A DNA stretch of 64,000 bases from Epithemia pelagica (Eukaryota > Protista > Bacillariophyta): contig OX337240.1 of the NCBI GenBank assembly GCA_946965045.2, forward strand, positions 992,001 to 1,056,000. The letters are read 5' to 3'. The notes beneath the pieces are model-generated. The model was not told where the DNA came from, did not search any database, and saw only the letters and a list, made by a program, of their open reading frames with translations. Each line of letters opens with the position of its first letter. The stretch's first letter is position 1. The position numbers and the translations under genes are program-made. Of this stretch, positions 1-64,000 are shown in pieces.

Positions 1-107
1 ATATGGCTATGGTATTGGGCGAAATTTAGCGATAGTTTAGGCCTCTAAGCTTGAGGCATGTGATAGACACAATTTTATTTTCGAGTCACTATCATGCGCG
101 TATTTTG
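1..107 (+). repeat. 5' LTR of element 1 (partial)
   Basis: 106/107 identical to 6150-6256; identity stops after TATTTTG. Confidence 0.9.
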
Positions 108-121
108 GTTTATCAGACCCA
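108..121 (+). promoter_or_regulatory. Putative primer binding site GTTTATCAGACCCA
   Basis: Abuts the LTR end. The identical sequence abuts the 5' LTR of element 2 (15647-15660, minus strand). Confidence 0.7.
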
Positions 122-548
122 AGACTCTGCGATTACGGTAAAGCTATGGCACAATGGCCTGGGAAGGTCGCGAAATATCTGGATCGTAGTAATACCGATC
201 CGCCCAAAGGTCGACCAAAGATGTCGTCTACTAGTCTCGTTGAATATCCGGCCTGCAACGGGGTTTGGACCGGACTAGTTTACAGATGTGGTCTGCGAGT
301 GCGCACATCTGGGGCAATGGCGGACGCGCCGGTCTTGGCCGTTGACAAGACAAAGCCTGCTATGCGGTCATGAATATTCTATAAATAGAACATGAACCGA
401 CGATGCAGCTGTGCATGCTTTCTACCTATGAATCGCCCAAATGAGTAAGTGACCGGTCAATGTGACTGGAAGTTCTAACACACTTCCGAATACGTGAAAG
501 TCCCAATTGCACCTTGCATTGAAAAGCTAATAAGAACAAGAACCAACC

Positions 549-2028
549 ATGGCCGATCCTGCTCCACCGACCGCTCAAGAGCTCCTTCAAGAACTGAATG
601 GATACATGGAAAACACTCTCTTGATTGGACAACAGGCAGTCCCAGATGCCCCTAATTCACAGGGCCTTACATCCGTTGGCGATTTCCGCGGGCTCAAGGA
701 AGAGGACATCGCTGAAATCTGTGCTAACGCAAGAAAGCCAGGTGGAACGATCCCTAACCCTGCCTATGATGCTGCCAATCCAGTTGCTGGTATCCCCGCG
801 ACGATTATGAACCCAGGAGTTTTAGTCGGACATGTCTTGGAGAAACGGTTGAAAATGTTTGGCTATTTCGTTCAGTACTTGACCAAAGTTGGCCGTACGT
901 TTAGCCCAGGAGCAGCAACCTTGGACACGGTACAGAATCTTTACCGTTTGAAAGAAGCAGATGACGAGTACGATAATGACATCGAACTTCCGGAAAAGTT
1001 GTCGAATGTCGAGAATATCCGAGTTGTCCTGGAGGATTTGGACGACTACTTGGAAAGAAAGAGAGGTGTGACTATGATTCCGTTGGCAGCTTATACTCGT
1101 TCGATGCCGACTCCTCAATCTTGACCCAGGACTCGGATCTCCTACATACTTGCGAGAACTCATTCGACGTGCACCACACACTGGTGCCACAGCAGTTGCT
1201 GACAAGGAAGCAGTATGGGACGTCATACGTCACATAACTCATGATGGCCCCGGATGGGGTTGGGTCCAAGCCTTCAGCAGAAGCCGGGATGGAAGAGGAG
1301 CATACATCGCTTTGAAAAGTCATTACTTTGGTGATGCTTTCCAATCTCGATTGCGTGCAAAGGCTGATCAAGTGCTTGAATCGACCTATTATGATGGAAC
1401 AAAAAGGAACTATACCTACGAAAGGTATATTGAGTCACTTCAAAGGGCCTTTACGGACCTTGAGTCTACAGGCGAAGTGGTCAGTAATGAAAGAAAAGTG
1501 AGAGTTTTACTCTTAGGGGTCGCTGATTCCAGGTTGGAGAGTGCTAAGAATACGATATTGGCCACTCCTGCTTTGAGGGCAAACTTCGAGGTGGCTTCGA
1601 ACTATCTTGCTGAAGTCCTTGACAGCAAAGTGTCGTATAGTGCCACCACAAGGAAAGCACGGATCTCGTCCATTCAGTCTAACAAGAATGGCGGCAATGG
1701 AAACAAACGCAATAACGGATACCAGACTCCAACCAAAGGATTTGACCCCAATAAATATTACCCGTTCAGAAAGTGGATTAAATTGTCCAAAGAACAGCAG
1801 CAAATGGTCCGAGAAGCAAGGGACGCTGCCAACAGCAGTACGAAGAAGAGGTCTGCTGCGGCCATTCACATAAACAATAAGAACAAGAGAAAAGGCCATG
1901 ATAGTAGTGGTACTTCCACTACCGACGACAATTCTGAGACGACAGGTGACTCCAACGACCAGAATGAGAAAGAACTAGGCGTTGGAGCGATCATGAGCCA
2001 AAGGAAGAAAGGAAAGAGGGACATCTGA
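549..2028 (+). pseudogene. gag: gag of element 1, one frameshift at about 1100-1122
   Basis: ORFs 549-1124 and 1150-2028 join through a 1-nt shift (YTR.../LDPGLGSPTYLRELIRR). The C-terminal half aligns with the gag remnant of element 2. Confidence 0.8.
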
Positions 2029-2042
2029 TATGATCCCGAGAA

Positions 2043-5000
2043 GTGAATGCAGTTGCGAGCGAGATTGCTGTGAAGACGGCAAATTGTGAGCTGGACAGTC
2101 ATGCTGATACATGCTGTCTTGGTAACACTTGTTTGGTCTTATATGAAACGGACAAGGCCGAAGTGAGTGGATTCTCTTCACAACTTGGCAAGATAAAGGA
2201 GACCCCGGTAATCACGGGTATACTCGCATACGATGATCAAGACTCTGGCGAAACGTACCTTCTGTACTTTCATCAGGCGTTGTATCTTCCAATGATGGAT
2301 AAATGTTTGCTTAACCCAAATCAAATGAGAGAAGCCGGTGTTATTGTGAATGATATACCTCTCAAGTATATCAAACCGGAACAGAGAACAAGTGAATCAC
2401 ATGCTGTGATAGCCCCAGTCAACGGAGATGAAAGCAAAATCAAGATACCATTGGACTTGAAAGGGGTGATTAGTGGATTCACCGTGAGAAAACCAACATG
2501 GGAAGAAGTGGCAAATATAGATCCAGCTTATAGGATCGAAATGACCAATGATAATCCTCAATGGGCGCCTAATGACTCGACTGAAAGTGATGTCGATGAA
2601 AGGAAGCTCAGACAGGACGTTCAACAAGATATGGTCAGAAGGAAAGGATCAAGGTCAATCAATGACCGAATGGCTAAAATGGTTCGGATCAACTCAAGAG
2701 TGGTTGCAGAAACGAGCCATAGGAGAAAGGGGACCGTCGACCCAATCGCGTTGTCATCTCGTTGGGGAATCGGCCTATCTGTGGCAGAAAAGACTTTCCA
2801 ATCGACGACCCAATTAGGAGTGCGAGACTTCTCCCAAGGAGTTGGCAGTAAGAGGTTGAAACATACCGCCTACCAACTGAAGCATCGGCGATTAAGAGCG
2901 GATGTTTATACTGACACCCTCTTTTCTGACACTAAATCGTTGGGCCAAAACACCTGTGGTCAAATTTATGCGAGTGATTTTGGTTGGGTACATTTCTACC
3001 CTTTGGAAAGAAAGAAGGACGCCCATACGACGCTCGAGAAAGTGTTCAGTGACTTTGGGATTTTCAACAGTGTTGTCCCAGATAATGCCCCGGAACTAAC
3101 CAGTGGCAAATTCAAAAAGACAGCGCAGAAGTTTGGTTGTCGCATAAGGCCCATCGAGGCATGGACTCCGAACCAAAATCTCGCTGAAGCTAATATACGT
3201 GAATTGAAGCGTGCATATAGAAGAGAAATGAGAAGGACCAACGCCCCAGCAGTCCTATGGGACCATTGTCTCCAACTGGTTGCTGAGAGGCGCTCGAACA
3301 CAGCTTTCTCCTCTGGTCCCTTCGATGATGGTCCACCGATAAAGACATTAACGGGAGATACTCCGGACATTTCTCACCTGGTTGAGTACACGTGGTACGA
3401 ACCCGTTTGGTACTCCAACCCGGGTTTTGAGAATCGGAAACTCGGCCGATGGTTAGGCCCAAGTAAGACGGTAGGACAAGCGATGAGTTCAAAGATCCTG
3501 ACCTCAAAAGGGAAAGTGGTTCATCGTACATCCGTTTGGCCTCTGTCGGTTGAAAAATCGCACGACCCCTCATTCACTGCACAGAAAGAACAGTTCGACA
3601 GTGAATTGAAGGAAGCCTTGGGCGATCGTATTGAGGGCGTGGCTCCACAAGAGGATGAAGATCCAGATGAATTCGGTCACGACACACCCTTATATGAGGC
3701 TTATGAAGACGAAAAGCAAGGGGACGTACGTGTCCCAGAAGCAGACTCCTATAAACTTGACGCTTACGACAAGCTCATCTCGGCAAAAGTAATGCTCCCT
3801 TCAGGGGACTCGAAGAGAGCAGGCCAAGTAATTAGAAGAAAGCGGGATGCTGATGGGAACCCGATTGGCCAATCATCGACGAATCCTTACCTTGACACTT
3901 CAATGTATGAAGTAGAGTTTCAAGATGGACATGTCGAGTCCTATGCGGCAAATTTAATCGCGGAAAACATCTACGAACAACTGGATGACGACGGTAATCG
4001 CTTTAAGTTGATCGATCAAATCATAGATCACCGCAAAGATTCCACGGCAGTCCCAATTTCCGAGGGAACTTTCTTTCACAATGGTCGAGAGCATAAGAAA
4101 AGGACAACGAGAGGTTGGCAACTTTGCATCCAATGGAAGGACGAAACTACGTCATGGGAGATGTTGAAGGACTTGAAAGAGTCATATCCCCTTGAAGTAG
4201 CGGAATACGCAACAGCCAACCTTCTTGACAAAGAACCTGCTTTTAACTGGTGGGTAGGATTCACGTTGAAAAGGCGCGCCAGATTGATTAAGGCTGCCTC
4301 CACGACAAGGTATATGAGGAAGTGGCAGAAATACGGAATAGAACTGCCGAAGACGGTCGAAAGAGCCCTGGAGATAGACAAAGAAACAGGGACTGACTTC
4401 TGGGCGAAAGCTTTGAAACTTGAAATGTCAAAGATCTTTCCCGCTGTCAAAATATTGGAGGAGGGAGCCCCTCATCCGGCCGGACACCAGATCATACCTT
4501 GCCATATCGTTTTTGACATTAAAATGGATTTCACAAGAAAGGCAAGATATGTTGCTGGTGGTCATCGTACCCAAGAACCAGAAACACCAACATACGCTAG
4601 TGTTGTCAGTCGGGAAAGTGTCCGAATCGGGTTCCTCCTTGCGGCGCTAAATGGAATTGATGTCACAGCCGCTGATATAGCCGGGGCATATCTCAATGCC
4701 CCTTGTCATGAGAAAGTCTGCACCAAGTGTGGGCTAGAATTTGGGAAGGAGAACGAAGGTCGCTGTGCAATTATAACAAAAGCGCTATATGGTCTAAAGA
4801 CAAGCGCGTTTGCATGGCGGGAGCACCTTTCTACGACACTCCAAGAATCTTTGGGATTCCGACCTTGTCGGGCAGACCCTGACGTATACCTCCGAGCCTC
4901 GACGAAGGAAGATGGGACGAAATACTACGAACTTGTCTTCATCTATATTGATGATGTGCTAGTGATTTCGCATCGAGGTAAAGATATCCTGAATATGATT

Positions 5001-6002
5001 GATCAACACTACCTGTTGAAACCGAGCTCTATCGGAGAACCCAAGATATATCTTAGTAACCAAGTCGAAACCTTTGACATCGACGGAGATGTGAGTAAGC
5101 GTTGTTGGGCCCTTAGTTCAAAACGGTACGCTACTGAAGCGAAACGCAACGTCAAGATTTGGTTAGAAGAAAGAGGTCTCAGTTTGAAAACAAGAGCCCC
5201 TAGTGTCTTACCGACTGGATATCGTCCTGAACTGGATACAAGTGCATATTGTAACCAAGACTGGCATTCGTTTTACCAGCAGCAAATCGGTGTCCTAAGA
5301 TGGTTGGTTGAACTGGGCAGGATCGACATTACTGCAGAAGTCTCCATGTTGGCGGCTTTCTTGGCAGGACCCAGAGAGGGTCACGTCCATGCTATGCTGC
5401 ATGTTTTTGCGTATTTGAATTTGCATGATCGCTCAAGACTAGTATTGGACCCCTCTTATATACAACATGGGGAAGAGATTACCTCTGACTGGTCGGGATT
5501 ATACCCGGATGCGAGAGAAGACTTGCCAACAGACGCACCAGAACCTCTTGGGAACCCAGTCCAGATGACAGTGTTTGTTGACTCAGATCATGCTGGAGAT
5601 TTAGGGATATTGATATATCTGAATCGTGCTCCAGTGAGTTGGTACAGTAAGAAACAAACAAGTATTGAGACATCAACGTTTGGTTCAGAGTATATGGCCC
5701 TCAAAGTCGGTATCGAAATGATCAAGGGTCTACGATACAAATTAAGGATGATGGGCGTACCTTTGGACGGTCATGCACATATTCGGGTCGATAATATGTC
5801 TGTTGTTCATAACAGTACAATTCCCGAATCAAGTTTGAAGAAGAAGTCAAACTCAATCGCATATTATTTTGTTCGTGAGAATGTTGCTTCAGGAATGTGT
5901 CGAATTGCTTATGAACCGTCTAAGACTAACCTTGCTGATCTTCTTACTAAGATTCAAACAGGAACAGAGAGAACATGGTTGGCTTCGATGATCTTATTTT
6001 GA
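2043..6002 (+). CDS. pol: pol polyprotein (PR, IN, chromo-like, RT, RNase H), 1319 aa
   Basis: Protease CELDSHADT; integrase YTDT/PDNA/AEANIRELK; RT RKARYVAGGH, DIAGAYL, ALYGLK, YIDD; RNase H FVDSDHA, FGSE, VDN, ADLLTK. A 7-aa in-frame deletion (VTRRSRT) in RNase H is seen relative to element 2. Confidence 0.93.
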   Translation: MNAVASEIAVKTANCELDSHADTCCLGNTCLVLYETDKAEVSGFSSQLGKIKETPVITGILAYDDQDSGETYLLYFHQALYLPMMDKCLLNPNQMREAGVIVNDIPLKYIKPEQRTSESHAVIAPVNGDESKIKIPLDLKGVISGFTVRKPTWEEVANIDPAYRIEMTNDNPQWAPNDSTESDVDERKLRQDVQQDMVRRKGSRSINDRMAKMVRINSRVVAETSHRRKGTVDPIALSSRWGIGLSVAEKTFQSTTQLGVRDFSQGVGSKRLKHTAYQLKHRRLRADVYTDTLFSDTKSLGQNTCGQIYASDFGWVHFYPLERKKDAHTTLEKVFSDFGIFNSVVPDNAPELTSGKFKKTAQKFGCRIRPIEAWTPNQNLAEANIRELKRAYRREMRRTNAPAVLWDHCLQLVAERRSNTAFSSGPFDDGPPIKTLTGDTPDISHLVEYTWYEPVWYSNPGFENRKLGRWLGPSKTVGQAMSSKILTSKGKVVHRTSVWPLSVEKSHDPSFTAQKEQFDSELKEALGDRIEGVAPQEDEDPDEFGHDTPLYEAYEDEKQGDVRVPEADSYKLDAYDKLISAKVMLPSGDSKRAGQVIRRKRDADGNPIGQSSTNPYLDTSMYEVEFQDGHVESYAANLIAENIYEQLDDDGNRFKLIDQIIDHRKDSTAVPISEGTFFHNGREHKKRTTRGWQLCIQWKDETTSWEMLKDLKESYPLEVAEYATANLLDKEPAFNWWVGFTLKRRARLIKAASTTRYMRKWQKYGIELPKTVERALEIDKETGTDFWAKALKLEMSKIFPAVKILEEGAPHPAGHQIIPCHIVFDIKMDFTRKARYVAGGHRTQEPETPTYASVVSRESVRIGFLLAALNGIDVTAADIAGAYLNAPCHEKVCTKCGLEFGKENEGRCAIITKALYGLKTSAFAWREHLSTTLQESLGFRPCRADPDVYLRASTKEDGTKYYELVFIYIDDVLVISHRGKDILNMIDQHYLLKPSSIGEPKIYLSNQVETFDIDGDVSKRCWALSSKRYATEAKRNVKIWLEERGLSLKTRAPSVLPTGYRPELDTSAYCNQDWHSFYQQQIGVLRWLVELGRIDITAEVSMLAAFLAGPREGHVHAMLHVFAYLNLHDRSRLVLDPSYIQHGEEITSDWSGLYPDAREDLPTDAPEPLGNPVQMTVFVDSDHAGDLGILIYLNRAPVSWYSKKQTSIETSTFGSEYMALKVGIEMIKGLRYKLRMMGVPLDGHAHIRVDNMSVVHNSTIPESSLKKKSNSIAYYFVRENVASGMCRIAYEPSKTNLADLLTKIQTGTERTWLASMILF

Positions 6003-6137
6003 GTGCGTTTCCCGCCAACAGATGTTGGGACTGGGTACGTCCTGCACCCTACTTGATATTTGGGACTCTAAGCAGGTCTAGATGGAATGATTGATGGAGA
6101 AAGGCACAGTTACCCCACTAATGAGCGGTAGAACTGT

Positions 6138-6145
6138 GAGGGGAC
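6138..6145 (+). promoter_or_regulatory. Polypurine tract GAGGGGAC
   Basis: Immediately 5' of the 3' LTR. The same GAGGGGAC precedes the 3' LTR of element 2. Confidence 0.7.
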
Positions 6146-6256
6146 CAAAATATGGCTATGGTATTGGGCGAAATGTAGCGATAGTTTAGGCCTCTAAGCT
6201 TGAGGCATGTGATAGACACAATTTTATTTTCGAGTCACTATCATGCGCGTATTTTG
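6146..6256 (+). repeat. 3' LTR of element 1 (111 bp, CAAAATA...TATTTTG)
   Basis: Repeat of 1-107. The start is inferred from the PPT and a perfect 7-bp terminal inverted repeat. Confidence 0.85.
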
Positions 6257-6696
6257 ATGCGACACCATATTCGAAATATTTCTCTCTTTGGTAGATAGTC
6301 GTACAACTTGCCCCCAAAACAGTCCATGACACCCATACAACCTTGGCCCCCGAAACTTTTTTCGCAAAATACCCCATCTTTTTGTTTCGGGGGCACTTTT
6401 GCCGTTTTATCGGTTTTTCCAAATGTCAATACACTTAATTTTTCAATTTAATAATTTTAAATCCGTTACGCATGCAATGTGGCAGGCGGTCCGACCTCCT
6501 CCGCAAAATCCCGGGGGGTCTCTTTGCTCTACAGTAAACCGTCTGCTCTCGCCCGGGAGAAATTTGGACTTTTGGTGGTTCCACCCCGCCCCTTTAATAC
6601 TACTACGAGAAATTCTGTCCACCTAGCGGGGGCGGCTACAAGGGTGTAATTGTTTGTAGCCACCCCCAATCTCTCTGGTTTTCATTTCCAAAATAG

Positions 6697-6800
6697 CGTC
6701 GTGTCATTGTCTCAAAAACATAAAGAATGACTATTAGGCACCTCCACCTTAGAGGAGCTATCTATCGCTAAAATTCGCTCATAAACGCGACCCTTTCTCG
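6697..6800 (-). repeat. 3' LTR of element 2 (104 bp)
   Basis: Matches 15661-15763 and follows the PPT AAGAGGGGAC on the minus strand. Confidence 0.88.
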
Positions 6801-6959
6801 GTCCCCTCTTGTGATTCGGTAGATCACTTTTTTTCGATAGCCCATAGCTACCGTAATCATGCCCATCATATATCCATTCCAACTGGACCTGCTTAAAGAT
6901 CAGTCTTCCTTCTGACTGCAGGGCGTACCCGAACCTGTTTCGTAACAGTGGGAAACGCA

Positions 6960-9900
6960 CTAATATAAAATCATCTCCGCCAACCGCTTTCTTTCTGTAC
7001 CGGTTTGAACCTTGGTCAAGAGATCTGCAAAGTTCGTCCTTGATGGTTCATATGCAATCCGACATATACCATTGGCAACGTTCTCCCTTACAAAATGATA
7101 TGCAATAGCATTCGACTTCTTGCGGAGAGTCGACTCCGGTCTGGTTCCGTTCTGTACGACCGACATATTGTCCACCCTTATGTGGGCATGACCATCCAAT
7201 GGAACGCCCAGCATCCTCAATTTATACCTCAAGCCTTTTACCATTTCAATACCAACTTTCAAGGCCATAAACTCCGAACCAAACGTCGAGGTTTCGACAC
7301 TGGTTTGCTTCTTTGAATACCAAGTTATTGGGGAACGGTTCAAGAAGATCAAGACCCCTGTTCGAGACCGACGTGTGACCAAATCACCAGCATGGTCCGA
7401 GTCAACAAATACTGTCATTTGGACAGGTTTACCATGCGGTTCTGGGGCATCTGGCGGAATCTCCTCTTTTTCACCCGGATATAACCGGACCAATCCGCCA
7501 CTGGCTCCTCCCCATGCACGATGTAAGATGGATAGAGCACCAGTCTTGACCTGTCATATTGGTTTATGTACGTGAAAACGTGGAGGAGAGCGTGTACATG
7601 ACCTTCTCTCGGTCCTGCCAGTTTAGCAGCCAATATGGAGACTTCTGTCGTGATATCAATTCTTCCAAGCTCCACTAACCAACGGAGCACTCCAATCTGT
7701 GGTTGGAAAAAGGATTGCCATTCTTGGTCGCAATAGGATGAAGTGTCCAACTCAGGACGGTAACCGGATGGGAGGACGCCTGCCACGCGAGTTTTGAGGA
7801 TCATATCTCGCTCTTCCAACCATATCTTCACATTTCGAATCGCTTCTGTAGCGTACTTCTTGGAACTCAAGGCCCAACATCGTTTGTGTTGGTTGTATGC
7901 GGCCAACATAAATCCAATTCGGACACTTTCTCGGGAAACAACACTCGCGTACGTCGGTGTTTCGGGTTCTCCTGTCTTATGGCCACCTGCAATATATCTT
8001 GCCTTTCGAAGAAATATTTTCGACATTTCAAGTTGCAGTGCCTTGGCCCAAAAGTCTGTACCGCTTTCCCTATCAATTTCCAATGCCCTTTTGACGTTCT
8101 TGGGCAGTTCAATACCGTATATCGGGTTGACTTGGCCGCCTTGATTAATTGGTTGCGCCTCTTCAAAGCAAAGGTGACCCACCAAGCAAAAGCCGGTTCC
8201 TTGTCTATTAAGTTTGCAACCACGGCATATTTGGCCACTTCCAATGGATTGGATTCCTTTAGGTCTTGCAACTTCTCTCATGGCGTCGATCCGTCTTTCC
8301 ATTCGACACACATAGACCATCCTCTCGTTGTTCTTCTTTTCTTGTGCTCCCTTCCATTCCAATGAAAGGTACCATCCAAGATGGGGATAGCTGTAGCGTC
8401 CTTCTTGTGGTCGACAATGCTGCTCAGAAGGTGATATTTATTGCCTTCTTCATCCAGTTGTTCATAGATGTTTTCGGCTATCAGATTGGCTGCGTAGGAT
8501 TCAACATGCCCGTCCTGAAATTCCACTTCATACATTGTTGTATCGAGGATTGGGTTTGTTGATGGGCGTCCAACAAGGTTCCCTTCCGCGTCTCTTTTCC
8601 TTCGTTTGACTTGCCCTGGACGTAATGTGCCTCCTATCGGTAACATGACTTTTGCTGTAATAAGCTTGTCATAGGAGTCAGTCTTGTACTCGTCGAGGTC
8701 CGGCTTTCGAACATTCTCTTGCTCATTGTCCTCATAAGCGTCATAAAAGGGAGTGTCTGTCCCATCTTCTTCGGCCTCGTCTTCTTCAATTGGCATGCCT
8801 TCGAATCTGGCGCCTAATACTGCCTTCAAATTGGCATTGAATTGTTCTCGCTGAGCCGTGAAGGTTTCATTGTGGGATTTCTCTGCAGATAAAGGCCATA
8901 CCGACGTTCTATAAATGACCTTCCCTCCTTTGTCCGTAAGGATTTTAGAACTCATGGCTTGACCAACACTTCGACTAGGTCCAAGCCATCTACCCAATTT
9001 TCGACCTTTGAACCCAGGGTTTGAATACCAGACAGGGTCATACCACCGATGTTCCACCAAGTGTGATATATCTGGTGTGTCCCCTGTCAACGTAGTGAGT
9101 GGAGGACCGGCATCAAATGGACTTGTCAATAAGACTGTGTGAGATTGTCTCGCTGCAACCAACTCAAGACAATGATCCCAAAGAACAGAGGGTCCTCATC
9201 TCGCGGCGGTACATCCTTTTCAGTTCCCGAATATTGGCCTCTGCCAAATTCTGATTGGGCGTGTACGCCTCGATAGGCTTGATCCGACAACTAAACTTGT
9301 GCGCCGTCCATCTGAAATTCCCACTCGTCAACTCTGGAGCGTTGTAGGGAATGATACTTTTGAAGATCCCATCATCACTGAATACACGTTCAAGTGTTAT
9401 AAGGGCATCTTTCTTCCTTTGCATTGGGTAAAACTCAACCCAACCAAAGTCCGTTGCATATACTTGTCCGCAAGTATTTTGCCCAAGCGACTTGACATCG
9501 GAGAAGAGGGTGTCAGTATAAACATCCGCTCTCAATCTCCGGTGCTTAAGTTGATATGCCGTGTGGCGTTATCTCTTGCTTCCTGTGGAGTCGGAGAAAT
9601 CACAAACTCCCAATTGCGTTGTAGCCGAAGCTGTTTTCTCAGCCAAGGGAATACCTATCCCCCATCGTCTCGCCAAAGTCACAGGATCAACAGTCCCCTG
9701 ACGACGATGCCTCAGGTCGGCTATCGTTCTTGTATTCACACGAACCATACGAGCCATTCTTTGATGCAAGTCTCTTGGTTCTTTCGTACGGACGGTATTT
9801 GACTCTAGATCTACTCGGAGTTTCCTTTCGTCGGCATCAGCCAAGTCATTCGGGTCCCACTAACTTGGATCAGTGTTCTTGATCTCGTCCCAAGTTGGCT

Positions 9901-10357
9901 TCCTTACGGTGAATGAACTTATCACACCAACTAGGTCGAATGGGATAACAAGTTGTTTGCTTTCGTCTGAGAGAGGAGTGGCAATAGAATGGGAGAGGTG
10001 ATTTCTGTCCTCGCTCTTGATGAATTCTAAAGGCACGTCGTTTACGGTTACTCCCGCCTCCCTCATCTGGTTTGGGTTCAGGAAGCACTTGTTCATCATC
10101 GGCAGATGTAAAGCCTGATAAAAATACAGAAGGTACGTCTCAAATGTCGTCGGATCATCATAAGCCACGACTCCTGTGATGATAGGCGTCTCTTTTATAC
10201 TTCCGAGTGAATTCGTAAACCCACTAACTTCCGCCTTGCCTGTTGTATATAAGACCAAACAGACATCACCCAAGCAACAAGTATCGGCGTGACTGTCCAA
10301 TTCGCATGCTGCTGTCATGGCTGTGATTTCACCGCTTGTAATCGTACTGACATTATG
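6960..10357 (-). pseudogene. pol: pol pseudogene of element 2
   Basis: Fragments 9860-10318 (CELDSHAD), 9164-9535 and 8278-9162 (IN), 7415-8362 (RT) and 6960-7493 (RH). Several frameshifts. The RT core including YxDD is deleted (ESVRIGFMLAAYNQH joins KRCWALSS). Confidence 0.92.
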
Positions 10358-11016
10358 TCAGACACGATCATTCCGCTTCTTTCGCTGGCTCATGATTGCT
10401 CCAACTCCGGCCTCTCTCTCTTCTGTGGAGTCATCTCCATTATTCGTGGTGTGTCTGTGGCTGATGAAGAGCCATCGTTGTTCTTTCTCTTCTTCTTGTT
10501 GGAATTCACTCCCGATGCAGACCGTTTCTTGGTACTGCTGTTTTGCTTGTCACGCGTCTCTCGAACCAATTGCTGTTGCTCAGGTGTGAGCTTGATCCAC
10601 TGTCGATAAGGGTAGTATCTATTGGGGTCGAATTTCGTTGGAGTCTCTTGTTTGTTCTTGTTATTTCCCTTGTTATTTCCCTTGTTGTTTTTCTTGTTGT
10701 TCGAATGGATTGCAGAAATCCTGGCCCTTCTTGTTGTTGCACTAAATGAGACCTTGTTCTCTTGTACCTCTGCAAGGTATCCTGAGGCAACTTCGAATGA
10801 GAGTCAAAGCGTTGGGGTTGCGAGGATTTGGTTCTTCGCGCTTTCCAGACGTGAATCATGGATCCCTGTGAGGAGGATCCTAATCTTCCTTTCTTCACTG
10901 ACAAACTCTCCTGTTGATTCAAGGTCCGAGAAGGCACGTTGGAGTGATTCGATGTATTTTTCATAGTTGAAATTCCTCTTCGTGCCATGATCATAATAGT
11001 TTGTTTCCAAAGTCTG
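10358..11016 (-). pseudogene. gag: 3' half of gag of element 2
   Basis: QTLETNYYDHGTKRNFNYEKYIESLQRAF...GVGAIMSQRKK aligns with element 1 gag. Premature stop at 10804-10806 and a frameshift near 10440. Homology stops abruptly at about 11016. Confidence 0.85.
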
Positions 11017-11245
11017 GAACGAAAATGGACCTTTTGTTGCCTCGCGTATTGTTGGTGGAGTCTTCTATCAGCATGACCACGATCTGCCAATGGACTAGCA
11101 AGAGATTTACAAATGGGAGGACGCCGACGAAGTGCTACTCCTCATTCGTCAGTTCAACTAGTGCTAATGCTTCTTCATTCCTCAGTTCGACTCATCATAG
11201 TGCTTCTTCATTATTTTACTAATTGCTTATTGTTACATTCCATAC

Positions 11246-14071
11246 TCATTCATCTATATCATCGTTTTGTTGCAACATATCCAATAGTTCTGACGTTGTT
11301 TGTGACTGTGCTTGACTTTGGTTTGCTGGTTGTGCTGTTGGGAGTCCGACCTCCCAGTCATCATCTACAGGCCCTTCAAGTTCCTCCAAACAGAACGAAT
11401 TGCTATCATTGGACAGTCCATACTCCAGTGTTCCTCCGTTCTTCTTGATCCATTTGTCAAACACATCGATCTCTTCCTGTGGCCGTTGGAGGTAGGCTGC
11501 CTTTATCTCACTTTCTGTTGTACCGAAAAGAAAAACCATGCGTCGTTGTAACCAGCGAGCCAATGCCTACATTCTACTCTTTTCCCCAGTTCCCCTGTTC
11601 CCCGCACTACCACGTTGTGTCCTGCTAAAATAGAAACGTTTGAATAAACTATTGAATGCTGGTTCAAGGTGTTAGCTTAGTAGCACAATCTGCTCTCAGC
11701 TTCATTGCAATGACTTACCTTCCAATCCCTGTTGACTATGCAACCATAGATTGCACCATTTCAAAAGATACTCCATACAATGACCACTTCCCAACATGTG
11801 GGCATAGTTAGTGATTCCCTCTGAGCCATACAATGCTACCCAGTCCCTGTAGAAGTAGTCCACGTCTCCTCGCTGGAAGGCAAAGATCTCAGCGTCCGAC
11901 AGGTCATTTTGTGCGTTGACTTTCTTCATGGCCTCTCTGAAATATTGAATGGAACTCTTGAATAGAGCTTTCTTTTGCTCGTCGACTAAGCAACAATCAA
12001 TCAATAACTCGAATTTGGGAAGCAACTTGCGTATTCTTACATTGTCCATGGTGATCTCGCCGACTTTGTTACTTGGCGTCTCGTATGGCAACTTCCATTG
12101 CGTCGGCAGAACTTGAGAACCAAGTATTTCCAGATTCATAAGACTCTGGATCTTGTCGGTGAACGCGGCAACTCGGTCATCTATGGTTGTTGTATCGGGC
12201 GGCATCCATGGTAATTCGATTCCATCCTTCGGATTCACAGCGTTATTCAGTCCGGTCTTCAGAACCATGCTAAGAAATTTTATGCCCATCCTGTTCTCCA
12301 TGTGGAGGAGACATGGAATGGCATCCATCATGAGAACAATAGCAATCCTTTTTCTCAAAGCCTTCACATTGTCAAGGCATTCCAAGGCCTTCTTGTATGC
12401 CCATTCACTCACTTTCTGACATTTCAGGCGCTTCTGAAGTTCTTCCAAGGTTCCAGTCATACGAAGTCGGCGGATCCTGAGATCGTTTGAAACGGATCTG
12501 GCGTATTGCTGTCTCTGTTCTGCACTGGCCTGCTCCAAGTAGAAGTGAATGGAGTACAGTTGTGTTCTCTGCATTTCAGTTCCATTCGAGTTTGGATCCT
12601 CTGCCATTGACAATTCAGAATGCTCCTTCAACGCCTCAAGATCCTTTGCAATAGCGGGAAGCGAACTCTTTTGAAATTCTTCGACTTCTTGTTCCATGGA
12701 CTCTATGTGTTCTTCTGTCAGCATTTTCACATGCCTGCATATTGACGTGGGATCTTGATCATGATCCAGTTCTAGACAAGTGGAACACTTTGATGGTTTC
12801 GTGCCAGATGGTTCATGGAGTTGACCACTGTGGATGGCGCATTTTGAACAAGGGAACTTGTGTTGTTTTGCAGCTCCACCTCTGCCGCTCAACTCCCAAT
12901 CGCATTTCATATCGCAGTTCGTACAAAGAGTGGGCTTCTTGATTCTATGCTCCTTGGATACGACATCGACGGCCTCCTTTATTTCTTCCAGAGTTCTGGC
13001 AAACACACCCAAGACGTTGGTCGTTGTTTCTGGCATTGCAACGCACCCAACAGGGAAGACCGATTGTTGTGATTGTGTGTAGGGGTTGGACGGGTCATTA
13101 AACTTGATCCCCACGAGAGTATGGGAAAGATTTTTGGTGAACAGAGCACCACCAAGGCTTTGGGCGATCCGGATAGACTTGACCACGGTCTCAGTCCCCA
13201 TTACATGACCAGCCTTTAGCAGACATACTAGAACATTGGCAGCTCGGAAAGCAAAGCCCTCTGTTCCATTCTTTGAGTTAGTCTTTAGAATGTAGGGACA
13301 AAAAACCCGACCAAATGTCTCGACCATTGTAGCGTATGCCTTCATGCAACCTGAAGAGGCAAGCAACGTCTTGACCCGTGGAACTCCGTCTGTTTCAACA
13401 GTTCGGAGGAGTTCGATTCCTTCATAGTTCAAGACTCCGCCACACAAATCCATTTGTTTCAGAATCCGGTGCGGAGTAAACACATTCTCCCGAATGTAAT
13501 CTCCTCGGAACACAGAATAAGAACACTGCTTGATTTGGCCCTCATGAACAGTGTCGTCCAAGCATAATTTGGCGATTTGTGAGTAGAAATACTTCAATGA
13601 GCGACTATTGGTGGCACGAATGTTCTTTGTGGCATCTTCAATCATGTTGCAAATGTGTTGTACAAGGGTATCTGCCTGTTCGTTGGTTGTTACGGTGTTG
13701 GGGAGACGTCGGCTTTTACAGGACGTACAGTTTCTTTCCAGTTCTATGATTGTTTTCTTTGCTGTACGCAACTTATCGGCTTCGTTACGAAGCTGTTTGG
13801 TCATAGAGTCGTTCTTTTCTTGAGATATTTGCAAACACTCTCTCAAACGGAGTACTTCTTGTTGTAGCGTCGTCACCTCTGATGTTCCTGGTGCATCGGT
13901 ATCAGGGATAGTGCTGTGAAGTTCAGTAGTAGTTGGGGACTCTGTACTGAATGCATTCTGTACGACTTCCACAGCAACGGATGACTCTTCGTTTATTGAA
14001 GATTGATTGTCTACAATATTGACAGAGTTCGTTTGTTCTTCGGTATCGGAACTGTACTGGTTCTGGAGCAT
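11246..14071 (-). pseudogene. RAG1/Transib-like DDE recombinase/transposase, with one 60-bp intron (11659-11718) and an in-frame TAG at 11567-11569
   Basis: Colinear RAG1-core motifs: SL[G]GA (D600 site), DMKCDWELSG (D708), FPCSKC, CLLHMENR, ITNYAHMLGSGH and, after splicing, SQQGLEAFNSLFK (E962). The intron has GTAAGT, CTAAC and CAG signals. The frame is open upstream of the ATG to about 14281. Confidence 0.75.
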
Positions 14072-15660
14072 CTCAATGGCTTCCGTCGATGGCTCTGGTT
14101 GGGTGGCTTGATCTTCGTTCTCTTCTTCGTCATCTTCTTCTATGTCCGAGAGGCAGGCACTGGGACCAATCGTATTTGGTTGGAATCGGCTTGAAGTGAA
14201 CGTATTAACGACGTTCTTCTTTTGGTCTGCTTCGTCTTGTTCTTCTTCTGTCGAGGATTTGACTGGGTATTCTCGTCGTCGTCAGAAATTCTATGAGTTG
14301 GTTTAACTAAGTTAGTACAATGCCATGCCGAACATTTGTATGGACCCTTCGCACGTTTCCTATTTACTTTCAATTCAGGGCTGGACCGTTCGCCGTTGTC
14401 GGTGTTCACACATTGACTACAGGACAGGAAATCTTCGTGTTCAAATACCTTCATTCGATTGAGACCGAAGACAGAACAAGGATAGTTGTCTTCGCTCTTA
14501 AAGTCTTGAATGATCTTGTGAATGCGGCGCTGTTCCAGAACAGAGTTCTCGATGGTTCCTTCGTCTTCAAGTCGTTGACTGCGAGTTCGTTTTTCGGAGG
14601 AGCAGCAGATAAGGGTGGTGGAGGAGCACTACTTCTCTTCTTGCTGGCTCGACTTGGCTGTTGTTTTCGAATGACTCTGGAAGGCTTAGGACGACTGATG
14701 GAAGTCTTCTTGTTCTTCTGGACTGAGGGAGATGGAGGGGATTGACTAGCAGATTCGTTCTCATTGTTGGGGCAATGGTTGGAATCGGTACGCAGGGAGG
14801 GAGGTAAGAAAAGATCATTTGGAAGGCAACATGAACAGGGATCCTGGGAGTTTTGGTCGGGATGGGAACGGGTAGATGGTCTTGACATCGGTCTTTGTGT
14901 TTGTCTTTAACTAAAAGGAAGTGTTGGAATGGTCGTCTCCTTCGACATGAGAAAGGGAGGTGCACTGATGATGTTGGTTTTTGGAAATTTGGTCGAGACT
15001 AATGTGCGATTGATGTAGAAATATTGTACATACATTAATGGTAGTGTTGGTACGCCGGCTGAACTTATTCGGCCATCTCATTTTTTGGATGGCATCATCC
15101 GACAAAAAAGGGGCTGTTGTTGGATGAGGCGTTTTTGAGAACCTTTCGGATATCTGAGAGCGAGACCAAGGGCGGGGAATGTTACTTGGATGACTGTCGG
15201 ATGATTTCCGACCGTTGGTCTCGCTCTCAGGGGTCTGATAGATCCGTTGAAAGGGCTCCAAGTTAGGGGCTAGCCTAAATCTCTGTAAATTCGGCAAAGG
15301 ATAGTTTTTCATTTAACAAAAGGGTTTCTCACTGTTTGTGCTATAGTAAATCCGCAAATTTATGAGAGCGTCTCGGCAGGGCCGGCGATGACCGTTTACA
15401 CCGGTAGCTCGTATTGACGGCAAAGAACAGGCGCGTCCGCCATTGCCAGGGTGTGCGCAGTAGCAGACCACACCCCTCACTAGTCCGGTCTGGCTCCGTT
15501 GCAAGTCAGATACTCGTATTCAACGAGACTAGGTCCTTGGGCAAATCATATGGACCAATCTACTTAGTCCGATCCAGATATTTCCCGACCTTCCCAGGCC
15601 ATTGTGCCCTTAGCTCTTATTCTTCTTTCCTCTCAGCTCAGAGTCTTGGGTCTGATAAAC

Positions 15661-15763
15661 CGTCGTGTCATTGTCTCAAAAACATAAAGAGTGACTATTA
15701 GGCACCTCCAACTTAGAGGAGCTATCTATCGCTAAAATCGCTCTTAAACGCGACCCTTTCTCG
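15661..15763 (-). repeat. 5' LTR of element 2 (103 bp)
   Basis: Matches 6697-6800 and is followed on the minus strand by the PBS and a leader homologous to that of element 1. Confidence 0.88.
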
Positions 15764-15916
15764 TTTCCTCCACCACGATAACAACACGACAATACTATTC
15801 TGAGATCAGGCAAAAGTGAAAGCCCTAGTTACTCAGTGAGTTGTCATTGGTATTTGAAATTTCTGTAGACTCAGTACTGAGCGCTACGTAGCCGCTGGAG
15901 CACCTCTACGACCACC

Positions 15917-17800
15917 ATGGCCGACGACGGCGTAGAGGCCCGAGATTCTTCCACCAAAGACCAAGAGATGGATGAAGCAAGTTGCAACACAACTGATGTT
16001 GACAACAAGAAAGTCTACTACGAAGGCGAGGAGAAAGAATACGTTGTGAAGTTTATTTTTCGCCCCGACAAGAATGAAAACACCAAGGTAGCATCAACCC
16101 ATTTCTCAGTTCTTCAAGTTATCCGCCAAGTATATCCAGAAATAACTATTTTCAACAACCACGGGAGAAAAGTGAAAGATCTAAACACTCTCAAGAATTA
16201 CAACGATTATGCGAGGAATTACGAATTGCACTTCATGAAAGGCAATGACAAGAAACAACGAGATCCACTGTACCTCATCTTTCATCGCATTCATTCAAGA
16301 GTTCCGATCAGCCAGATACGACGCCACCATTCTGTCGAGCAAAGATTGAAAGAACACCACGGCAAAATGCTAGTTCATCACTGGAAAGAGGACGAGACAC
16401 GTACTTCGAATATCGGGTTTTTCGTTGGAATCGATCCTGCAAATACCATGGAAAGCGAAGTGACGGAAAGACTCATCAAAGAGATCTATAAAGAAACCAA
16501 ATGCCCAGAAAAGAAGATCCCGAAGTTCCAAATCCATTTCTCCTCGCCATTTACATATACCCTTCGCAAGCGCCACCGATCAACAAAGGCATATGGCCTC
16601 CAATGCCGACAAGAAGATGCCAAAGAGATTTTACGGCTTCTAAATGAAACTTTCAAGAAGGATCCCAAATTCATGTTTCACCGTTTTAAACACGAAAGCG
16701 ACGAAAGCAGAACCTACTATTTGGAATCAATTTATGCCCAGAACGACTTTCTCTCTGATCACAAAGTGATTCCGATAGAGGGTGTGAATGAGGACATTAT
16801 GTTCTATCTCGAAGGAAAAATCTTTGAAATCGAAGGAGTTACAGAAATTTCGCGCCATAAGAAACTTGAGGAAAAAGGTCGTTGGAACATTCATACCACA
16901 GAGGCCTACTTTGACTCCGTTGCCAACAAGTTGGAAGACTTCATAGCGGATTGGGTACGAGAGATCATTAGCACGGAGAACAGGAGCCCGGGCAATCTAC
17001 CACAACCAGCACGAGTCGCATACAAGCATAAACGCCGAATCGCCGAAGACGACGATACAAATGAAGTATCTTATGAGACATATTTGTCCTCATGCGCTTC
17101 CTTATATGCAAAAGAGAATATGTTAGACGATGATGACGAAGCAAACGATGCTCGAGGAAAGCCGCCTACTGGATCATCCGCAGCAACTCAAGCCTGGATC
17201 AGCCCTACAAACGTGAAGACTGTCCTCAACGTTCCAAAAGTTGTGGAAACCAGACGATCCTCCACAACACCAAGCCAATTGACTACAAACGACGATCGTG
17301 ATAAGCGAGTGATGGCCGAAAACGCTCGCCTGGAAAAAGAAAATGCTGACCTCAGAGAACAACTGCGACGTGCGAAAGGACAAGAAACTAGCGAACAACA
17401 GCAAGCTGACAGCTCCAACACCCAAGGACAACCCCCCACCAATATGAACAATACCCCTTCTATTCAGGAACGCGACAGGCAATATCCTCCTCGAGAATAT
17501 GCCCAACCCAGGTCTCAACATCCTCCTCAACCACAAGGACAGACTCCCATGTCTGATATTGAACGTATCATTTCTGCAGTAAATGCAGCAGCAGAAGCTC
17601 GGTTTCAAGCTCTAGAACAGCGCCTTATCCAGTCTTATCACCAGCAACAACCAACAACACCGTCCGCCGCCTCAACAGAAGGTTCTCAGGCCACGGAACA
17701 GACAAATGCCACTCACAGTCCAGTGGACGTGAGTATGACGCTACATCCATCCAACCTGGATGTTAGCGGATACGACAGTGTTACCGATGAGCATCAATAG
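15917..17800 (+). CDS. LINE ORF1 (627 aa) with C-terminal coiled coil and Q/P-rich tail
   Basis: Long intact ORF directly upstream of ORF2, overlapping it by 41 nt. Confidence 0.8.
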   Translation: MADDGVEARDSSTKDQEMDEASCNTTDVDNKKVYYEGEEKEYVVKFIFRPDKNENTKVASTHFSVLQVIRQVYPEITIFNNHGRKVKDLNTLKNYNDYARNYELHFMKGNDKKQRDPLYLIFHRIHSRVPISQIRRHHSVEQRLKEHHGKMLVHHWKEDETRTSNIGFFVGIDPANTMESEVTERLIKEIYKETKCPEKKIPKFQIHFSSPFTYTLRKRHRSTKAYGLQCRQEDAKEILRLLNETFKKDPKFMFHRFKHESDESRTYYLESIYAQNDFLSDHKVIPIEGVNEDIMFYLEGKIFEIEGVTEISRHKKLEEKGRWNIHTTEAYFDSVANKLEDFIADWVREIISTENRSPGNLPQPARVAYKHKRRIAEDDDTNEVSYETYLSSCASLYAKENMLDDDDEANDARGKPPTGSSAATQAWISPTNVKTVLNVPKVVETRRSSTTPSQLTTNDDRDKRVMAENARLEKENADLREQLRRAKGQETSEQQQADSSNTQGQPPTNMNNTPSIQERDRQYPPREYAQPRSQHPPQPQGQTPMSDIERIISAVNAAAEARFQALEQRLIQSYHQQQPTTPSAASTEGSQATEQTNATHSPVDVSMTLHPSNLDVSGYDSVTDEHQ

Positions 17801-20800
17801 AGGAAACAACACTTACTTAGCAACAAACAACAACTATCTGCAAGTACTGAATAGCTTAGAAAATTCACCAACGATACATCTACTCAATCAACCAGGAGCG
17901 ACTGATACCAATCAAGGAACCAGTCCTGAACAAGCAACCGATTCCACACAAGCAACCGATTCCATACAAGCAACCGAGTCCATACAAGCAACCGAGTCCA
18001 TACAAGCAACCGAGTCCATACAAGTAACCGATTCCATACAACCACATAATGACAGACACGCAATTAATGTCACAGAAAGAAGCAGCATCACGTCACGTGA
18101 GACAACAGCACAACAACCAGATACAGACCAAGCCAGTAGCACAAGCCAAAATCAACATAACGACTCACAAAACAGCAGCGACTCTACTAACCAAGAAGAC
18201 GAAGACAACGACAACCTCATAGTGGCAGAAAACTTAGCAACAAATCCTTTCATCGGGGATGAAATCAATGATAATGAAAAGGATGAAAATCATTTCAGAA
18301 TTTACTTTGCTAACGCAAATGGATTCACATTGAGTGAAAATGGTGGAGATTATGCCGAGTTCTTATTGGAGATGCAAAAACTTCAAGCGGATACCTGGGG
18401 AGTAGCGGAGACAAATATTGACTCAACAAAATCTGCGGTCAAGAACATCATACATGACACCACCAGAAAACACTTCGAATTCTCTAAAACAACAATCGGG
18501 AGCAGCAATATACCAGCGCGAAAACGGTACTACAAACCCGGCGGTACCCTTATGGGCTCACAGGGTAGTATCACAGCAAGAATTATTGATCAAGGCAGCG
18601 ACTCACTTGGCCGTTGGTCATTCCAACTGATGAATTGCAAGAACAACAAGAAACTCTTGGTGGTAGCAGCGTACCAAGTCTGTAAACAAGCAATCACCTA
18701 CACTGATAATGACGGAAACACAACAGTCCGATTGTATACAGCTTCCGCTCAACAATCAAGCATGCTGCTAGTCCAAGGAAGACGAGAATCACCGCGAGAA
18801 GCATTCATAATGGACCTAGGAGAATTCATTCAACGATATCAAGACCAACAGTGCGAGATCCTTTTGCTAGGAGATTTCAACGAGTCTATGTCAGACTCGG
18901 GTGAAGGAATGTCAGCACTCGGATTGCAATGCAATCTGGTAGACGTGATGCAACAACAAATAGGACATTCTGATTTCGGTACTCATGTTACAGGCAGCGA
19001 ACGAATTGATTTTATTCTGGCAAGCGAAAGAGTTGCAGACGCAGTTCGATATGCATGCTACGAGCCCTTTAAATTTCGAGGAAGCGGGGACCACAGATGC
19101 ATGATACTCGATCTAGATACGCTCGCACTTTTTGGAAACAGAACACAAGCCTTAGCACCAATGCCTTGCCGAGAATTCACCGCGAAGGACCCTATCGCTG
19201 TTCAACAATATATCGCCGCAAAGCACAGATATCTTCAAGAGCACAACTTTGGAACAAGACTAGAAAGAGCAAAAACTCACTGGACACCACAAGTTCAAGA
19301 GCAATTGGATGCCGATTTTCAACGAGCTGGGACTTTTGGAGCAAAGCAATGCACACGAAAGCCCAGAAATATAGCATTCTCGTCCAAGCTGGCAACGCTA
19401 CGTCGAAGAAAGAACATATTGCTCAAGACAATATCGTCTATCCGGCTAAAAAGGTCATTCGAAGAAGCAATTGCAAGATACAAAAATCAAGACGAAGAGT
19501 TTGAAATACCAACGACCCTGGCTGAATGCCAAGCGCTGTGTCGACAGATTCAACAACAGATTCGCCAATCAACTAAAGATGCTGTCTTCTATCGTCAGAA
19601 TGAACAACTGATCCAGTTACGGGATGCAGAGGCAAAAGGAAACAAGAAAAAGGCCAAACTCATCAAGAATCTCATGGCGGCAGAAAGAACCAAGAATATG
19701 TACAAGAAAATTCGCCAATGTCGAGGAGCGGAGAAAGCAGGAATCACTCGATTGGACGTACCAGCCGACCCTGACGACGTTAACTACAAATCCTGTGTTG
19801 ATTGGATCAGTATTGACACGCCAGAAGAAATAGAAAGTCGCCTCCTTCAACGCAACCAAACCCATTTTGGTCAAGCAGATGGTCTCTTTCCAACTCACCC
19901 ACCATTTTCTGAATGGATCGATTGGGGAGCGTCGACTCATGTAGCAGACCTGATTCTCGAAGGGCAATGGAACACAGAGGAACTCGATTCAGTCTCGCAA
20001 GATGCACTCCGCCACATGCAGACCCGAACAAACCTGGACGAAATCAAGGACACAATCACAATCAAAGAGTGGACCGAAAAGATTCGAACATGGCCCGAAA
20101 AGACATCGACCTCACCGTCTGGCTTTCACCTGTCTCATAGCAAGGCACTGGTCAATCCAATCTCCATTGAAGATGACGATGACGCAACTGCTCAACTGAA
20201 ACAACAACGACATCAACTTATCGAATGGCAAGTGGCAATGCTCAATCTAGCTATCAGCCATCGCTACAGCCTATCACGATGGAAACATATCGTCAACGTG
20301 ATGATATTGAAGGAACCAAACAATCATCGGATTCATCGTCTAAGAGTTATACACCTGTATGAACAGGATTATAACCTGATCCTAGCAGTGAAATGGAGAC
20401 AGATGATACGCAATGGTTCTAACAATCAACTTTTACATCCCCAACAGTTCGGTGGAGTTCCAGGAAAAGACGCTATCCTTCCAACCATGTTGGAAGAGTT
20501 CCAATATGAGATTAGCCGCGCGAGCAAACGGCCGCTAGTCCACCTCGATTACGATGCAACGGCGTGCTTCGACAGAATCGTGATGTCGTTTGGCAGCCTA
20601 GCATCTCGATCCTATGGCCAGCATCGATCAGTGGTCTTTATCAATGCTACAACTCTAGAGGATGCAAAATACTACCTCAAGACGCAACTTGGTGTATCAG
20701 AGAAGTTTTACAAACACTGCAAACTTTTCCCAATCTACGGTTCCGGACAGGGAGCAGGAAACTCTCCAGGAATATGGTGTGTAATCAGTTCGGTACTTTT

Positions 20801-23800
20801 TCATGCGTACGATGAAAAAGCTCATGGAGCGACATTTCGTTCTCCACAAGGAGAGATTGAGGCTCAAGTTTTTATGATAGGATTTGTGGATGACACCAGC
20901 GGGAGTATGAACGACTTCAACTTGCCCAAGCGTCAGTCACCGGAACATTACATCGTCAAGGCTACCAAGGATGCTCAAAGGTGGAATGATGTTCTACGAG
21001 TATCGGGTGGAGCTTTGGAAGATACCAAATGCTCCTATCACTTCCTCTACTTCGACTTTATAATTGATGGGCTACCGTACCTTTGCAATGGCCAGATTGG
21101 ACCTCGTATCAGCATACAGTTTAACAACAACAATTCACCGCATTCGCTAAAGCAACTCTCTGCTTATCAAAGCCATAAAACACTTGGCGTAATGAAATCA
21201 CCGGCTTCAACCGACCGAAGTCTCTTCCTTGCTCTAGCCAAGAAAAACAGTCAACATACCAGTGTCATGGCACGAAGCCCGTTTAATCGAACAGACGCCT
21301 GGGCGTATTATCATTCCGTCTACTTACCAAGCATTACCTACCCAATGCCATCATCATCCCTCTCTGACAAGCACTGTAAAGCACTCCAACGACAATTCAA
21401 GAAGGCCCTGTTACCAAAATGCGGTTATAACAGGTGCACTCCAAATGCAATCGTGTACGGGTCCCCAGATTTCGGAGGAATTGGTTTGCAATCCCTAGCT
21501 ACCGAACGAGGAATCTCACAAGTCTACATGTTCCTTGCGTGTTTGCGGTCCCAAGGATTGCCATCTGATCTTGCTCACATTACAGTGTCCTGGGGCCAGT
21601 GGCTAGCCGGTACCAGTGTATCTATTCTCGAAGATGTCAAAACTCCCCTCCCCCATCTAGCTCCCATGATGTGGCTTCCTTCTCTCCGATCCTTTTTAGC
21701 AACTGTTGACTGCAGAATTGAACTCGCACAAGATTTCATCATTCCTCTACAGCGGGAAAACGACTCGTTTCTAATGGACCACGCTTTACAATTTACCATG
21801 AAACCTTTGGATTTGCAACTATTGAACGCATGCAGATTGTATCTCGGTGTTACACTGGTTAGCGATATTACCACCTGCAACGGGCAATGCTTATCTTTAT
21901 CACCTACTCTTGGTCTGCATCTACAACATTCTACTCTACGAGGACTAACAGCCTACCAAGATTATCCGAGCACCAAAGCATGGAACTTATGGCGGAAATT
22001 TCTTTCAACCTTAACCACCGGCGATACTAACAGACGTCTCAATAACCCTTTGGGCAAATGGCTGAAAACTGGCTACTCAACGATACGGAAATGGAATTGT
22101 TATTTGTGCGAACAGTCATCTCGACTGTTTGTCCTCGATGGTGCTAACTACCGAATCTACCATGAAAACTTGTACCGCTGGTTCTCACCGACTGACCAAT
22201 TTACTCTCATTGTCCCAGCAGCTGCTGTCCCAGTTACGACAACACCTGCTCCGATCAACCAGAGGATTCTTCACAAGTATAGTCACCGTCTGGATCCTGT
22301 GCCACAGGAAGTCCCTAACACGTTTACTGCTCATGTGATGTCTTTGCCAAAGTGGGAACAAGATCTTCTTTCCGGATTTGTTCTCCGCTGCTCTCCTTCA
22401 ATTTTGTTCGAACAATTCACAAACGGACTTGTCTTGTGCAGCGATGGTTCCGCGGCTCTCTTTACCGGGAGCTTCGGTGCTGTATGTGTCTCCCATGAAA
22501 ACCAACGCCTGTTTGAATTGGCCGGCCCCGCCCCCGGATTCAGGACTTCATCGTTTCGGGAAGAAAGCTACGGCTATCTGTCCTTGCTACGTTCCATTTA
22601 TCACCTATGTCTTTTTCACAATCAGAATCTCCCCAACGATCTACACTTTTACACGGATTCATTGAGTATGATCGAAACCGTTAGACAACGTTTGGACTGG
22701 CAAGTTGAATACCCTTACTCAACAATGGGACCCGACTGGGATTTGCAGCAGTCGATAGTGTATACATTACGTCAGTTTCCCTCGATTCCTCCGCTCAGTC
22801 ATGTCAAGGCACATCAAGATCGATATCACCCGTATGAGACATTGCCTCTTGAAGCTCAATTGAACGTCCAAGCTGACCATTTAGCCGGTGAATACCGTTA
22901 CCCTACAACAATTTCTTCTCGGTTCAGCCCACTCATTACTGGCACTGTTGCTGCGTAGCATGGCCCGTCTGGGACCATTACATCCAACTACAGAAGCACT
23001 CTTCGCCGTCTTTCGAGCGATCCGGTTATTACAGAGTACCTGAAATCTAAACATCATTGGTCTTCTTCGGTCTTTGACTCGATTTGCTGGGACACACACG
23101 GTTCTGTGATGCGGGCAAACTTTCATCGCCGCCATTTTCTCACCAAATACGTCCACAACTGGCTACCAGTTGGCACTCTCAAACAACACTACGCCAACCA
23201 TTATACGTGCATGTGCCCAAACTGTTCGAACATACAAGAAAATCGCTCCCATTTCCTTCGCTGCCCGTCTAGACGAAACTGGACGGGTCCATTGTTCGAT
23301 GAGCTCAATGAATTTTGGACTGAGAATTCTTTCGATCCATGTCTCGTCACCATTCTTCGTGAAGCAATGCGCCTGTGGCTTGCTGACACTCCTATTGTGC
23401 TTCCGACTGTCCCTGCACCATATCAAGCCCTGATTATCCGCCAAACGCTTGTTGGATGGGATCAATTGTTCTTCGGTCGCTTTGTCAAAGACTGGATTAG
23501 TCTCCAAGACAAATTTGTCTCTGCTCATGAATTGAACCCTGTCAAGTTCTCTGGACATCGCTCTATTTGTGGCAGTATCAAAATTATATGGCAACACGTG
23601 CACAACCTCTGGACGCGCCGTAATCTGGACGTTCACGGTCGTAATGCTCCCACTCGTGAAGCTGCTTCTCTCGACCAAGCCCGTCGCGAAATTGTCGACT
23701 TGTATCTTCTGCGATCGTCTGTTCCTTCGGCAGATCGTACCTTCTTTTATGATTCCACTGCAACTCATTTTCTCCACGAAACCACCTCCACTCAATTACA

Positions 23801-23855
23801 TACCTGGCTCAACACATGGCGTCCCGTCATTCTTCATTATGCTGGACTAGCTTGA
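17760..23855 (+). pseudogene. LINE ORF2 (APE endonuclease, RT, RNase H, CCHC-like) with one premature TAG at 22956-22958
   Basis: APE ANANG, AETN, GDFNE, RIDFIL, GDH; RT RLRVIHLYE, DATACFD, GQG, FVDD; RH SDGS, YTDS, HVKAHQD, NVQAD. CPNC..HFLRC lies in ORF 23106-23855, which is the same frame past the stop. Confidence 0.92.
17931..18038 (+). repeat. 18-bp tandem repeat x6 encoding Q(A/V)T(D/E)S(I/T)
   Basis: CAAGCAACCGA(T/G)TCCA(C/T)A units read directly from the sequence. Confidence 0.95.
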
Positions 23856-24895
23856 GTTCTTCTCAAGCTACCCTATTTAGTCCTCGCCTAGTTTTCTAGG
23901 CCCGGCGCGACGGTCGGCGTCACCATGCGTGGTGCGTGCGGCAGCGTTAAAATAGATTTCCAGTTTTTTTTTATAACAACACAACAATCAAACTTTGTCT
24001 TGTTGCTGTTGAACTCCTACGACCACCCCATCATGATCCGACCATTGTATGCTTCATATTAGCACCATGGTAGTGCATTGGGAGGGGCACAGTGCATGTG
24101 TGTCAGTCGAGGAAAGATAATGTAGTGAGCCCGTAATACGGCACAACACGAGACCATGATGCACTACATAACTAACTCCATACCAGACTGTGTAGGTAGT
24201 TCGTCTCACATTTTTATACTACAGTAGGAATTTTTTGTACGACCGGGAAGTAGTTTCGTGCGAGTCGCGCGGTTTCCCTCTCGTGACACTTGTGTGACAC
24301 TTTGTGACATGGCTTCCAGGAATTTCTCACTACCTACACAGCTTGATAGGGAGTAAGTTTACTACTTCCCTGTGTCTGGCCGTCCTCTCGCGTCGGGCGC
24401 GCCCGGCTTGTCGGGAGAATGACTCGACGGGCAATTGTCTTGTCGGGCGTGCGCCCTCCTCGACCATTGCCCTCCTCGTCATTCTACCCTCCGCGCCGGG
24501 CGGTCCCTCCTTGAAAGGACACGACAACGGGAAGTATTAATACTACTGCTGTTATGTGTATTGTGTATCAATAGGTGCCAAGATAAGAGCCATATCACCC
24601 TTTGAGTTACTTCGTTCGAAATGGTGAGACGTGAGACGTCACTTCCGTATGCCCGTGCCACGAGGCATGGTGCCTGAGAGTCTGATCCATAATTGCCTAG
24701 ACCTTCAGGTTTTGGCCTCACAGATGCATCCTACACTATTGGTTTGAGGTCTACGATTCATCCGACAGGTTCGAAGTGTCAGAATAGGTCCACAACAACC
24801 AGTGCAACACATGGTCCGTGTTGTTATCGCGATGGTCGGAATGAGTTATGCCGGCCGACTAGAAACAGGTTAATTTTGTGTGTCGACCTTTGATT

Positions 24896-25012
24896 TTAAC
24901 CTTTGGTGATGATAAGTTTGGATACTACGAAACCATTGTTGGTGGTGCTGGGGCTGGTCCAACATGGAACGGTGTTTCAGGTGTACATACGCACTGTACC
25001 AATACCCGCATT
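24896..25012 (+). pseudogene. OPLAH: Captured 39-aa fragment of 5-oxoprolinase (hydantoinase B domain)
   Basis: [39 protein letters not shown] matches the conserved oxoprolinase C-terminal motif. Flanking residues do not continue the homology. Confidence 0.8.
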
Positions 25013-25536
25013 GAGGGTTCTAAAGACTCCTTCGTGGACACATTCATGCAGTATACCAAGACAAACGACCAGACGACGAATCGGAACGCGTCATGCTTGT
25101 ATGACATTGCCTACATCTTGGGAGGGAGAGAAGTGGGGGTCGAATCGAAATATGTGATGGCCAATGATCGAGCCCTGGGACGGGATGGTCAAGACGCCGG
25201 CTCGCTTCGGATCCGATTCAACAACAACATTCCTCAAAGCTTATTGAATCAGCTCGAGGCGGAAGGGTGTGACACGGTGGGACGGCCCAGTCTCGCAATG
25301 ATGCACAATGTCGAAAAACGTCAAACCCTTGTTGGTGGAACCAGCTAAGTCACCGAAAAAGCGTTTGGGCGAGGAACCTCCTCCAGGTGCCAGTCACCGA
25401 AACAAGAGGCTGAAACGGGCCAAAGCCGCTGTGGTGTCCACCTCGAAAAATGCCTTGACCGAGAACAAAAGTCGCAAACAGCAACGACAGGAACCACCTC
25501 CTCTTGTACTGAGTAATGCCGACAAGTGTGGACCTG

Positions 25537-27465
25537 TCACCGTTCACCGCATCTATCACTACCGTACTGGTTATTTGCATCCGCTTCCCCGTCACCACGA
25601 GGAGAAGAAAACTGATTGAGGATCTCTTCCAAGGTCGAAATTGTTTGGTGGAGGCAGTCTGGAGGTTGTCGAAGTCTAAAGTCTGTGGGATCCTCGCCGT
25701 CGTTCGACTTGAGGTATTCCTCGGTCATTGCCGCCATTCGATGAAGTTTGTCAACTGAGCTCTTCTCCTCGTTCAGATTGTCAAAGAGACCGGAAGGGGA
25801 AGTCAGCAGCAAGAATGAAGCCACCAATTGGATCTGCGTGTACAACAGTGCTTGTGTCCATGCACGCAAGAAATTGGGATACCGCAAGTATGCATATACT
25901 ACACTGTCGTCCTCGAGGATTCTCTTCGGCGCATTTGCCTTCACTGTCCCTTCATCCAGATCAATTAGCGTCAACTTTTGGGAAACGGCGTTGTAAACCA
26001 GGTTGTGTGGAAGAGCATCCCCGTGGAAAAGACTATCGCACAAGGATTTTGTCTCTCCCCATAAAATACTGAAAATGGAGCAAAACTTGTGGAAACCGAG
26101 ATCGACAATGGTTTCCTCATCAACGGCATCGCCACAATCGTGCATGAGGAAAACTCCCAACTGATCAGTTCCGTATGGCAGTACACAGTATGTGTCGTAG
26201 TACTGCTGCTGGTACTTGTTAAAAAGTTCAATCACCGAATTGGCAGGGTTGGGCCGAAGAGATGTATCCTTCAACCTTACTTTGAGATAGAAATGTTTGG
26301 TAGAATCTGCTGGTTTCAATGATTTGAAAAAATCACTAACTTGCCCTTCAAATATCTCCCAACATCGATCTAAGGAGGGGGGAAATCTGTCCAAGAGCCG
26401 TGTTATTTCATCTTTGTTCCCATAAAAGACCATTGACGTCGTGCCATTGAAGACGAGATGCGGGCTGTTCCATAAGGCTTCCGGTAATGTGAGAAGAGCT
26501 GGAATCCTGTGCGAAGCTTCAATCACCTGCTCGATTTCACCACCAATTTCCTGCGTCTTGCCGTTCCTGAGAAAGTGCACTAGAAGCTGAACTCCAAACA
26601 AATCATCCGTCCGACACTGTGTCCAAAAGACTTGAGAAAGAAGGGAATCACCCAGATGCTCAGGTGCTGATAGTCGGACAAGGCCCACCGCGTATTCGTT
26701 CTTCTTCGCACCAAAGCAACCGTAGCCGCAGAGGCAAAATCCAAAGACGGACCGCACTTTCATTCCCATGTGCACACGGAAAAAATAGAGAAGGGCACAG
26801 AGGTATAAGGCGCACTGCTTTGAAGCATTGGGTTTTGAGTAGGTGGAATCATTTTTTATTTCCCCAAAGTGAAGGGCCCTTGCTCGAAGAACAGTCAAAT
26901 TTGGTAGAGAGGTGGTTGTCACATTCAATCCCTTCAACAATCTCTCCTGGATCAGGATTGCATTCAATCCTTCCTCTCGACTGAGGCGAGATTCGTAGAA
27001 CTCATTCAAGAGTGCTTTCAGAGGTGTTTCCTGGTAGCGCTCATTTCGTCCAAAAATTCTCCGCAACATTATCTCGCTTTCCCACTGTGATGACGAAACG
27101 GGAAATTCAACGCCATGATTGCGCTTGAGTTCCGTAAAGATGGCATTGCGTAGCCCATTCTCCGACAGCCTTCTATCCTTCAAAGCTCGTTTCACGTTAT
27201 CCCCGATGATCTCGGAGGACGGTGCGATATGTGACTTGTCCGGAAAGAAAATGTCAGGTTTGTCCACGGCAATCTCTTCAATCACGGCTGGGTGGTGGTC
27301 GTGCAATATGGCGGAGGACTTGCTGGCACAAAGGGCGCCCGAAGGTGCGGGGCGCTCCATCAAGGCCAGTCTTTTTTTCTTTCGTGGCCTGTCGCTTCGG
27401 TCGTCTGCTGTGCTGGCAATGGGTTCCATGCTTGTAGGAGTAGTTTTAATCTCTTTGGTTTGCAA
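25537..27465 (-). CDS. Crinkler/RHS-like protein: PD-(D/E)xK-like REase domain plus atypical protein kinase domain (642 aa)
   Basis: PNL..HFGEIK..KQCALYL resembles a REase motif. YLKV, HGDALPHN and LIDLD correspond to kinase Lys, catalytic loop and DFG equivalents. Confidence 0.6.
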   Translation of the reverse strand: MQTKEIKTTPTSMEPIASTADDRSDRPRKKKRLALMERPAPSGALCASKSSAILHDHHPAVIEEIAVDKPDIFFPDKSHIAPSSEIIGDNVKRALKDRRLSENGLRNAIFTELKRNHGVEFPVSSSQWESEIMLRRIFGRNERYQETPLKALLNEFYESRLSREEGLNAILIQERLLKGLNVTTTSLPNLTVLRARALHFGEIKNDSTYSKPNASKQCALYLCALLYFFRVHMGMKVRSVFGFCLCGYGCFGAKKNEYAVGLVRLSAPEHLGDSLLSQVFWTQCRTDDLFGVQLLVHFLRNGKTQEIGGEIEQVIEASHRIPALLTLPEALWNSPHLVFNGTTSMVFYGNKDEITRLLDRFPPSLDRCWEIFEGQVSDFFKSLKPADSTKHFYLKVRLKDTSLRPNPANSVIELFNKYQQQYYDTYCVLPYGTDQLGVFLMHDCGDAVDEETIVDLGFHKFCSIFSILWGETKSLCDSLFHGDALPHNLVYNAVSQKLTLIDLDEGTVKANAPKRILEDDSVVYAYLRYPNFLRAWTQALLYTQIQLVASFLLLTSPSGLFDNLNEEKSSVDKLHRMAAMTEEYLKSNDGEDPTDFRLRQPPDCLHQTISTLEEILNQFSSPRGDGEADANNQYGSDRCGER

Positions 27466-28275
27466 GTAGTACTTACGGTAGGCGCTGCATCATGGTGGAA
27501 AGTGTGAAGTTTTTCCCGTGGAATCGCCGGCGTGGCTTTTGCGGCGGGGGCAATTGCCCGTCGAGGCATACATACCCCTTAGCGGAGGAAACTCATGAGG
27601 ATTAGTGATCAAATTTGACTAGCATTCTCTATTTGCACACCAAAAGCACGACACACATGCGACCTTTTACCCCTACTTGGGGGTAGTCGTGTCATTCTCC
27701 CGACAACTGGGACGCGAAAGTACGGCCAGACATTGGGAATTATTTATCCTATCTTTTCACAATTTTGTTGTTGCATTAACTATCAACAAGTCGTCCAACT
27801 CTAGCATCAAGCATAAAAAAGTGAGCCGAAGAAAGAACGAGTCGTTTTGAAACAAGGGAGTGAGTGGCACAATCAATATCCCATCGTGACGGGTGTTACG
27901 GGCGAACATGTCTTGATTGTCCAAACGCCCGACTTGACACACATCAAGAAGGAGTTGCAAGCCTTGCATGACAATCATGGCGTTACCGCCTTGGCCAAAG
28001 ATCTTGTGTTTTATCTTACTCACTACTTCCTCATAACAGATGTGTTCGACAAGGGTTATAAATACTCCCTCATGAACACATTCATGAAGGATACCAGGAC
28101 AAAATACTGATGAAACTGGAAACGAAGTCCTCATGGAGAAAAGAGACAGGAGACCCACGCAGAGCTGAAAATAGAGTAATTGGCTCGTTCACGACGCCTT
28201 GTCAGTGATGACAAAGAGGATCCTGATCCGTCAAGAATGGAATCGGAAAGTTCAAAGGCGAACATTCTGTGGTCG

Positions 28276-28479
28276 GACCAAAGAAAGACAGGCCATGGCA
28301 ACCACATTGAACAATCAGATAGATGTCCTTCCCCACTCTTTCGTTGTTGCTGAGGTCAAAGAATCAGTTTTGCGTCATCTTAATTAGAACCTGGTTGATC
28401 GACCAAAGAAAGACAGGCCATAGCAACCACATTGAACAATCAGATAGATGTCCTTCCCCACTCTTTCGTTGTTGCTGAG
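28276..28479. repeat. 125-bp tandem duplication; the second copy is split by copia element 3 and continues at 38558-38599
   Basis: GACCAAAGAAAG starts at 28276 and 28401. GTCAAAGAATCAG...AACCTGGTT occurs in the first copy and again right after the element. Confidence 0.85.
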
Positions 28480-29257
28480 ACTTAATGTAAGTAGAAAAAC
28501 TAACGTAAGACGTGATGGTTAGTGCTCTGAACTTCTGGAGTCAACCAGTTCACTCGGTACACGATGGGGCCCTCACCTTGCACTAGGTTAGTATGGTTGA
28601 CTCCTTCCTAAAGGTTGCTTACAACTTTCAGGTTTTTATAAGAAGTGAGCTTATTCCATCGAAAGTGTTTGTTTCTCATGATTGCTCTTTCATTACTTCC
28701 TTTCAGTCATAAAGAGTTTACTTTTCCTGAACCGTTGGGCCCGGTGAAGAAACATCTTTGACTTCTAGGTAAGACGCTACAGACGCTCTACGTTTAGGGA
28801 CTAATGGAACCTGTTCTCTTAGTGCATAGAACCTGTTCCATATACTCAAACTGTGAGGGATAGAGGCGGAACTATTGACTTGAACCAAGTATCCATGATC
28901 CTTTGGTGAATCTTGTTGTAAGTTGGAGACGTGTATGTTTTAGGTGAGACATAGCCTGGACTTTGCTTCCGAGTGGAGCTCGTCCGGCTTTTGCCTGCCG
29001 TGGATAGTAGTGGGCATATGTAAATGTGTATCACAAAACACCAGGGTTATTCAGAGAGGCAACATTGTGCCCCAGGCTCGGACATGTCACATACATGGGC
29101 ACATATGGTTCAGCTTCGTCAGCCGTCCACGCACGTGTTCGCGCAAGCTTGCAGGACAGATGGCACAGCTATGTCATGGTAGACGTGTACTCTCATAGAG
29201 TCTAGGTGTTGTTCTTCGAAAGGTAGTTCTAGGTCTATAGCTAGCCGTACTTTAACT
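28480..29257 (-). repeat. 3' LTR of element 3
   Basis: Near-identical to 37775-38552. Confidence 0.95.
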
Positions 29258-29306
29258 CTCCCTTTCATGGAGTGATTGGGGAATTTCGACATGCCGTAGA
29301 CTCAGT

Positions 29307-32300
29307 TTACCATCCTTGATTGAGCTTACGGCACTTTTCGAACAGTTCCCGAGTTTGGCACTTGGTGAAATAATCTGCCCTTTGTTCCTCGGTTCCTACC
29401 ATGCTTACCTTCACTCCGCCTGGGTGATCACCTACATGTTCCCAGAAGAAGTGTAAGTACGTGTTGAAGTGTTTTGTCTTAGGTGTCAATCTTTGCTTAG
29501 TTGCAAGATAGAAGGCACCTCTATTGTCTTCAAATACTTCAGAGAAGATGGTCGGCTTCTCAAATGGCAGGTCTAGGTTTGCTAGAAGTTCCTCTATCAC
29601 GCGTCTCGTAGCTATCACACTTTGCATGGCTTGGGAGAGAGCGTGGTACTCGGCTTGGAGGGTACTTAGTGCAACTGATGATTGTAGCTGCGACCGCCAA
29701 ATAAGAGGACACCCACAAAAGCTAAGAATGTAACCAGTCCTGGACTTAGCACTTACTGGGTTGTCTTGAGGCTCCCTTCCATGTAGTCCTGCGAAATCGG
29801 CATCTACATAGCAATCTAGCTTGAAATCTTTAGTTTGCGTAAAGATGTTTCCTTTATCCTTGGTGCGTGCTAGATAGCGCACTATAGTTTTCACTGCTGC
29901 CGCATGTGATTTCTTCGGATAAGAGTTGAATCGTGCTACTTGGCTCACAGCGAAGGCTATATCTGGTCGGGTGTTAGTTGCAAGGTACAGTAACATTCCC
30001 ACGATAGAGCTGTATTGCCATTTCTCTTTCATGGGTTCCCCATCAGGATCGCTTCCCAATGCTAATTGTGTAGCAGGGGTCCAATTCGGGTTGCAGTCCT
30101 GCATATTGGTAGCGTCAATTACCTTGTTGATAAGTCCCTTTTGAGTCATGGTGATCGAATTGGTCTTTTCATCTCGGACAAAGTTGATCCCCAAATAATT
30201 GGTGAAATTTCCTTCTTTTTCCAGTGATAAGCCCTTTTTCTTCAATCGTTCAACTAGTTCGCCAATTAAGGTAATTGTAGGTGCGCACACTCCACAGTCG
30301 TCTACCCATAGAAAGATGATTATGATTTCCTTGTACGGTAAACATTGGTCGTGTTTACTCATTTGGAATCCGTCTTCCTTAAGGGCCTGTATTAGGTGGT
30401 CATACCACAGTCTAGGTGCCGATGACAGTCCATAGAGGCTTTTGACCAACCTAAGGCATGTAGTTCCTTTTAACGATGATCGAAATCCTCTAGGCAGATG
30501 GATCCATACGGGTTCATTCAAAGTGGCTTGCACGAAAGCATTATGAAGTCAATGCATGCAAGTTCCCATCCTAGAATCAGACTGAGGGTGAGTACAATGC
30601 AAATAGTACTCCAGTTGACTACAGGGGAATAGTTCTCTTGCTCTGACTCCTGGAGGTCACCGCGAACGCAATATCGTGCTTTGAACTTGGAAATTTCTCC
30701 GTCAGGGGTTCTTTTGCGTTTAAACACCCAGGTACCGGGTAAAATTCGCGTAGTTGCTTCACTCTGCTGCACCTCTACCCATGTTCCCTTTTCTTCTAGT
30801 TCTCGGATTTCTTTGCTGGCTGCAGCCTGCCACTTGGTGAGATCCTTATCTCGCATAGCTTCATCATAACTGAGGGTGTCAGGATCTGATAAGGAAGCTT
30901 TCATCATGGAGAGAAGGTCACTAGACTGGATAGAGGCTGGAAAACTACATAGGTCTTGCACATAGCGTTTGGGCGGTCGAATAGTTCGTCCGGAACGCCT
31001 AGACACCATAGTTGGACCAGGTGTAGGAGCTGGAGTAGGGATGCGAGGCGATTGTGGTTGCTCCCTCTGAGGAGTGGATGGCTCGAAAGAAGGGGGTGCA
31101 GGCAAAGAAGGGGTCATAGGAGAAGGTTGCTCTGCAATAGTAGGTAATTTGGTAGGAGTGGTACGGACTGTTTCCCTCTGAGAAAGGGGTGTCGATGGAG
31201 AAAGAGGGGTTACTCCCTCTGACAACGGCACCGGATTCTCGCCTGGAGCAGAGCCAGAAGTATTAAGAGGGTAGATACCAGGAGAGTTAGGATGACTAGG
31301 GAGGACGGAAGGGGGGTCGTGAGTCTCAATAGATCGAGTTACAGTGGTCTGTTTGTTGCCAAAGTCGGAATGATGTAGAACATCATGTGGAGCTGGAGAC
31401 TCATAGTCGAGATCATCATCGTCCTCAATGTATTGGTAGTGTGAGTCACCAAAAAGTCGGTCCCATTCGTGACTGGTAAGGTCAGGAAGGTCTTCAACGG
31501 ATGTGGCAATTGTACTAAACCAGTCGTCGAAGACAACGTGGAATTGAGGGGTAATATAGCCCGTATTGGGGTTGAGTACCAGTGGTACAGTTGTAGCATG
31601 ACGGGTACTTAGGCCCATGAGAATTCCTCGCGTGGAGCGGGGCTTCCATCGTGGAAGCTTCTTACCGTCAGCCATGGCTTTGTCCAATACATAGACGGGA
31701 CAACCCCACACGTGTAAGTCATGGAATTTCCGTTGCTCCCATCTTGTTCGTGTAAACAAGTCATGGGGACTTATGCCCGTGTCGAGGCTTGGGACATGGT
31801 TACTTAAGAAAGTTGCATGTGCGACTGCCATTGGCAATAGAGAAGGATCAGCCATTTCGGGCCATTGTATGGCCGCGTGTAGCATCATCGTTCTTGCTAT
31901 AGACATAATGGTTTGTATTGCACGTTCGGCTATACCGGCATGGTGATGTGCCCCAACTCCCGCAAATCGATAAGTTTGTGCAAAATTTTGTAGGGACTCC
32001 GTATATTTAGCCGATGTAAAGGCAGAGCCATTGTCAGTTAGGTACTGTAGGGGCACAACTCCCACATCTCTACAGAAAAGTTCGAATGAGTCTTTTACTT
32101 GTAGGGTCTCATGGGTGTTTAGATGACTCTGGAACCCAATCCAGGTGTACCCCGAAGCGTGGTCTACAAAGATTGCGCCCCCCCCCCATGTACAGGTCGG
32201 AAGATTTTGACTTGGCTCGGGATGTAAATAAGCGTCCTTTAGTGGAGCATACAAAGTGATCTACGCTTACACACTGACCAGGGTAAAGATTTTCGGCTTT

Positions 32301-35300
32301 TGTTATTCCCCGTCTGTCTTTTACAATGGAACTCAAGGTTCCAGGTGATGGACGTCTCTTTTGTTTTCCATATTGACACGCTGCACAAAGAGGTAAGTCG
32401 GTGAGTGATGCTGCTTTTGTGTGCAAACGACGCTGTTGCTCAGTCTTTGCGAGAATTCCAGTTCTCATAATAAACTGGATTCGACAAAACGATAGGTGCC
32501 CAAGACGAAGATGCCAACGTACCAGTTCCTTCTGTGTCTCACTAAGATTCTTGTTTTGTTCTGATGTTTCGTTGACGATTGTGTTGAGAGCATGCGAACT
32601 CTTGGTTACTTCCTCATGGTTGTAACCGTACGACATTGGGAGATTGTTTTGCGGATTCACAACGACAGTGACTTGTGTTCGTGTTGTGTCTTCAGGTAAA
32701 CCGGTGAGTACCAATGTTTTACCGTCTTGCACAATCTTTTCGCCGTCATACGTCTGAAGCAAACTCTGTGTCGATAACAGTCTGACACTTGTCTTGGGTA
32801 CCAGGAAAGCAGGAATTCGAAGTTGTCGGATGTTCCCAGAAGAATCAAGGATGCTCCACAAGACCTCTCCGCGGCCAATCGCTTTCATGCGATTGGCAAT
32901 GCCTTTCACCTTGAAGTTTGGTAGTGGTTCGATCTTGCCCACGAAGTCCTTTTCGTTGTTGGTGATGGAGATGCTGGCGCCACTATCCCAGATGATGGGA
33001 TAGGACGCGTCATTTGGCATTGCGCTCCTCAAGGCCATTGGATCCTGAAGGCACGCTTCCAAGCCAGCAGGAGTGATGTACCTCCATGAGTCGTAGTTGC
33101 GTGTGTTCCCCAAGACTTGAAAGGCGTTGAAGGAGCGGAGTTCCTCAAGGTATGCAGTCAAACCAAAGACTTGTCTTGGGGTTAATGACTGTCGGTTGCT
33201 CCTCAAGGCTTCACTTCGAGTGGGTGAGTGGTTATCGGTGTTTCTGTTACGACGATTGGGCGTCGTGAACGAGGTTCGGTTGTTGTAATGGAAGCGCTGG
33301 TAGCTATTCGTGGGAATCACAGAGCTGCGGGTTCCCATGGGTGGATTAAACCTGGTACGTGCTGAGTTGTTGTTGTTGTTGTTGTTGTTGTACGGAGTTG
33401 CGCGACGACGGAGAGGGATTGGCCGCGGCATCCGTTGTCGCATACGTGCTCGTTTGTGTGCCGGTGAAGAAGTCACGGATCGAAACGACGGCTTTCGCTT
33501 GACACGAGGGTGATTCAAAGGGAATGCAGTGTTCTTCCCTCTTTTCGGACGGGTACTGACGGGTGCACACGGAGGAGCAGCGTGAGTGGACCCAAAAGAG
33601 TCCAGATGCAACAACTTACAAAACGACCCAACAATCAAACGGATACAAATGAGCGGGAAACGGCGGCTCATTGCAAAGGCCAGTCCATTGCTCACCACAC
33701 TCCACAATCCACCAGAGGATATGGGAGAAGAGGGCGGAGGTACCGGATGGAGAGTGGCGCGGAAGTGGTGGACTGAAGGTGTAGATGTGGAGTTGAACAA
33801 AGGAGAAGGATGGCCTGTCACGGGTGAAATGGTCTTTGGAAGCAGGATCAATACAACAATCCAGCAGGAAAGCCAAGAAAAGAAGGCAGGTTGGCATGAT
33901 GGATGTGCCAAAACGCTCCAGAGCAAGGCCCATAGTCCATAAAATAAAGTCTTGGTTCCCATCCAGTAGTAGCGAAAGCTAGACATGAGAGAGGCCATTC
34001 TGTCGGTGAAGACTGTAGTTGTATAGCTGGAAGGTTGGGGCGATGGCAGAAGATAGAGGACACTGGGTACCACCACAACCAACGTGATGAAGCTAGCACG
34101 TAACATGTGACGTCGCAAGGATCTTGAGTCAACAGTAGTGTCGACAGGCGCGGGAGCGCGTGGCGGAGTCACATAAGGGCGACCACGGCGGGTTGACTCG
34201 GTGTATGACACGTCAAAGGCAGCCATATAAACTCCCGCGTGGTCATCTGTAGGATAGGATCGGTCTTGGTCAACAGTTACAGTAGAGATGGAGTCATTAG
34301 AAGAGACTCGATCGGGAGTGACCGTAAGACAGGGGCGATCCAAGTTGTACCACGGTGGTGAAATTGGTCCACATTTTGTCAGTTCATAGGCTACATCATG
34401 TACGAGACTCAATCCCGCATGTTCGTAGGGCGATCCTGGTGTTTGTTCGCACTCAAGAATAAAATACCACATGTCGCGAATCATGCGACGGGTATTTTGA
34501 ATCCGAAGAGTCAAAAGATCTTTGAGTCCCGGGTCAGCTGCATGGGAATACTCAGCATACAAAAACCATAAGTGGTCGGCCGCACTTGTGATCAGCTCAT
34601 CCATGGTGTCAGGATGGCGAGCCAGTTCGGCTTCATTTTCTGCAGCATCGTCACCTTGCAAGTTTGTGGTGTCTTCGAGATCCACCATGGCAGCACAGGC
34701 ATAGTATTTTGCAAATGGATTTTCGCTGCGCTTTTTGGTCCTAGAGTCGTCGTCGGTTTCGCTGGTATCTGTTGGTACGTACAGTGCACCAAGTTGACTG
34801 TTGTCGACGAAAGAGGTGGATGAGACAGATTCATCAGCCATGTTCTCCAAGGTCTCACACGCTGCGCTTCTTGAATGTAGATCGACGGGCGGTGGATCGG
34901 AGATATTCACGGGAGAAGGCGTGGCGTTACTCTGATTCAAGAACGAGACAAATTGATCATATTTCTGGTCAATGGGTCGGTGCTCCATGATTCGAGAGCG
35001 AAGAAGGCAAGGAAGAGGAGTTGAGTGCACACTCATCTCGGGCCAGACGGGAGCTGGATTCGGATGGTTCGGGATTCTGGTTCCATCAATGAACCATCCC
35101 ACGAACCATTCTTCGTCCTTGACTCGCTGGTAGGCGACAGCCACGGTAAGTTCTGGTTCTTGATGTCGAAGAGCGTACACCGTGTACTGCGCCCTTTCGT
35201 ACCTCATTCCGTCTCTTTTTGCTGTGTTGGCTTCTTGCTCGATGGAGATGCGTGGATCACGTGGACGTGGCCGAGGTACAAAACCTCGAGTCCACTGCTC

Positions 35301-37514
35301 GAGAGCTTCAGTGGCAGGAGTCGGGAATTGGTCATTGCGCAATGGCGTCGGGTTCGTCAACGGTGAGATCTCGGGTCGCCGAAGAGCTGGCGGCTTCGAG
35401 TCGTCCAGGAGTCCTTCTTGCAGGTTCTTGAGGTGGGTAAGGTCGCTGCTGTTGTCATGGCTGATAAGTGATCCTTCTTGTGTATCCATGGTTGTGTCCA
35501 AACCACCAGCATTCTCATAACTATCCTGTTCGTCCTCCTGCTCGATCTTGGTGCTGTCGAAGCTTTTGTCGTGCACAGCTGCGTTGGCCTCAACGCTAGA
35601 GAAGGTACGTTGGTCTGTGGGACTGTGGTCACTGCCGTACCACATATCGATGTCGTCCCACCTGTCGAAGTACAGTGTCTTGGCATGCGATCCACTCAAC
35701 TTTCCCTTTTTCTTTTCTTGTTCTTCTTCCTTGTTACTTACCGAACTCGGTAAGTCTTTGTTTGCCACAACTGGTGTGAGTTTTCGTGCCACAAGTGGTG
35801 GCATATCAGCATACTCATCTTCGTTGTCTTCACTTTCAGTGGAGCTGTCATCATCCTTGTGAGGTCGACAGATCGAGACTGTTTCATTATTTGTGCTTGT
35901 TTTCTTTTCTTTTGTTTCTGTGTTGCAAGTGCATGGTTCATTGTCATCATCCTTGTTATCGCTTTCGTTGTGATTGGTGGCGGTTGGTTCATTGTTGTTG
36001 GGTGACAGGATGCGGCGCAATTCGTCAAACGGAATAGGCGGTGTCCGGTCAGTGTCATCATCGTCGTTTCCAGAGTTGGTGGAACTGCAGTCCATGGACG
36101 AGCTGTCACTGGATGGTGACATGTCCCAAATGGTGAAGAAGACGTAGTGGTCGACGGTGTCCTTACAACAATCAACCGAATCTTCGGAACAATCAACCGA
36201 ATCGCAACAATCATCATCATCATTCATCAGAGCTTTGCAACAATCAACAGAGGCAAGGGACATACAGTCGGGTAAAGCAGCGACGGGCAAGGCAGGAGGA
36301 TCAAGTTGGTCGAGATCGAATTCGGTCTGCCAAGCGGATACTTCGAGTTCAAGTTTCTTTGCATGGGTGGCATTCCGAGGTTTTGCTTTGTCCTTGTCGC
36401 CAGGAGACTTTTTATACCCAACAATATGGTTTGCCGTGGTGTGAGAGGTGTTCCAACGGGTACAAACACCACACCAGAACCACCGCTGACCCTGGATCGT
36501 CTGCTGCTCAGGTGCACCAGGAGCAGGAGGGATCTTCTTCCAAGGGTGAGCCTGCGATCGATCAACGCGAGTGTTGTTACGCTTGTGAATCGGCTTTCCC
36601 TTCCTGTCGCGGTGATTGGAGCCAGGCTGGGTGTTTGGTCCATTGCTTGGAGTCGGATTGGAACCCGGCGGGTTTCGAAGTGTCTGAATGAGTGCATTAA
36701 GACTAGCTTGAGTCATAATAGAATTCTGTTTCTTCTTAGTCCTCGAAACGGTAGCCTTGTTAGCAGTGAACGACGAGGGGACGGATTTAGAATCAGGAGA
36801 ACTTCGTTTAGGTGACCATTCACCTTCCTTGACACAGATTAGGTACTTCTTGTTCGCCTCTTCGATAACATCTGTGTACAAAAGACGCTCTTTCTTCATA
36901 TGACTGTCTCCGATAGAGCGATCTAGAAACCGAATATGGATAATACCGTCATTGACACGCTTGTTCAGAGTAAGTAGGTCGAACTTAGGCGTGTCAGGCC
37001 ATTCAGTCTTGAGGATGTTAGCTAGGAGGTTCCCAGTCAGAGTGTGGTCGTACTGTCCAGCTGCGATCAACGGTCGCGCTTTTTCCGAAAAATCTTTAGT
37101 CAACGCCATAATATCGTGGCCAGGGTACTTGTGAGGCACAAGAGCTCGCATCTCGTGCTTCACTTGTTCCCAGTGCTGCGGGGAATCATGTGTCACGATG
37201 GTGACAAGGACCATGAAGAGCTCGGGGAAGCACGTCACTTCCCGACTCTGGTCCTCAACTTCGTGCCTAAATGACTTTTCCAAACAGTCACTCATGGTGG
37301 TCTTCCTTCTTTGTCGTTGAGATGCAACAATCAAACCCTGATGTTGGGTGTCGTCGTTAGATGGACCTGGTGGAGACTCAACAATCTGCGAATCCGAAGC
37401 AGCAATACTCTGTCCTTGTTCGTCAACAAGGGCGTCTTCGTTCGTCAGATTGGCTACAGGTGTTGGAAGATCAACGGTACTGGATACGGTGTCTTTGTCA
37501 CCTGGTATGGACAC
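29307..37514 (-). pseudogene. gag-pol: gag-pol of element 3 in three ORFs (two 1-nt frameshifts, about 32180 and about 30543)
   Basis: gag with WCGVCTRWNTSH knuckle; PR IIWDSGAS; WHLRLGH..CAAC; IN VDH/TDNG/AERAIQT; RT KARYCVRGD, SLYGL, WVDD; RH YVDADFAG, QAEY, EDN, ADYFTK. Confidence 0.92.
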
Positions 37515-37774
37515 GAGGTCGAAGCTTCCTGCACCACTGGAAGTTGGTGAGTCCTCGTCGCTCGTGTTGGTACCTTGGTTGGAGCCTTGATGGCTTCCGG
37601 TGCGCTTGGTTGGATGCTAGTGGGTCGATAACCACGTAGCAATGGAGATTTGTCGTTCCCTTCCTGATGAATACAATAATTCACACTGAAGAGAGGTTGG
37701 TTCGGTCTGTCGGTCTTGTCGGCAATACGATAGAGGAGGCGTACGGTTCGTCAGCCTCTTTGGGCTCTATAACC

Positions 37775-38552
37775 ACTTAATGTACGTAGAAAAACTAACG
37801 TAAGACGTGATGGTTAGTGCTCTGAACTTCTGGAGTCAACCAGTTCACTTGGTACACGATGGGGCCCTCACCTTGCACTAGGTTAGTATGGTTGACTCCT
37901 TCCTAAAGGTTGCTTACAACTTTCAGGTTTTTATAAGAAGTGAGCTTATTCCATCGAAAGTGTTTGTTTCTCATGATTGCTCTTTCATTACTTCCTTTCA
38001 GTCATAAAGGGTTTACTTTTCCTGAACCGTTGGGCCCGGTGAAGAAACATCTTTGACTTCTAGGTAAGACGCTACAGACGCTCTACGTTTAGGGACTAAT
38101 GGAACCTGTTCTCTTAGTGCATAGAACCTGTTCCATATACTCAAACTGTGAGGGATAGAGGCGGAACTATTGACTTGAACCAAGTATCCATGATCCTTTG
38201 GTGAATCTTGTTGTAAGTTGGAGACGTGTATGTTTTAGGTGAGACATAGCCTGGACTTTGCTTCCGAGTGGAGCTCGTCCGGCTTTTGCCTGCCGTGGAT
38301 AGTAGTGGGCATATGTAAATGTGTATCACAAAACACCAGGGTTATTCAGAGAGGCAACATTGTGCCCCAGGCTCGGACATGTCACATACATGGGCACATA
38401 TGGTTCAGCTTCGTCAGCCGTCCACGCACGTGTTCGCGCAAGCTTGCAGGACAGATGGCACAGCTATGTCATGGTAGACGTGTACTCTCATAGAGTCTAG
38501 GTGTTGTTCTTCGAAAGGTAGTTCTAGGTCTATAGCTAGCCGTACTTTAACT
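37775..38552 (-). repeat. 5' LTR of element 3
   Basis: Near-identical to 28480-29257 and abuts the PBS GGTTATAGAGCCCA. Confidence 0.95.
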
Positions 38553-38597
38553 CTGAGGTCAAAGAATCAGTTTTGCGTCATCTTAATTAGAACCTGG

Positions 38598-41420
38598 TTA
38601 ATCGTCTTTGGGCTCCTCTTCATCTTCGTCACCGGTGGAGTAATCCGAAATCGTTCGTTCATCATCGTCGTCTGCGTCACACGAGTTTGCCGAAGATTCC
38701 TCGGCGTGTCCCTCGCGACGCTGACTCTTTTTGACTTGACCATCAGTCTCCGCGTCGGCAGTTCGATGAGATTCATTTTGAGCACCTGTATTCTTCAATG
38801 ATGCTTCCTCTTTTCGTTTCTTTTTAGGAGGGGCAAGCTTCGATATCTTGGACGCCTTTCTCTTACCATTATTGCACGACGATCCATTAGAGCCAGCATC
38901 GTCTTGTGACTGCAAGTCTACGGTGGTTTGAGAACCCCAGTCAAAACCCAGCTCAGTTAACATGTTGATGCGTTCGGTGGTTATACCACGTTTCTTGCAA
39001 ACCATGCCTTTCACGCGCAATCTTCGTTGTGACGCCACCCAATCAGCCAGTGCCGGGTCTTCAGCCCACTCTTTCGGTACATTGCAGTGATTGAACTGTT
39101 TCTTGTACTGAACCAAATCTTGAAAGCGTGCCAACCACGATGCATCATGTGTATCCCAACAAAATCCAATGTCATCCAAAATTTTGCTTCGCTGCAAATT
39201 CATGTGAGTTCGGCGACCAGCTTTCATTAAGTTGTAATGGCGGCGTTGTTCCTTGACCCACAGTCCCAGTTTAGGAAATTCTGGGTGGACAAGAGGCACA
39301 TGGCAGTGTCCTAACTTGTTTTTGAACTTGACAAGATTGTTGTAGTGATTTTCCCATGCAGCTGCTTGGGCATCCCAAGCAAAGTCCACCGCATTCAATA
39401 GCTCAATACGCTTATTCGTTAGAGTGCTTCTCTTTCCTATCTTGGTTCGTTTGTATTGTTTGCTGAAGAGCACCATTATAGCGTGAGACTTGATCAGACG
39501 TACAGGTCATGACGAGGAGAGGAACAGCCATAAAACAAAGACTTACCGTTGCTCTGCCACCCAGCTCGCAAGGGAGGGACTTGGCGGATAGCCTCGAGGA
39601 ACAATACAGTCACCATGTTCTTCTCGGTATTCTTTCATTCGCTTATACATTCTTATCCATTGCGGATCCTTCCTTCCACCAGAAGTACTGGGGGAACCAA
39701 CTCCTGTCACTTCTTTCTTCTCTCGTTTCTGCGGTTTGCTAGAACTTGATGTCCTCTTTCGCTTTTTGTCTGGAGTTGTCTGGGACAGGGCCACAGCGGA
39801 TTCACTATCATTCTGACCGTTGCTTGTGGGCTGCACTGCAATGGTAGCTTCAGGAAGAACAGAGGTCTCTAGAGACAACTGAGGTCCTTTGTCGTGCGTA
39901 TTATTTCCATTCTCTTCCAAGTTCGACTTCTGTTTATCAGGGGTTTCCCCCTGGTAAGGTTCTGTGTGTAAGGGCTCTCTTGCTCGATCACCAGTTTCGC
40001 TTTTCGTTTGCAAAGAGATGGACTGGGCGTTCGTGCAAGCCGCTTGGTGGTTTTCAGCTTGTACATGCATCAGTGTCGGCATGTCGTGAGTCGTTTGATG
40101 CGCATCTCCTTGCAATCCACACATTGCTTGTTGACTGAGAGACGCGGACGGAGGCGCATGATGTTTCGAGTGTGACCGTGGGGGGACATGGAATTGATGC
40201 AGAGAACCAGAAGGAGCATCACCGGGCAAAGCATTACGATCTGTCTCATTCAAGATATGATGAGGGAGAATGTGACGACGTCCGGAAGAGTCCTCTAAGA
40301 GCACTGACGTAGCTTCGTGGAGTCTAGATTGAGAGGCCATCGTATTGAATTGCTGATGAGAAGAGTGGTGCAGCGACTCTTGTTGTTGATGCTGCTGCTG
40401 TGATAAAACTAACGAGGATGTTGAAGCTCCACGGTGATGAGCAGAGGCCAGCATGTTTCCCTCTATTATGGAAGGCATGTCATCCTTCACCATGAAAAGT
40501 GATTGTGGCGGTTCTAATGGTTGTCCTCTTTGTTCCAGGATCATCTGTAAGGGAATTTGGTCCATCCCATGAGACAAACTTGGTGCTGCCGTATGTCGAT
40601 GGATGGCACTCAGAGTCTCCATGGAGCTATTGGTAGCTGGGTGATAGCCAACACTGGGGAAAGGCCCATTAGCGTGTGATGCCGTGTCGTTACTTGAGAT
40701 TGAAACATTCCGTACATAAACATTCTGTCGTTCTCGATCTAGAGCGGTAGCGCGATGGAGATGTTGGATCGCAGGTATGGTGGTGGGAGCTTGGTACCTT
40801 GAACGAGCGAGGACGCCGTGCAACTCCTGTTCCTGCTGGGATGTCACGACTGGTACCTGCCTGATATGAGTTGGTTCACATTCTGTGGGGGGAGCATCGG
40901 TTACCCATAGCCCGCCGGATGCTGACCTGGAGGGGAGAACCGTAGTCTGGGGATTAAGATAAGAAGAGCCCTGTAGCACTGTTAAGCTGTTGTGGTGAGT
41001 TCGGAGCGGCGCTTGGACGCGTTGACTTCTCTCTGGATCCACATCAAGCACCGAAGGTAGCACCCTAAGCTGGTGAGCAACCTTGCTTTCCCCTTGACGC
41101 CATCCAGTTGGATGATGCTCAGGATTCATTACTGAGGAGGGCTCGCATAAAGAAGAAGGAGGTTCATGATGGAGTTGCAGTTGCTCGGCTTGATTCAATG
41201 CTGCCAAAGTGTGTCCTCGGGCCGATGTCACTGAGCCATGTGCCAAGATACGAGCGGGAGACAGCACCGAAGTATCAGGTTCTCCCAACAATAGGTGTTT
41301 CTTGTGCATTTTTAGACGTTCCATCTCAAGCCTCATCGCTGGACGTTCCTGGAGAATTCTCTCTCGCTCCATCTTCCTTCTCATTTGAGTACACATAAGA
41401 GCGTTCAGTTTCTCTTCCAT
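38598..41420 (-). CDS. Helicase-associated (HA) domain repeat protein, 2 exons (41420-39547, 39462-38598), about 912 aa
   Basis: Three HA repeats (W..Y..L..YK...GHC.VP....LG.WV..QR...L..IGF.W). An 84-bp GTAAGT..CAG intron joins EQR/KQYK in frame. The N-terminal region is disordered. Confidence 0.85.
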
Positions 41421-42098
41421 GGTTTCCCTATTGCAATGTGGATGATGTGGAAGAAATGCAGGACAACTTCACTTGTTGTTTGTTGTTTGTTGTTTGCTCT
41501 TGTTGCTTTTTTGAAGAAAGTTTGATATAGAATTTGTGTGTAATCCTGGCGGGTGTGTGTAAGAGTTATTTAGGGCTACGTTCTGCGTTCCGACAGATGC
41601 GGCGTGCGGCGTGTGGTGCGTGTGTGTTCTTCACCTTTGCCTCCGTTTGTGCTCTGGGTGTGTTTGTCGTGTGGGTGTGTCCGGGTGTGTCCGGGTGCGT
41701 CGTGTCTCATGATTCATGATGTTTCGTGTCTTCCTCGCTGCTTATTGCTTACGCATTCACTATATAATCCTTTAGATCTATATCTTCTGTTCTATAGTTC
41801 TTCATCGTGCTTAGCTCTTGCTGCTTGCATCGTCAAGCGATCTTTCTCGCTGGATCACTTTTGCGCTTGACAAAATCCAGCAGAGATTTGCTGTTCTGCA
41901 CACCTCTTTTTATCACGACGATAGCACAATAACAGCAACTTCCGGTAACTACACGTGAGTCGCATATTCTCTCCCAATACCCAACGGACGAAACCAAAAC
42001 AAAGGATCGATATTAATTATTAATACAAAGTACGTATTATGATACCATAGAATATGATTTACCATTCTCTAGTATGGAACAAACGGGAATGTCGAAAG

Positions 42099-42161
42099 GT
42101 ATGTCGTTGGTATGTCGTTTGTATGTCGTTTGATGTTGTTTGATGTCGTTTGATGTCGTTT
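42099..42161. repeat. Degenerate 10-11-bp tandem repeat (GATGTCGTTT/GTATGTCGTTT) x6
   Basis: Read directly from the sequence. Confidence 0.85.
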
Positions 42162-43326
42162 CGGGCTCGCGCGCAAACATGGTTTGCCTCAAAATCCAGC
42201 GGTGCTCCTTCAGTTGATGGGCCTACCGTCAATCAGTGACTTGTAACCTTGTGATTTCTCGTGAAGAATCCCATCTGCTGGAGAGTACATATTCTTTTGG
42301 CGATAAAAACATCCGACATCATACGAAAGGCTACTGGCAATAGAGTAGCTTGCCGTAGATGATACGGACTGTCTCTCTTGTGGTTGTCACTACATTGTGT
42401 AGAACAGAAAAGGGAAAGGATGAAAGCAGAGCCCATACCATGTAGGTCGACTTGAGGATGCCCCAGGAAAGAGGCATGTCCGGCAGGATCCCTTGCCATC
42501 ACCACCCATGTCACCAGTGGATCAACAACCAACCATGGAGATGTATGGGGTAGGGGGTGAGTGTCTAATGATACAACAGTGTAGTCCAATTTAGAACTGT
42601 TCTACGGTTAGCCGGACTCTTTGCTTCCCTGTCGGTTTTAAACTAGCCATGTTGATTGATGAGGATTCATCTACTGGCAACCAATGGAAATATACAAGAA
42701 CAAGGCAGACACTATAGCTATACATTATACTGGGAGTAGGCAGAGAAGGTTGATACCTCTCATACGATAGCTACCAGAACAATCTTGTTTCTCGTCTGGT
42801 TCAAGGATCTCCCGGAACTCAAAGTATGTGGATTGCCACCACGGAATGGTAAAGTGGGTGGTAAAATGATGGATTTGGTCCCAGGGGTTCGGAGGCAAAG
42901 ATAATTGATAATGCAAAACAAAACAAACACAAGAGTCATCCCACGATTCCACCATTGTGTCGGAAGGTGAACAGTAGCTATTGTAGTGCTCGAAAGTACG
43001 GAAACCAGAGGCTGTGATCAGCGGTAGACCTTTCATTGTTTCCACGACCTTTGCCGTGTTGGCTTTATAGCCGCCATCGGAATACTGGTCCTTGAGCCAA
43101 ATCGAACCAAGCCTAAGCAATGGGGTAATTTGTTTCACACAAAAATTTGAAATTTCCTCTGTGACGACGGGTAGTTTTTCTCAACTAAGCCATAGTCTTC
43201 CTATTACGGAAGTAAGATTCCAAATTCCATGCCCTACATACGTCGCTGGTAGATTTCCCTACATACGTACATATACGTAGACTAGTACTGGATGGTCACT
43301 GTGGCCATCAATTCTTCTACAAGACA

Positions 43327-43390
43327 CATCATCCGACATCCTCCGACATCATCCGACATCATCCGACATCTACCAAATCCTCCGACATCC
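43327..43390. repeat. 10-bp tandem repeat (CATCCGACAT) x5-6
   Basis: Read directly. Its reverse complement shares the core GATGTCG with the 42.1-kb array. Confidence 0.85.
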
Positions 43391-44248
43391 GTGACTCTGG
43401 ATGTTTTCCTCATATTAAATTAATCTGTACCTAGTATGATCATATAAGGGGTATTACTGTGTGAAAATTAAAAATGTTATATCGTGACGATACTCTGAGT
43501 AGTAGAAGGATTACCTACGTTTTAAGTCCATTACCGGAAGTTGCAGGTAGTTTTGTCTTCTCCAGCATCGGTCAGCTATCCAGTCAGCGCATGAGAAGTC
43601 AAGCCACGAAAAAGTGACGCAGCTCCACTATGCGGTATTCTCTGCTCTTTACTCGTAGAGTCCCTCTACCTCCTCTCTCGACTCTCGACTGCTAGATTCT
43701 CTACTAGCTAGTAGAGGCCCTACCCCAAAAATCTGAAAACGAACCAGGAACGACTATTGGAATTAGAGTATTATGTGTTGATACTAGTTCACTTCGTACT
43801 AGTCAAAGGAAAAACTCAGATACGAGGCAAGAGGCAAGAGGGAATGGATTCTGTCTCCATATTCCTACTGCTGAGTCATATTATTGACAACGTATCTTCC
43901 ACATGTCGAAAACCATAAATCCTATCATACGAGCTATCGACATTATATCGAGGGGGAGTAGAAGTCTTTTAGTATTCGAACGAATATGGATTATGGATAG
44001 ACTCGTTCTGTTGTCTGTAAGTACTCGTAGTTGTTGTTGTTAGCCAATAGCCAATAGCCAACTCTTTTCTCTTTTCTCCTTGTGGAAAGTTGAAATAACA
44101 ACTGTAGGAGTACTTTAATATCTTATATCTCGATTAAGTTGGAGGAATCGACGACCCCTGGAATTTTTAAACTTCTGGTAGGGTCTTTCGCATCGACACC
44201 GGACTTCGAGTATCCCCATCGCTCCATGAAGAATCGGATATTATCCAT

Positions 44249-46992
44249 ATCCCTCGGTATCAGTGTCCACTGCTTAGCTGCTTTTTGTCTGTGCCATCTT
44301 CAAAAGTTCCCAAGTGGACACAGACAGAATTTTTCGTTTTCCGTCTGTCTGTCTAACCATTAAAATTCCTCAGGGTTGAAGCAAGGCCAGCGTGCAAGTG
44401 ACAGTTGACGGTTGGTGGTTGTCCTCGCCGGGTCACCACGATTCAAATTTGGGCATCCATCACACCTGTCACAAAAACCCAAAACCAAGCCAAATGCTTG
44501 ACCATGACGGGGGTGAGGTGAGAACAATGCATGGATCATGCTGGACTGAACCGTTTCTCTCTATTGCTGCTTATTACTTATCTTGTTGTCTCTTTTCCCT
44601 TTTTCTCATGCATCACTGCTGCAGCTGTCTTTCCTATTGTTCTTGCATGATCCTTTACTTTTGTCTCATTTCGTACGAGTAGATGACAAGCCGCCAAATG
44701 TCAACTGGAATATCTTTTCCTTGTCGTAATCGTTTGTTGCTTGATTGTTTTTTGGCTACTGTCATATGCTCTATAGGATAGATTATTCACTCTCGTCTCT
44801 CATCATAGCGTCATTCTCAATCGTTTCTCAACGATGTTGTTTTTTATCAAATAGATGGGAAGCCATCTTGCCACACCCTACTGACCAATTATCTTATCCT
44901 ACCTAGGTAGTCGACACAAAGTGCTCAAAGTGAGCGGTACAAGCTTGTGAGAGCTGTTCTGTTGTGTTTTCATACCGAAACTGAGGGTCATCGTCGTGCT
45001 CAAAACAAAGAACAGAGCTGCAACGAATTCACAAATTCAGAAGGCTCAAAAGTCTCATGGATGACAAGCACTGGCGTTCTACTACTAGTAAATAAACAAA
45101 AGAAGGTCTAGAGTATAGAGTATGTATTTTAATGCAATCAAAGTTATGGGGCTGAGCAAAAACCAGTCATTTCTGTTCGACAAGAATGAACAATGGCACG
45201 TAATGAGCTGCCCAGCGACTAAACAGATGAGTAGCATCTCCCACAAGCAGAGCAAACAAAAGTGGCAAGTGGCAGTGAGCATGACTGATGTAATTGACAA
45301 CATGGCACTTGGCAATGGATCAAGCTCACCTGGAAAGCCAGTAACATTTGTAAGTAGTAAGTACGATGTGCTTTGGCAAAAGAAAAGGGAATTGTGAGCT
45401 TGCCCCGAATTATGCAACAACCAACCGTCATCCACGCAGGGGACGCTTGTTGGGCTTGCGTCCGTTTCAAACGTCGAAAAATTCAGCTGGGCATGCGTGC
45501 CAATTTGCAATTTGATAATTTCTATTTGCATCAAAAGCGAAAAATGCTGTCTGTGTCCACTTGGGAACCTGTGAAGGTGGCACAGACAAAAAACAGCTAA
45601 GCAGTGGACACTGATACCGAGGGATTAGTTGCTGGAGAGTATTTGTTTCTTGACTTAAAAGATCTTGGATTATTATTAGGCGTCTATCTACTATCATTCG
45701 CCATTATTTCCCCTCCATATTGGTGAGGCGGCCAGACCAAACTCGGTCGCGTTTCGTGGACACGTGCTAGGGAGAGCTTGCTCTCAAATGGGGTGGCTTT
45801 GCCAGCTCTCCAACTGCCAGCAAGCGGCCCTGCGTGGATGACGGTTGGTTGTTTCATAATTCACAATGCCGGACAAGCACACAATCCTTTTCTCTTGCCA
45901 AAGCACAAAGCACATCGTATCAATGACATTCCAGGTGAGCTTGATCCATTGAGGATTGCCATGACAATTACATTGCTCATGCTCACTCACACTTGTCACT
46001 TTTGCTTGCTCTGCTCATGGGACGAGAGTCTGCTCATCTGCTGTGTCTCTGGCTCAGCAGCTCATTACTTGCCATTGTTCATTTCTGTCGAAATGATACC
46101 CATAACTTCCATTGCATTTATCCACAGACTATAGACCTCCTTTTCTTTATTAACTAGAAATAGAACTCAAGTGCTAGCCATCCATAGAGTTTAGTGCCTT
46201 CTGTATTCGTGTAGTACATCAGTTTTCTGTTTTGAGCACGTCAATGACCCTCAGTTTCACCATGAACACACGATAGAGCAGCTCTTACACGCTTGTACAG
46301 CTACAAATTGAATCATTCGCTGTTTGACTCTAGCTCTAGGAGCTGATAATTGGAAAGTAGGGTGTGGCAAGTGTCAAGAGCAAGATGGAGCCATCTACTT
46401 GAAGCAAAAACAACAAAGTGTTCGGTCGTTGAGAAATGATTGACAATGATACTATGAATAGTGAATCATCTATCCTACAGAAAACATAAAAGTAACCAAC
46501 CAGCCAACAATCAAACGACAAAAGAATTACAAGAAGGGGAAAGGGAAGGATATTCCACTTGACCACAAGCAGCTTATTCCCAGTCTACTCGTACAACAGG
46601 AGACAAATCCAAAGGATCATGCAAGAACAAAAGGAAAGATTGCAGCAGTGATGAGTAAGAAGAAAGAAAAGGAGACGACAAGATTAGAAATAAGCAGCAG
46701 TAGTGAGAAGTTAAATGCAATTCAGCCCAGCATGATCCGTCCATGGTTCTTACCTCACGTCATGGTCAAGCATTTGCCTCGGTTTTGGGTTTTGTGACAG
46801 ACGAGAACAAGAGGGTTGCCCAAATTTATGAGCATTCAGAAACCACTGGACGCAAGCCGACCTTGATGAAACGGTGTTGGCAATTAGAGATACTTAGAGT
46901 TACCTGGAGCAGTGGCGGGCGATATTAAAAAAAGGTAGGGTTGGGGATATGTCTGGCCGCCTCACCAATATGGAGGGGAAATAATGGCGAAT
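44249..46992. repeat. Interleaved degenerate inverted repeats
   Basis: About 44440-45470 is inverted to about 45820-46830; 44249-44336 is inverted to 45538-45625; a perfect 42-bp IR lies at 45696-45737 and 46951-46992. Outer arm limits are approximate. Confidence 0.75.
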
Positions 46993-47743
46993 TCATTGGA
47001 TTTTGGGGCGTATCTCGTATTCGTGTCTCATTAATTCTGATTACGCAAGACGAAAACAGAATACGAATACGAGTACAAAGCGAAATCCAAACATTCGAGC
47101 TGAAATATGAAATATAGACAATAAGCACTAAGGGTACCATACTTAGTACTCCTACTAGGTACGAGTAGATCATCATTTCCTATGTTCACATTTCACATGA
47201 TATAGACTAGCAAGCAAAAGTATATCCCTCCGACTCTTGGTGTCCGCTTCTTAGCCCCCCAGCCGCTCTCCGCGACCAACCATTTTCATTTTGGTTTCTT
47301 TGCGTTTTAGAAGAAAATTTCTGGTCAAAATGAAAATCATCACGCCGGCCTTCTGGATCACCCTTTCAAAATTTTGTGAGCAGGCGTGCGCACTTTGACC
47401 GTTGGTCTTCCCCATTTTGTTGATTGTCCCAAAGTTGCGACCCACATTATTTTCACCACGCGCACCTTTTGACATGGACAATGGGTGTCTGTACTGGGTG
47501 GAGTGACGTGGCCGATGCTGGCCAGACTCCGCGACCGACAACAGAGGTGCGACTGCTCCGCCTCCTCGACGCGAGGCGAGCATCCGATTTGATTCCCACA
47601 ATCGGAAGTTTTAGGATGACCCTGATGCAGAGTCATTGGAGCGTGAGAAGAGCTCACTCTTCTTGGGTTCAGCATCTTTGCAACGACTACGAGACGAGTT
47701 CGAGATCGCAACGATTCTAGTTAGCTAATCTTCTGAGTTTACC

Positions 47744-50635
47744 TTGTTCATCATGACTTTCTCTGGTTCCAATCCGTTCCTCGACGATATCTTTCCGAAA
47801 AAACCGTCGTCGGCCAAGAGATCTGATCCCCCTGCTCCTTTCTCGTCTGCTCCCGTGGCAGCCGTCGTCTCCCAACCTGACGATCCGAAAGGAGATCAGA
47901 AACCTTCCGCCTCCAACAAGAAGTCCTCTCTCAAGGCTCATGCTCCTAAAGAAGATGATGACATTTACTCTGTCGAGTCCGATTCCGAAGCCCAAGAGAA
48001 ACTTTTCGCGGAAGCCAAGACCATCTCTGCTTCTAGCGACAAGACCAAGAACCCCAAGGCTCCGCATTCTCTTGCTTTGAAACGCTTCGATTCTCTCATT
48101 GCTTCCAAAGAAGATCCGACTGGCAACGATGATGAACTTCTCCTCACGGAAGGAGAGATTGGTACTGACCCTGACGACGAAAACCCGCCCTTTCTTCTTC
48201 GTGCAGGCGCCTATCGTCATGAGTTCTATTTCACTCATGATTTCCACAAGCTCTCCGACAAGTCTCTCGAATACATCTTTTCAGAACTCGAGAAATCTGC
48301 TCCGATTGATTGGTGTGACTCCTTTTTCAAGCCCCTCCACGTCACTTTGACCCGTGATCCTTCCCTTTGGTCAGAAGTTCGATCCAGCTTCAATCGTCTC
48401 ACCTCCACGGACAATCTCCATGTTTGGTTGACCTCCAAGACGAAGAACCATCCTTTTGCTTTGTTGGGTTTGTCTCGCGGTGGTAACCCCTTTCTCTTTC
48501 ACAACCTTTGTTGCCCTGAGAATTGTGGTTCCTTTATTGATCCCCAGATCCCGTTTTATGGTCTCAATCGCATCCCGTTCGAGTCCATCCCGTTCCAACT
48601 TGACAACGATGATGTTCCCCTCCTCTTAAGCGATCACGTGTTCTCTCAAGTCCCCACTTTTGCGGAGATTCTCGATCATTGCGTCGTTGAAATTGATGAC
48701 TTCTCCCCGTCGTCATCTTTCCCTCACCTGACCTTCGATTCATCCAAGTTCAAAAGCTTCTCTGGTGTTGCTTCCAGCTCCTCTTCCTCCTCGAAGACCG
48801 ATCGTGACTTTGTCTGCTCGAGCTTATGCCTCATCCCACCTTGTTTCTCGGGATTGATGCTCCACAACACCGATGCCTCGACCCACAATGTCAACGTCTC
48901 GTTTGAGGACTTAGCCAGTGGATTGTACAAGGTTGCCCTCCACCATTGGTGGACGTCCTCCATGGACAGTACCGTAGAGGTCAAGAAGAAAGGTATGCCT
49001 CTTGACTACCCTCTCCTCATGATTCAAGAGCCGATCATTCGCTTCCTTTGGATCGTTCTTCACTGTCGAGACAGCCCCAAGTTGCAGATTGTTTTCCCAT
49101 CGATTCCCAAGGACCCTTCGAAAGCGAATTCCACGATTTCGATTCATCGCTCCCGAGTCTTTCCCAACCTTGCTCCTCAAGCCCGCACGACACCGTCATC
49201 CTCCAAGCGCCCATCTTTGCGTCGCTCCTCGTCCAATGTCCGCTTTCAATCGACATCTCCGGTTGATTGTTTGATGCCTCCTCAAGATGCCTCCCCATCG
49301 ACAGATCAGCTCTCTTCCCAAGGCAATGGCGTCCGAATGCTTGACGACGATGGCAATGTCCATTTTGTCTCTCCCGAGATGTTCTTACTCTCGAAATGCA
49401 TTAAGGAGCTGACATCCAAGAAAAGCGGCAACGAAGATGACATCACTGCCCCTGAATCAAAAAGCATGTTTCGCGACATGCCACTGAACGCCCAGAAGAC
49501 TTTGAGCCTTGGATCGATTACTTCATCTGCCATCTCTTTACCAGATGAATTGTCCCAGATCATCAAAATCGTCTGGAAATCGAAAAACTCCGCAACATTC
49601 TTTGAGTCTTTTCTCGCCGAAGTCTTCGACCCCTCAGACAATGCATGCACCATCCTTTTCGGACAATGCACCGTCATTCAACGCTTGGGTTTACGTTGGA
49701 AGTCCGAAGCTTGTCCAGGGGGTTTCAGTCCCTTCTCGTTCGATCCATACGCCATTCCAGGCTTGGATTCGAACAACACCCTGGACAAGAATATCCGACA
49801 ACAGATTCATGACGCTTCCTTGTTTCACTTAAACGTTATGAAACAATCCAAAGACATGCAGCAATTGTACTCTGACCACAACCTATTTTTCCCGAGAACA
49901 GCGGATGAGTTTGAAAAGCAGTTGCGTTCTTTCTGGGCATGCGCAAAAGGCCTTTGTGGCTCGTCTTCGATGATTGCGAACCAAGTTCTCAAGGTCTTGA
50001 ACTTTTACCACAAGTTTCGGACAAAGATTATGGCCAAGCAACAGAGCTCGGGTAACGACTTTTATTTCGGGCAATTTCTTTTTGCCATCGACGAAGCTGT
50101 TCAAGAGTTCGTTGCGACCCTATCGAGTGTTTCATCACTAGCAGACATTGGCTTCAACGATTTCGAAGAACGCGTGAATTGGATCTTATTCAATGTCAAG
50201 ACCGGTTCGACTCTCGTTTCCCTCCCTCCGGCACTACAAGCCAAATTCCAAGCCAACCAACTCAAGCACTCCCAAAAGAAACGTTCGGCAGGTTCTGATG
50301 ACGGTCCTTCCAATCCCAAGCGTCAACAGAATTCATCTTCGTCGAACTCTGACCCACCCAAGACCCCCATCACTTTTGACTCCCCATCCAATTGGCGACT
50401 TCCATCCGAATCCAATTACATGAGTGTGTTCCCACCAAGCGTTCTTTCCAACATCCCCTTCGTGACGAAAGATGGGGGGAAGAAGCAACATTTTTGCAAC
50501 ATCTTGTTCACCAAAGGAATCTGCAAGAAAGGCAAGAAATGTAAATTTCTTCATGATGATCCCAGCAAACACAACAAGAAAGAGGCCATGGACGAGTTCT
50601 ACCGATCCGCATATGCCAATGCGAATCGCAATTGA
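47744..50635 (+). CDS. ORF1 gag-like protein (963 aa) with C-terminal CCCH-type zinc finger
   Basis: First ORF after A1; FCNILFTKGICKKGKKCKFLH. Confidence 0.8.
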   Translation: MFIMTFSGSNPFLDDIFPKKPSSAKRSDPPAPFSSAPVAAVVSQPDDPKGDQKPSASNKKSSLKAHAPKEDDDIYSVESDSEAQEKLFAEAKTISASSDKTKNPKAPHSLALKRFDSLIASKEDPTGNDDELLLTEGEIGTDPDDENPPFLLRAGAYRHEFYFTHDFHKLSDKSLEYIFSELEKSAPIDWCDSFFKPLHVTLTRDPSLWSEVRSSFNRLTSTDNLHVWLTSKTKNHPFALLGLSRGGNPFLFHNLCCPENCGSFIDPQIPFYGLNRIPFESIPFQLDNDDVPLLLSDHVFSQVPTFAEILDHCVVEIDDFSPSSSFPHLTFDSSKFKSFSGVASSSSSSSKTDRDFVCSSLCLIPPCFSGLMLHNTDASTHNVNVSFEDLASGLYKVALHHWWTSSMDSTVEVKKKGMPLDYPLLMIQEPIIRFLWIVLHCRDSPKLQIVFPSIPKDPSKANSTISIHRSRVFPNLAPQARTTPSSSKRPSLRRSSSNVRFQSTSPVDCLMPPQDASPSTDQLSSQGNGVRMLDDDGNVHFVSPEMFLLSKCIKELTSKKSGNEDDITAPESKSMFRDMPLNAQKTLSLGSITSSAISLPDELSQIIKIVWKSKNSATFFESFLAEVFDPSDNACTILFGQCTVIQRLGLRWKSEACPGGFSPFSFDPYAIPGLDSNNTLDKNIRQQIHDASLFHLNVMKQSKDMQQLYSDHNLFFPRTADEFEKQLRSFWACAKGLCGSSSMIANQVLKVLNFYHKFRTKIMAKQQSSGNDFYFGQFLFAIDEAVQEFVATLSSVSSLADIGFNDFEERVNWILFNVKTGSTLVSLPPALQAKFQANQLKHSQKKRSAGSDDGPSNPKRQQNSSSSNSDPPKTPITFDSPSNWRLPSESNYMSVFPPSVLSNIPFVTKDGGKKQHFCNILFTKGICKKGKKCKFLHDDPSKHNKKEAMDEFYRSAYANANRN

Positions 50636-51219
50636 CGCCAGGACGGGTTGATTGTTTCTTCATCATCGAATTCATCTTCCTTTTTGCGAGACGACTCTCG
50701 ACCCACCGATAATAGTAAAATTATAGTCGCGGAGTCTTCTTCTTACTCCAAGCCTCTTTCACCTTCATCACCTTCCGCATCCAACATTGTTGCATCCTTC
50801 CTCCCTCCATTGGCGACACTGTCGTCTGACCAAAAACCCAAGATTCCAAGCACTGCGAACCCTTTTCTGGTTCATCATGTCACACAAGATTACTCAAGAT
50901 ACCCCGAGACTCGTCAACGAGAACTCTCCGATCTGATCTCGTCCGTTCAGAATCAATGTGTCATCACGTCTGATTCTGCTCCCAAGATCCGTTCGTCCGT
51001 TGACGCATCCCCCACCAATTCCACGATTGCCACCAATCGTTCCCAACCAACCTCGAAGGATCTCGCAAGAGACTCCTTTTCCGTTGGCACCCCAACAAGA
51101 CCCCAAGTCCCCCAAGTTCCCTTTCCGAAAATCTGCCCTCACAAATTGCGGAATCTCTCCCAGGGAGCTCCTCTGCAATCATCGGGTCTGATTTTTCCGG
51201 CAAGCCATTACAACGAAAT

Positions 51220-54174
51220 GTGAAAAGACTTGAACAAGCTCGAAAAGCGGATTTAAATTTACTAGGTGAGTCTAACATTGCTGATGACACAGAGTTTTGT
51301 TCCCCAAGTTCCGCTCTATGCTACCTTCCCAATGAGATTTCCAAGATTTTTCCCTCAAGACTGGCCCCTCCTCCACTCCAACCGATTAGCCACCCAATTC
51401 GTCTTTCCGTCATGCTTTTCATCGCCGATCACAAGCCATCAACCCCCAAGCCATCACCCTTTCGTCACTCCATCGACGATTCTGTTGTTTTGTCCAATGC
51501 AACCTTCAACTCACAGCTGATTGAACGGTTTGATTTTGACATGCAACGAGTGATCGACAGTCACCCCGACTCCGTCATCACACCCGGCTCGGAATTTCGC
51601 ACAGCCCAAATTCTCGAACCACTCCTAGCCGGCCACCCATACTGGTCACGGTTTCACCACAATATCACGCATGGTGTCTCCTATCCTCTCACAGCTGAGG
51701 AAGACGAGCCAGCCAGACGCGCTGAAAACGAGGCAATCCTCGAATACGGCAATCACGCCTCTGGTAAAAAGAATCCAGAAGCTCTCTCGAAAGTCCTCCG
51801 CAAAGACGCTTCGAAAGGTTTCTCCCTTCCAATCACCTTCGACTGTGCCAAACGTATCAAGCACAGCCGAATCAGTCCCATGGGCGTCGCTCACCAACTT
51901 GGCATCGATGCCAACGGCGACCTTGTTCCAAAAGACCGCTTGACACACGACCAGTCCTTTTCCCTCGGATTTTGCCCCTCGACCAACGACTTGATTGACC
52001 AAAGCAAATTGATTGACCTTGTGATGGGCCACTGTTTAGACCGTGTTCTCCACCAGATTGTTGCATTGCGTTGGAAATTTCCCACCGATCGTGTCCTCAT
52101 CAGCAAGTTTGATTGGTCATCTGCCTATCGTCGCGTCCATGGCGATGGCGATGTCGCAGCAAGGAATATTACCATTGACCCCTCCAATTCCTTTGCTCAC
52201 CTCAATCTCCGGTTGACCTTTGGAGCATCCGCCAACCCGGCCGAATTTTCCATCGTCTCGGAAATTGGAACCGACTTCTGCAACGACCTGGCCAATTTCG
52301 ATGAATGGCAGCCAGAACATTGCCAGTCGCCACTCCAAGAAGGAATTGGAGGACCCAAGTATTTACCAGAAGAAGTTCCAATCGTCGTAGCATGTGAATT
52401 GGCAGTCTCTGTCCCACCACGTCCCCATGGTTTTCACTATTCATATCTGGATGATATGATCCAAGTCTTCCTTGCAACCAACCCTCACCTTGGCCGATGC
52501 CCGAGCATCGTTCCTCTCGTCGTCCATCTCATGACAAGACCAGTTGCCAAGGATGAGCCAATTACACGCAAAGACATGCTGGAAGCCGACAAACTTGAAG
52601 CCGAAGGTGCACCCGCTGAAGAACAACGAGTTCTCGGGTGGATTGTTGACACAAGACGACTCCTCCTTCGTCTCCCACAAGATAAACTGATTGGTTGGAC
52701 CCGAGAAGTACAACATCTTCTCAAGACCCGTCGAACCACCTTCCACAACCTCCGCAGTTTGATTGGAAAATTACTACATGCCACCAAAGGCATACCCCAC
52801 GCATCCTTTTGGTTATCTCGCCTTCGCGAGTACCAAACCTTCATTGAACGGGCGTTCCGACAAAAACAGAAAGCAAAACCACCAGAGACAAACAAGAATC
52901 CGAAACGTCCTCGACCCAACCGAGACGTCCCTCCAGCATTCTATCGGTACTCCATTCCAGACTCCATCGCCAAGGATCTTGAAATGTGGCCGTCTCTCCT
53001 CCAACATGCCCACAACGGCATCTCCCTCAATCGACTGGTTTGTCGCGTTCCCACCCATCTCTTCCATGCCGACTCCTGCCCCGAAGGGATGGGCGGTTAC
53101 TCGGTGCGATCCGGCAGAGCATGGCGATTCCGAATCGACCAAGCAAGACTCCAAGCTCTTGCCCAACTCGACCCATCATCCACCAACACACCCACCAACA
53201 ATCTTTTTGAATACATTGCAATTGTTGTGTCAATGTGGGTTGATTGTTGGTTCGATGGAATCGAAGAAAACTCGGCCGTACTGAGTCTCTCCGACAACTC
53301 GTCCGCCGTCGGCTGGATGTACAAATCATCCTTTGGATCTGACAAGCCGTTGCATGTCCAAGTTTCAAAAAAGTTGACGGAACTGATCCTCCTCCACAAG
53401 TTCTCCCTTCAAGCAGAGCATATTCCAGGGAGCAAGAACGATGTGTCAGATATTTTGTCACGACACTGGCATCTTAACGATAACGAACTTACCCTTTTTC
53501 TTCATGAAAATTTTATGTCGCAGATTCCCGAGAATTTTCACATCAATCCCTTGCCCAACGAAATACTATGTTGGATCTCCTCGATCGTGCCAGCGTGTCC
53601 CGAATCTTCTTCGGCAAGACCGAAGGAGCACACCAAAAGCGCGACCAATGTTGGCAACGATGGACAGAACATCTCGACAGGATTGGATTCGGTCACGACC
53701 CACTCCTCGAGTCCGTCAGAGCAACCAACCACAGAGCCAGCATCGCATGTTCCTTCTTACAAGCCCTCCGTGATGCCGAATACACCAAGAATCGCGACCG
53801 CTCGCAACCTCTTCGAGCAAGCACTCTTAGCCAAGCCATTGGAGACTTGGCATCGTGCTTCCGGCATCATGACCGGCCAAGCCCCTGCCACTGTCAAGAC
53901 AGCCATCACGTCCACCCCCTCGTCGCTTCCCTCAAACGCGCGTGGTCAAATCTGGATCCCCCCGAGAAACGAGAAAAAGCCGTTACTGCCAAACATCTCC
54001 GCTTTCTCTGGCTCCACAGTTGTCGGAACACCCGACTCACCAACCCACCACGAGTCTACGACTTCTCCACATTCAAGGCCGTCGTCGCCGACCTTGCCGG
54101 CTGTGGGTTCTTCTTTGGATGCCGAAGCTGTGAACTCACGACCGTACCCCACCGAGGCAAGACCAAGCTCCTAA
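51220..54174 (+). CDS. ORF2 reverse transcriptase-RNase H (DIRS/Ngaro type); true start uncertain
   Basis: KFDWSSAYRR, LTFGASANP, YLDD, LGWIVDT; RH ADSC, LFEYIA, SDNSSAV, HIPGSKNDVSDILSR. The frame is open upstream of the GTG. Confidence 0.9.
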   Translation: MKRLEQARKADLNLLGESNIADDTEFCSPSSALCYLPNEISKIFPSRLAPPPLQPISHPIRLSVMLFIADHKPSTPKPSPFRHSIDDSVVLSNATFNSQLIERFDFDMQRVIDSHPDSVITPGSEFRTAQILEPLLAGHPYWSRFHHNITHGVSYPLTAEEDEPARRAENEAILEYGNHASGKKNPEALSKVLRKDASKGFSLPITFDCAKRIKHSRISPMGVAHQLGIDANGDLVPKDRLTHDQSFSLGFCPSTNDLIDQSKLIDLVMGHCLDRVLHQIVALRWKFPTDRVLISKFDWSSAYRRVHGDGDVAARNITIDPSNSFAHLNLRLTFGASANPAEFSIVSEIGTDFCNDLANFDEWQPEHCQSPLQEGIGGPKYLPEEVPIVVACELAVSVPPRPHGFHYSYLDDMIQVFLATNPHLGRCPSIVPLVVHLMTRPVAKDEPITRKDMLEADKLEAEGAPAEEQRVLGWIVDTRRLLLRLPQDKLIGWTREVQHLLKTRRTTFHNLRSLIGKLLHATKGIPHASFWLSRLREYQTFIERAFRQKQKAKPPETNKNPKRPRPNRDVPPAFYRYSIPDSIAKDLEMWPSLLQHAHNGISLNRLVCRVPTHLFHADSCPEGMGGYSVRSGRAWRFRIDQARLQALAQLDPSSTNTPTNNLFEYIAIVVSMWVDCWFDGIEENSAVLSLSDNSSAVGWMYKSSFGSDKPLHVQVSKKLTELILLHKFSLQAEHIPGSKNDVSDILSRHWHLNDNELTLFLHENFMSQIPENFHINPLPNEILCWISSIVPACPESSSARPKEHTKSATNVGNDGQNISTGLDSVTTHSSSPSEQPTTEPASHVPSYKPSVMPNTPRIATARNLFEQALLAKPLETWHRASGIMTGQAPATVKTAITSTPSSLPSNARGQIWIPPRNEKKPLLPNISAFSGSTVVGTPDSPTHHESTTSPHSRPSSPTLPAVGSSLDAEAVNSRPYPTEARPSS

Positions 54175-54935
54175 CCATCGGCGACGTCGTCTTTTACACA
54201 GCAAAGAAACACGAAACAATCGCTGCAAATCATCCACCAGCCTTCTACCACCTCGCGAAATACGTATCAATAACGTTCCGCGACCAAAAGAACAACCACA
54301 AAGCTGAAACTCGTACCCAGAGCAGAACGAATGACCCAATCCTCGACCCTGTCCTCCTCTGGGGCCGCGTCATTCGTCGGATCCTCCACTACCGTCCGAA
54401 AGCTCCCCCATCCACGACAGTAAATTGTTGGTTTGACCCATCCAACCCATCCCTTCCCCCACGCTTTGTCCGACAAGAAGACACTCGCAACCTGCTACAA
54501 GAAACCTGTGTATTGGGCGGCGGATTCAACGCCTTTGGTTACCACCCAATGGATATCGGCACGCACTCTCTCAGATCAGGAGCCGCCATGGCCCTGTTCC
54601 TGGCTGATTGTTCCGTCGTAAAGATAATGATCCTTGGAAGATGGAGTTCGACCGCCTTCATGAAATATATCCGACCACAGGTTCTTGAATGGACCACGGG
54701 CATGGCCCAATTAATGCTCAACACCACCGACTTTCGGCATGTTGACAACTCAACAACAGCTTCCCGCATCGCCTCCTTGGAACAACTGCGGAACCGACTC
54801 GACAACCTCGTTGATCCGGCCCTTCAAACGAACAGCGAGACTGCTCTCGAATCACCGGATGAAAACCTCTTTAACACCTTCAATGGCCAAGATCCCCAAC
54901 ATCACTTCCCCACCACTCTCCATCTCGGCTTCTAG
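53568..54935 (+). CDS. ORF3 tyrosine recombinase, overlapping ORF2 by about 600 nt
   Basis: GCRSCE (R), QKN (K), HSLRSG (HxxR), GRWSS (W) and MKYIR (Y). Confidence 0.92.
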   Translation: MLDLLDRASVSRIFFGKTEGAHQKRDQCWQRWTEHLDRIGFGHDPLLESVRATNHRASIACSFLQALRDAEYTKNRDRSQPLRASTLSQAIGDLASCFRHHDRPSPCHCQDSHHVHPLVASLKRAWSNLDPPEKREKAVTAKHLRFLWLHSCRNTRLTNPPRVYDFSTFKAVVADLAGCGFFFGCRSCELTTVPHRGKTKLLTIGDVVFYTAKKHETIAANHPPAFYHLAKYVSITFRDQKNNHKAETRTQSRTNDPILDPVLLWGRVIRRILHYRPKAPPSTTVNCWFDPSNPSLPPRFVRQEDTRNLLQETCVLGGGFNAFGYHPMDIGTHSLRSGAAMALFLADCSVVKIMILGRWSSTAFMKYIRPQVLEWTTGMAQLMLNTTDFRHVDNSTTASRIASLEQLRNRLDNLVDPALQTNSETALESPDENLFNTFNGQDPQHHFPTTLHLGF

Positions 54936-57688
54936 CCCAGCTGGACATCGTTGGATTGTAATATCGGGTTTGATGGTAGTGGAGCCATTTTTTGGTTTCA
55001 GAGGCCTTCGGCAAAACTATGTGTCTATCGTTTAGATTTAAAATCTTGTTTACAAATCTCAACGGACCAAGTTTTCGGTGACAGAACCGACTGCGATCTC
55101 TCGGACAGACCGAAACGGCACGTGCCAAGGATGTTTGTCGTAGTGTCTCTTCGGTGTCTGTACTGGGTGGAGTGACGTGGCCGATGCTGGCCAGACTCCG
55201 CGACCGACAACAGAGGTGCGACTGCTCCGCCTCCTCGACGCGAGGCGAGCATCCGATTTGATTCCCACAATCGGAAGTTTTAGGATGACCCTGATGCAGA
55301 GTCGTTGGAGCGTGAGAAGAGCTCACTCTTCTTGGGTTCAGCATCTTTGCAACGACTACGAGACGAGTTCGAGATCGCAACGATTCTAGTTAGCTAATCT
55401 TAAAATTTCCCCTTCCCCGCCCTGGAGCCATTTTTTGGTTTCAGAGGCCTTCGGCAAAACTACGTGTCTATCGTTTAGATTTAGAATCTTGTTTACAAAT
55501 CTCAACGGACCAAGTTTTCGGTGACAGAACCGACTGCGATCTCTCGGACAGACCGAAACGGCACGTGCCAAGGATGTTTGTCGTAGTGTCTCTTCGACGT
55601 GCACCATCACAATGCATTCTCCATCATCTGCACACCATGGACATTTGATATATAGACCATAGGTAGTGGTTTACTCTGCCCCCATCCTTTCTTTGTTTTT
55701 CTAGGAGAAATGTGGTTGTTTCTAGTGTTTGTGTCCGTTTAAAAGTGAACCCTCTTCCACAACACAGTGCTGTTGCCGTAGGCTTGTCTCTTTGACCTAC
55801 TACAGTCCTATTTTAGAATAGGTCTCTTTCTACTTCGTTATGGAGCATGTAGAGTGTAGAGTCCCCTGCACTGCTGGGGAAGACAAGTCATGCTCATGGC
55901 AATACAAAAAGAACAAAAGGAGCAGGTCGACATCACAATCCACTAAAGACCCAAACTGAGCGACAGAGGAAAAATGGATGGCTTCCTCCACTTATCCTAT
56001 CTACTCCTAATTGAGGTCTATAGCTTTATTGTGTCCTATGAATCCTACAAATGATGCCAGCAGCCCCCAATGGCATCGACCAAAATGGATGTTACATGGC
56101 ACGAACAAATGACACACTTTGGCAACGTAGTGAGAGCCTAAAACTAAACATTGTCCATTCCAATGCAAGTATTAGTCATTCCAGAACTTACCATGCTGCA
56201 TGTGCAGTGACAAAGATGAGATGAGATGCCCAGGGACGAAGCATGAGGCCGTTTTTGGTGTTGGTTTGGTCATTGCCTCGTTTTGTTGCCTGCATCGATT
56301 TTGTGGCCTCTGGCCCATCGAACATAATTTTGAGTCTTGTTGAGCAGAACGCCTGCCATCTTCCAACTGTCACAGAACGCCAGCCTTTCCTGACGGATGT
56401 AAAATTTTTCTTTGGCTGAGTTTGAGTTTTTGGTGAGTGGGACAGACCATGGAAGAGTTGTCGGACGGACGGCTAAGAAGCGGACACCTAGTCGGAGCGA
56501 GATTTTCCTATGATCTTTGTACTAGAGACTCCTCTAGAGGGTCTACTCATCGTGCTAGCTAGGCTGAAAGCGAAACCTAAGGACTTAGGAGTAGGATTCA
56601 TCTGTCGTTATGTGTCTAGATTTTTTATGCCTGCCTCCTGCCTTTCTTTACTCGTATGTCATAAATCTATCAGGATCAGGACGACTGGGACTGAAGAGCG
56701 TGTGTTGTATTCGTAGTTCGTACAGACTACAGACTACAGACTACAGACTACTGCTACACCTAGCCCAACAGATGATGGAGGATGGAGTAGAAAGTAGAAC
56801 AGTATAACTGGTAACTAATCACATTTTTGATAATTGATAATACTCCAAAGTGTCAGGGTTTTGTGTGTACGTCAGCCCTCAACCCTCAACCTCCATTTCC
56901 CATTATTTATTTCTTCCCATTTCCATGTACTTTGTACTTATCAGGTCTGGAAATTGCGACCCAAGACAACCAGTGAGCAGTGAGAAGTGAGAACTAGAGG
57001 TGGCTCCAGCAACAGCTCATCTCTGCTGGAGCTAGGTAAGCGCTGGAGACGTCTCTGCTGGAGCTAGGTAAGCGCTCCAGCTGGAGAAAAGACTACCTGT
57101 GCTACCATGATGAAAATACCTAGCTAGAAGCTAGTGAATCTTGAATCCTCCCATGATGGAGGTTAGCTCCACGTTTTGCCGTCCTCACCTTTGATGACAT
57201 AGCATTCAAGATAATAGTGCCCTTTCCTCACCTTTCCCTTCTCGCTCGCTTTTTCACCTGTTGCAGAATCTTGACTTCCTCTTCTTCGTTTTCATCGTCC
57301 TTGTTTGACAAAGATGGCGCTGCTCGGGCCCCGGCTCGTGCGCGTCGTCATCGTCGTTCGTCATCACCGTTAACAGGGGGTCGTACGCCATTATTGATGC
57401 GTTAAGCGCGGGTGGTAGGTCGTTGGTTACCTCCATGTTTCATTTATCAACCATTTTTTAGTGTTTCTCATGGTATCTGATCGCTATTAGAAGCTTGGCG
57501 AAGGTAAATAGAAGTTTCTACTCCTATGAGTTTCATTAATTCGTCACCGATTCGTCAACGCCAAATGGGGAGACGTGACATGTGGGTACTTGGTCACGTC
57601 AGATGACGCGCGTCAATCGTGACGCCATCAAAGTAGCAACCTTGATCAGAGATCAGAATCATAAAAAACAAGAAGTGGTGCTTCATAA

Positions 57689-58823
57689 GGCTATCTCCAC
57701 CCGGGGCCGCTAAAGGCCCAAAAACCGCTATTGAACTCCACGACGTCCGCTAACCGCTAAACGGCTCCGCTATCCGCTATTTTCGCCGCTATTCGGGGCC
57801 CCAAATAGCGGCAAAAATGGGTGCTTACTGAAATGTTTTTATCATAAACATAACATAAAACATAAACACAACGCAAATTTTTGTAAGGCTCATAACCCGC
57901 TCATAACCTATTGGTTGTGTTTGAGTTTATGATTCGTTGCTTGGTTATGAGGCATGAATTCATGCCTCATAACCGTTGTGTTCAAACATAACACAAAACA
58001 CATCTGAAAAATTCTCAACGCATGCCCAACACCGGGCATGCGTATGAAAATGGACACGAGCTCCCCACCAGATTCATGGGACTCTTGTTGGAACTTTGCC
58101 GAGATGATACACTGGTACACTGGGTACTGGGTATGTCACTGAACTTCCGCTCAATGCTTGATGAGGAAGAAGGAAGAAGGAAGAAGAATCATCAAGCGTG
58201 ATGATGGTAGTCCATCGCACTCGCACCTCTTTTTTGATGCCAAAGACCGAAGAACAAAAAAGCAAGGCAAAAGCATAGAGATGCGTCGGATTGAGGTGGG
58301 GGGAAACTTCGGAGAATTTTTGTGTTACAGCATTACGATAGGTTATGTTTTATGTTACGATAGGTTATGTTTTATGTTTCAAAGAGTTTCAGTGGCATAA
58401 GTAGTCATAAACATAAACATAACATAACGAGGCAAAAACTTTGTGTTTATGTTTTATGTTATGTTTATGCTAAAAACATTTCAGTAAACACCCAATAGCG
58501 GATAGCGGAGCAATCGCTAACCGTCGGCATTAATGAAATAACGCATGATGCCAACAGTGTGTTTTTGAATTTTGAATCTCTCGCGTGACGACGTTGTTTG
58601 ATTCCGCAACTTCCGCGCCCGCCACCCCTTTTTAACCGAATCAACAGAGGGCATGTGCGTAATGCGTACGCCCTACGCGCGGTATATCGAGATAGCGGCA
58701 CTATTATAGCGGAGATCGTGTGGAGTTTATTTTCCCTTGGCTCCGCTAAGCCGCTATCCGGATAGCGAGGCCAATCAGAAAGCCCCGACACGTCAGCATA
58801 GCGGCGCTCGGGTGGAGATAGCC
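57689..58823. mobile_element. Non-autonomous PIF/Harbinger (Tourist-like) element, 1135 bp
   Basis: Perfect 15-bp TIR GGCTATCTCCACCCG; TAA on both sides (57686-57688, 58824-58826); internal IR at about 57820-57872 and 58440-58495; many CCGCTA motifs; no transposase. Confidence 0.9.
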
Positions 58824-59215
58824 TAAATTCATCGTCCGTTTTTAGTAGGAGTACACTGCAACCAAGAATACGGACTGAATGAGTGTTTAGTCGAGTCGCG
58901 AGTCGAAACCTCCAACCTCTAACCCTACCCTAACTTAGTCCTGAATTAGGTCATGGTAAACGGGACTGAAGCAAGGTTCTCTTTCTACTATCAGGACTCG
59001 TACTCATGGAGGCCATAAACTATTGCTCCTACTTCATTATTGATGTCGTCCTGAACTAATCCGATGCATGCATGTTTTTCCAAAGACCAATTCAACGAAA
59101 TCAAAGAGTGTTGAATGATATTGAAGGAACCAGCCAAACAACCCACAAGATGTATCAAAGGCACGATTATTGATAGTTGTACCTATTTAGCTGTCATGGA
59201 CGTTTCCTTGGTTAG

Positions 59216-60847
59216 TCAAGTGGATTCCTTTTGGAGGGGTTTCAACCACTTGCGTCCCATCAAGTACTGACGCCATCCTTGCTGGTTTTCTGTATCTTCA
59301 CCCAGTATCTTGTTCAGATTTAAATCATTGTTGCGAAATCCCAGAATTAACTCTCGACCCGTCGTCACGGTATCATCATTATCGTCCCCGCTACTGTTGC
59401 TTGCTTCCCATCCATGACGACGACACCATGATTGGATATGGTCGGGCAATGGTTTGTCGCTAGGCCATCGCTTGCCCCGCAATTCCAACAGACAAAACCG
59501 ATTGGGACCGTACCAGACGGGTCCTTCGCCGTATCGCGTGTAACGAACACTGCATTCGGAACCAGTCGTCGAGGATGGAACCTTGGTTGCTTTCTTTCTA
59601 GTAGGTCTCTCTAGAAGGAACCGACGTCGGCGTCGGGCTCTCATGCGGCGGAGAGCATCCTCATCATACCTGTCGTACTGTTCTTCTTGTAGTTGTTGAT
59701 TAGGGTTTTCATCCTCGGTCCATTCGTAGTGATAGGTTTCTCGTGCTCCAGTACTTAATTTGGAAGAACTGGAGGGTCCAATCGAAAACCAAGACGATCG
59801 TGGCGGTGATCGGGTGGCTGACGTCGTCTTGGTTGCCGTGCCATTGACACCACCCACCGTTTCTTGAATTGTGGCAGGTTCAAGTGTGAGATCAGGTCCT
59901 TTTTTGTCCTTGGCAGTGCGATTCTTGGCTCGAGGTCGTACGTGTACGGTAAACTCCAACGATTTGGTGGTGACAGATTCGACAGGTGCTTGTGCCGTGT
60001 CCTTGCCTCGACGGCGTTTGGTTCGTCGTCGTTGGTTGGATTTGCCGTGCTGGTGGGACAATGATTCGTCGGCAGCAGTTTGTCCTTCGGACCAGTTTTC
60101 TCCATTGCGATGGACCGTCGCCTGATTCCATACCGTTCGACCATCGGGCCATTCTCCATGGACCATCCATTCGCGAGGGGACCGCTCAATAAAGGTATTG
60201 GCCGTGGCATAGGCCGATACGACCTGGTTCAAGGGAATCTTTCGTTCCGGGCTGTAGGGTCGCAGTTTGACAGATTGGAGGAGTGTTTTCTTGTCGTCTT
60301 TGGAACGATAAATAAAAAATTTTCGCGACAAGAGGGTGCCGGCCTGTGTGTATTTGGAATCGGGATGTGTCAACGAGCCATGAATCGACAATAGGTCCAT
60401 GCCAGTACTACTACTGCTGCTGCTCGCTTTCACCGCAGAAGTTTCGTCCATCTTGTCGGTTTTGCCTCTCTTTTTTGGTTTCCTTCTTCTCTTATTCTTG
60501 GGATTATTCTTCTGGTTGTCATTTTCCAGCGACAGTCGATTGTCGTCCTCCTCCACGCCACGATGGTTGGTTGGCATGGAAACAGCTTCTAAAATTTCCA
60601 TTCCCTCAACATGGGCAATTTGATCTCCAGTCAAGGGATCGTACAACCCTCCTTGATAGAGCCACGTGGATCGTCCGGTGGGTCCACATCGTGCATGAAA
60701 CCATTCGTTCAACGAAGGGTCCGCAGCAGCAGCACCACCACCAGCAGGCACGGCCGACGATGAGGACGGTTCGGCAGTGACCCACTCGGTCGATGCTCTC
60801 ACCAATAAGACGACAAGACTGCACCGTGGTAACCAATCGAGTTTCAT
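59216..60847 (-). CDS. Hypothetical protein (543 aa), possible N-terminal signal peptide
   Basis: Uninterrupted ORF with a hydrophobic N-terminus and ordered blocks (WFHARCG..WLYQGGLYDPLTG; YTRYGEGPVWYGP) between K/R/S-rich linkers. Confidence 0.75.
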   Translation of the reverse strand: MKLDWLPRCSLVVLLVRASTEWVTAEPSSSSAVPAGGGAAAADPSLNEWFHARCGPTGRSTWLYQGGLYDPLTGDQIAHVEGMEILEAVSMPTNHRGVEEDDNRLSLENDNQKNNPKNKRRRKPKKRGKTDKMDETSAVKASSSSSSTGMDLLSIHGSLTHPDSKYTQAGTLLSRKFFIYRSKDDKKTLLQSVKLRPYSPERKIPLNQVVSAYATANTFIERSPREWMVHGEWPDGRTVWNQATVHRNGENWSEGQTAADESLSHQHGKSNQRRRTKRRRGKDTAQAPVESVTTKSLEFTVHVRPRAKNRTAKDKKGPDLTLEPATIQETVGGVNGTATKTTSATRSPPRSSWFSIGPSSSSKLSTGARETYHYEWTEDENPNQQLQEEQYDRYDEDALRRMRARRRRRFLLERPTRKKATKVPSSTTGSECSVRYTRYGEGPVWYGPNRFCLLELRGKRWPSDKPLPDHIQSWCRRHGWEASNSSGDDNDDTVTTGRELILGFRNNDLNLNKILGEDTENQQGWRQYLMGRKWLKPLQKEST

Positions 60848-61100
60848 GGTGTCAAGTGCCGATTTTGATTCTCTACAATGTGATGGATGGATTTTGATCC
60901 TTCCACGTGTCCTGCCTCCAAAGAGCGACCGGTATTTAGAGCGACTCGTTTCCTCCTTCAGTCGCGGTTGTATTCACTCACCCCGTTTGGCCACCAACAT
61001 CAAAACCATCGGCCGAACATATCTCTAGAACAAAGGGTTTCAAGACAACGAATCTAGTTCGTTCATGATTTACAAACGAAGCCAGAGGGAGTTGTCATAG

Positions 61101-64000
61101 ATGACCGATTCCATGGAAGAAGAGCGAGAAGAAGAGGAACGATCTAAAGTAGTAAATGAGGTCCGGAAGAATGCTAGGACATTATTACGAGTCAACCAAA
61201 CCGACAACAGAAACACCAAGAGAAGGGCATCTCCCAGCAGTACCGAACCACCACCCTTACCACCCAGTGGATGGACTCGGTGCCATGTGTATTTACCAAA
61301 GAAACGTCGATTTTGTCGACAAACTCCTGTTCCCAATGACCCAAACTGCTATTGTGGAAATCATCAGCATTTGTCATCGTCCTTGTCCAAGGATCCAGTT
61401 GTAGTCGTAAACTACCATTGGTCCTCGGAGGGGATGTAGGATCCCTGCACGTGCCTATTTACTATAGCCCAATTTTTACTGTAGCTCATTTTTTTAGTTA
61501 GTGTATGTAAGTAAGATTGTATCAGAGCGATGGGCCAAAAACCAAAAAGTGAGCGGAAGAAACGAAACGCCACATCGAATAGAGAGTACGAAGCAGCCCA
61601 TACCAAACCAACAGCAACCAAACCATCCCCAAGAGACAGCGACCAAAGGGAAGCAACAACCAACCAGAACACAAGAGACAACACAGCAACCAAAGGGAAG
61701 CAACAACCACAACCAGCAACCACAGAAACAGCAACCAAAATGAAACAACAACCAACCCAAAGCACAGAGACAGATTTTGCAACCGAAGGCCAAAGAGTCA
61801 CAACAAGCAGAAGCACAGGGACAACAAGCAGAAGATGCAATAACCAACCAAAAAGCACAAGAGACAACACAGCAAACAAAGAGAGACCACAATAGGTAGA
61901 CCACAATAGGTGAAACAACAACCACAGGGAAACAACAACCAACCAAAAGCCCACGAGGCAACACAGCAACCCATCCAACACAACAATCAATGAGACAGCA
62001 ATCCAGGCAAAAGGAACCAACCACCAAAGAGAGACAGCCATCAAAGCAAGACAGGAACCAACCAAAAGAACAACACCGAAGCACCAAAACAAAACAACAA
62101 CCAACCAAAGCAAGGAAACAGCACCCAACCAATCACAACAACCAAATGAAGAGAGAGAGAGAGACATGGTGAGACATGCTTGAGAGGAAAGAAACAATCA
62201 AACATGAAGGAGAACTCAAAGAATGACACATACCTTGAAGGAAAGGAAGACAAGGAAGACGGACCAAAAGAGAAGCCACGACTCTCATCCAGGGTGCTAA
62301 AACAGATAGAGAACAACAATGTAAGTAAACAGATTGAAGAGAAGACAAGAGAAGAAACAAATAGGACTTACTTTGATTGATGGGTTGATGTTTTGTTGCT
62401 TCCATGGTCATTCCAACATTCCACACTAAATTTGATCGAACGAGGAAAAATGAGACCGAGAGAGGAATGAGAAACCTGCCACAGTACCGTGTGGCCCGTA
62501 GGCCACACGTAGAAGCAGTACATAACAAATGCGACCAGGGAATGCTCGCGCGCTAGAGGAAGATTTGAATTCAGACGTGCGTGACACATGACCCGGTCAC
62601 AAGTCATAAGCAATGACTGACGGTCGGTTGGGGTAGACACGATCAGTCTAATTAGCAACCATCTTCTTAAGTAACTCTGCCTAAGTGATTAGGAAAGTGC
62701 CTAAGTATCAGAATCTTACGGCTAAGTAGGTCTTTTTTATCGGATTGTTGTCGGCATGTGGAATGTCTAAGTACTACGATTACTTAGTCCCCTCCTCGGA
62801 CACAACGGAAGCGCACGACATCTGCTCCTCGTCGTGATTCTCGTCGGGGGCACTTCTCGGGGGCCTAACTCCTCGGCGGGCAATAGGTCCGAGGAGTGTA
62901 CTGCCCCGACAAATCCGCTATAAGCGGATTTGGGGCAGTACACTCCTCGGACCTATTGCCCTTCTCGGAGTTAGGCACCCTCGTCGTGCCTCCCTCCTCG
63001 TCTCACTCCTCGGAGCAGATGTAGAACTACGACAAGCATGGTATTTGTATACCAACCACCTCTACAACATCACCAACTTTACCGAAGCAACAACAGCAAC
63101 AACAACGAAAACGACCTCGTTGTCGGATTCCCTGTCCGGTAGATCCCACCCATTGGATCTTTGCAGATTCGGTCGAACGACATGTCCTCATTTGTCCCAA
63201 AACCAAACAGATTCAACAACAGCGGTTGTTGCCCTATTTTTGCCAAGATTGCAATACTGGCGGCCATGGCAACACCCCAACGAATACCCCAAACCAGCCG
63301 ACCAAGCCGCTTTCCTTGGCACACGCACAAACACTCGCCCTTGCTGTACTGGCCACGCATCAACGACTGTTTTCCAGCCAACAACAACAACAACAACGAG
63401 AACAACGGCGCACTTTGACGAATCGAGATGTACGCAAGCTGACCTTGGCCGATATCGAAAATGCCATCGAGTTGGAGGATTATTCTCTGGACAATCACCA
63501 GACCAACGACACTCGGGCAAGTAGTGCGGAGCAACAAACACCGCACGAGCCACAGAGAATTCGATTAGGGGGTGAGAAACACATGAGACAGCAACAAAGT
63601 CTCTTTGGTCATCTCAAACGGATCGACGTACCACCAAACAAGCCGAACCAACAGACAACCATTGTAGAGGTTGGAGCGGGACGAGGAATGATGGGTCTTG
63701 TGGCAGCAGCATTGCTTGCTGCAGAAGGCGCCAAGCCAAACTCATCCAAACCACCAATTAAAGCTTCTGTCGAGAATCCATCATTGGGTTCTTCACAGGA
63801 GGAGCAAGAAGAAGAACAACAACTAAAACATGAAGAACCACCAACAATGACAGCGGAAAGACCGTCGAAAACGCAATTGCTCATGATCGAACGAACCGGA
63901 TCACGTGGAAAAGCCGACAAGGCTTTTCGAAACATCAAAGATTCCTTTCATTCCATGGGAAATCTGCGAATGGACTTAGTTGACTGGCAACGTGTGGCCT
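61101..64000 (+). CDS. TRM13: tRNA:m4X 2'-O-methyltransferase TRM13, split by a 1.6-kb insertion and running off the window end
   Basis: CCCH finger RCHVYLPKKRRFC..CYCGNH before the insertion. After it: CHHC finger RIPCPVDPTHW..RHVLICP, KHMRQQQSL, VEVGAGRG, IER..RGKADK. The frame 63025-64000 has no stop (translated by hand). Confidence 0.82.
61416..63024. mobile_element. Unclassified non-coding insertion with 6-bp TSD AACTAC
   Basis: AACTAC at 61410-61415 and 63025-63030; removing one copy plus the insert restores the TRM13 frame. It has a CAA-rich degenerate minisatellite core (about 61590-62170) and a terminal foldback. Confidence 0.75.
62819..63021. repeat. GC-rich foldback/palindrome
   Basis: Perfect 30-bp arms 62878-62907 and 62932-62961; inner 9-bp arms 62911-62919 and 62923-62931; outer 10-bp arms 62863-62872 with 62967-62976 and 62819-62828 with 63012-63021. 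Confidence 0.92.

What the first reader, a model, noticed from the sequence alone, without database searches (positions are those of the whole stretch)
11246..14281. RAG1/Transib-like recombinase gene with a spliceosomal intron in a probable diatom
Seen: splicing 11659-11718 fuses the 789-aa and 105-aa ORFs (SQQGLE/AFNSLFKRFYFSRTQRG..RM*ALARWLQRR). Established mouse RAG1 core motifs, recalled from memory: KESCDGMG (D600), DEKLVREVEGL..YICTLC (D708, C727/C730), ALHCDIGN (H795), MNGN, ITNYFHKTLAH (H937/H942), SEGNESGNK (E962). Here, in the same order: AQSLGGAL, DMKCDWELSGR..FPCSKC, LLHMENRMG, MDNVR, ITNYAHMLGSGH, SQQGLEAFNS. Inference: this is a Transib/RAG1-superfamily transposase with the ZnC2/ZnH2 site intact and a large helical insertion. 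This copy is dead: the first Asp reads Gly (GGT, one change from GAT) and there is an in-frame TAG. Upstream Cys-containing ORF pieces (14140-14454, CSQC..CSAWHC) may be further exons. A stramenopile RAG-like family would bear on the origin and spread of V(D)J-type recombinases.
Basis: partly seen in the sequence, partly recalled or inferred. Interest (0 to 1): 0.85.

Follow-up and report, generated by a model that had tools for sequence, protein, structure and literature searches.

The report
Dead RAG1-fold transposon copy, diatom
This is a broken, truncated copy of a jumping gene, probably from a diatom, whose cutting enzyme has the same fold as RAG1, the enzyme that assembles antibody genes; intact sister copies elsewhere in the genome carry a second, chromatin-reader-like gene unrelated to RAG2 and duplicate one base of their target instead of five.

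Summary
The 789-aa and 105-aa ORFs on the minus strand are joined by a 60-nt GT..AG intron (11659-11718). Intronless paralogues read straight through that junction, and a contig of one public run skips exactly those 60 bases.

The copy is dead:
- Gly (GGT, 13151-13153) replaces the first catalytic Asp.
- There is an in-frame TAG (11567-11569).
- Two frameshifts break the N-terminus.
- The right end and most of a second gene are missing.

Intact relatives are 6.1-6.3 kb elements present at 98.8-99.6% identity in different genomic contexts. Their ends are 16-26 nt inverted repeats starting CA(A)TA..AGC, not CAC. One identical base flanks each end (7 of 7 copies), and there is no 5-bp duplication. 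They carry a convergent second gene with a BAH domain and a Tudor-like barrel, which is not RAG2.

The window copy lies inside the 5' region of a Ty1/copia element.

The scan had already reached the same reading on other copies in this genome. I found no published description.

The parts
15391..15416 (-). Left terminal inverted repeat of the element (CAATACGAGCTACCGGTGTAAACGGT)
   Evidence: It aligns with the 26-nt repeat of the intact relative L006, whose two arms at 7433-7458 and 13550-13575 are 96% complementary. Homology to L006 starts exactly here. Contigs of copia copies without the insertion diverge at 15417.
14610..14843 (-). N-terminal coding segment, reading frame -3 (frameshifted relative to the rest)
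   Evidence: tblastn of P0002 residues 2-80.
14290..14601 (-). N-terminal Cys/His-rich segment, reading frame -2 (frameshifted)
   Evidence: tblastn of P0002 residues 84-186. It matches the family motif PCSVFG..FFFC..C..NR..G.YTC.A.H.
11719..14266 (-). Rest of exon 1: coiled-coil region plus the RAG1-fold catalytic core up to the catalytic Glu
   Evidence: ORF 11702-14071. tblastn of P0002 residues 194-1047. Fold of the family core.
13151..13153 (-). GGT (Gly) where the family has the invariant first catalytic Asp
   Evidence: Alignments A1, A2 and A6; codon located.
12911..12913 (-). GAT, second catalytic Asp (NCDMK). The C..C pair FPCSKC follows 21 and 24 residues later.
11720..11722 (-). 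GAA, catalytic Glu (QQGLE), the last complete codon before the intron
11659..11718 (-). 60-nt spliceosomal intron (GTAAGT..CAG), phase 1
   Evidence: Run X4 has a joint skipping exactly these 60 bases. Intronless paralogues read through the junction.
11246..11658 (-). Exon 2 (C-terminal tail), with an in-frame TAG at 11567-11569
   Evidence: the family alignment shows Lys/Leu at that column.
11019..11160 (+). Remnant of the convergent second gene (last ~46 codons, with an internal stop)
   Evidence: It reads NENGPFVASRIVGGVFYQHDHDLPMD*QEIYKWEDADEVLLLIR, against the ORF2 C-terminus of L006. A contig of run X4 continues into ORF2 sequence beyond 11016.
15417..15768 (-). 5' region of the host Ty1/copia element (probable short LTR at 15661-15768, then untranslated region)
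   Evidence: 15417-15661 matches the reverse complement of window 107-342, the 5' region of the plus-strand copia. The 108-nt direct repeat at 6697-6805 / 15661-15768 is 97% identical.
6697..11015 (-). Rest of the host copia element (gag lacking its N-terminus, protease, integrase, RT), joined to the truncated transposon at about 11016
   Evidence: ORFs. tblastx against copia A places A 1387 at B 10995. RVT_2 Pfam hit in the sister element.

Best explanation
Window 11016-15416 (minus strand) is a dead, 3'-truncated copy of a two-gene cut-and-paste DNA transposon, probably of a diatom.

Gene 1 encodes a transposase of about 1,100 aa. It has an N-terminal Cys/His-rich region, a coiled coil, and a core with the RAG1/Transib fold: an RNase-H-like domain with a D-D-E triad, a C..C pair after the second Asp, an H..H pair 20 residues before the Glu, and a long helical insertion.

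In one clade of the family a short spliceosomal intron sits directly after the catalytic Glu codon. Only spliced mRNA can therefore encode the C-terminal tail.

Intact elements are 6.1-6.3 kb. They carry 16-26 nt terminal inverted repeats starting CA(A)TA..AGC. They also carry a convergent second gene with an N-terminal BAH domain and a C-terminal Tudor/SH3-like barrel. One base of the target is repeated at each end.

Shown here: the fold, the conserved residues, the element boundaries, the copy number, the flanking base and the intron.

Inferred: the transposase excises and inserts the element by DDE chemistry with a 1-bp staggered target cut, and the partner protein tethers or regulates it on chromatin.

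History of the window copy: it inserted into the 5' untranslated region of a Ty1/copia element. It then lost about 1.7 kb (most of gene 2 and the right end), together with about 1 kb of the copia. It accumulated Asp>Gly, a stop and two frameshifts. The composite was later duplicated as a block.
For: Fold:
- Foldseek against PDB gave ranks 1-49 all to RAG1, BbRAGL or HzTransib (E 1.5e-7 to 1e-2); rank 50 was unrelated at E 0.06.
- Language-model neighbours are clusters carrying PF26100 RAG1_RNase_H and V(D)J RAG1 clusters, scores 0.92-0.96.

Conserved residues:
- Across 22 members down to 22% identity, D187, E662, C289, C292, H636 and H642 are invariant and D268 is near-invariant.
- In the model D187 lies in a strand, D268 directly follows a strand, and E662 lies in a helix.

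Mobility:
- Three copies are 98.8-99.6% identical over exactly 6,112 bp in three contexts, bounded by a 23-nt inverted repeat.
- A second subfamily has three copies of 6.3 kb.
- Ends were also defined for L006 and L007.
- The base flanking each end is the same on both sides in 7 of 7 complete copies; chance is about 6e-5.

Gene 2:
- It is convergent in L002, L003, L006, L007 and L010-L012.
- Copies are 36-39% identical with E 2e-101 and 3e-80.

Window copy. The composite is duplicated at 98.2% over 7.5 kb.

Intron.
Against: - No sequence method links the family to RAG1 or Transib: Pfam, and HMMER against PDB with single sequences, with full and partial profiles, and a profile search of 5.8 billion proteins.
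- The transposase model is only moderately confident (pLDDT 72.8, pTM 0.42, 16-sequence alignment). Global TM-scores are low (0.2-0.3, rmsd >20 A) because the domains are poorly oriented to each other.
- Residue-by-residue equivalence of the D/D/E and the zinc ligands to RAG1 was not obtained.
- The gene 2 model is poor overall (pLDDT 59).
- No empty site exists for a complete copy, so a 1-bp duplication cannot be separated from blunt insertion between two identical bases.
- The library type of run X4 is not recorded. Its intron-less contig is most simply spliced RNA, but that is not proven.
- Transposition chemistry is entirely inferred.
Confidence: 0.85

Rival explanations
1. The protein belongs to another DDE superfamily with a large helical insertion domain (hAT, P, Kolobok, CMC/Chapaev, MULE), and the RAG1 resemblance is generic RNase-H-fold similarity.
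For: - No sequence-level match to RAG1 or Transib.
- The ends do not start with CAC and there is no 5-bp duplication.
- Global TM-scores are low.
Against: - The PDB holds other eukaryotic DDE transposases (from memory: Hermes, the P-element transposase and piggyBac), but none appears among the top 49 Foldseek hits or the top 6 VIA hits. Those are exclusively RAG1, RAGL and Transib, and the alignments span nearly the whole core.
- The C..C pair lies 21/24 residues after the second Asp, and the H..H pair ends 20 residues before the Glu. From memory, this matches the RAG1 ZnC2/ZnH2 layout.
- Language-model neighbours carry RAG1 Pfam domains.
Confidence: 0.07
2. The RAG1-like gene is cargo or an integral gene of the copia retrotransposon in which it lies, and it spreads by reverse transcription.
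For: - The gene lies between the copia 5' region and gag, on the same strand.
- The whole 7.5-kb block is present twice at 98.2% identity.
- A 108-nt direct repeat flanks the block.
Against: - The boundary at 15416/15417 is exactly the transposon's own terminal repeat.
- Copia copies without the insertion exist (loose ends at 15417), and the sister copia A reads through the site.
- Every intact family member examined (L002-L012) is a free-standing element with inverted repeats and no copia attached.
- The window copy is truncated and inactivated.
Confidence: 0.04
3. The family is a domesticated host gene family rather than a transposon.
For: - Many copies have long intact ORFs.
- Gene 2 looks like a chromatin protein.
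- Public databases annotate members only as hypothetical proteins.
Against: - Near-identical copies with precise inverted-repeat boundaries lie in unrelated contexts.
- There are dozens of paralogues on different contigs, with decayed and internally deleted copies among them.
Confidence: 0.03

Closest known systems
Transib superfamily transposases (e.g. HzTransib, PDB 6pqn/6pqr)
   Same: - DDE triad on an RNase-H-like domain.
- A C..C pair after the second Asp and an H..H pair before the Glu.
- A cut-and-paste element with short terminal inverted repeats.
   Different: - No detectable sequence similarity.
- The transposase is about twice as long (about 1,100 aa), with an N-terminal Cys-rich region, a coiled coil and a larger helical insertion.
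- The ends start CA(A)TA..AGC, not CAC.
- The target duplication is 1 bp, not 5 bp.
- A second, convergent gene is present.
RAG1 / RAG1L of RAGL transposons (mouse RAG1; amphioxus ProtoRAG BbRAGL, PDB 6b40; Aureococcus AanRAGL, Tao et al. 2022, PMC9435367)
   Same: - A two-gene element.
- As in ProtoRAG, the two genes are convergent.
- The partner protein carries chromatin-reader-type domains, which parallels in function the PHD finger of RAG2.
   Different: - The partner is BAH plus a Tudor-like barrel, with no kelch propeller and no PHD, so it is not RAG2L.
- No RAG1 Pfam domain is detected.
- The ends lack the CAC heptamer start. AanRAGL ends start CACACCC and make 5-bp duplications.
- This family is far more divergent than AanRAG1L, which groups with RAG1 by sequence.
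P element third-intron control (Drosophila), from memory
   Same: An intron inside the transposase gene must be removed to make full-length enzyme. Here the unspliced message stops 5 codons after the catalytic Glu.
   Different: This is an analogy only. No evidence of regulated splicing or of a truncated repressor was obtained.

Membership tests
Transib/RAG1 superfamily | Catalytic core with the RAG1/Transib fold | tested here: met
   [not shown]
Transib/RAG1 superfamily | Sequence-level homology (Pfam RAG1_RNase_H, pre-RNase_H, ZnC2 and ZnH2, or HMMER hits to RAG1/Transib) | tested here: not met
   No hit at E<=1 in Pfam for 17 members. No RAG1 or Transib hit at E<=10 in PDB with a single sequence, the full profile or a C-terminal profile. 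A profile search of 5.8 billion proteins returned no hit carrying a RAG1 Pfam domain.
Transib/RAG1 superfamily | Conserved D, D, E on strand 1, the end of strand 4 and a later helix of an RNase-H-like fold | tested here: met
   D187 and E662 are invariant and D268 is near-invariant across 22 members. Their places in the model's secondary structure fit. Superposition onto RAG1 D600/D708/E962 was not obtained.
Transib/RAG1 superfamily | ZnC2 (C..C after the second Asp) plus ZnH2 (H..H before the Glu) zinc site | tested here: inconclusive
   C289, C292, H636 and H642 are invariant with RAG1-like spacing. Their geometry in the model could not be inspected.
Transib/RAG1 superfamily | Terminal repeats beginning 5'-CAC (heptamer-like) | tested here: not met
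   The ends of four subfamilies and of the window copy begin CAATA(G/C)(C/G)AGC or CATAGGCAGC. One single-copy element (L003) has CACTA(T)AGAGA outside the CAAT on both sides and remains unresolved.
Transib/RAG1 superfamily | 5-bp target site duplication | tested here: not met
   None of the 7 complete copies has a duplication of 2 bp or more. All 7 have the same single base on both sides: a/a, t/t, t/t, t/t, a/a, c/c, a/a.
Transib/RAG1 superfamily | Hairpin formation on flanking DNA during excision | not testable with these tools
   This needs biochemistry or excision footprints.
RAGL (RAG1L-RAG2L) transposons | Second gene encoding a RAG2-like kelch propeller | tested here: not met
   A convergent second gene is present, but its model matches BAH domains (residues 12-170) and Tudor/KOW-like barrels (residues 455-566). 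No kelch or PHD match and no Pfam hit. The model's confidence is low (pLDDT 59).

The most novel reading that the evidence does not exclude
Diatoms harbour a large, currently active superfamily-level lineage of RAG1-fold transposons. It has about 2,600 clusters at 50% identity in public data. It branches outside all Transib and RAG1L sequences described so far, uses different end sequences and a 1-bp staggered integration, and has recruited its own chromatin-reading partner (BAH plus Tudor-like). A RAG-type nuclease would then have acquired a chromatin-reader helper twice, independently. In one clade, an intron placed right after the catalytic Glu codon could gate production of active enzyme.
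Probability: 0.55. Interest if true: 0.85.

Novelty: new variant of a known kind. Interest (0 to 1): 0.7.

Why it matters
RAG1 evolution is usually traced through Transib and RAGL elements, which are recognisable by sequence. Tao et al. 2022 extended this to one stramenopile (Aureococcus) and to bacteria.

A family seen only by fold, abundant and apparently active in diatoms, widens the known diversity of RAG1-type enzymes. Named members are hypothetical proteins of Seminavis robusta and Epithemia clementina.

It offers a natural comparison for two open questions:
- Which features are intrinsic to the fold: the CAC ends, the 5-bp stagger, hairpin chemistry.
- How and why such nucleases pair with a chromatin-reading subunit.

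It also matters for annotating diatom genomes, where these genes are currently called hypothetical proteins and are mis-modelled because of the intron.

The window copy itself is a dead fragment. Its value is as a marker of the family and of a nested transposon-in-copia composite that was later duplicated.

Tried and rejected
1. Sequence searches for a direct link to RAG1 or Transib all came back blank:
   - Pfam on the ORF and on 17 members.
   - phmmer and hmmsearch against PDB with the ORF, the full profile and a C-terminal ZnH2-Glu profile.
   - A profile search of 5.8 billion proteins looking for hits with RAG1 Pfam labels.

2. RAG2-like partner. The convergent 566-aa gene raised this idea. 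It was rejected by fold (BAH plus a Tudor-like barrel, no kelch) and by Pfam.

3. CAC-initiated ends. A candidate CACTATAGAGACAAT repeat in L003 was not corroborated. L003 is single-copy, has no duplication, and copy-defined ends in four subfamilies start CAATA/CATA. Whether L003's extra CACTA(T)AGAGA belongs to the element is unresolved.

4. Copia cargo hypothesis. Rejected by the terminal repeat at the junction and by insertion-free copia copies.

5. LTR at the 3' side of the gene (11100-11300). None was found.

6. Host taxon from a neighbouring bicarbonate-transporter gene via the Atlas. Uninformative.

7. A broad literature search with many terms returned nothing useful.

8. Residue-level superposition on RAG1 and a joint phylogeny with Transib/RAG1L could not be done, because no RAG1 or Transib sequences were obtainable through the tools.
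Full report
**1. What is in the window**

On the minus strand, ORF 11702-14071 (789 aa) is followed by ORF 11246-11563 (105 aa). Between them lies GTAAGT...CTAAC...CAG at 11718-11659. This is 60 nt and in phase 1, directly after the codon GAA at 11720-11722. Removing it gives ..HSQQGLE|AFNSLFKRFYFSRTQRGSAGNRGTGEKSRM*ALARWLQRRMVFLFG.., with the TAG at 11567-11569.

A word-index search found 21 close homologues of 1,000-1,200 aa, all from one ENA assembly, and one distant JGI protein.

In the alignment the family reads SLDGALFTKNLSHTL where the window has SLGGAL (GGT at 13151-13153). It then has TNCDMSCEWKL.GRGGAAKQ.TFPCSKC, PCILHMENRMGIK, MDNVRIRK and GITNYAH.IGSGH..EYLLHWRNL..HSQQGWE.

Three homologues (P0013, P0019, P0021) continue without interruption as QQGWEAFNS.FK..YSRTQRGG...SRL(K/L).MA(R/K)W(I/L)QRR. 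Their genes are single ORFs in the DNA. This proves the reading across the window's intron, and it places the window's TAG on a Lys/Leu column.

The family's N-terminal region (SPNKRTRS.., PCSVFG.DR..FFFC.QC..NR..G.YTC.A.H) matches window 14843-14610 and 14601-14290, but in two other reading frames. These are frameshifted parts of the same exon, not extra exons.

**2. The intron**

The same position and phase carry an intron of:
- 60 nt in the window and in L001;
- 73 nt in L006;
- 63 nt in L007-L009.

All are GT(A/G)AGT..(C/T)AG. L002 has none.

Laying contigs of four public runs on 10900-15700 gave one contig of run X4 that skips exactly 11659-11718 (CT..AC on the plus strand, which is GT..AG on the minus strand). 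Runs X1-X3 look genomic, with contigs up to 0.5 Mb, and lack that joint. The X4 contig is about 97.5% identical to the window, so it comes from a close paralogue.

That contig also skips 11801-12923, a joint that the three genomic-looking runs share. It is therefore an internally deleted DNA copy.

In a maximum-likelihood tree of 33 cores, the 12 intron-bearing members form one clade (support 100/99) nested among intronless lineages. This fits a single intron gain. The tree was rooted at the midpoint, for drawing only.

**3. What the protein is**

Sequence methods give nothing:
- Pfam on the ORF and on 17 members.
- HMMER against all PDB sequences with the ORF, the whole-family profile and a C-terminal profile.

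An AlphaFold2 model of the core of the intact member P0013 (residues 335-1065, 16-sequence alignment) reached pLDDT 72.8.
- Foldseek against PDB returned RAG1, amphioxus BbRAGL and HzTransib at ranks 1-49 (E 1.5e-7 to 1.2e-2). Rank 50 was an unrelated protein at E 0.06.
- A language-model feature search gave nearest clusters that are unnamed cnidarian proteins, clusters with PF26100 RAG1_RNase_H, and vertebrate RAG1 (scores 0.92-0.96).

TM-scores are low (0.2-0.3) because the modelled domains are not well oriented to each other. The kinship rests on the exclusivity and coverage of the hits.

Across 22 members down to 22% identity:
- D187, E662, C289, C292, H636 and H642 are invariant.
- D268 is near-invariant.
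- C309, C312, C325 and H472 are also invariant.

In the model D187 lies in a strand, D268 directly follows a strand, and E662 lies in a helix, as expected for an RNase-H-like DDE enzyme. The 394 residues between D268 and E662 are mostly helical.

An exhaustive profile search found 2,645 representative clusters at E<=1e-3. Named members are hypothetical proteins of the diatoms Seminavis robusta (CAB9529733.1) and Epithemia clementina. The host of the window is therefore probably a diatom, but it was not identified.

**4. The mobile unit**

| Subfamily / locus | Copies compared | Length | Identity | Ends |
|---|---|---|---|---|
| P0013 (L002, L004, L005) | 3 | exactly 6,112 bp | 98.8-99.6% | 23 nt, CAATAGCAGCATTTACTGTTCAT |
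| P0026 (L010-L012) | 3 | about 6.3 kb | 98.8-99.2% | CATAGGCAGCACTTGG / CATAAGGAGCACTTGG |
| L006, closest intact relative of the window copy | 1 | 6,143 bp | - | 26 nt, CAATACCAGCTAACGGTGTAAACGGT |
| L007 | 1 | - | - | CAATACGAGCACCCCTAG / CAATAGGAGCACCCCTAG |

The P0013 copies lie in three unrelated contexts. The common start of the ends is CA(A)TA..(C/G)AGC, not CAC.

No copy has a target duplication of 2 bp or more. In all seven complete copies the single base outside the left end equals the base outside the right end (a, t, t, t, a, c, a). Chance agreement is about 0.25^7, or 6e-5. This fits a 1-bp duplication. Without an empty site for a complete copy, blunt insertion between identical bases is not excluded.

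**5. The second gene**

In every intact element examined a gene of 504-578 aa lies tail-to-tail with the transposase gene (L002, L003, L006, L007, L010-L012). Copies from divergent subfamilies are 36-39% identical (E 2e-101 and 3e-80). Pfam finds nothing.

Its model is weak overall (pLDDT 59). Even so:
- Language-model neighbours, though weak, are BAH, Agenet, PWWP and Tudor clusters.

There is no kelch propeller, so this is not RAG2.

**6. History of the window copy**

Homology to L006 begins at window 15416 with the left terminal repeat (15416-15391) and runs to about 11018. Window 11019-11160 (plus strand) is the last ~46 codons of gene 2, with a stop codon. Beyond 11016 a contig of run X4 continues into gene 2, whereas the window continues into copia gag.

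Upstream, 15417-15661 matches the reverse complement of the 5' region of the neighbouring plus-strand copia (window 107-342). That element, and contigs of insertion-free copia copies, read ..GCCGT|TGA(A/C)AAGA.. across the site.

The sequence of events is therefore:
1. The transposon inserted into the copia 5' untranslated region.
2. A deletion removed the rest of gene 2, the right end and about 1 kb of copia (untranslated region and the gag N-terminus).
3. The composite was duplicated. L001 holds window 15480-8011 at 98.2% identity as one 7.5-kb block.

**7. Comparison with what is known**

Tao et al. 2022 (PMC9435367) reported a RAG1L-RAG2L transposon in the pelagophyte Aureococcus, with ends starting CACACCC and 5-bp duplications. 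They also reported Transib-like proteins in bacteria, fungi and plants. A stramenopile RAG-like element is therefore not new in itself.

The present family differs in five ways:
- It is invisible to sequence searches.
- Its transposase is larger.
- Its ends are different.
- Its duplication is 1 bp.
- Its partner is a BAH/Tudor-like protein.

Literature searches for Transib or RAG1 together with diatoms or stramenopiles found no description of it. Repbase could not be checked.

Earlier notes of this scan on other copies in the same genome (s1-238719, s1-242210, s1-230432) give the same reading: RAG1 fold, BAH partner, one duplicated base. I saw them only after my own analysis, so they agree with it but are not independent evidence.

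**8. Verdict**

It is wrong about extra exons, and it goes too far in filing the gene under Transib proper.

The family is best called a new variant of the RAG1/Transib kind. The window holds only a dead, truncated member.

Noticed in passing
window 15794-23972: About 8.2 kb is present in the window but absent from the paralogous arrangement in L001, where window 23973-24174 abuts 15471-15793 with a 16-nt overlap. It carries plus-strand ORFs 15917-17800 (627 aa) and 17760-22958 (1,732 aa) with no Pfam hit. It is probably another inserted element.
   Followed up: partly
window 6697-6805 and 15661-15768: A 108-nt direct repeat (97% identical) flanks the transposon-in-copia composite and is possibly a very short copia LTR. 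One L001 copia copy lacks window 6475-6876, which contains the repeat.
   Followed up: partly
window 11801-12923: Contigs of all four public runs join 11800 to 12924. A paralogue with a 1,123-nt internal deletion therefore exists as DNA, and if run X4 is an RNA run (its library type is unrecorded) that paralogue is also transcribed and spliced.
   Followed up: partly
family alignment A6 (P0013 core residues 309, 312, 325, 472): Beyond the C2/H2 pairs, C309, C312, C325 and H472 are invariant. This suggests a second metal site in the insertion after the ZnC2 pair.
   Followed up: no
L003 9488-9505 and 15866-15883: In the single-copy element L003, the motif CACTA(T)AGAGA precedes the CAAT of both ends in inverted orientation. 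This is either a longer, CAC-initiated repeat in this subfamily or an insertion into a palindromic site.
   Followed up: partly
window 1-6800 (+) and 6697-11015 (-): Two Ty1/copia elements lie tail-to-tail and are 71-79% complementary over their pol regions.
   Followed up: partly
L004 1394-2539, 6162-7262, 14369-15601; L007 2443-3558: Kelch-repeat genes lie near two elements but outside their terminal repeats. They are host genes, not RAG2-like partners.
   Followed up: partly
L001 3538-6634 and 16629-19193 versus window 23973-28104: A block of about 4 kb, overlapping the cassette with a 642-aa ORF noted by another reader (s1-230710), occurs twice in L001 on either side of the composite. The region is a mosaic of nested repeats.
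   Followed up: no
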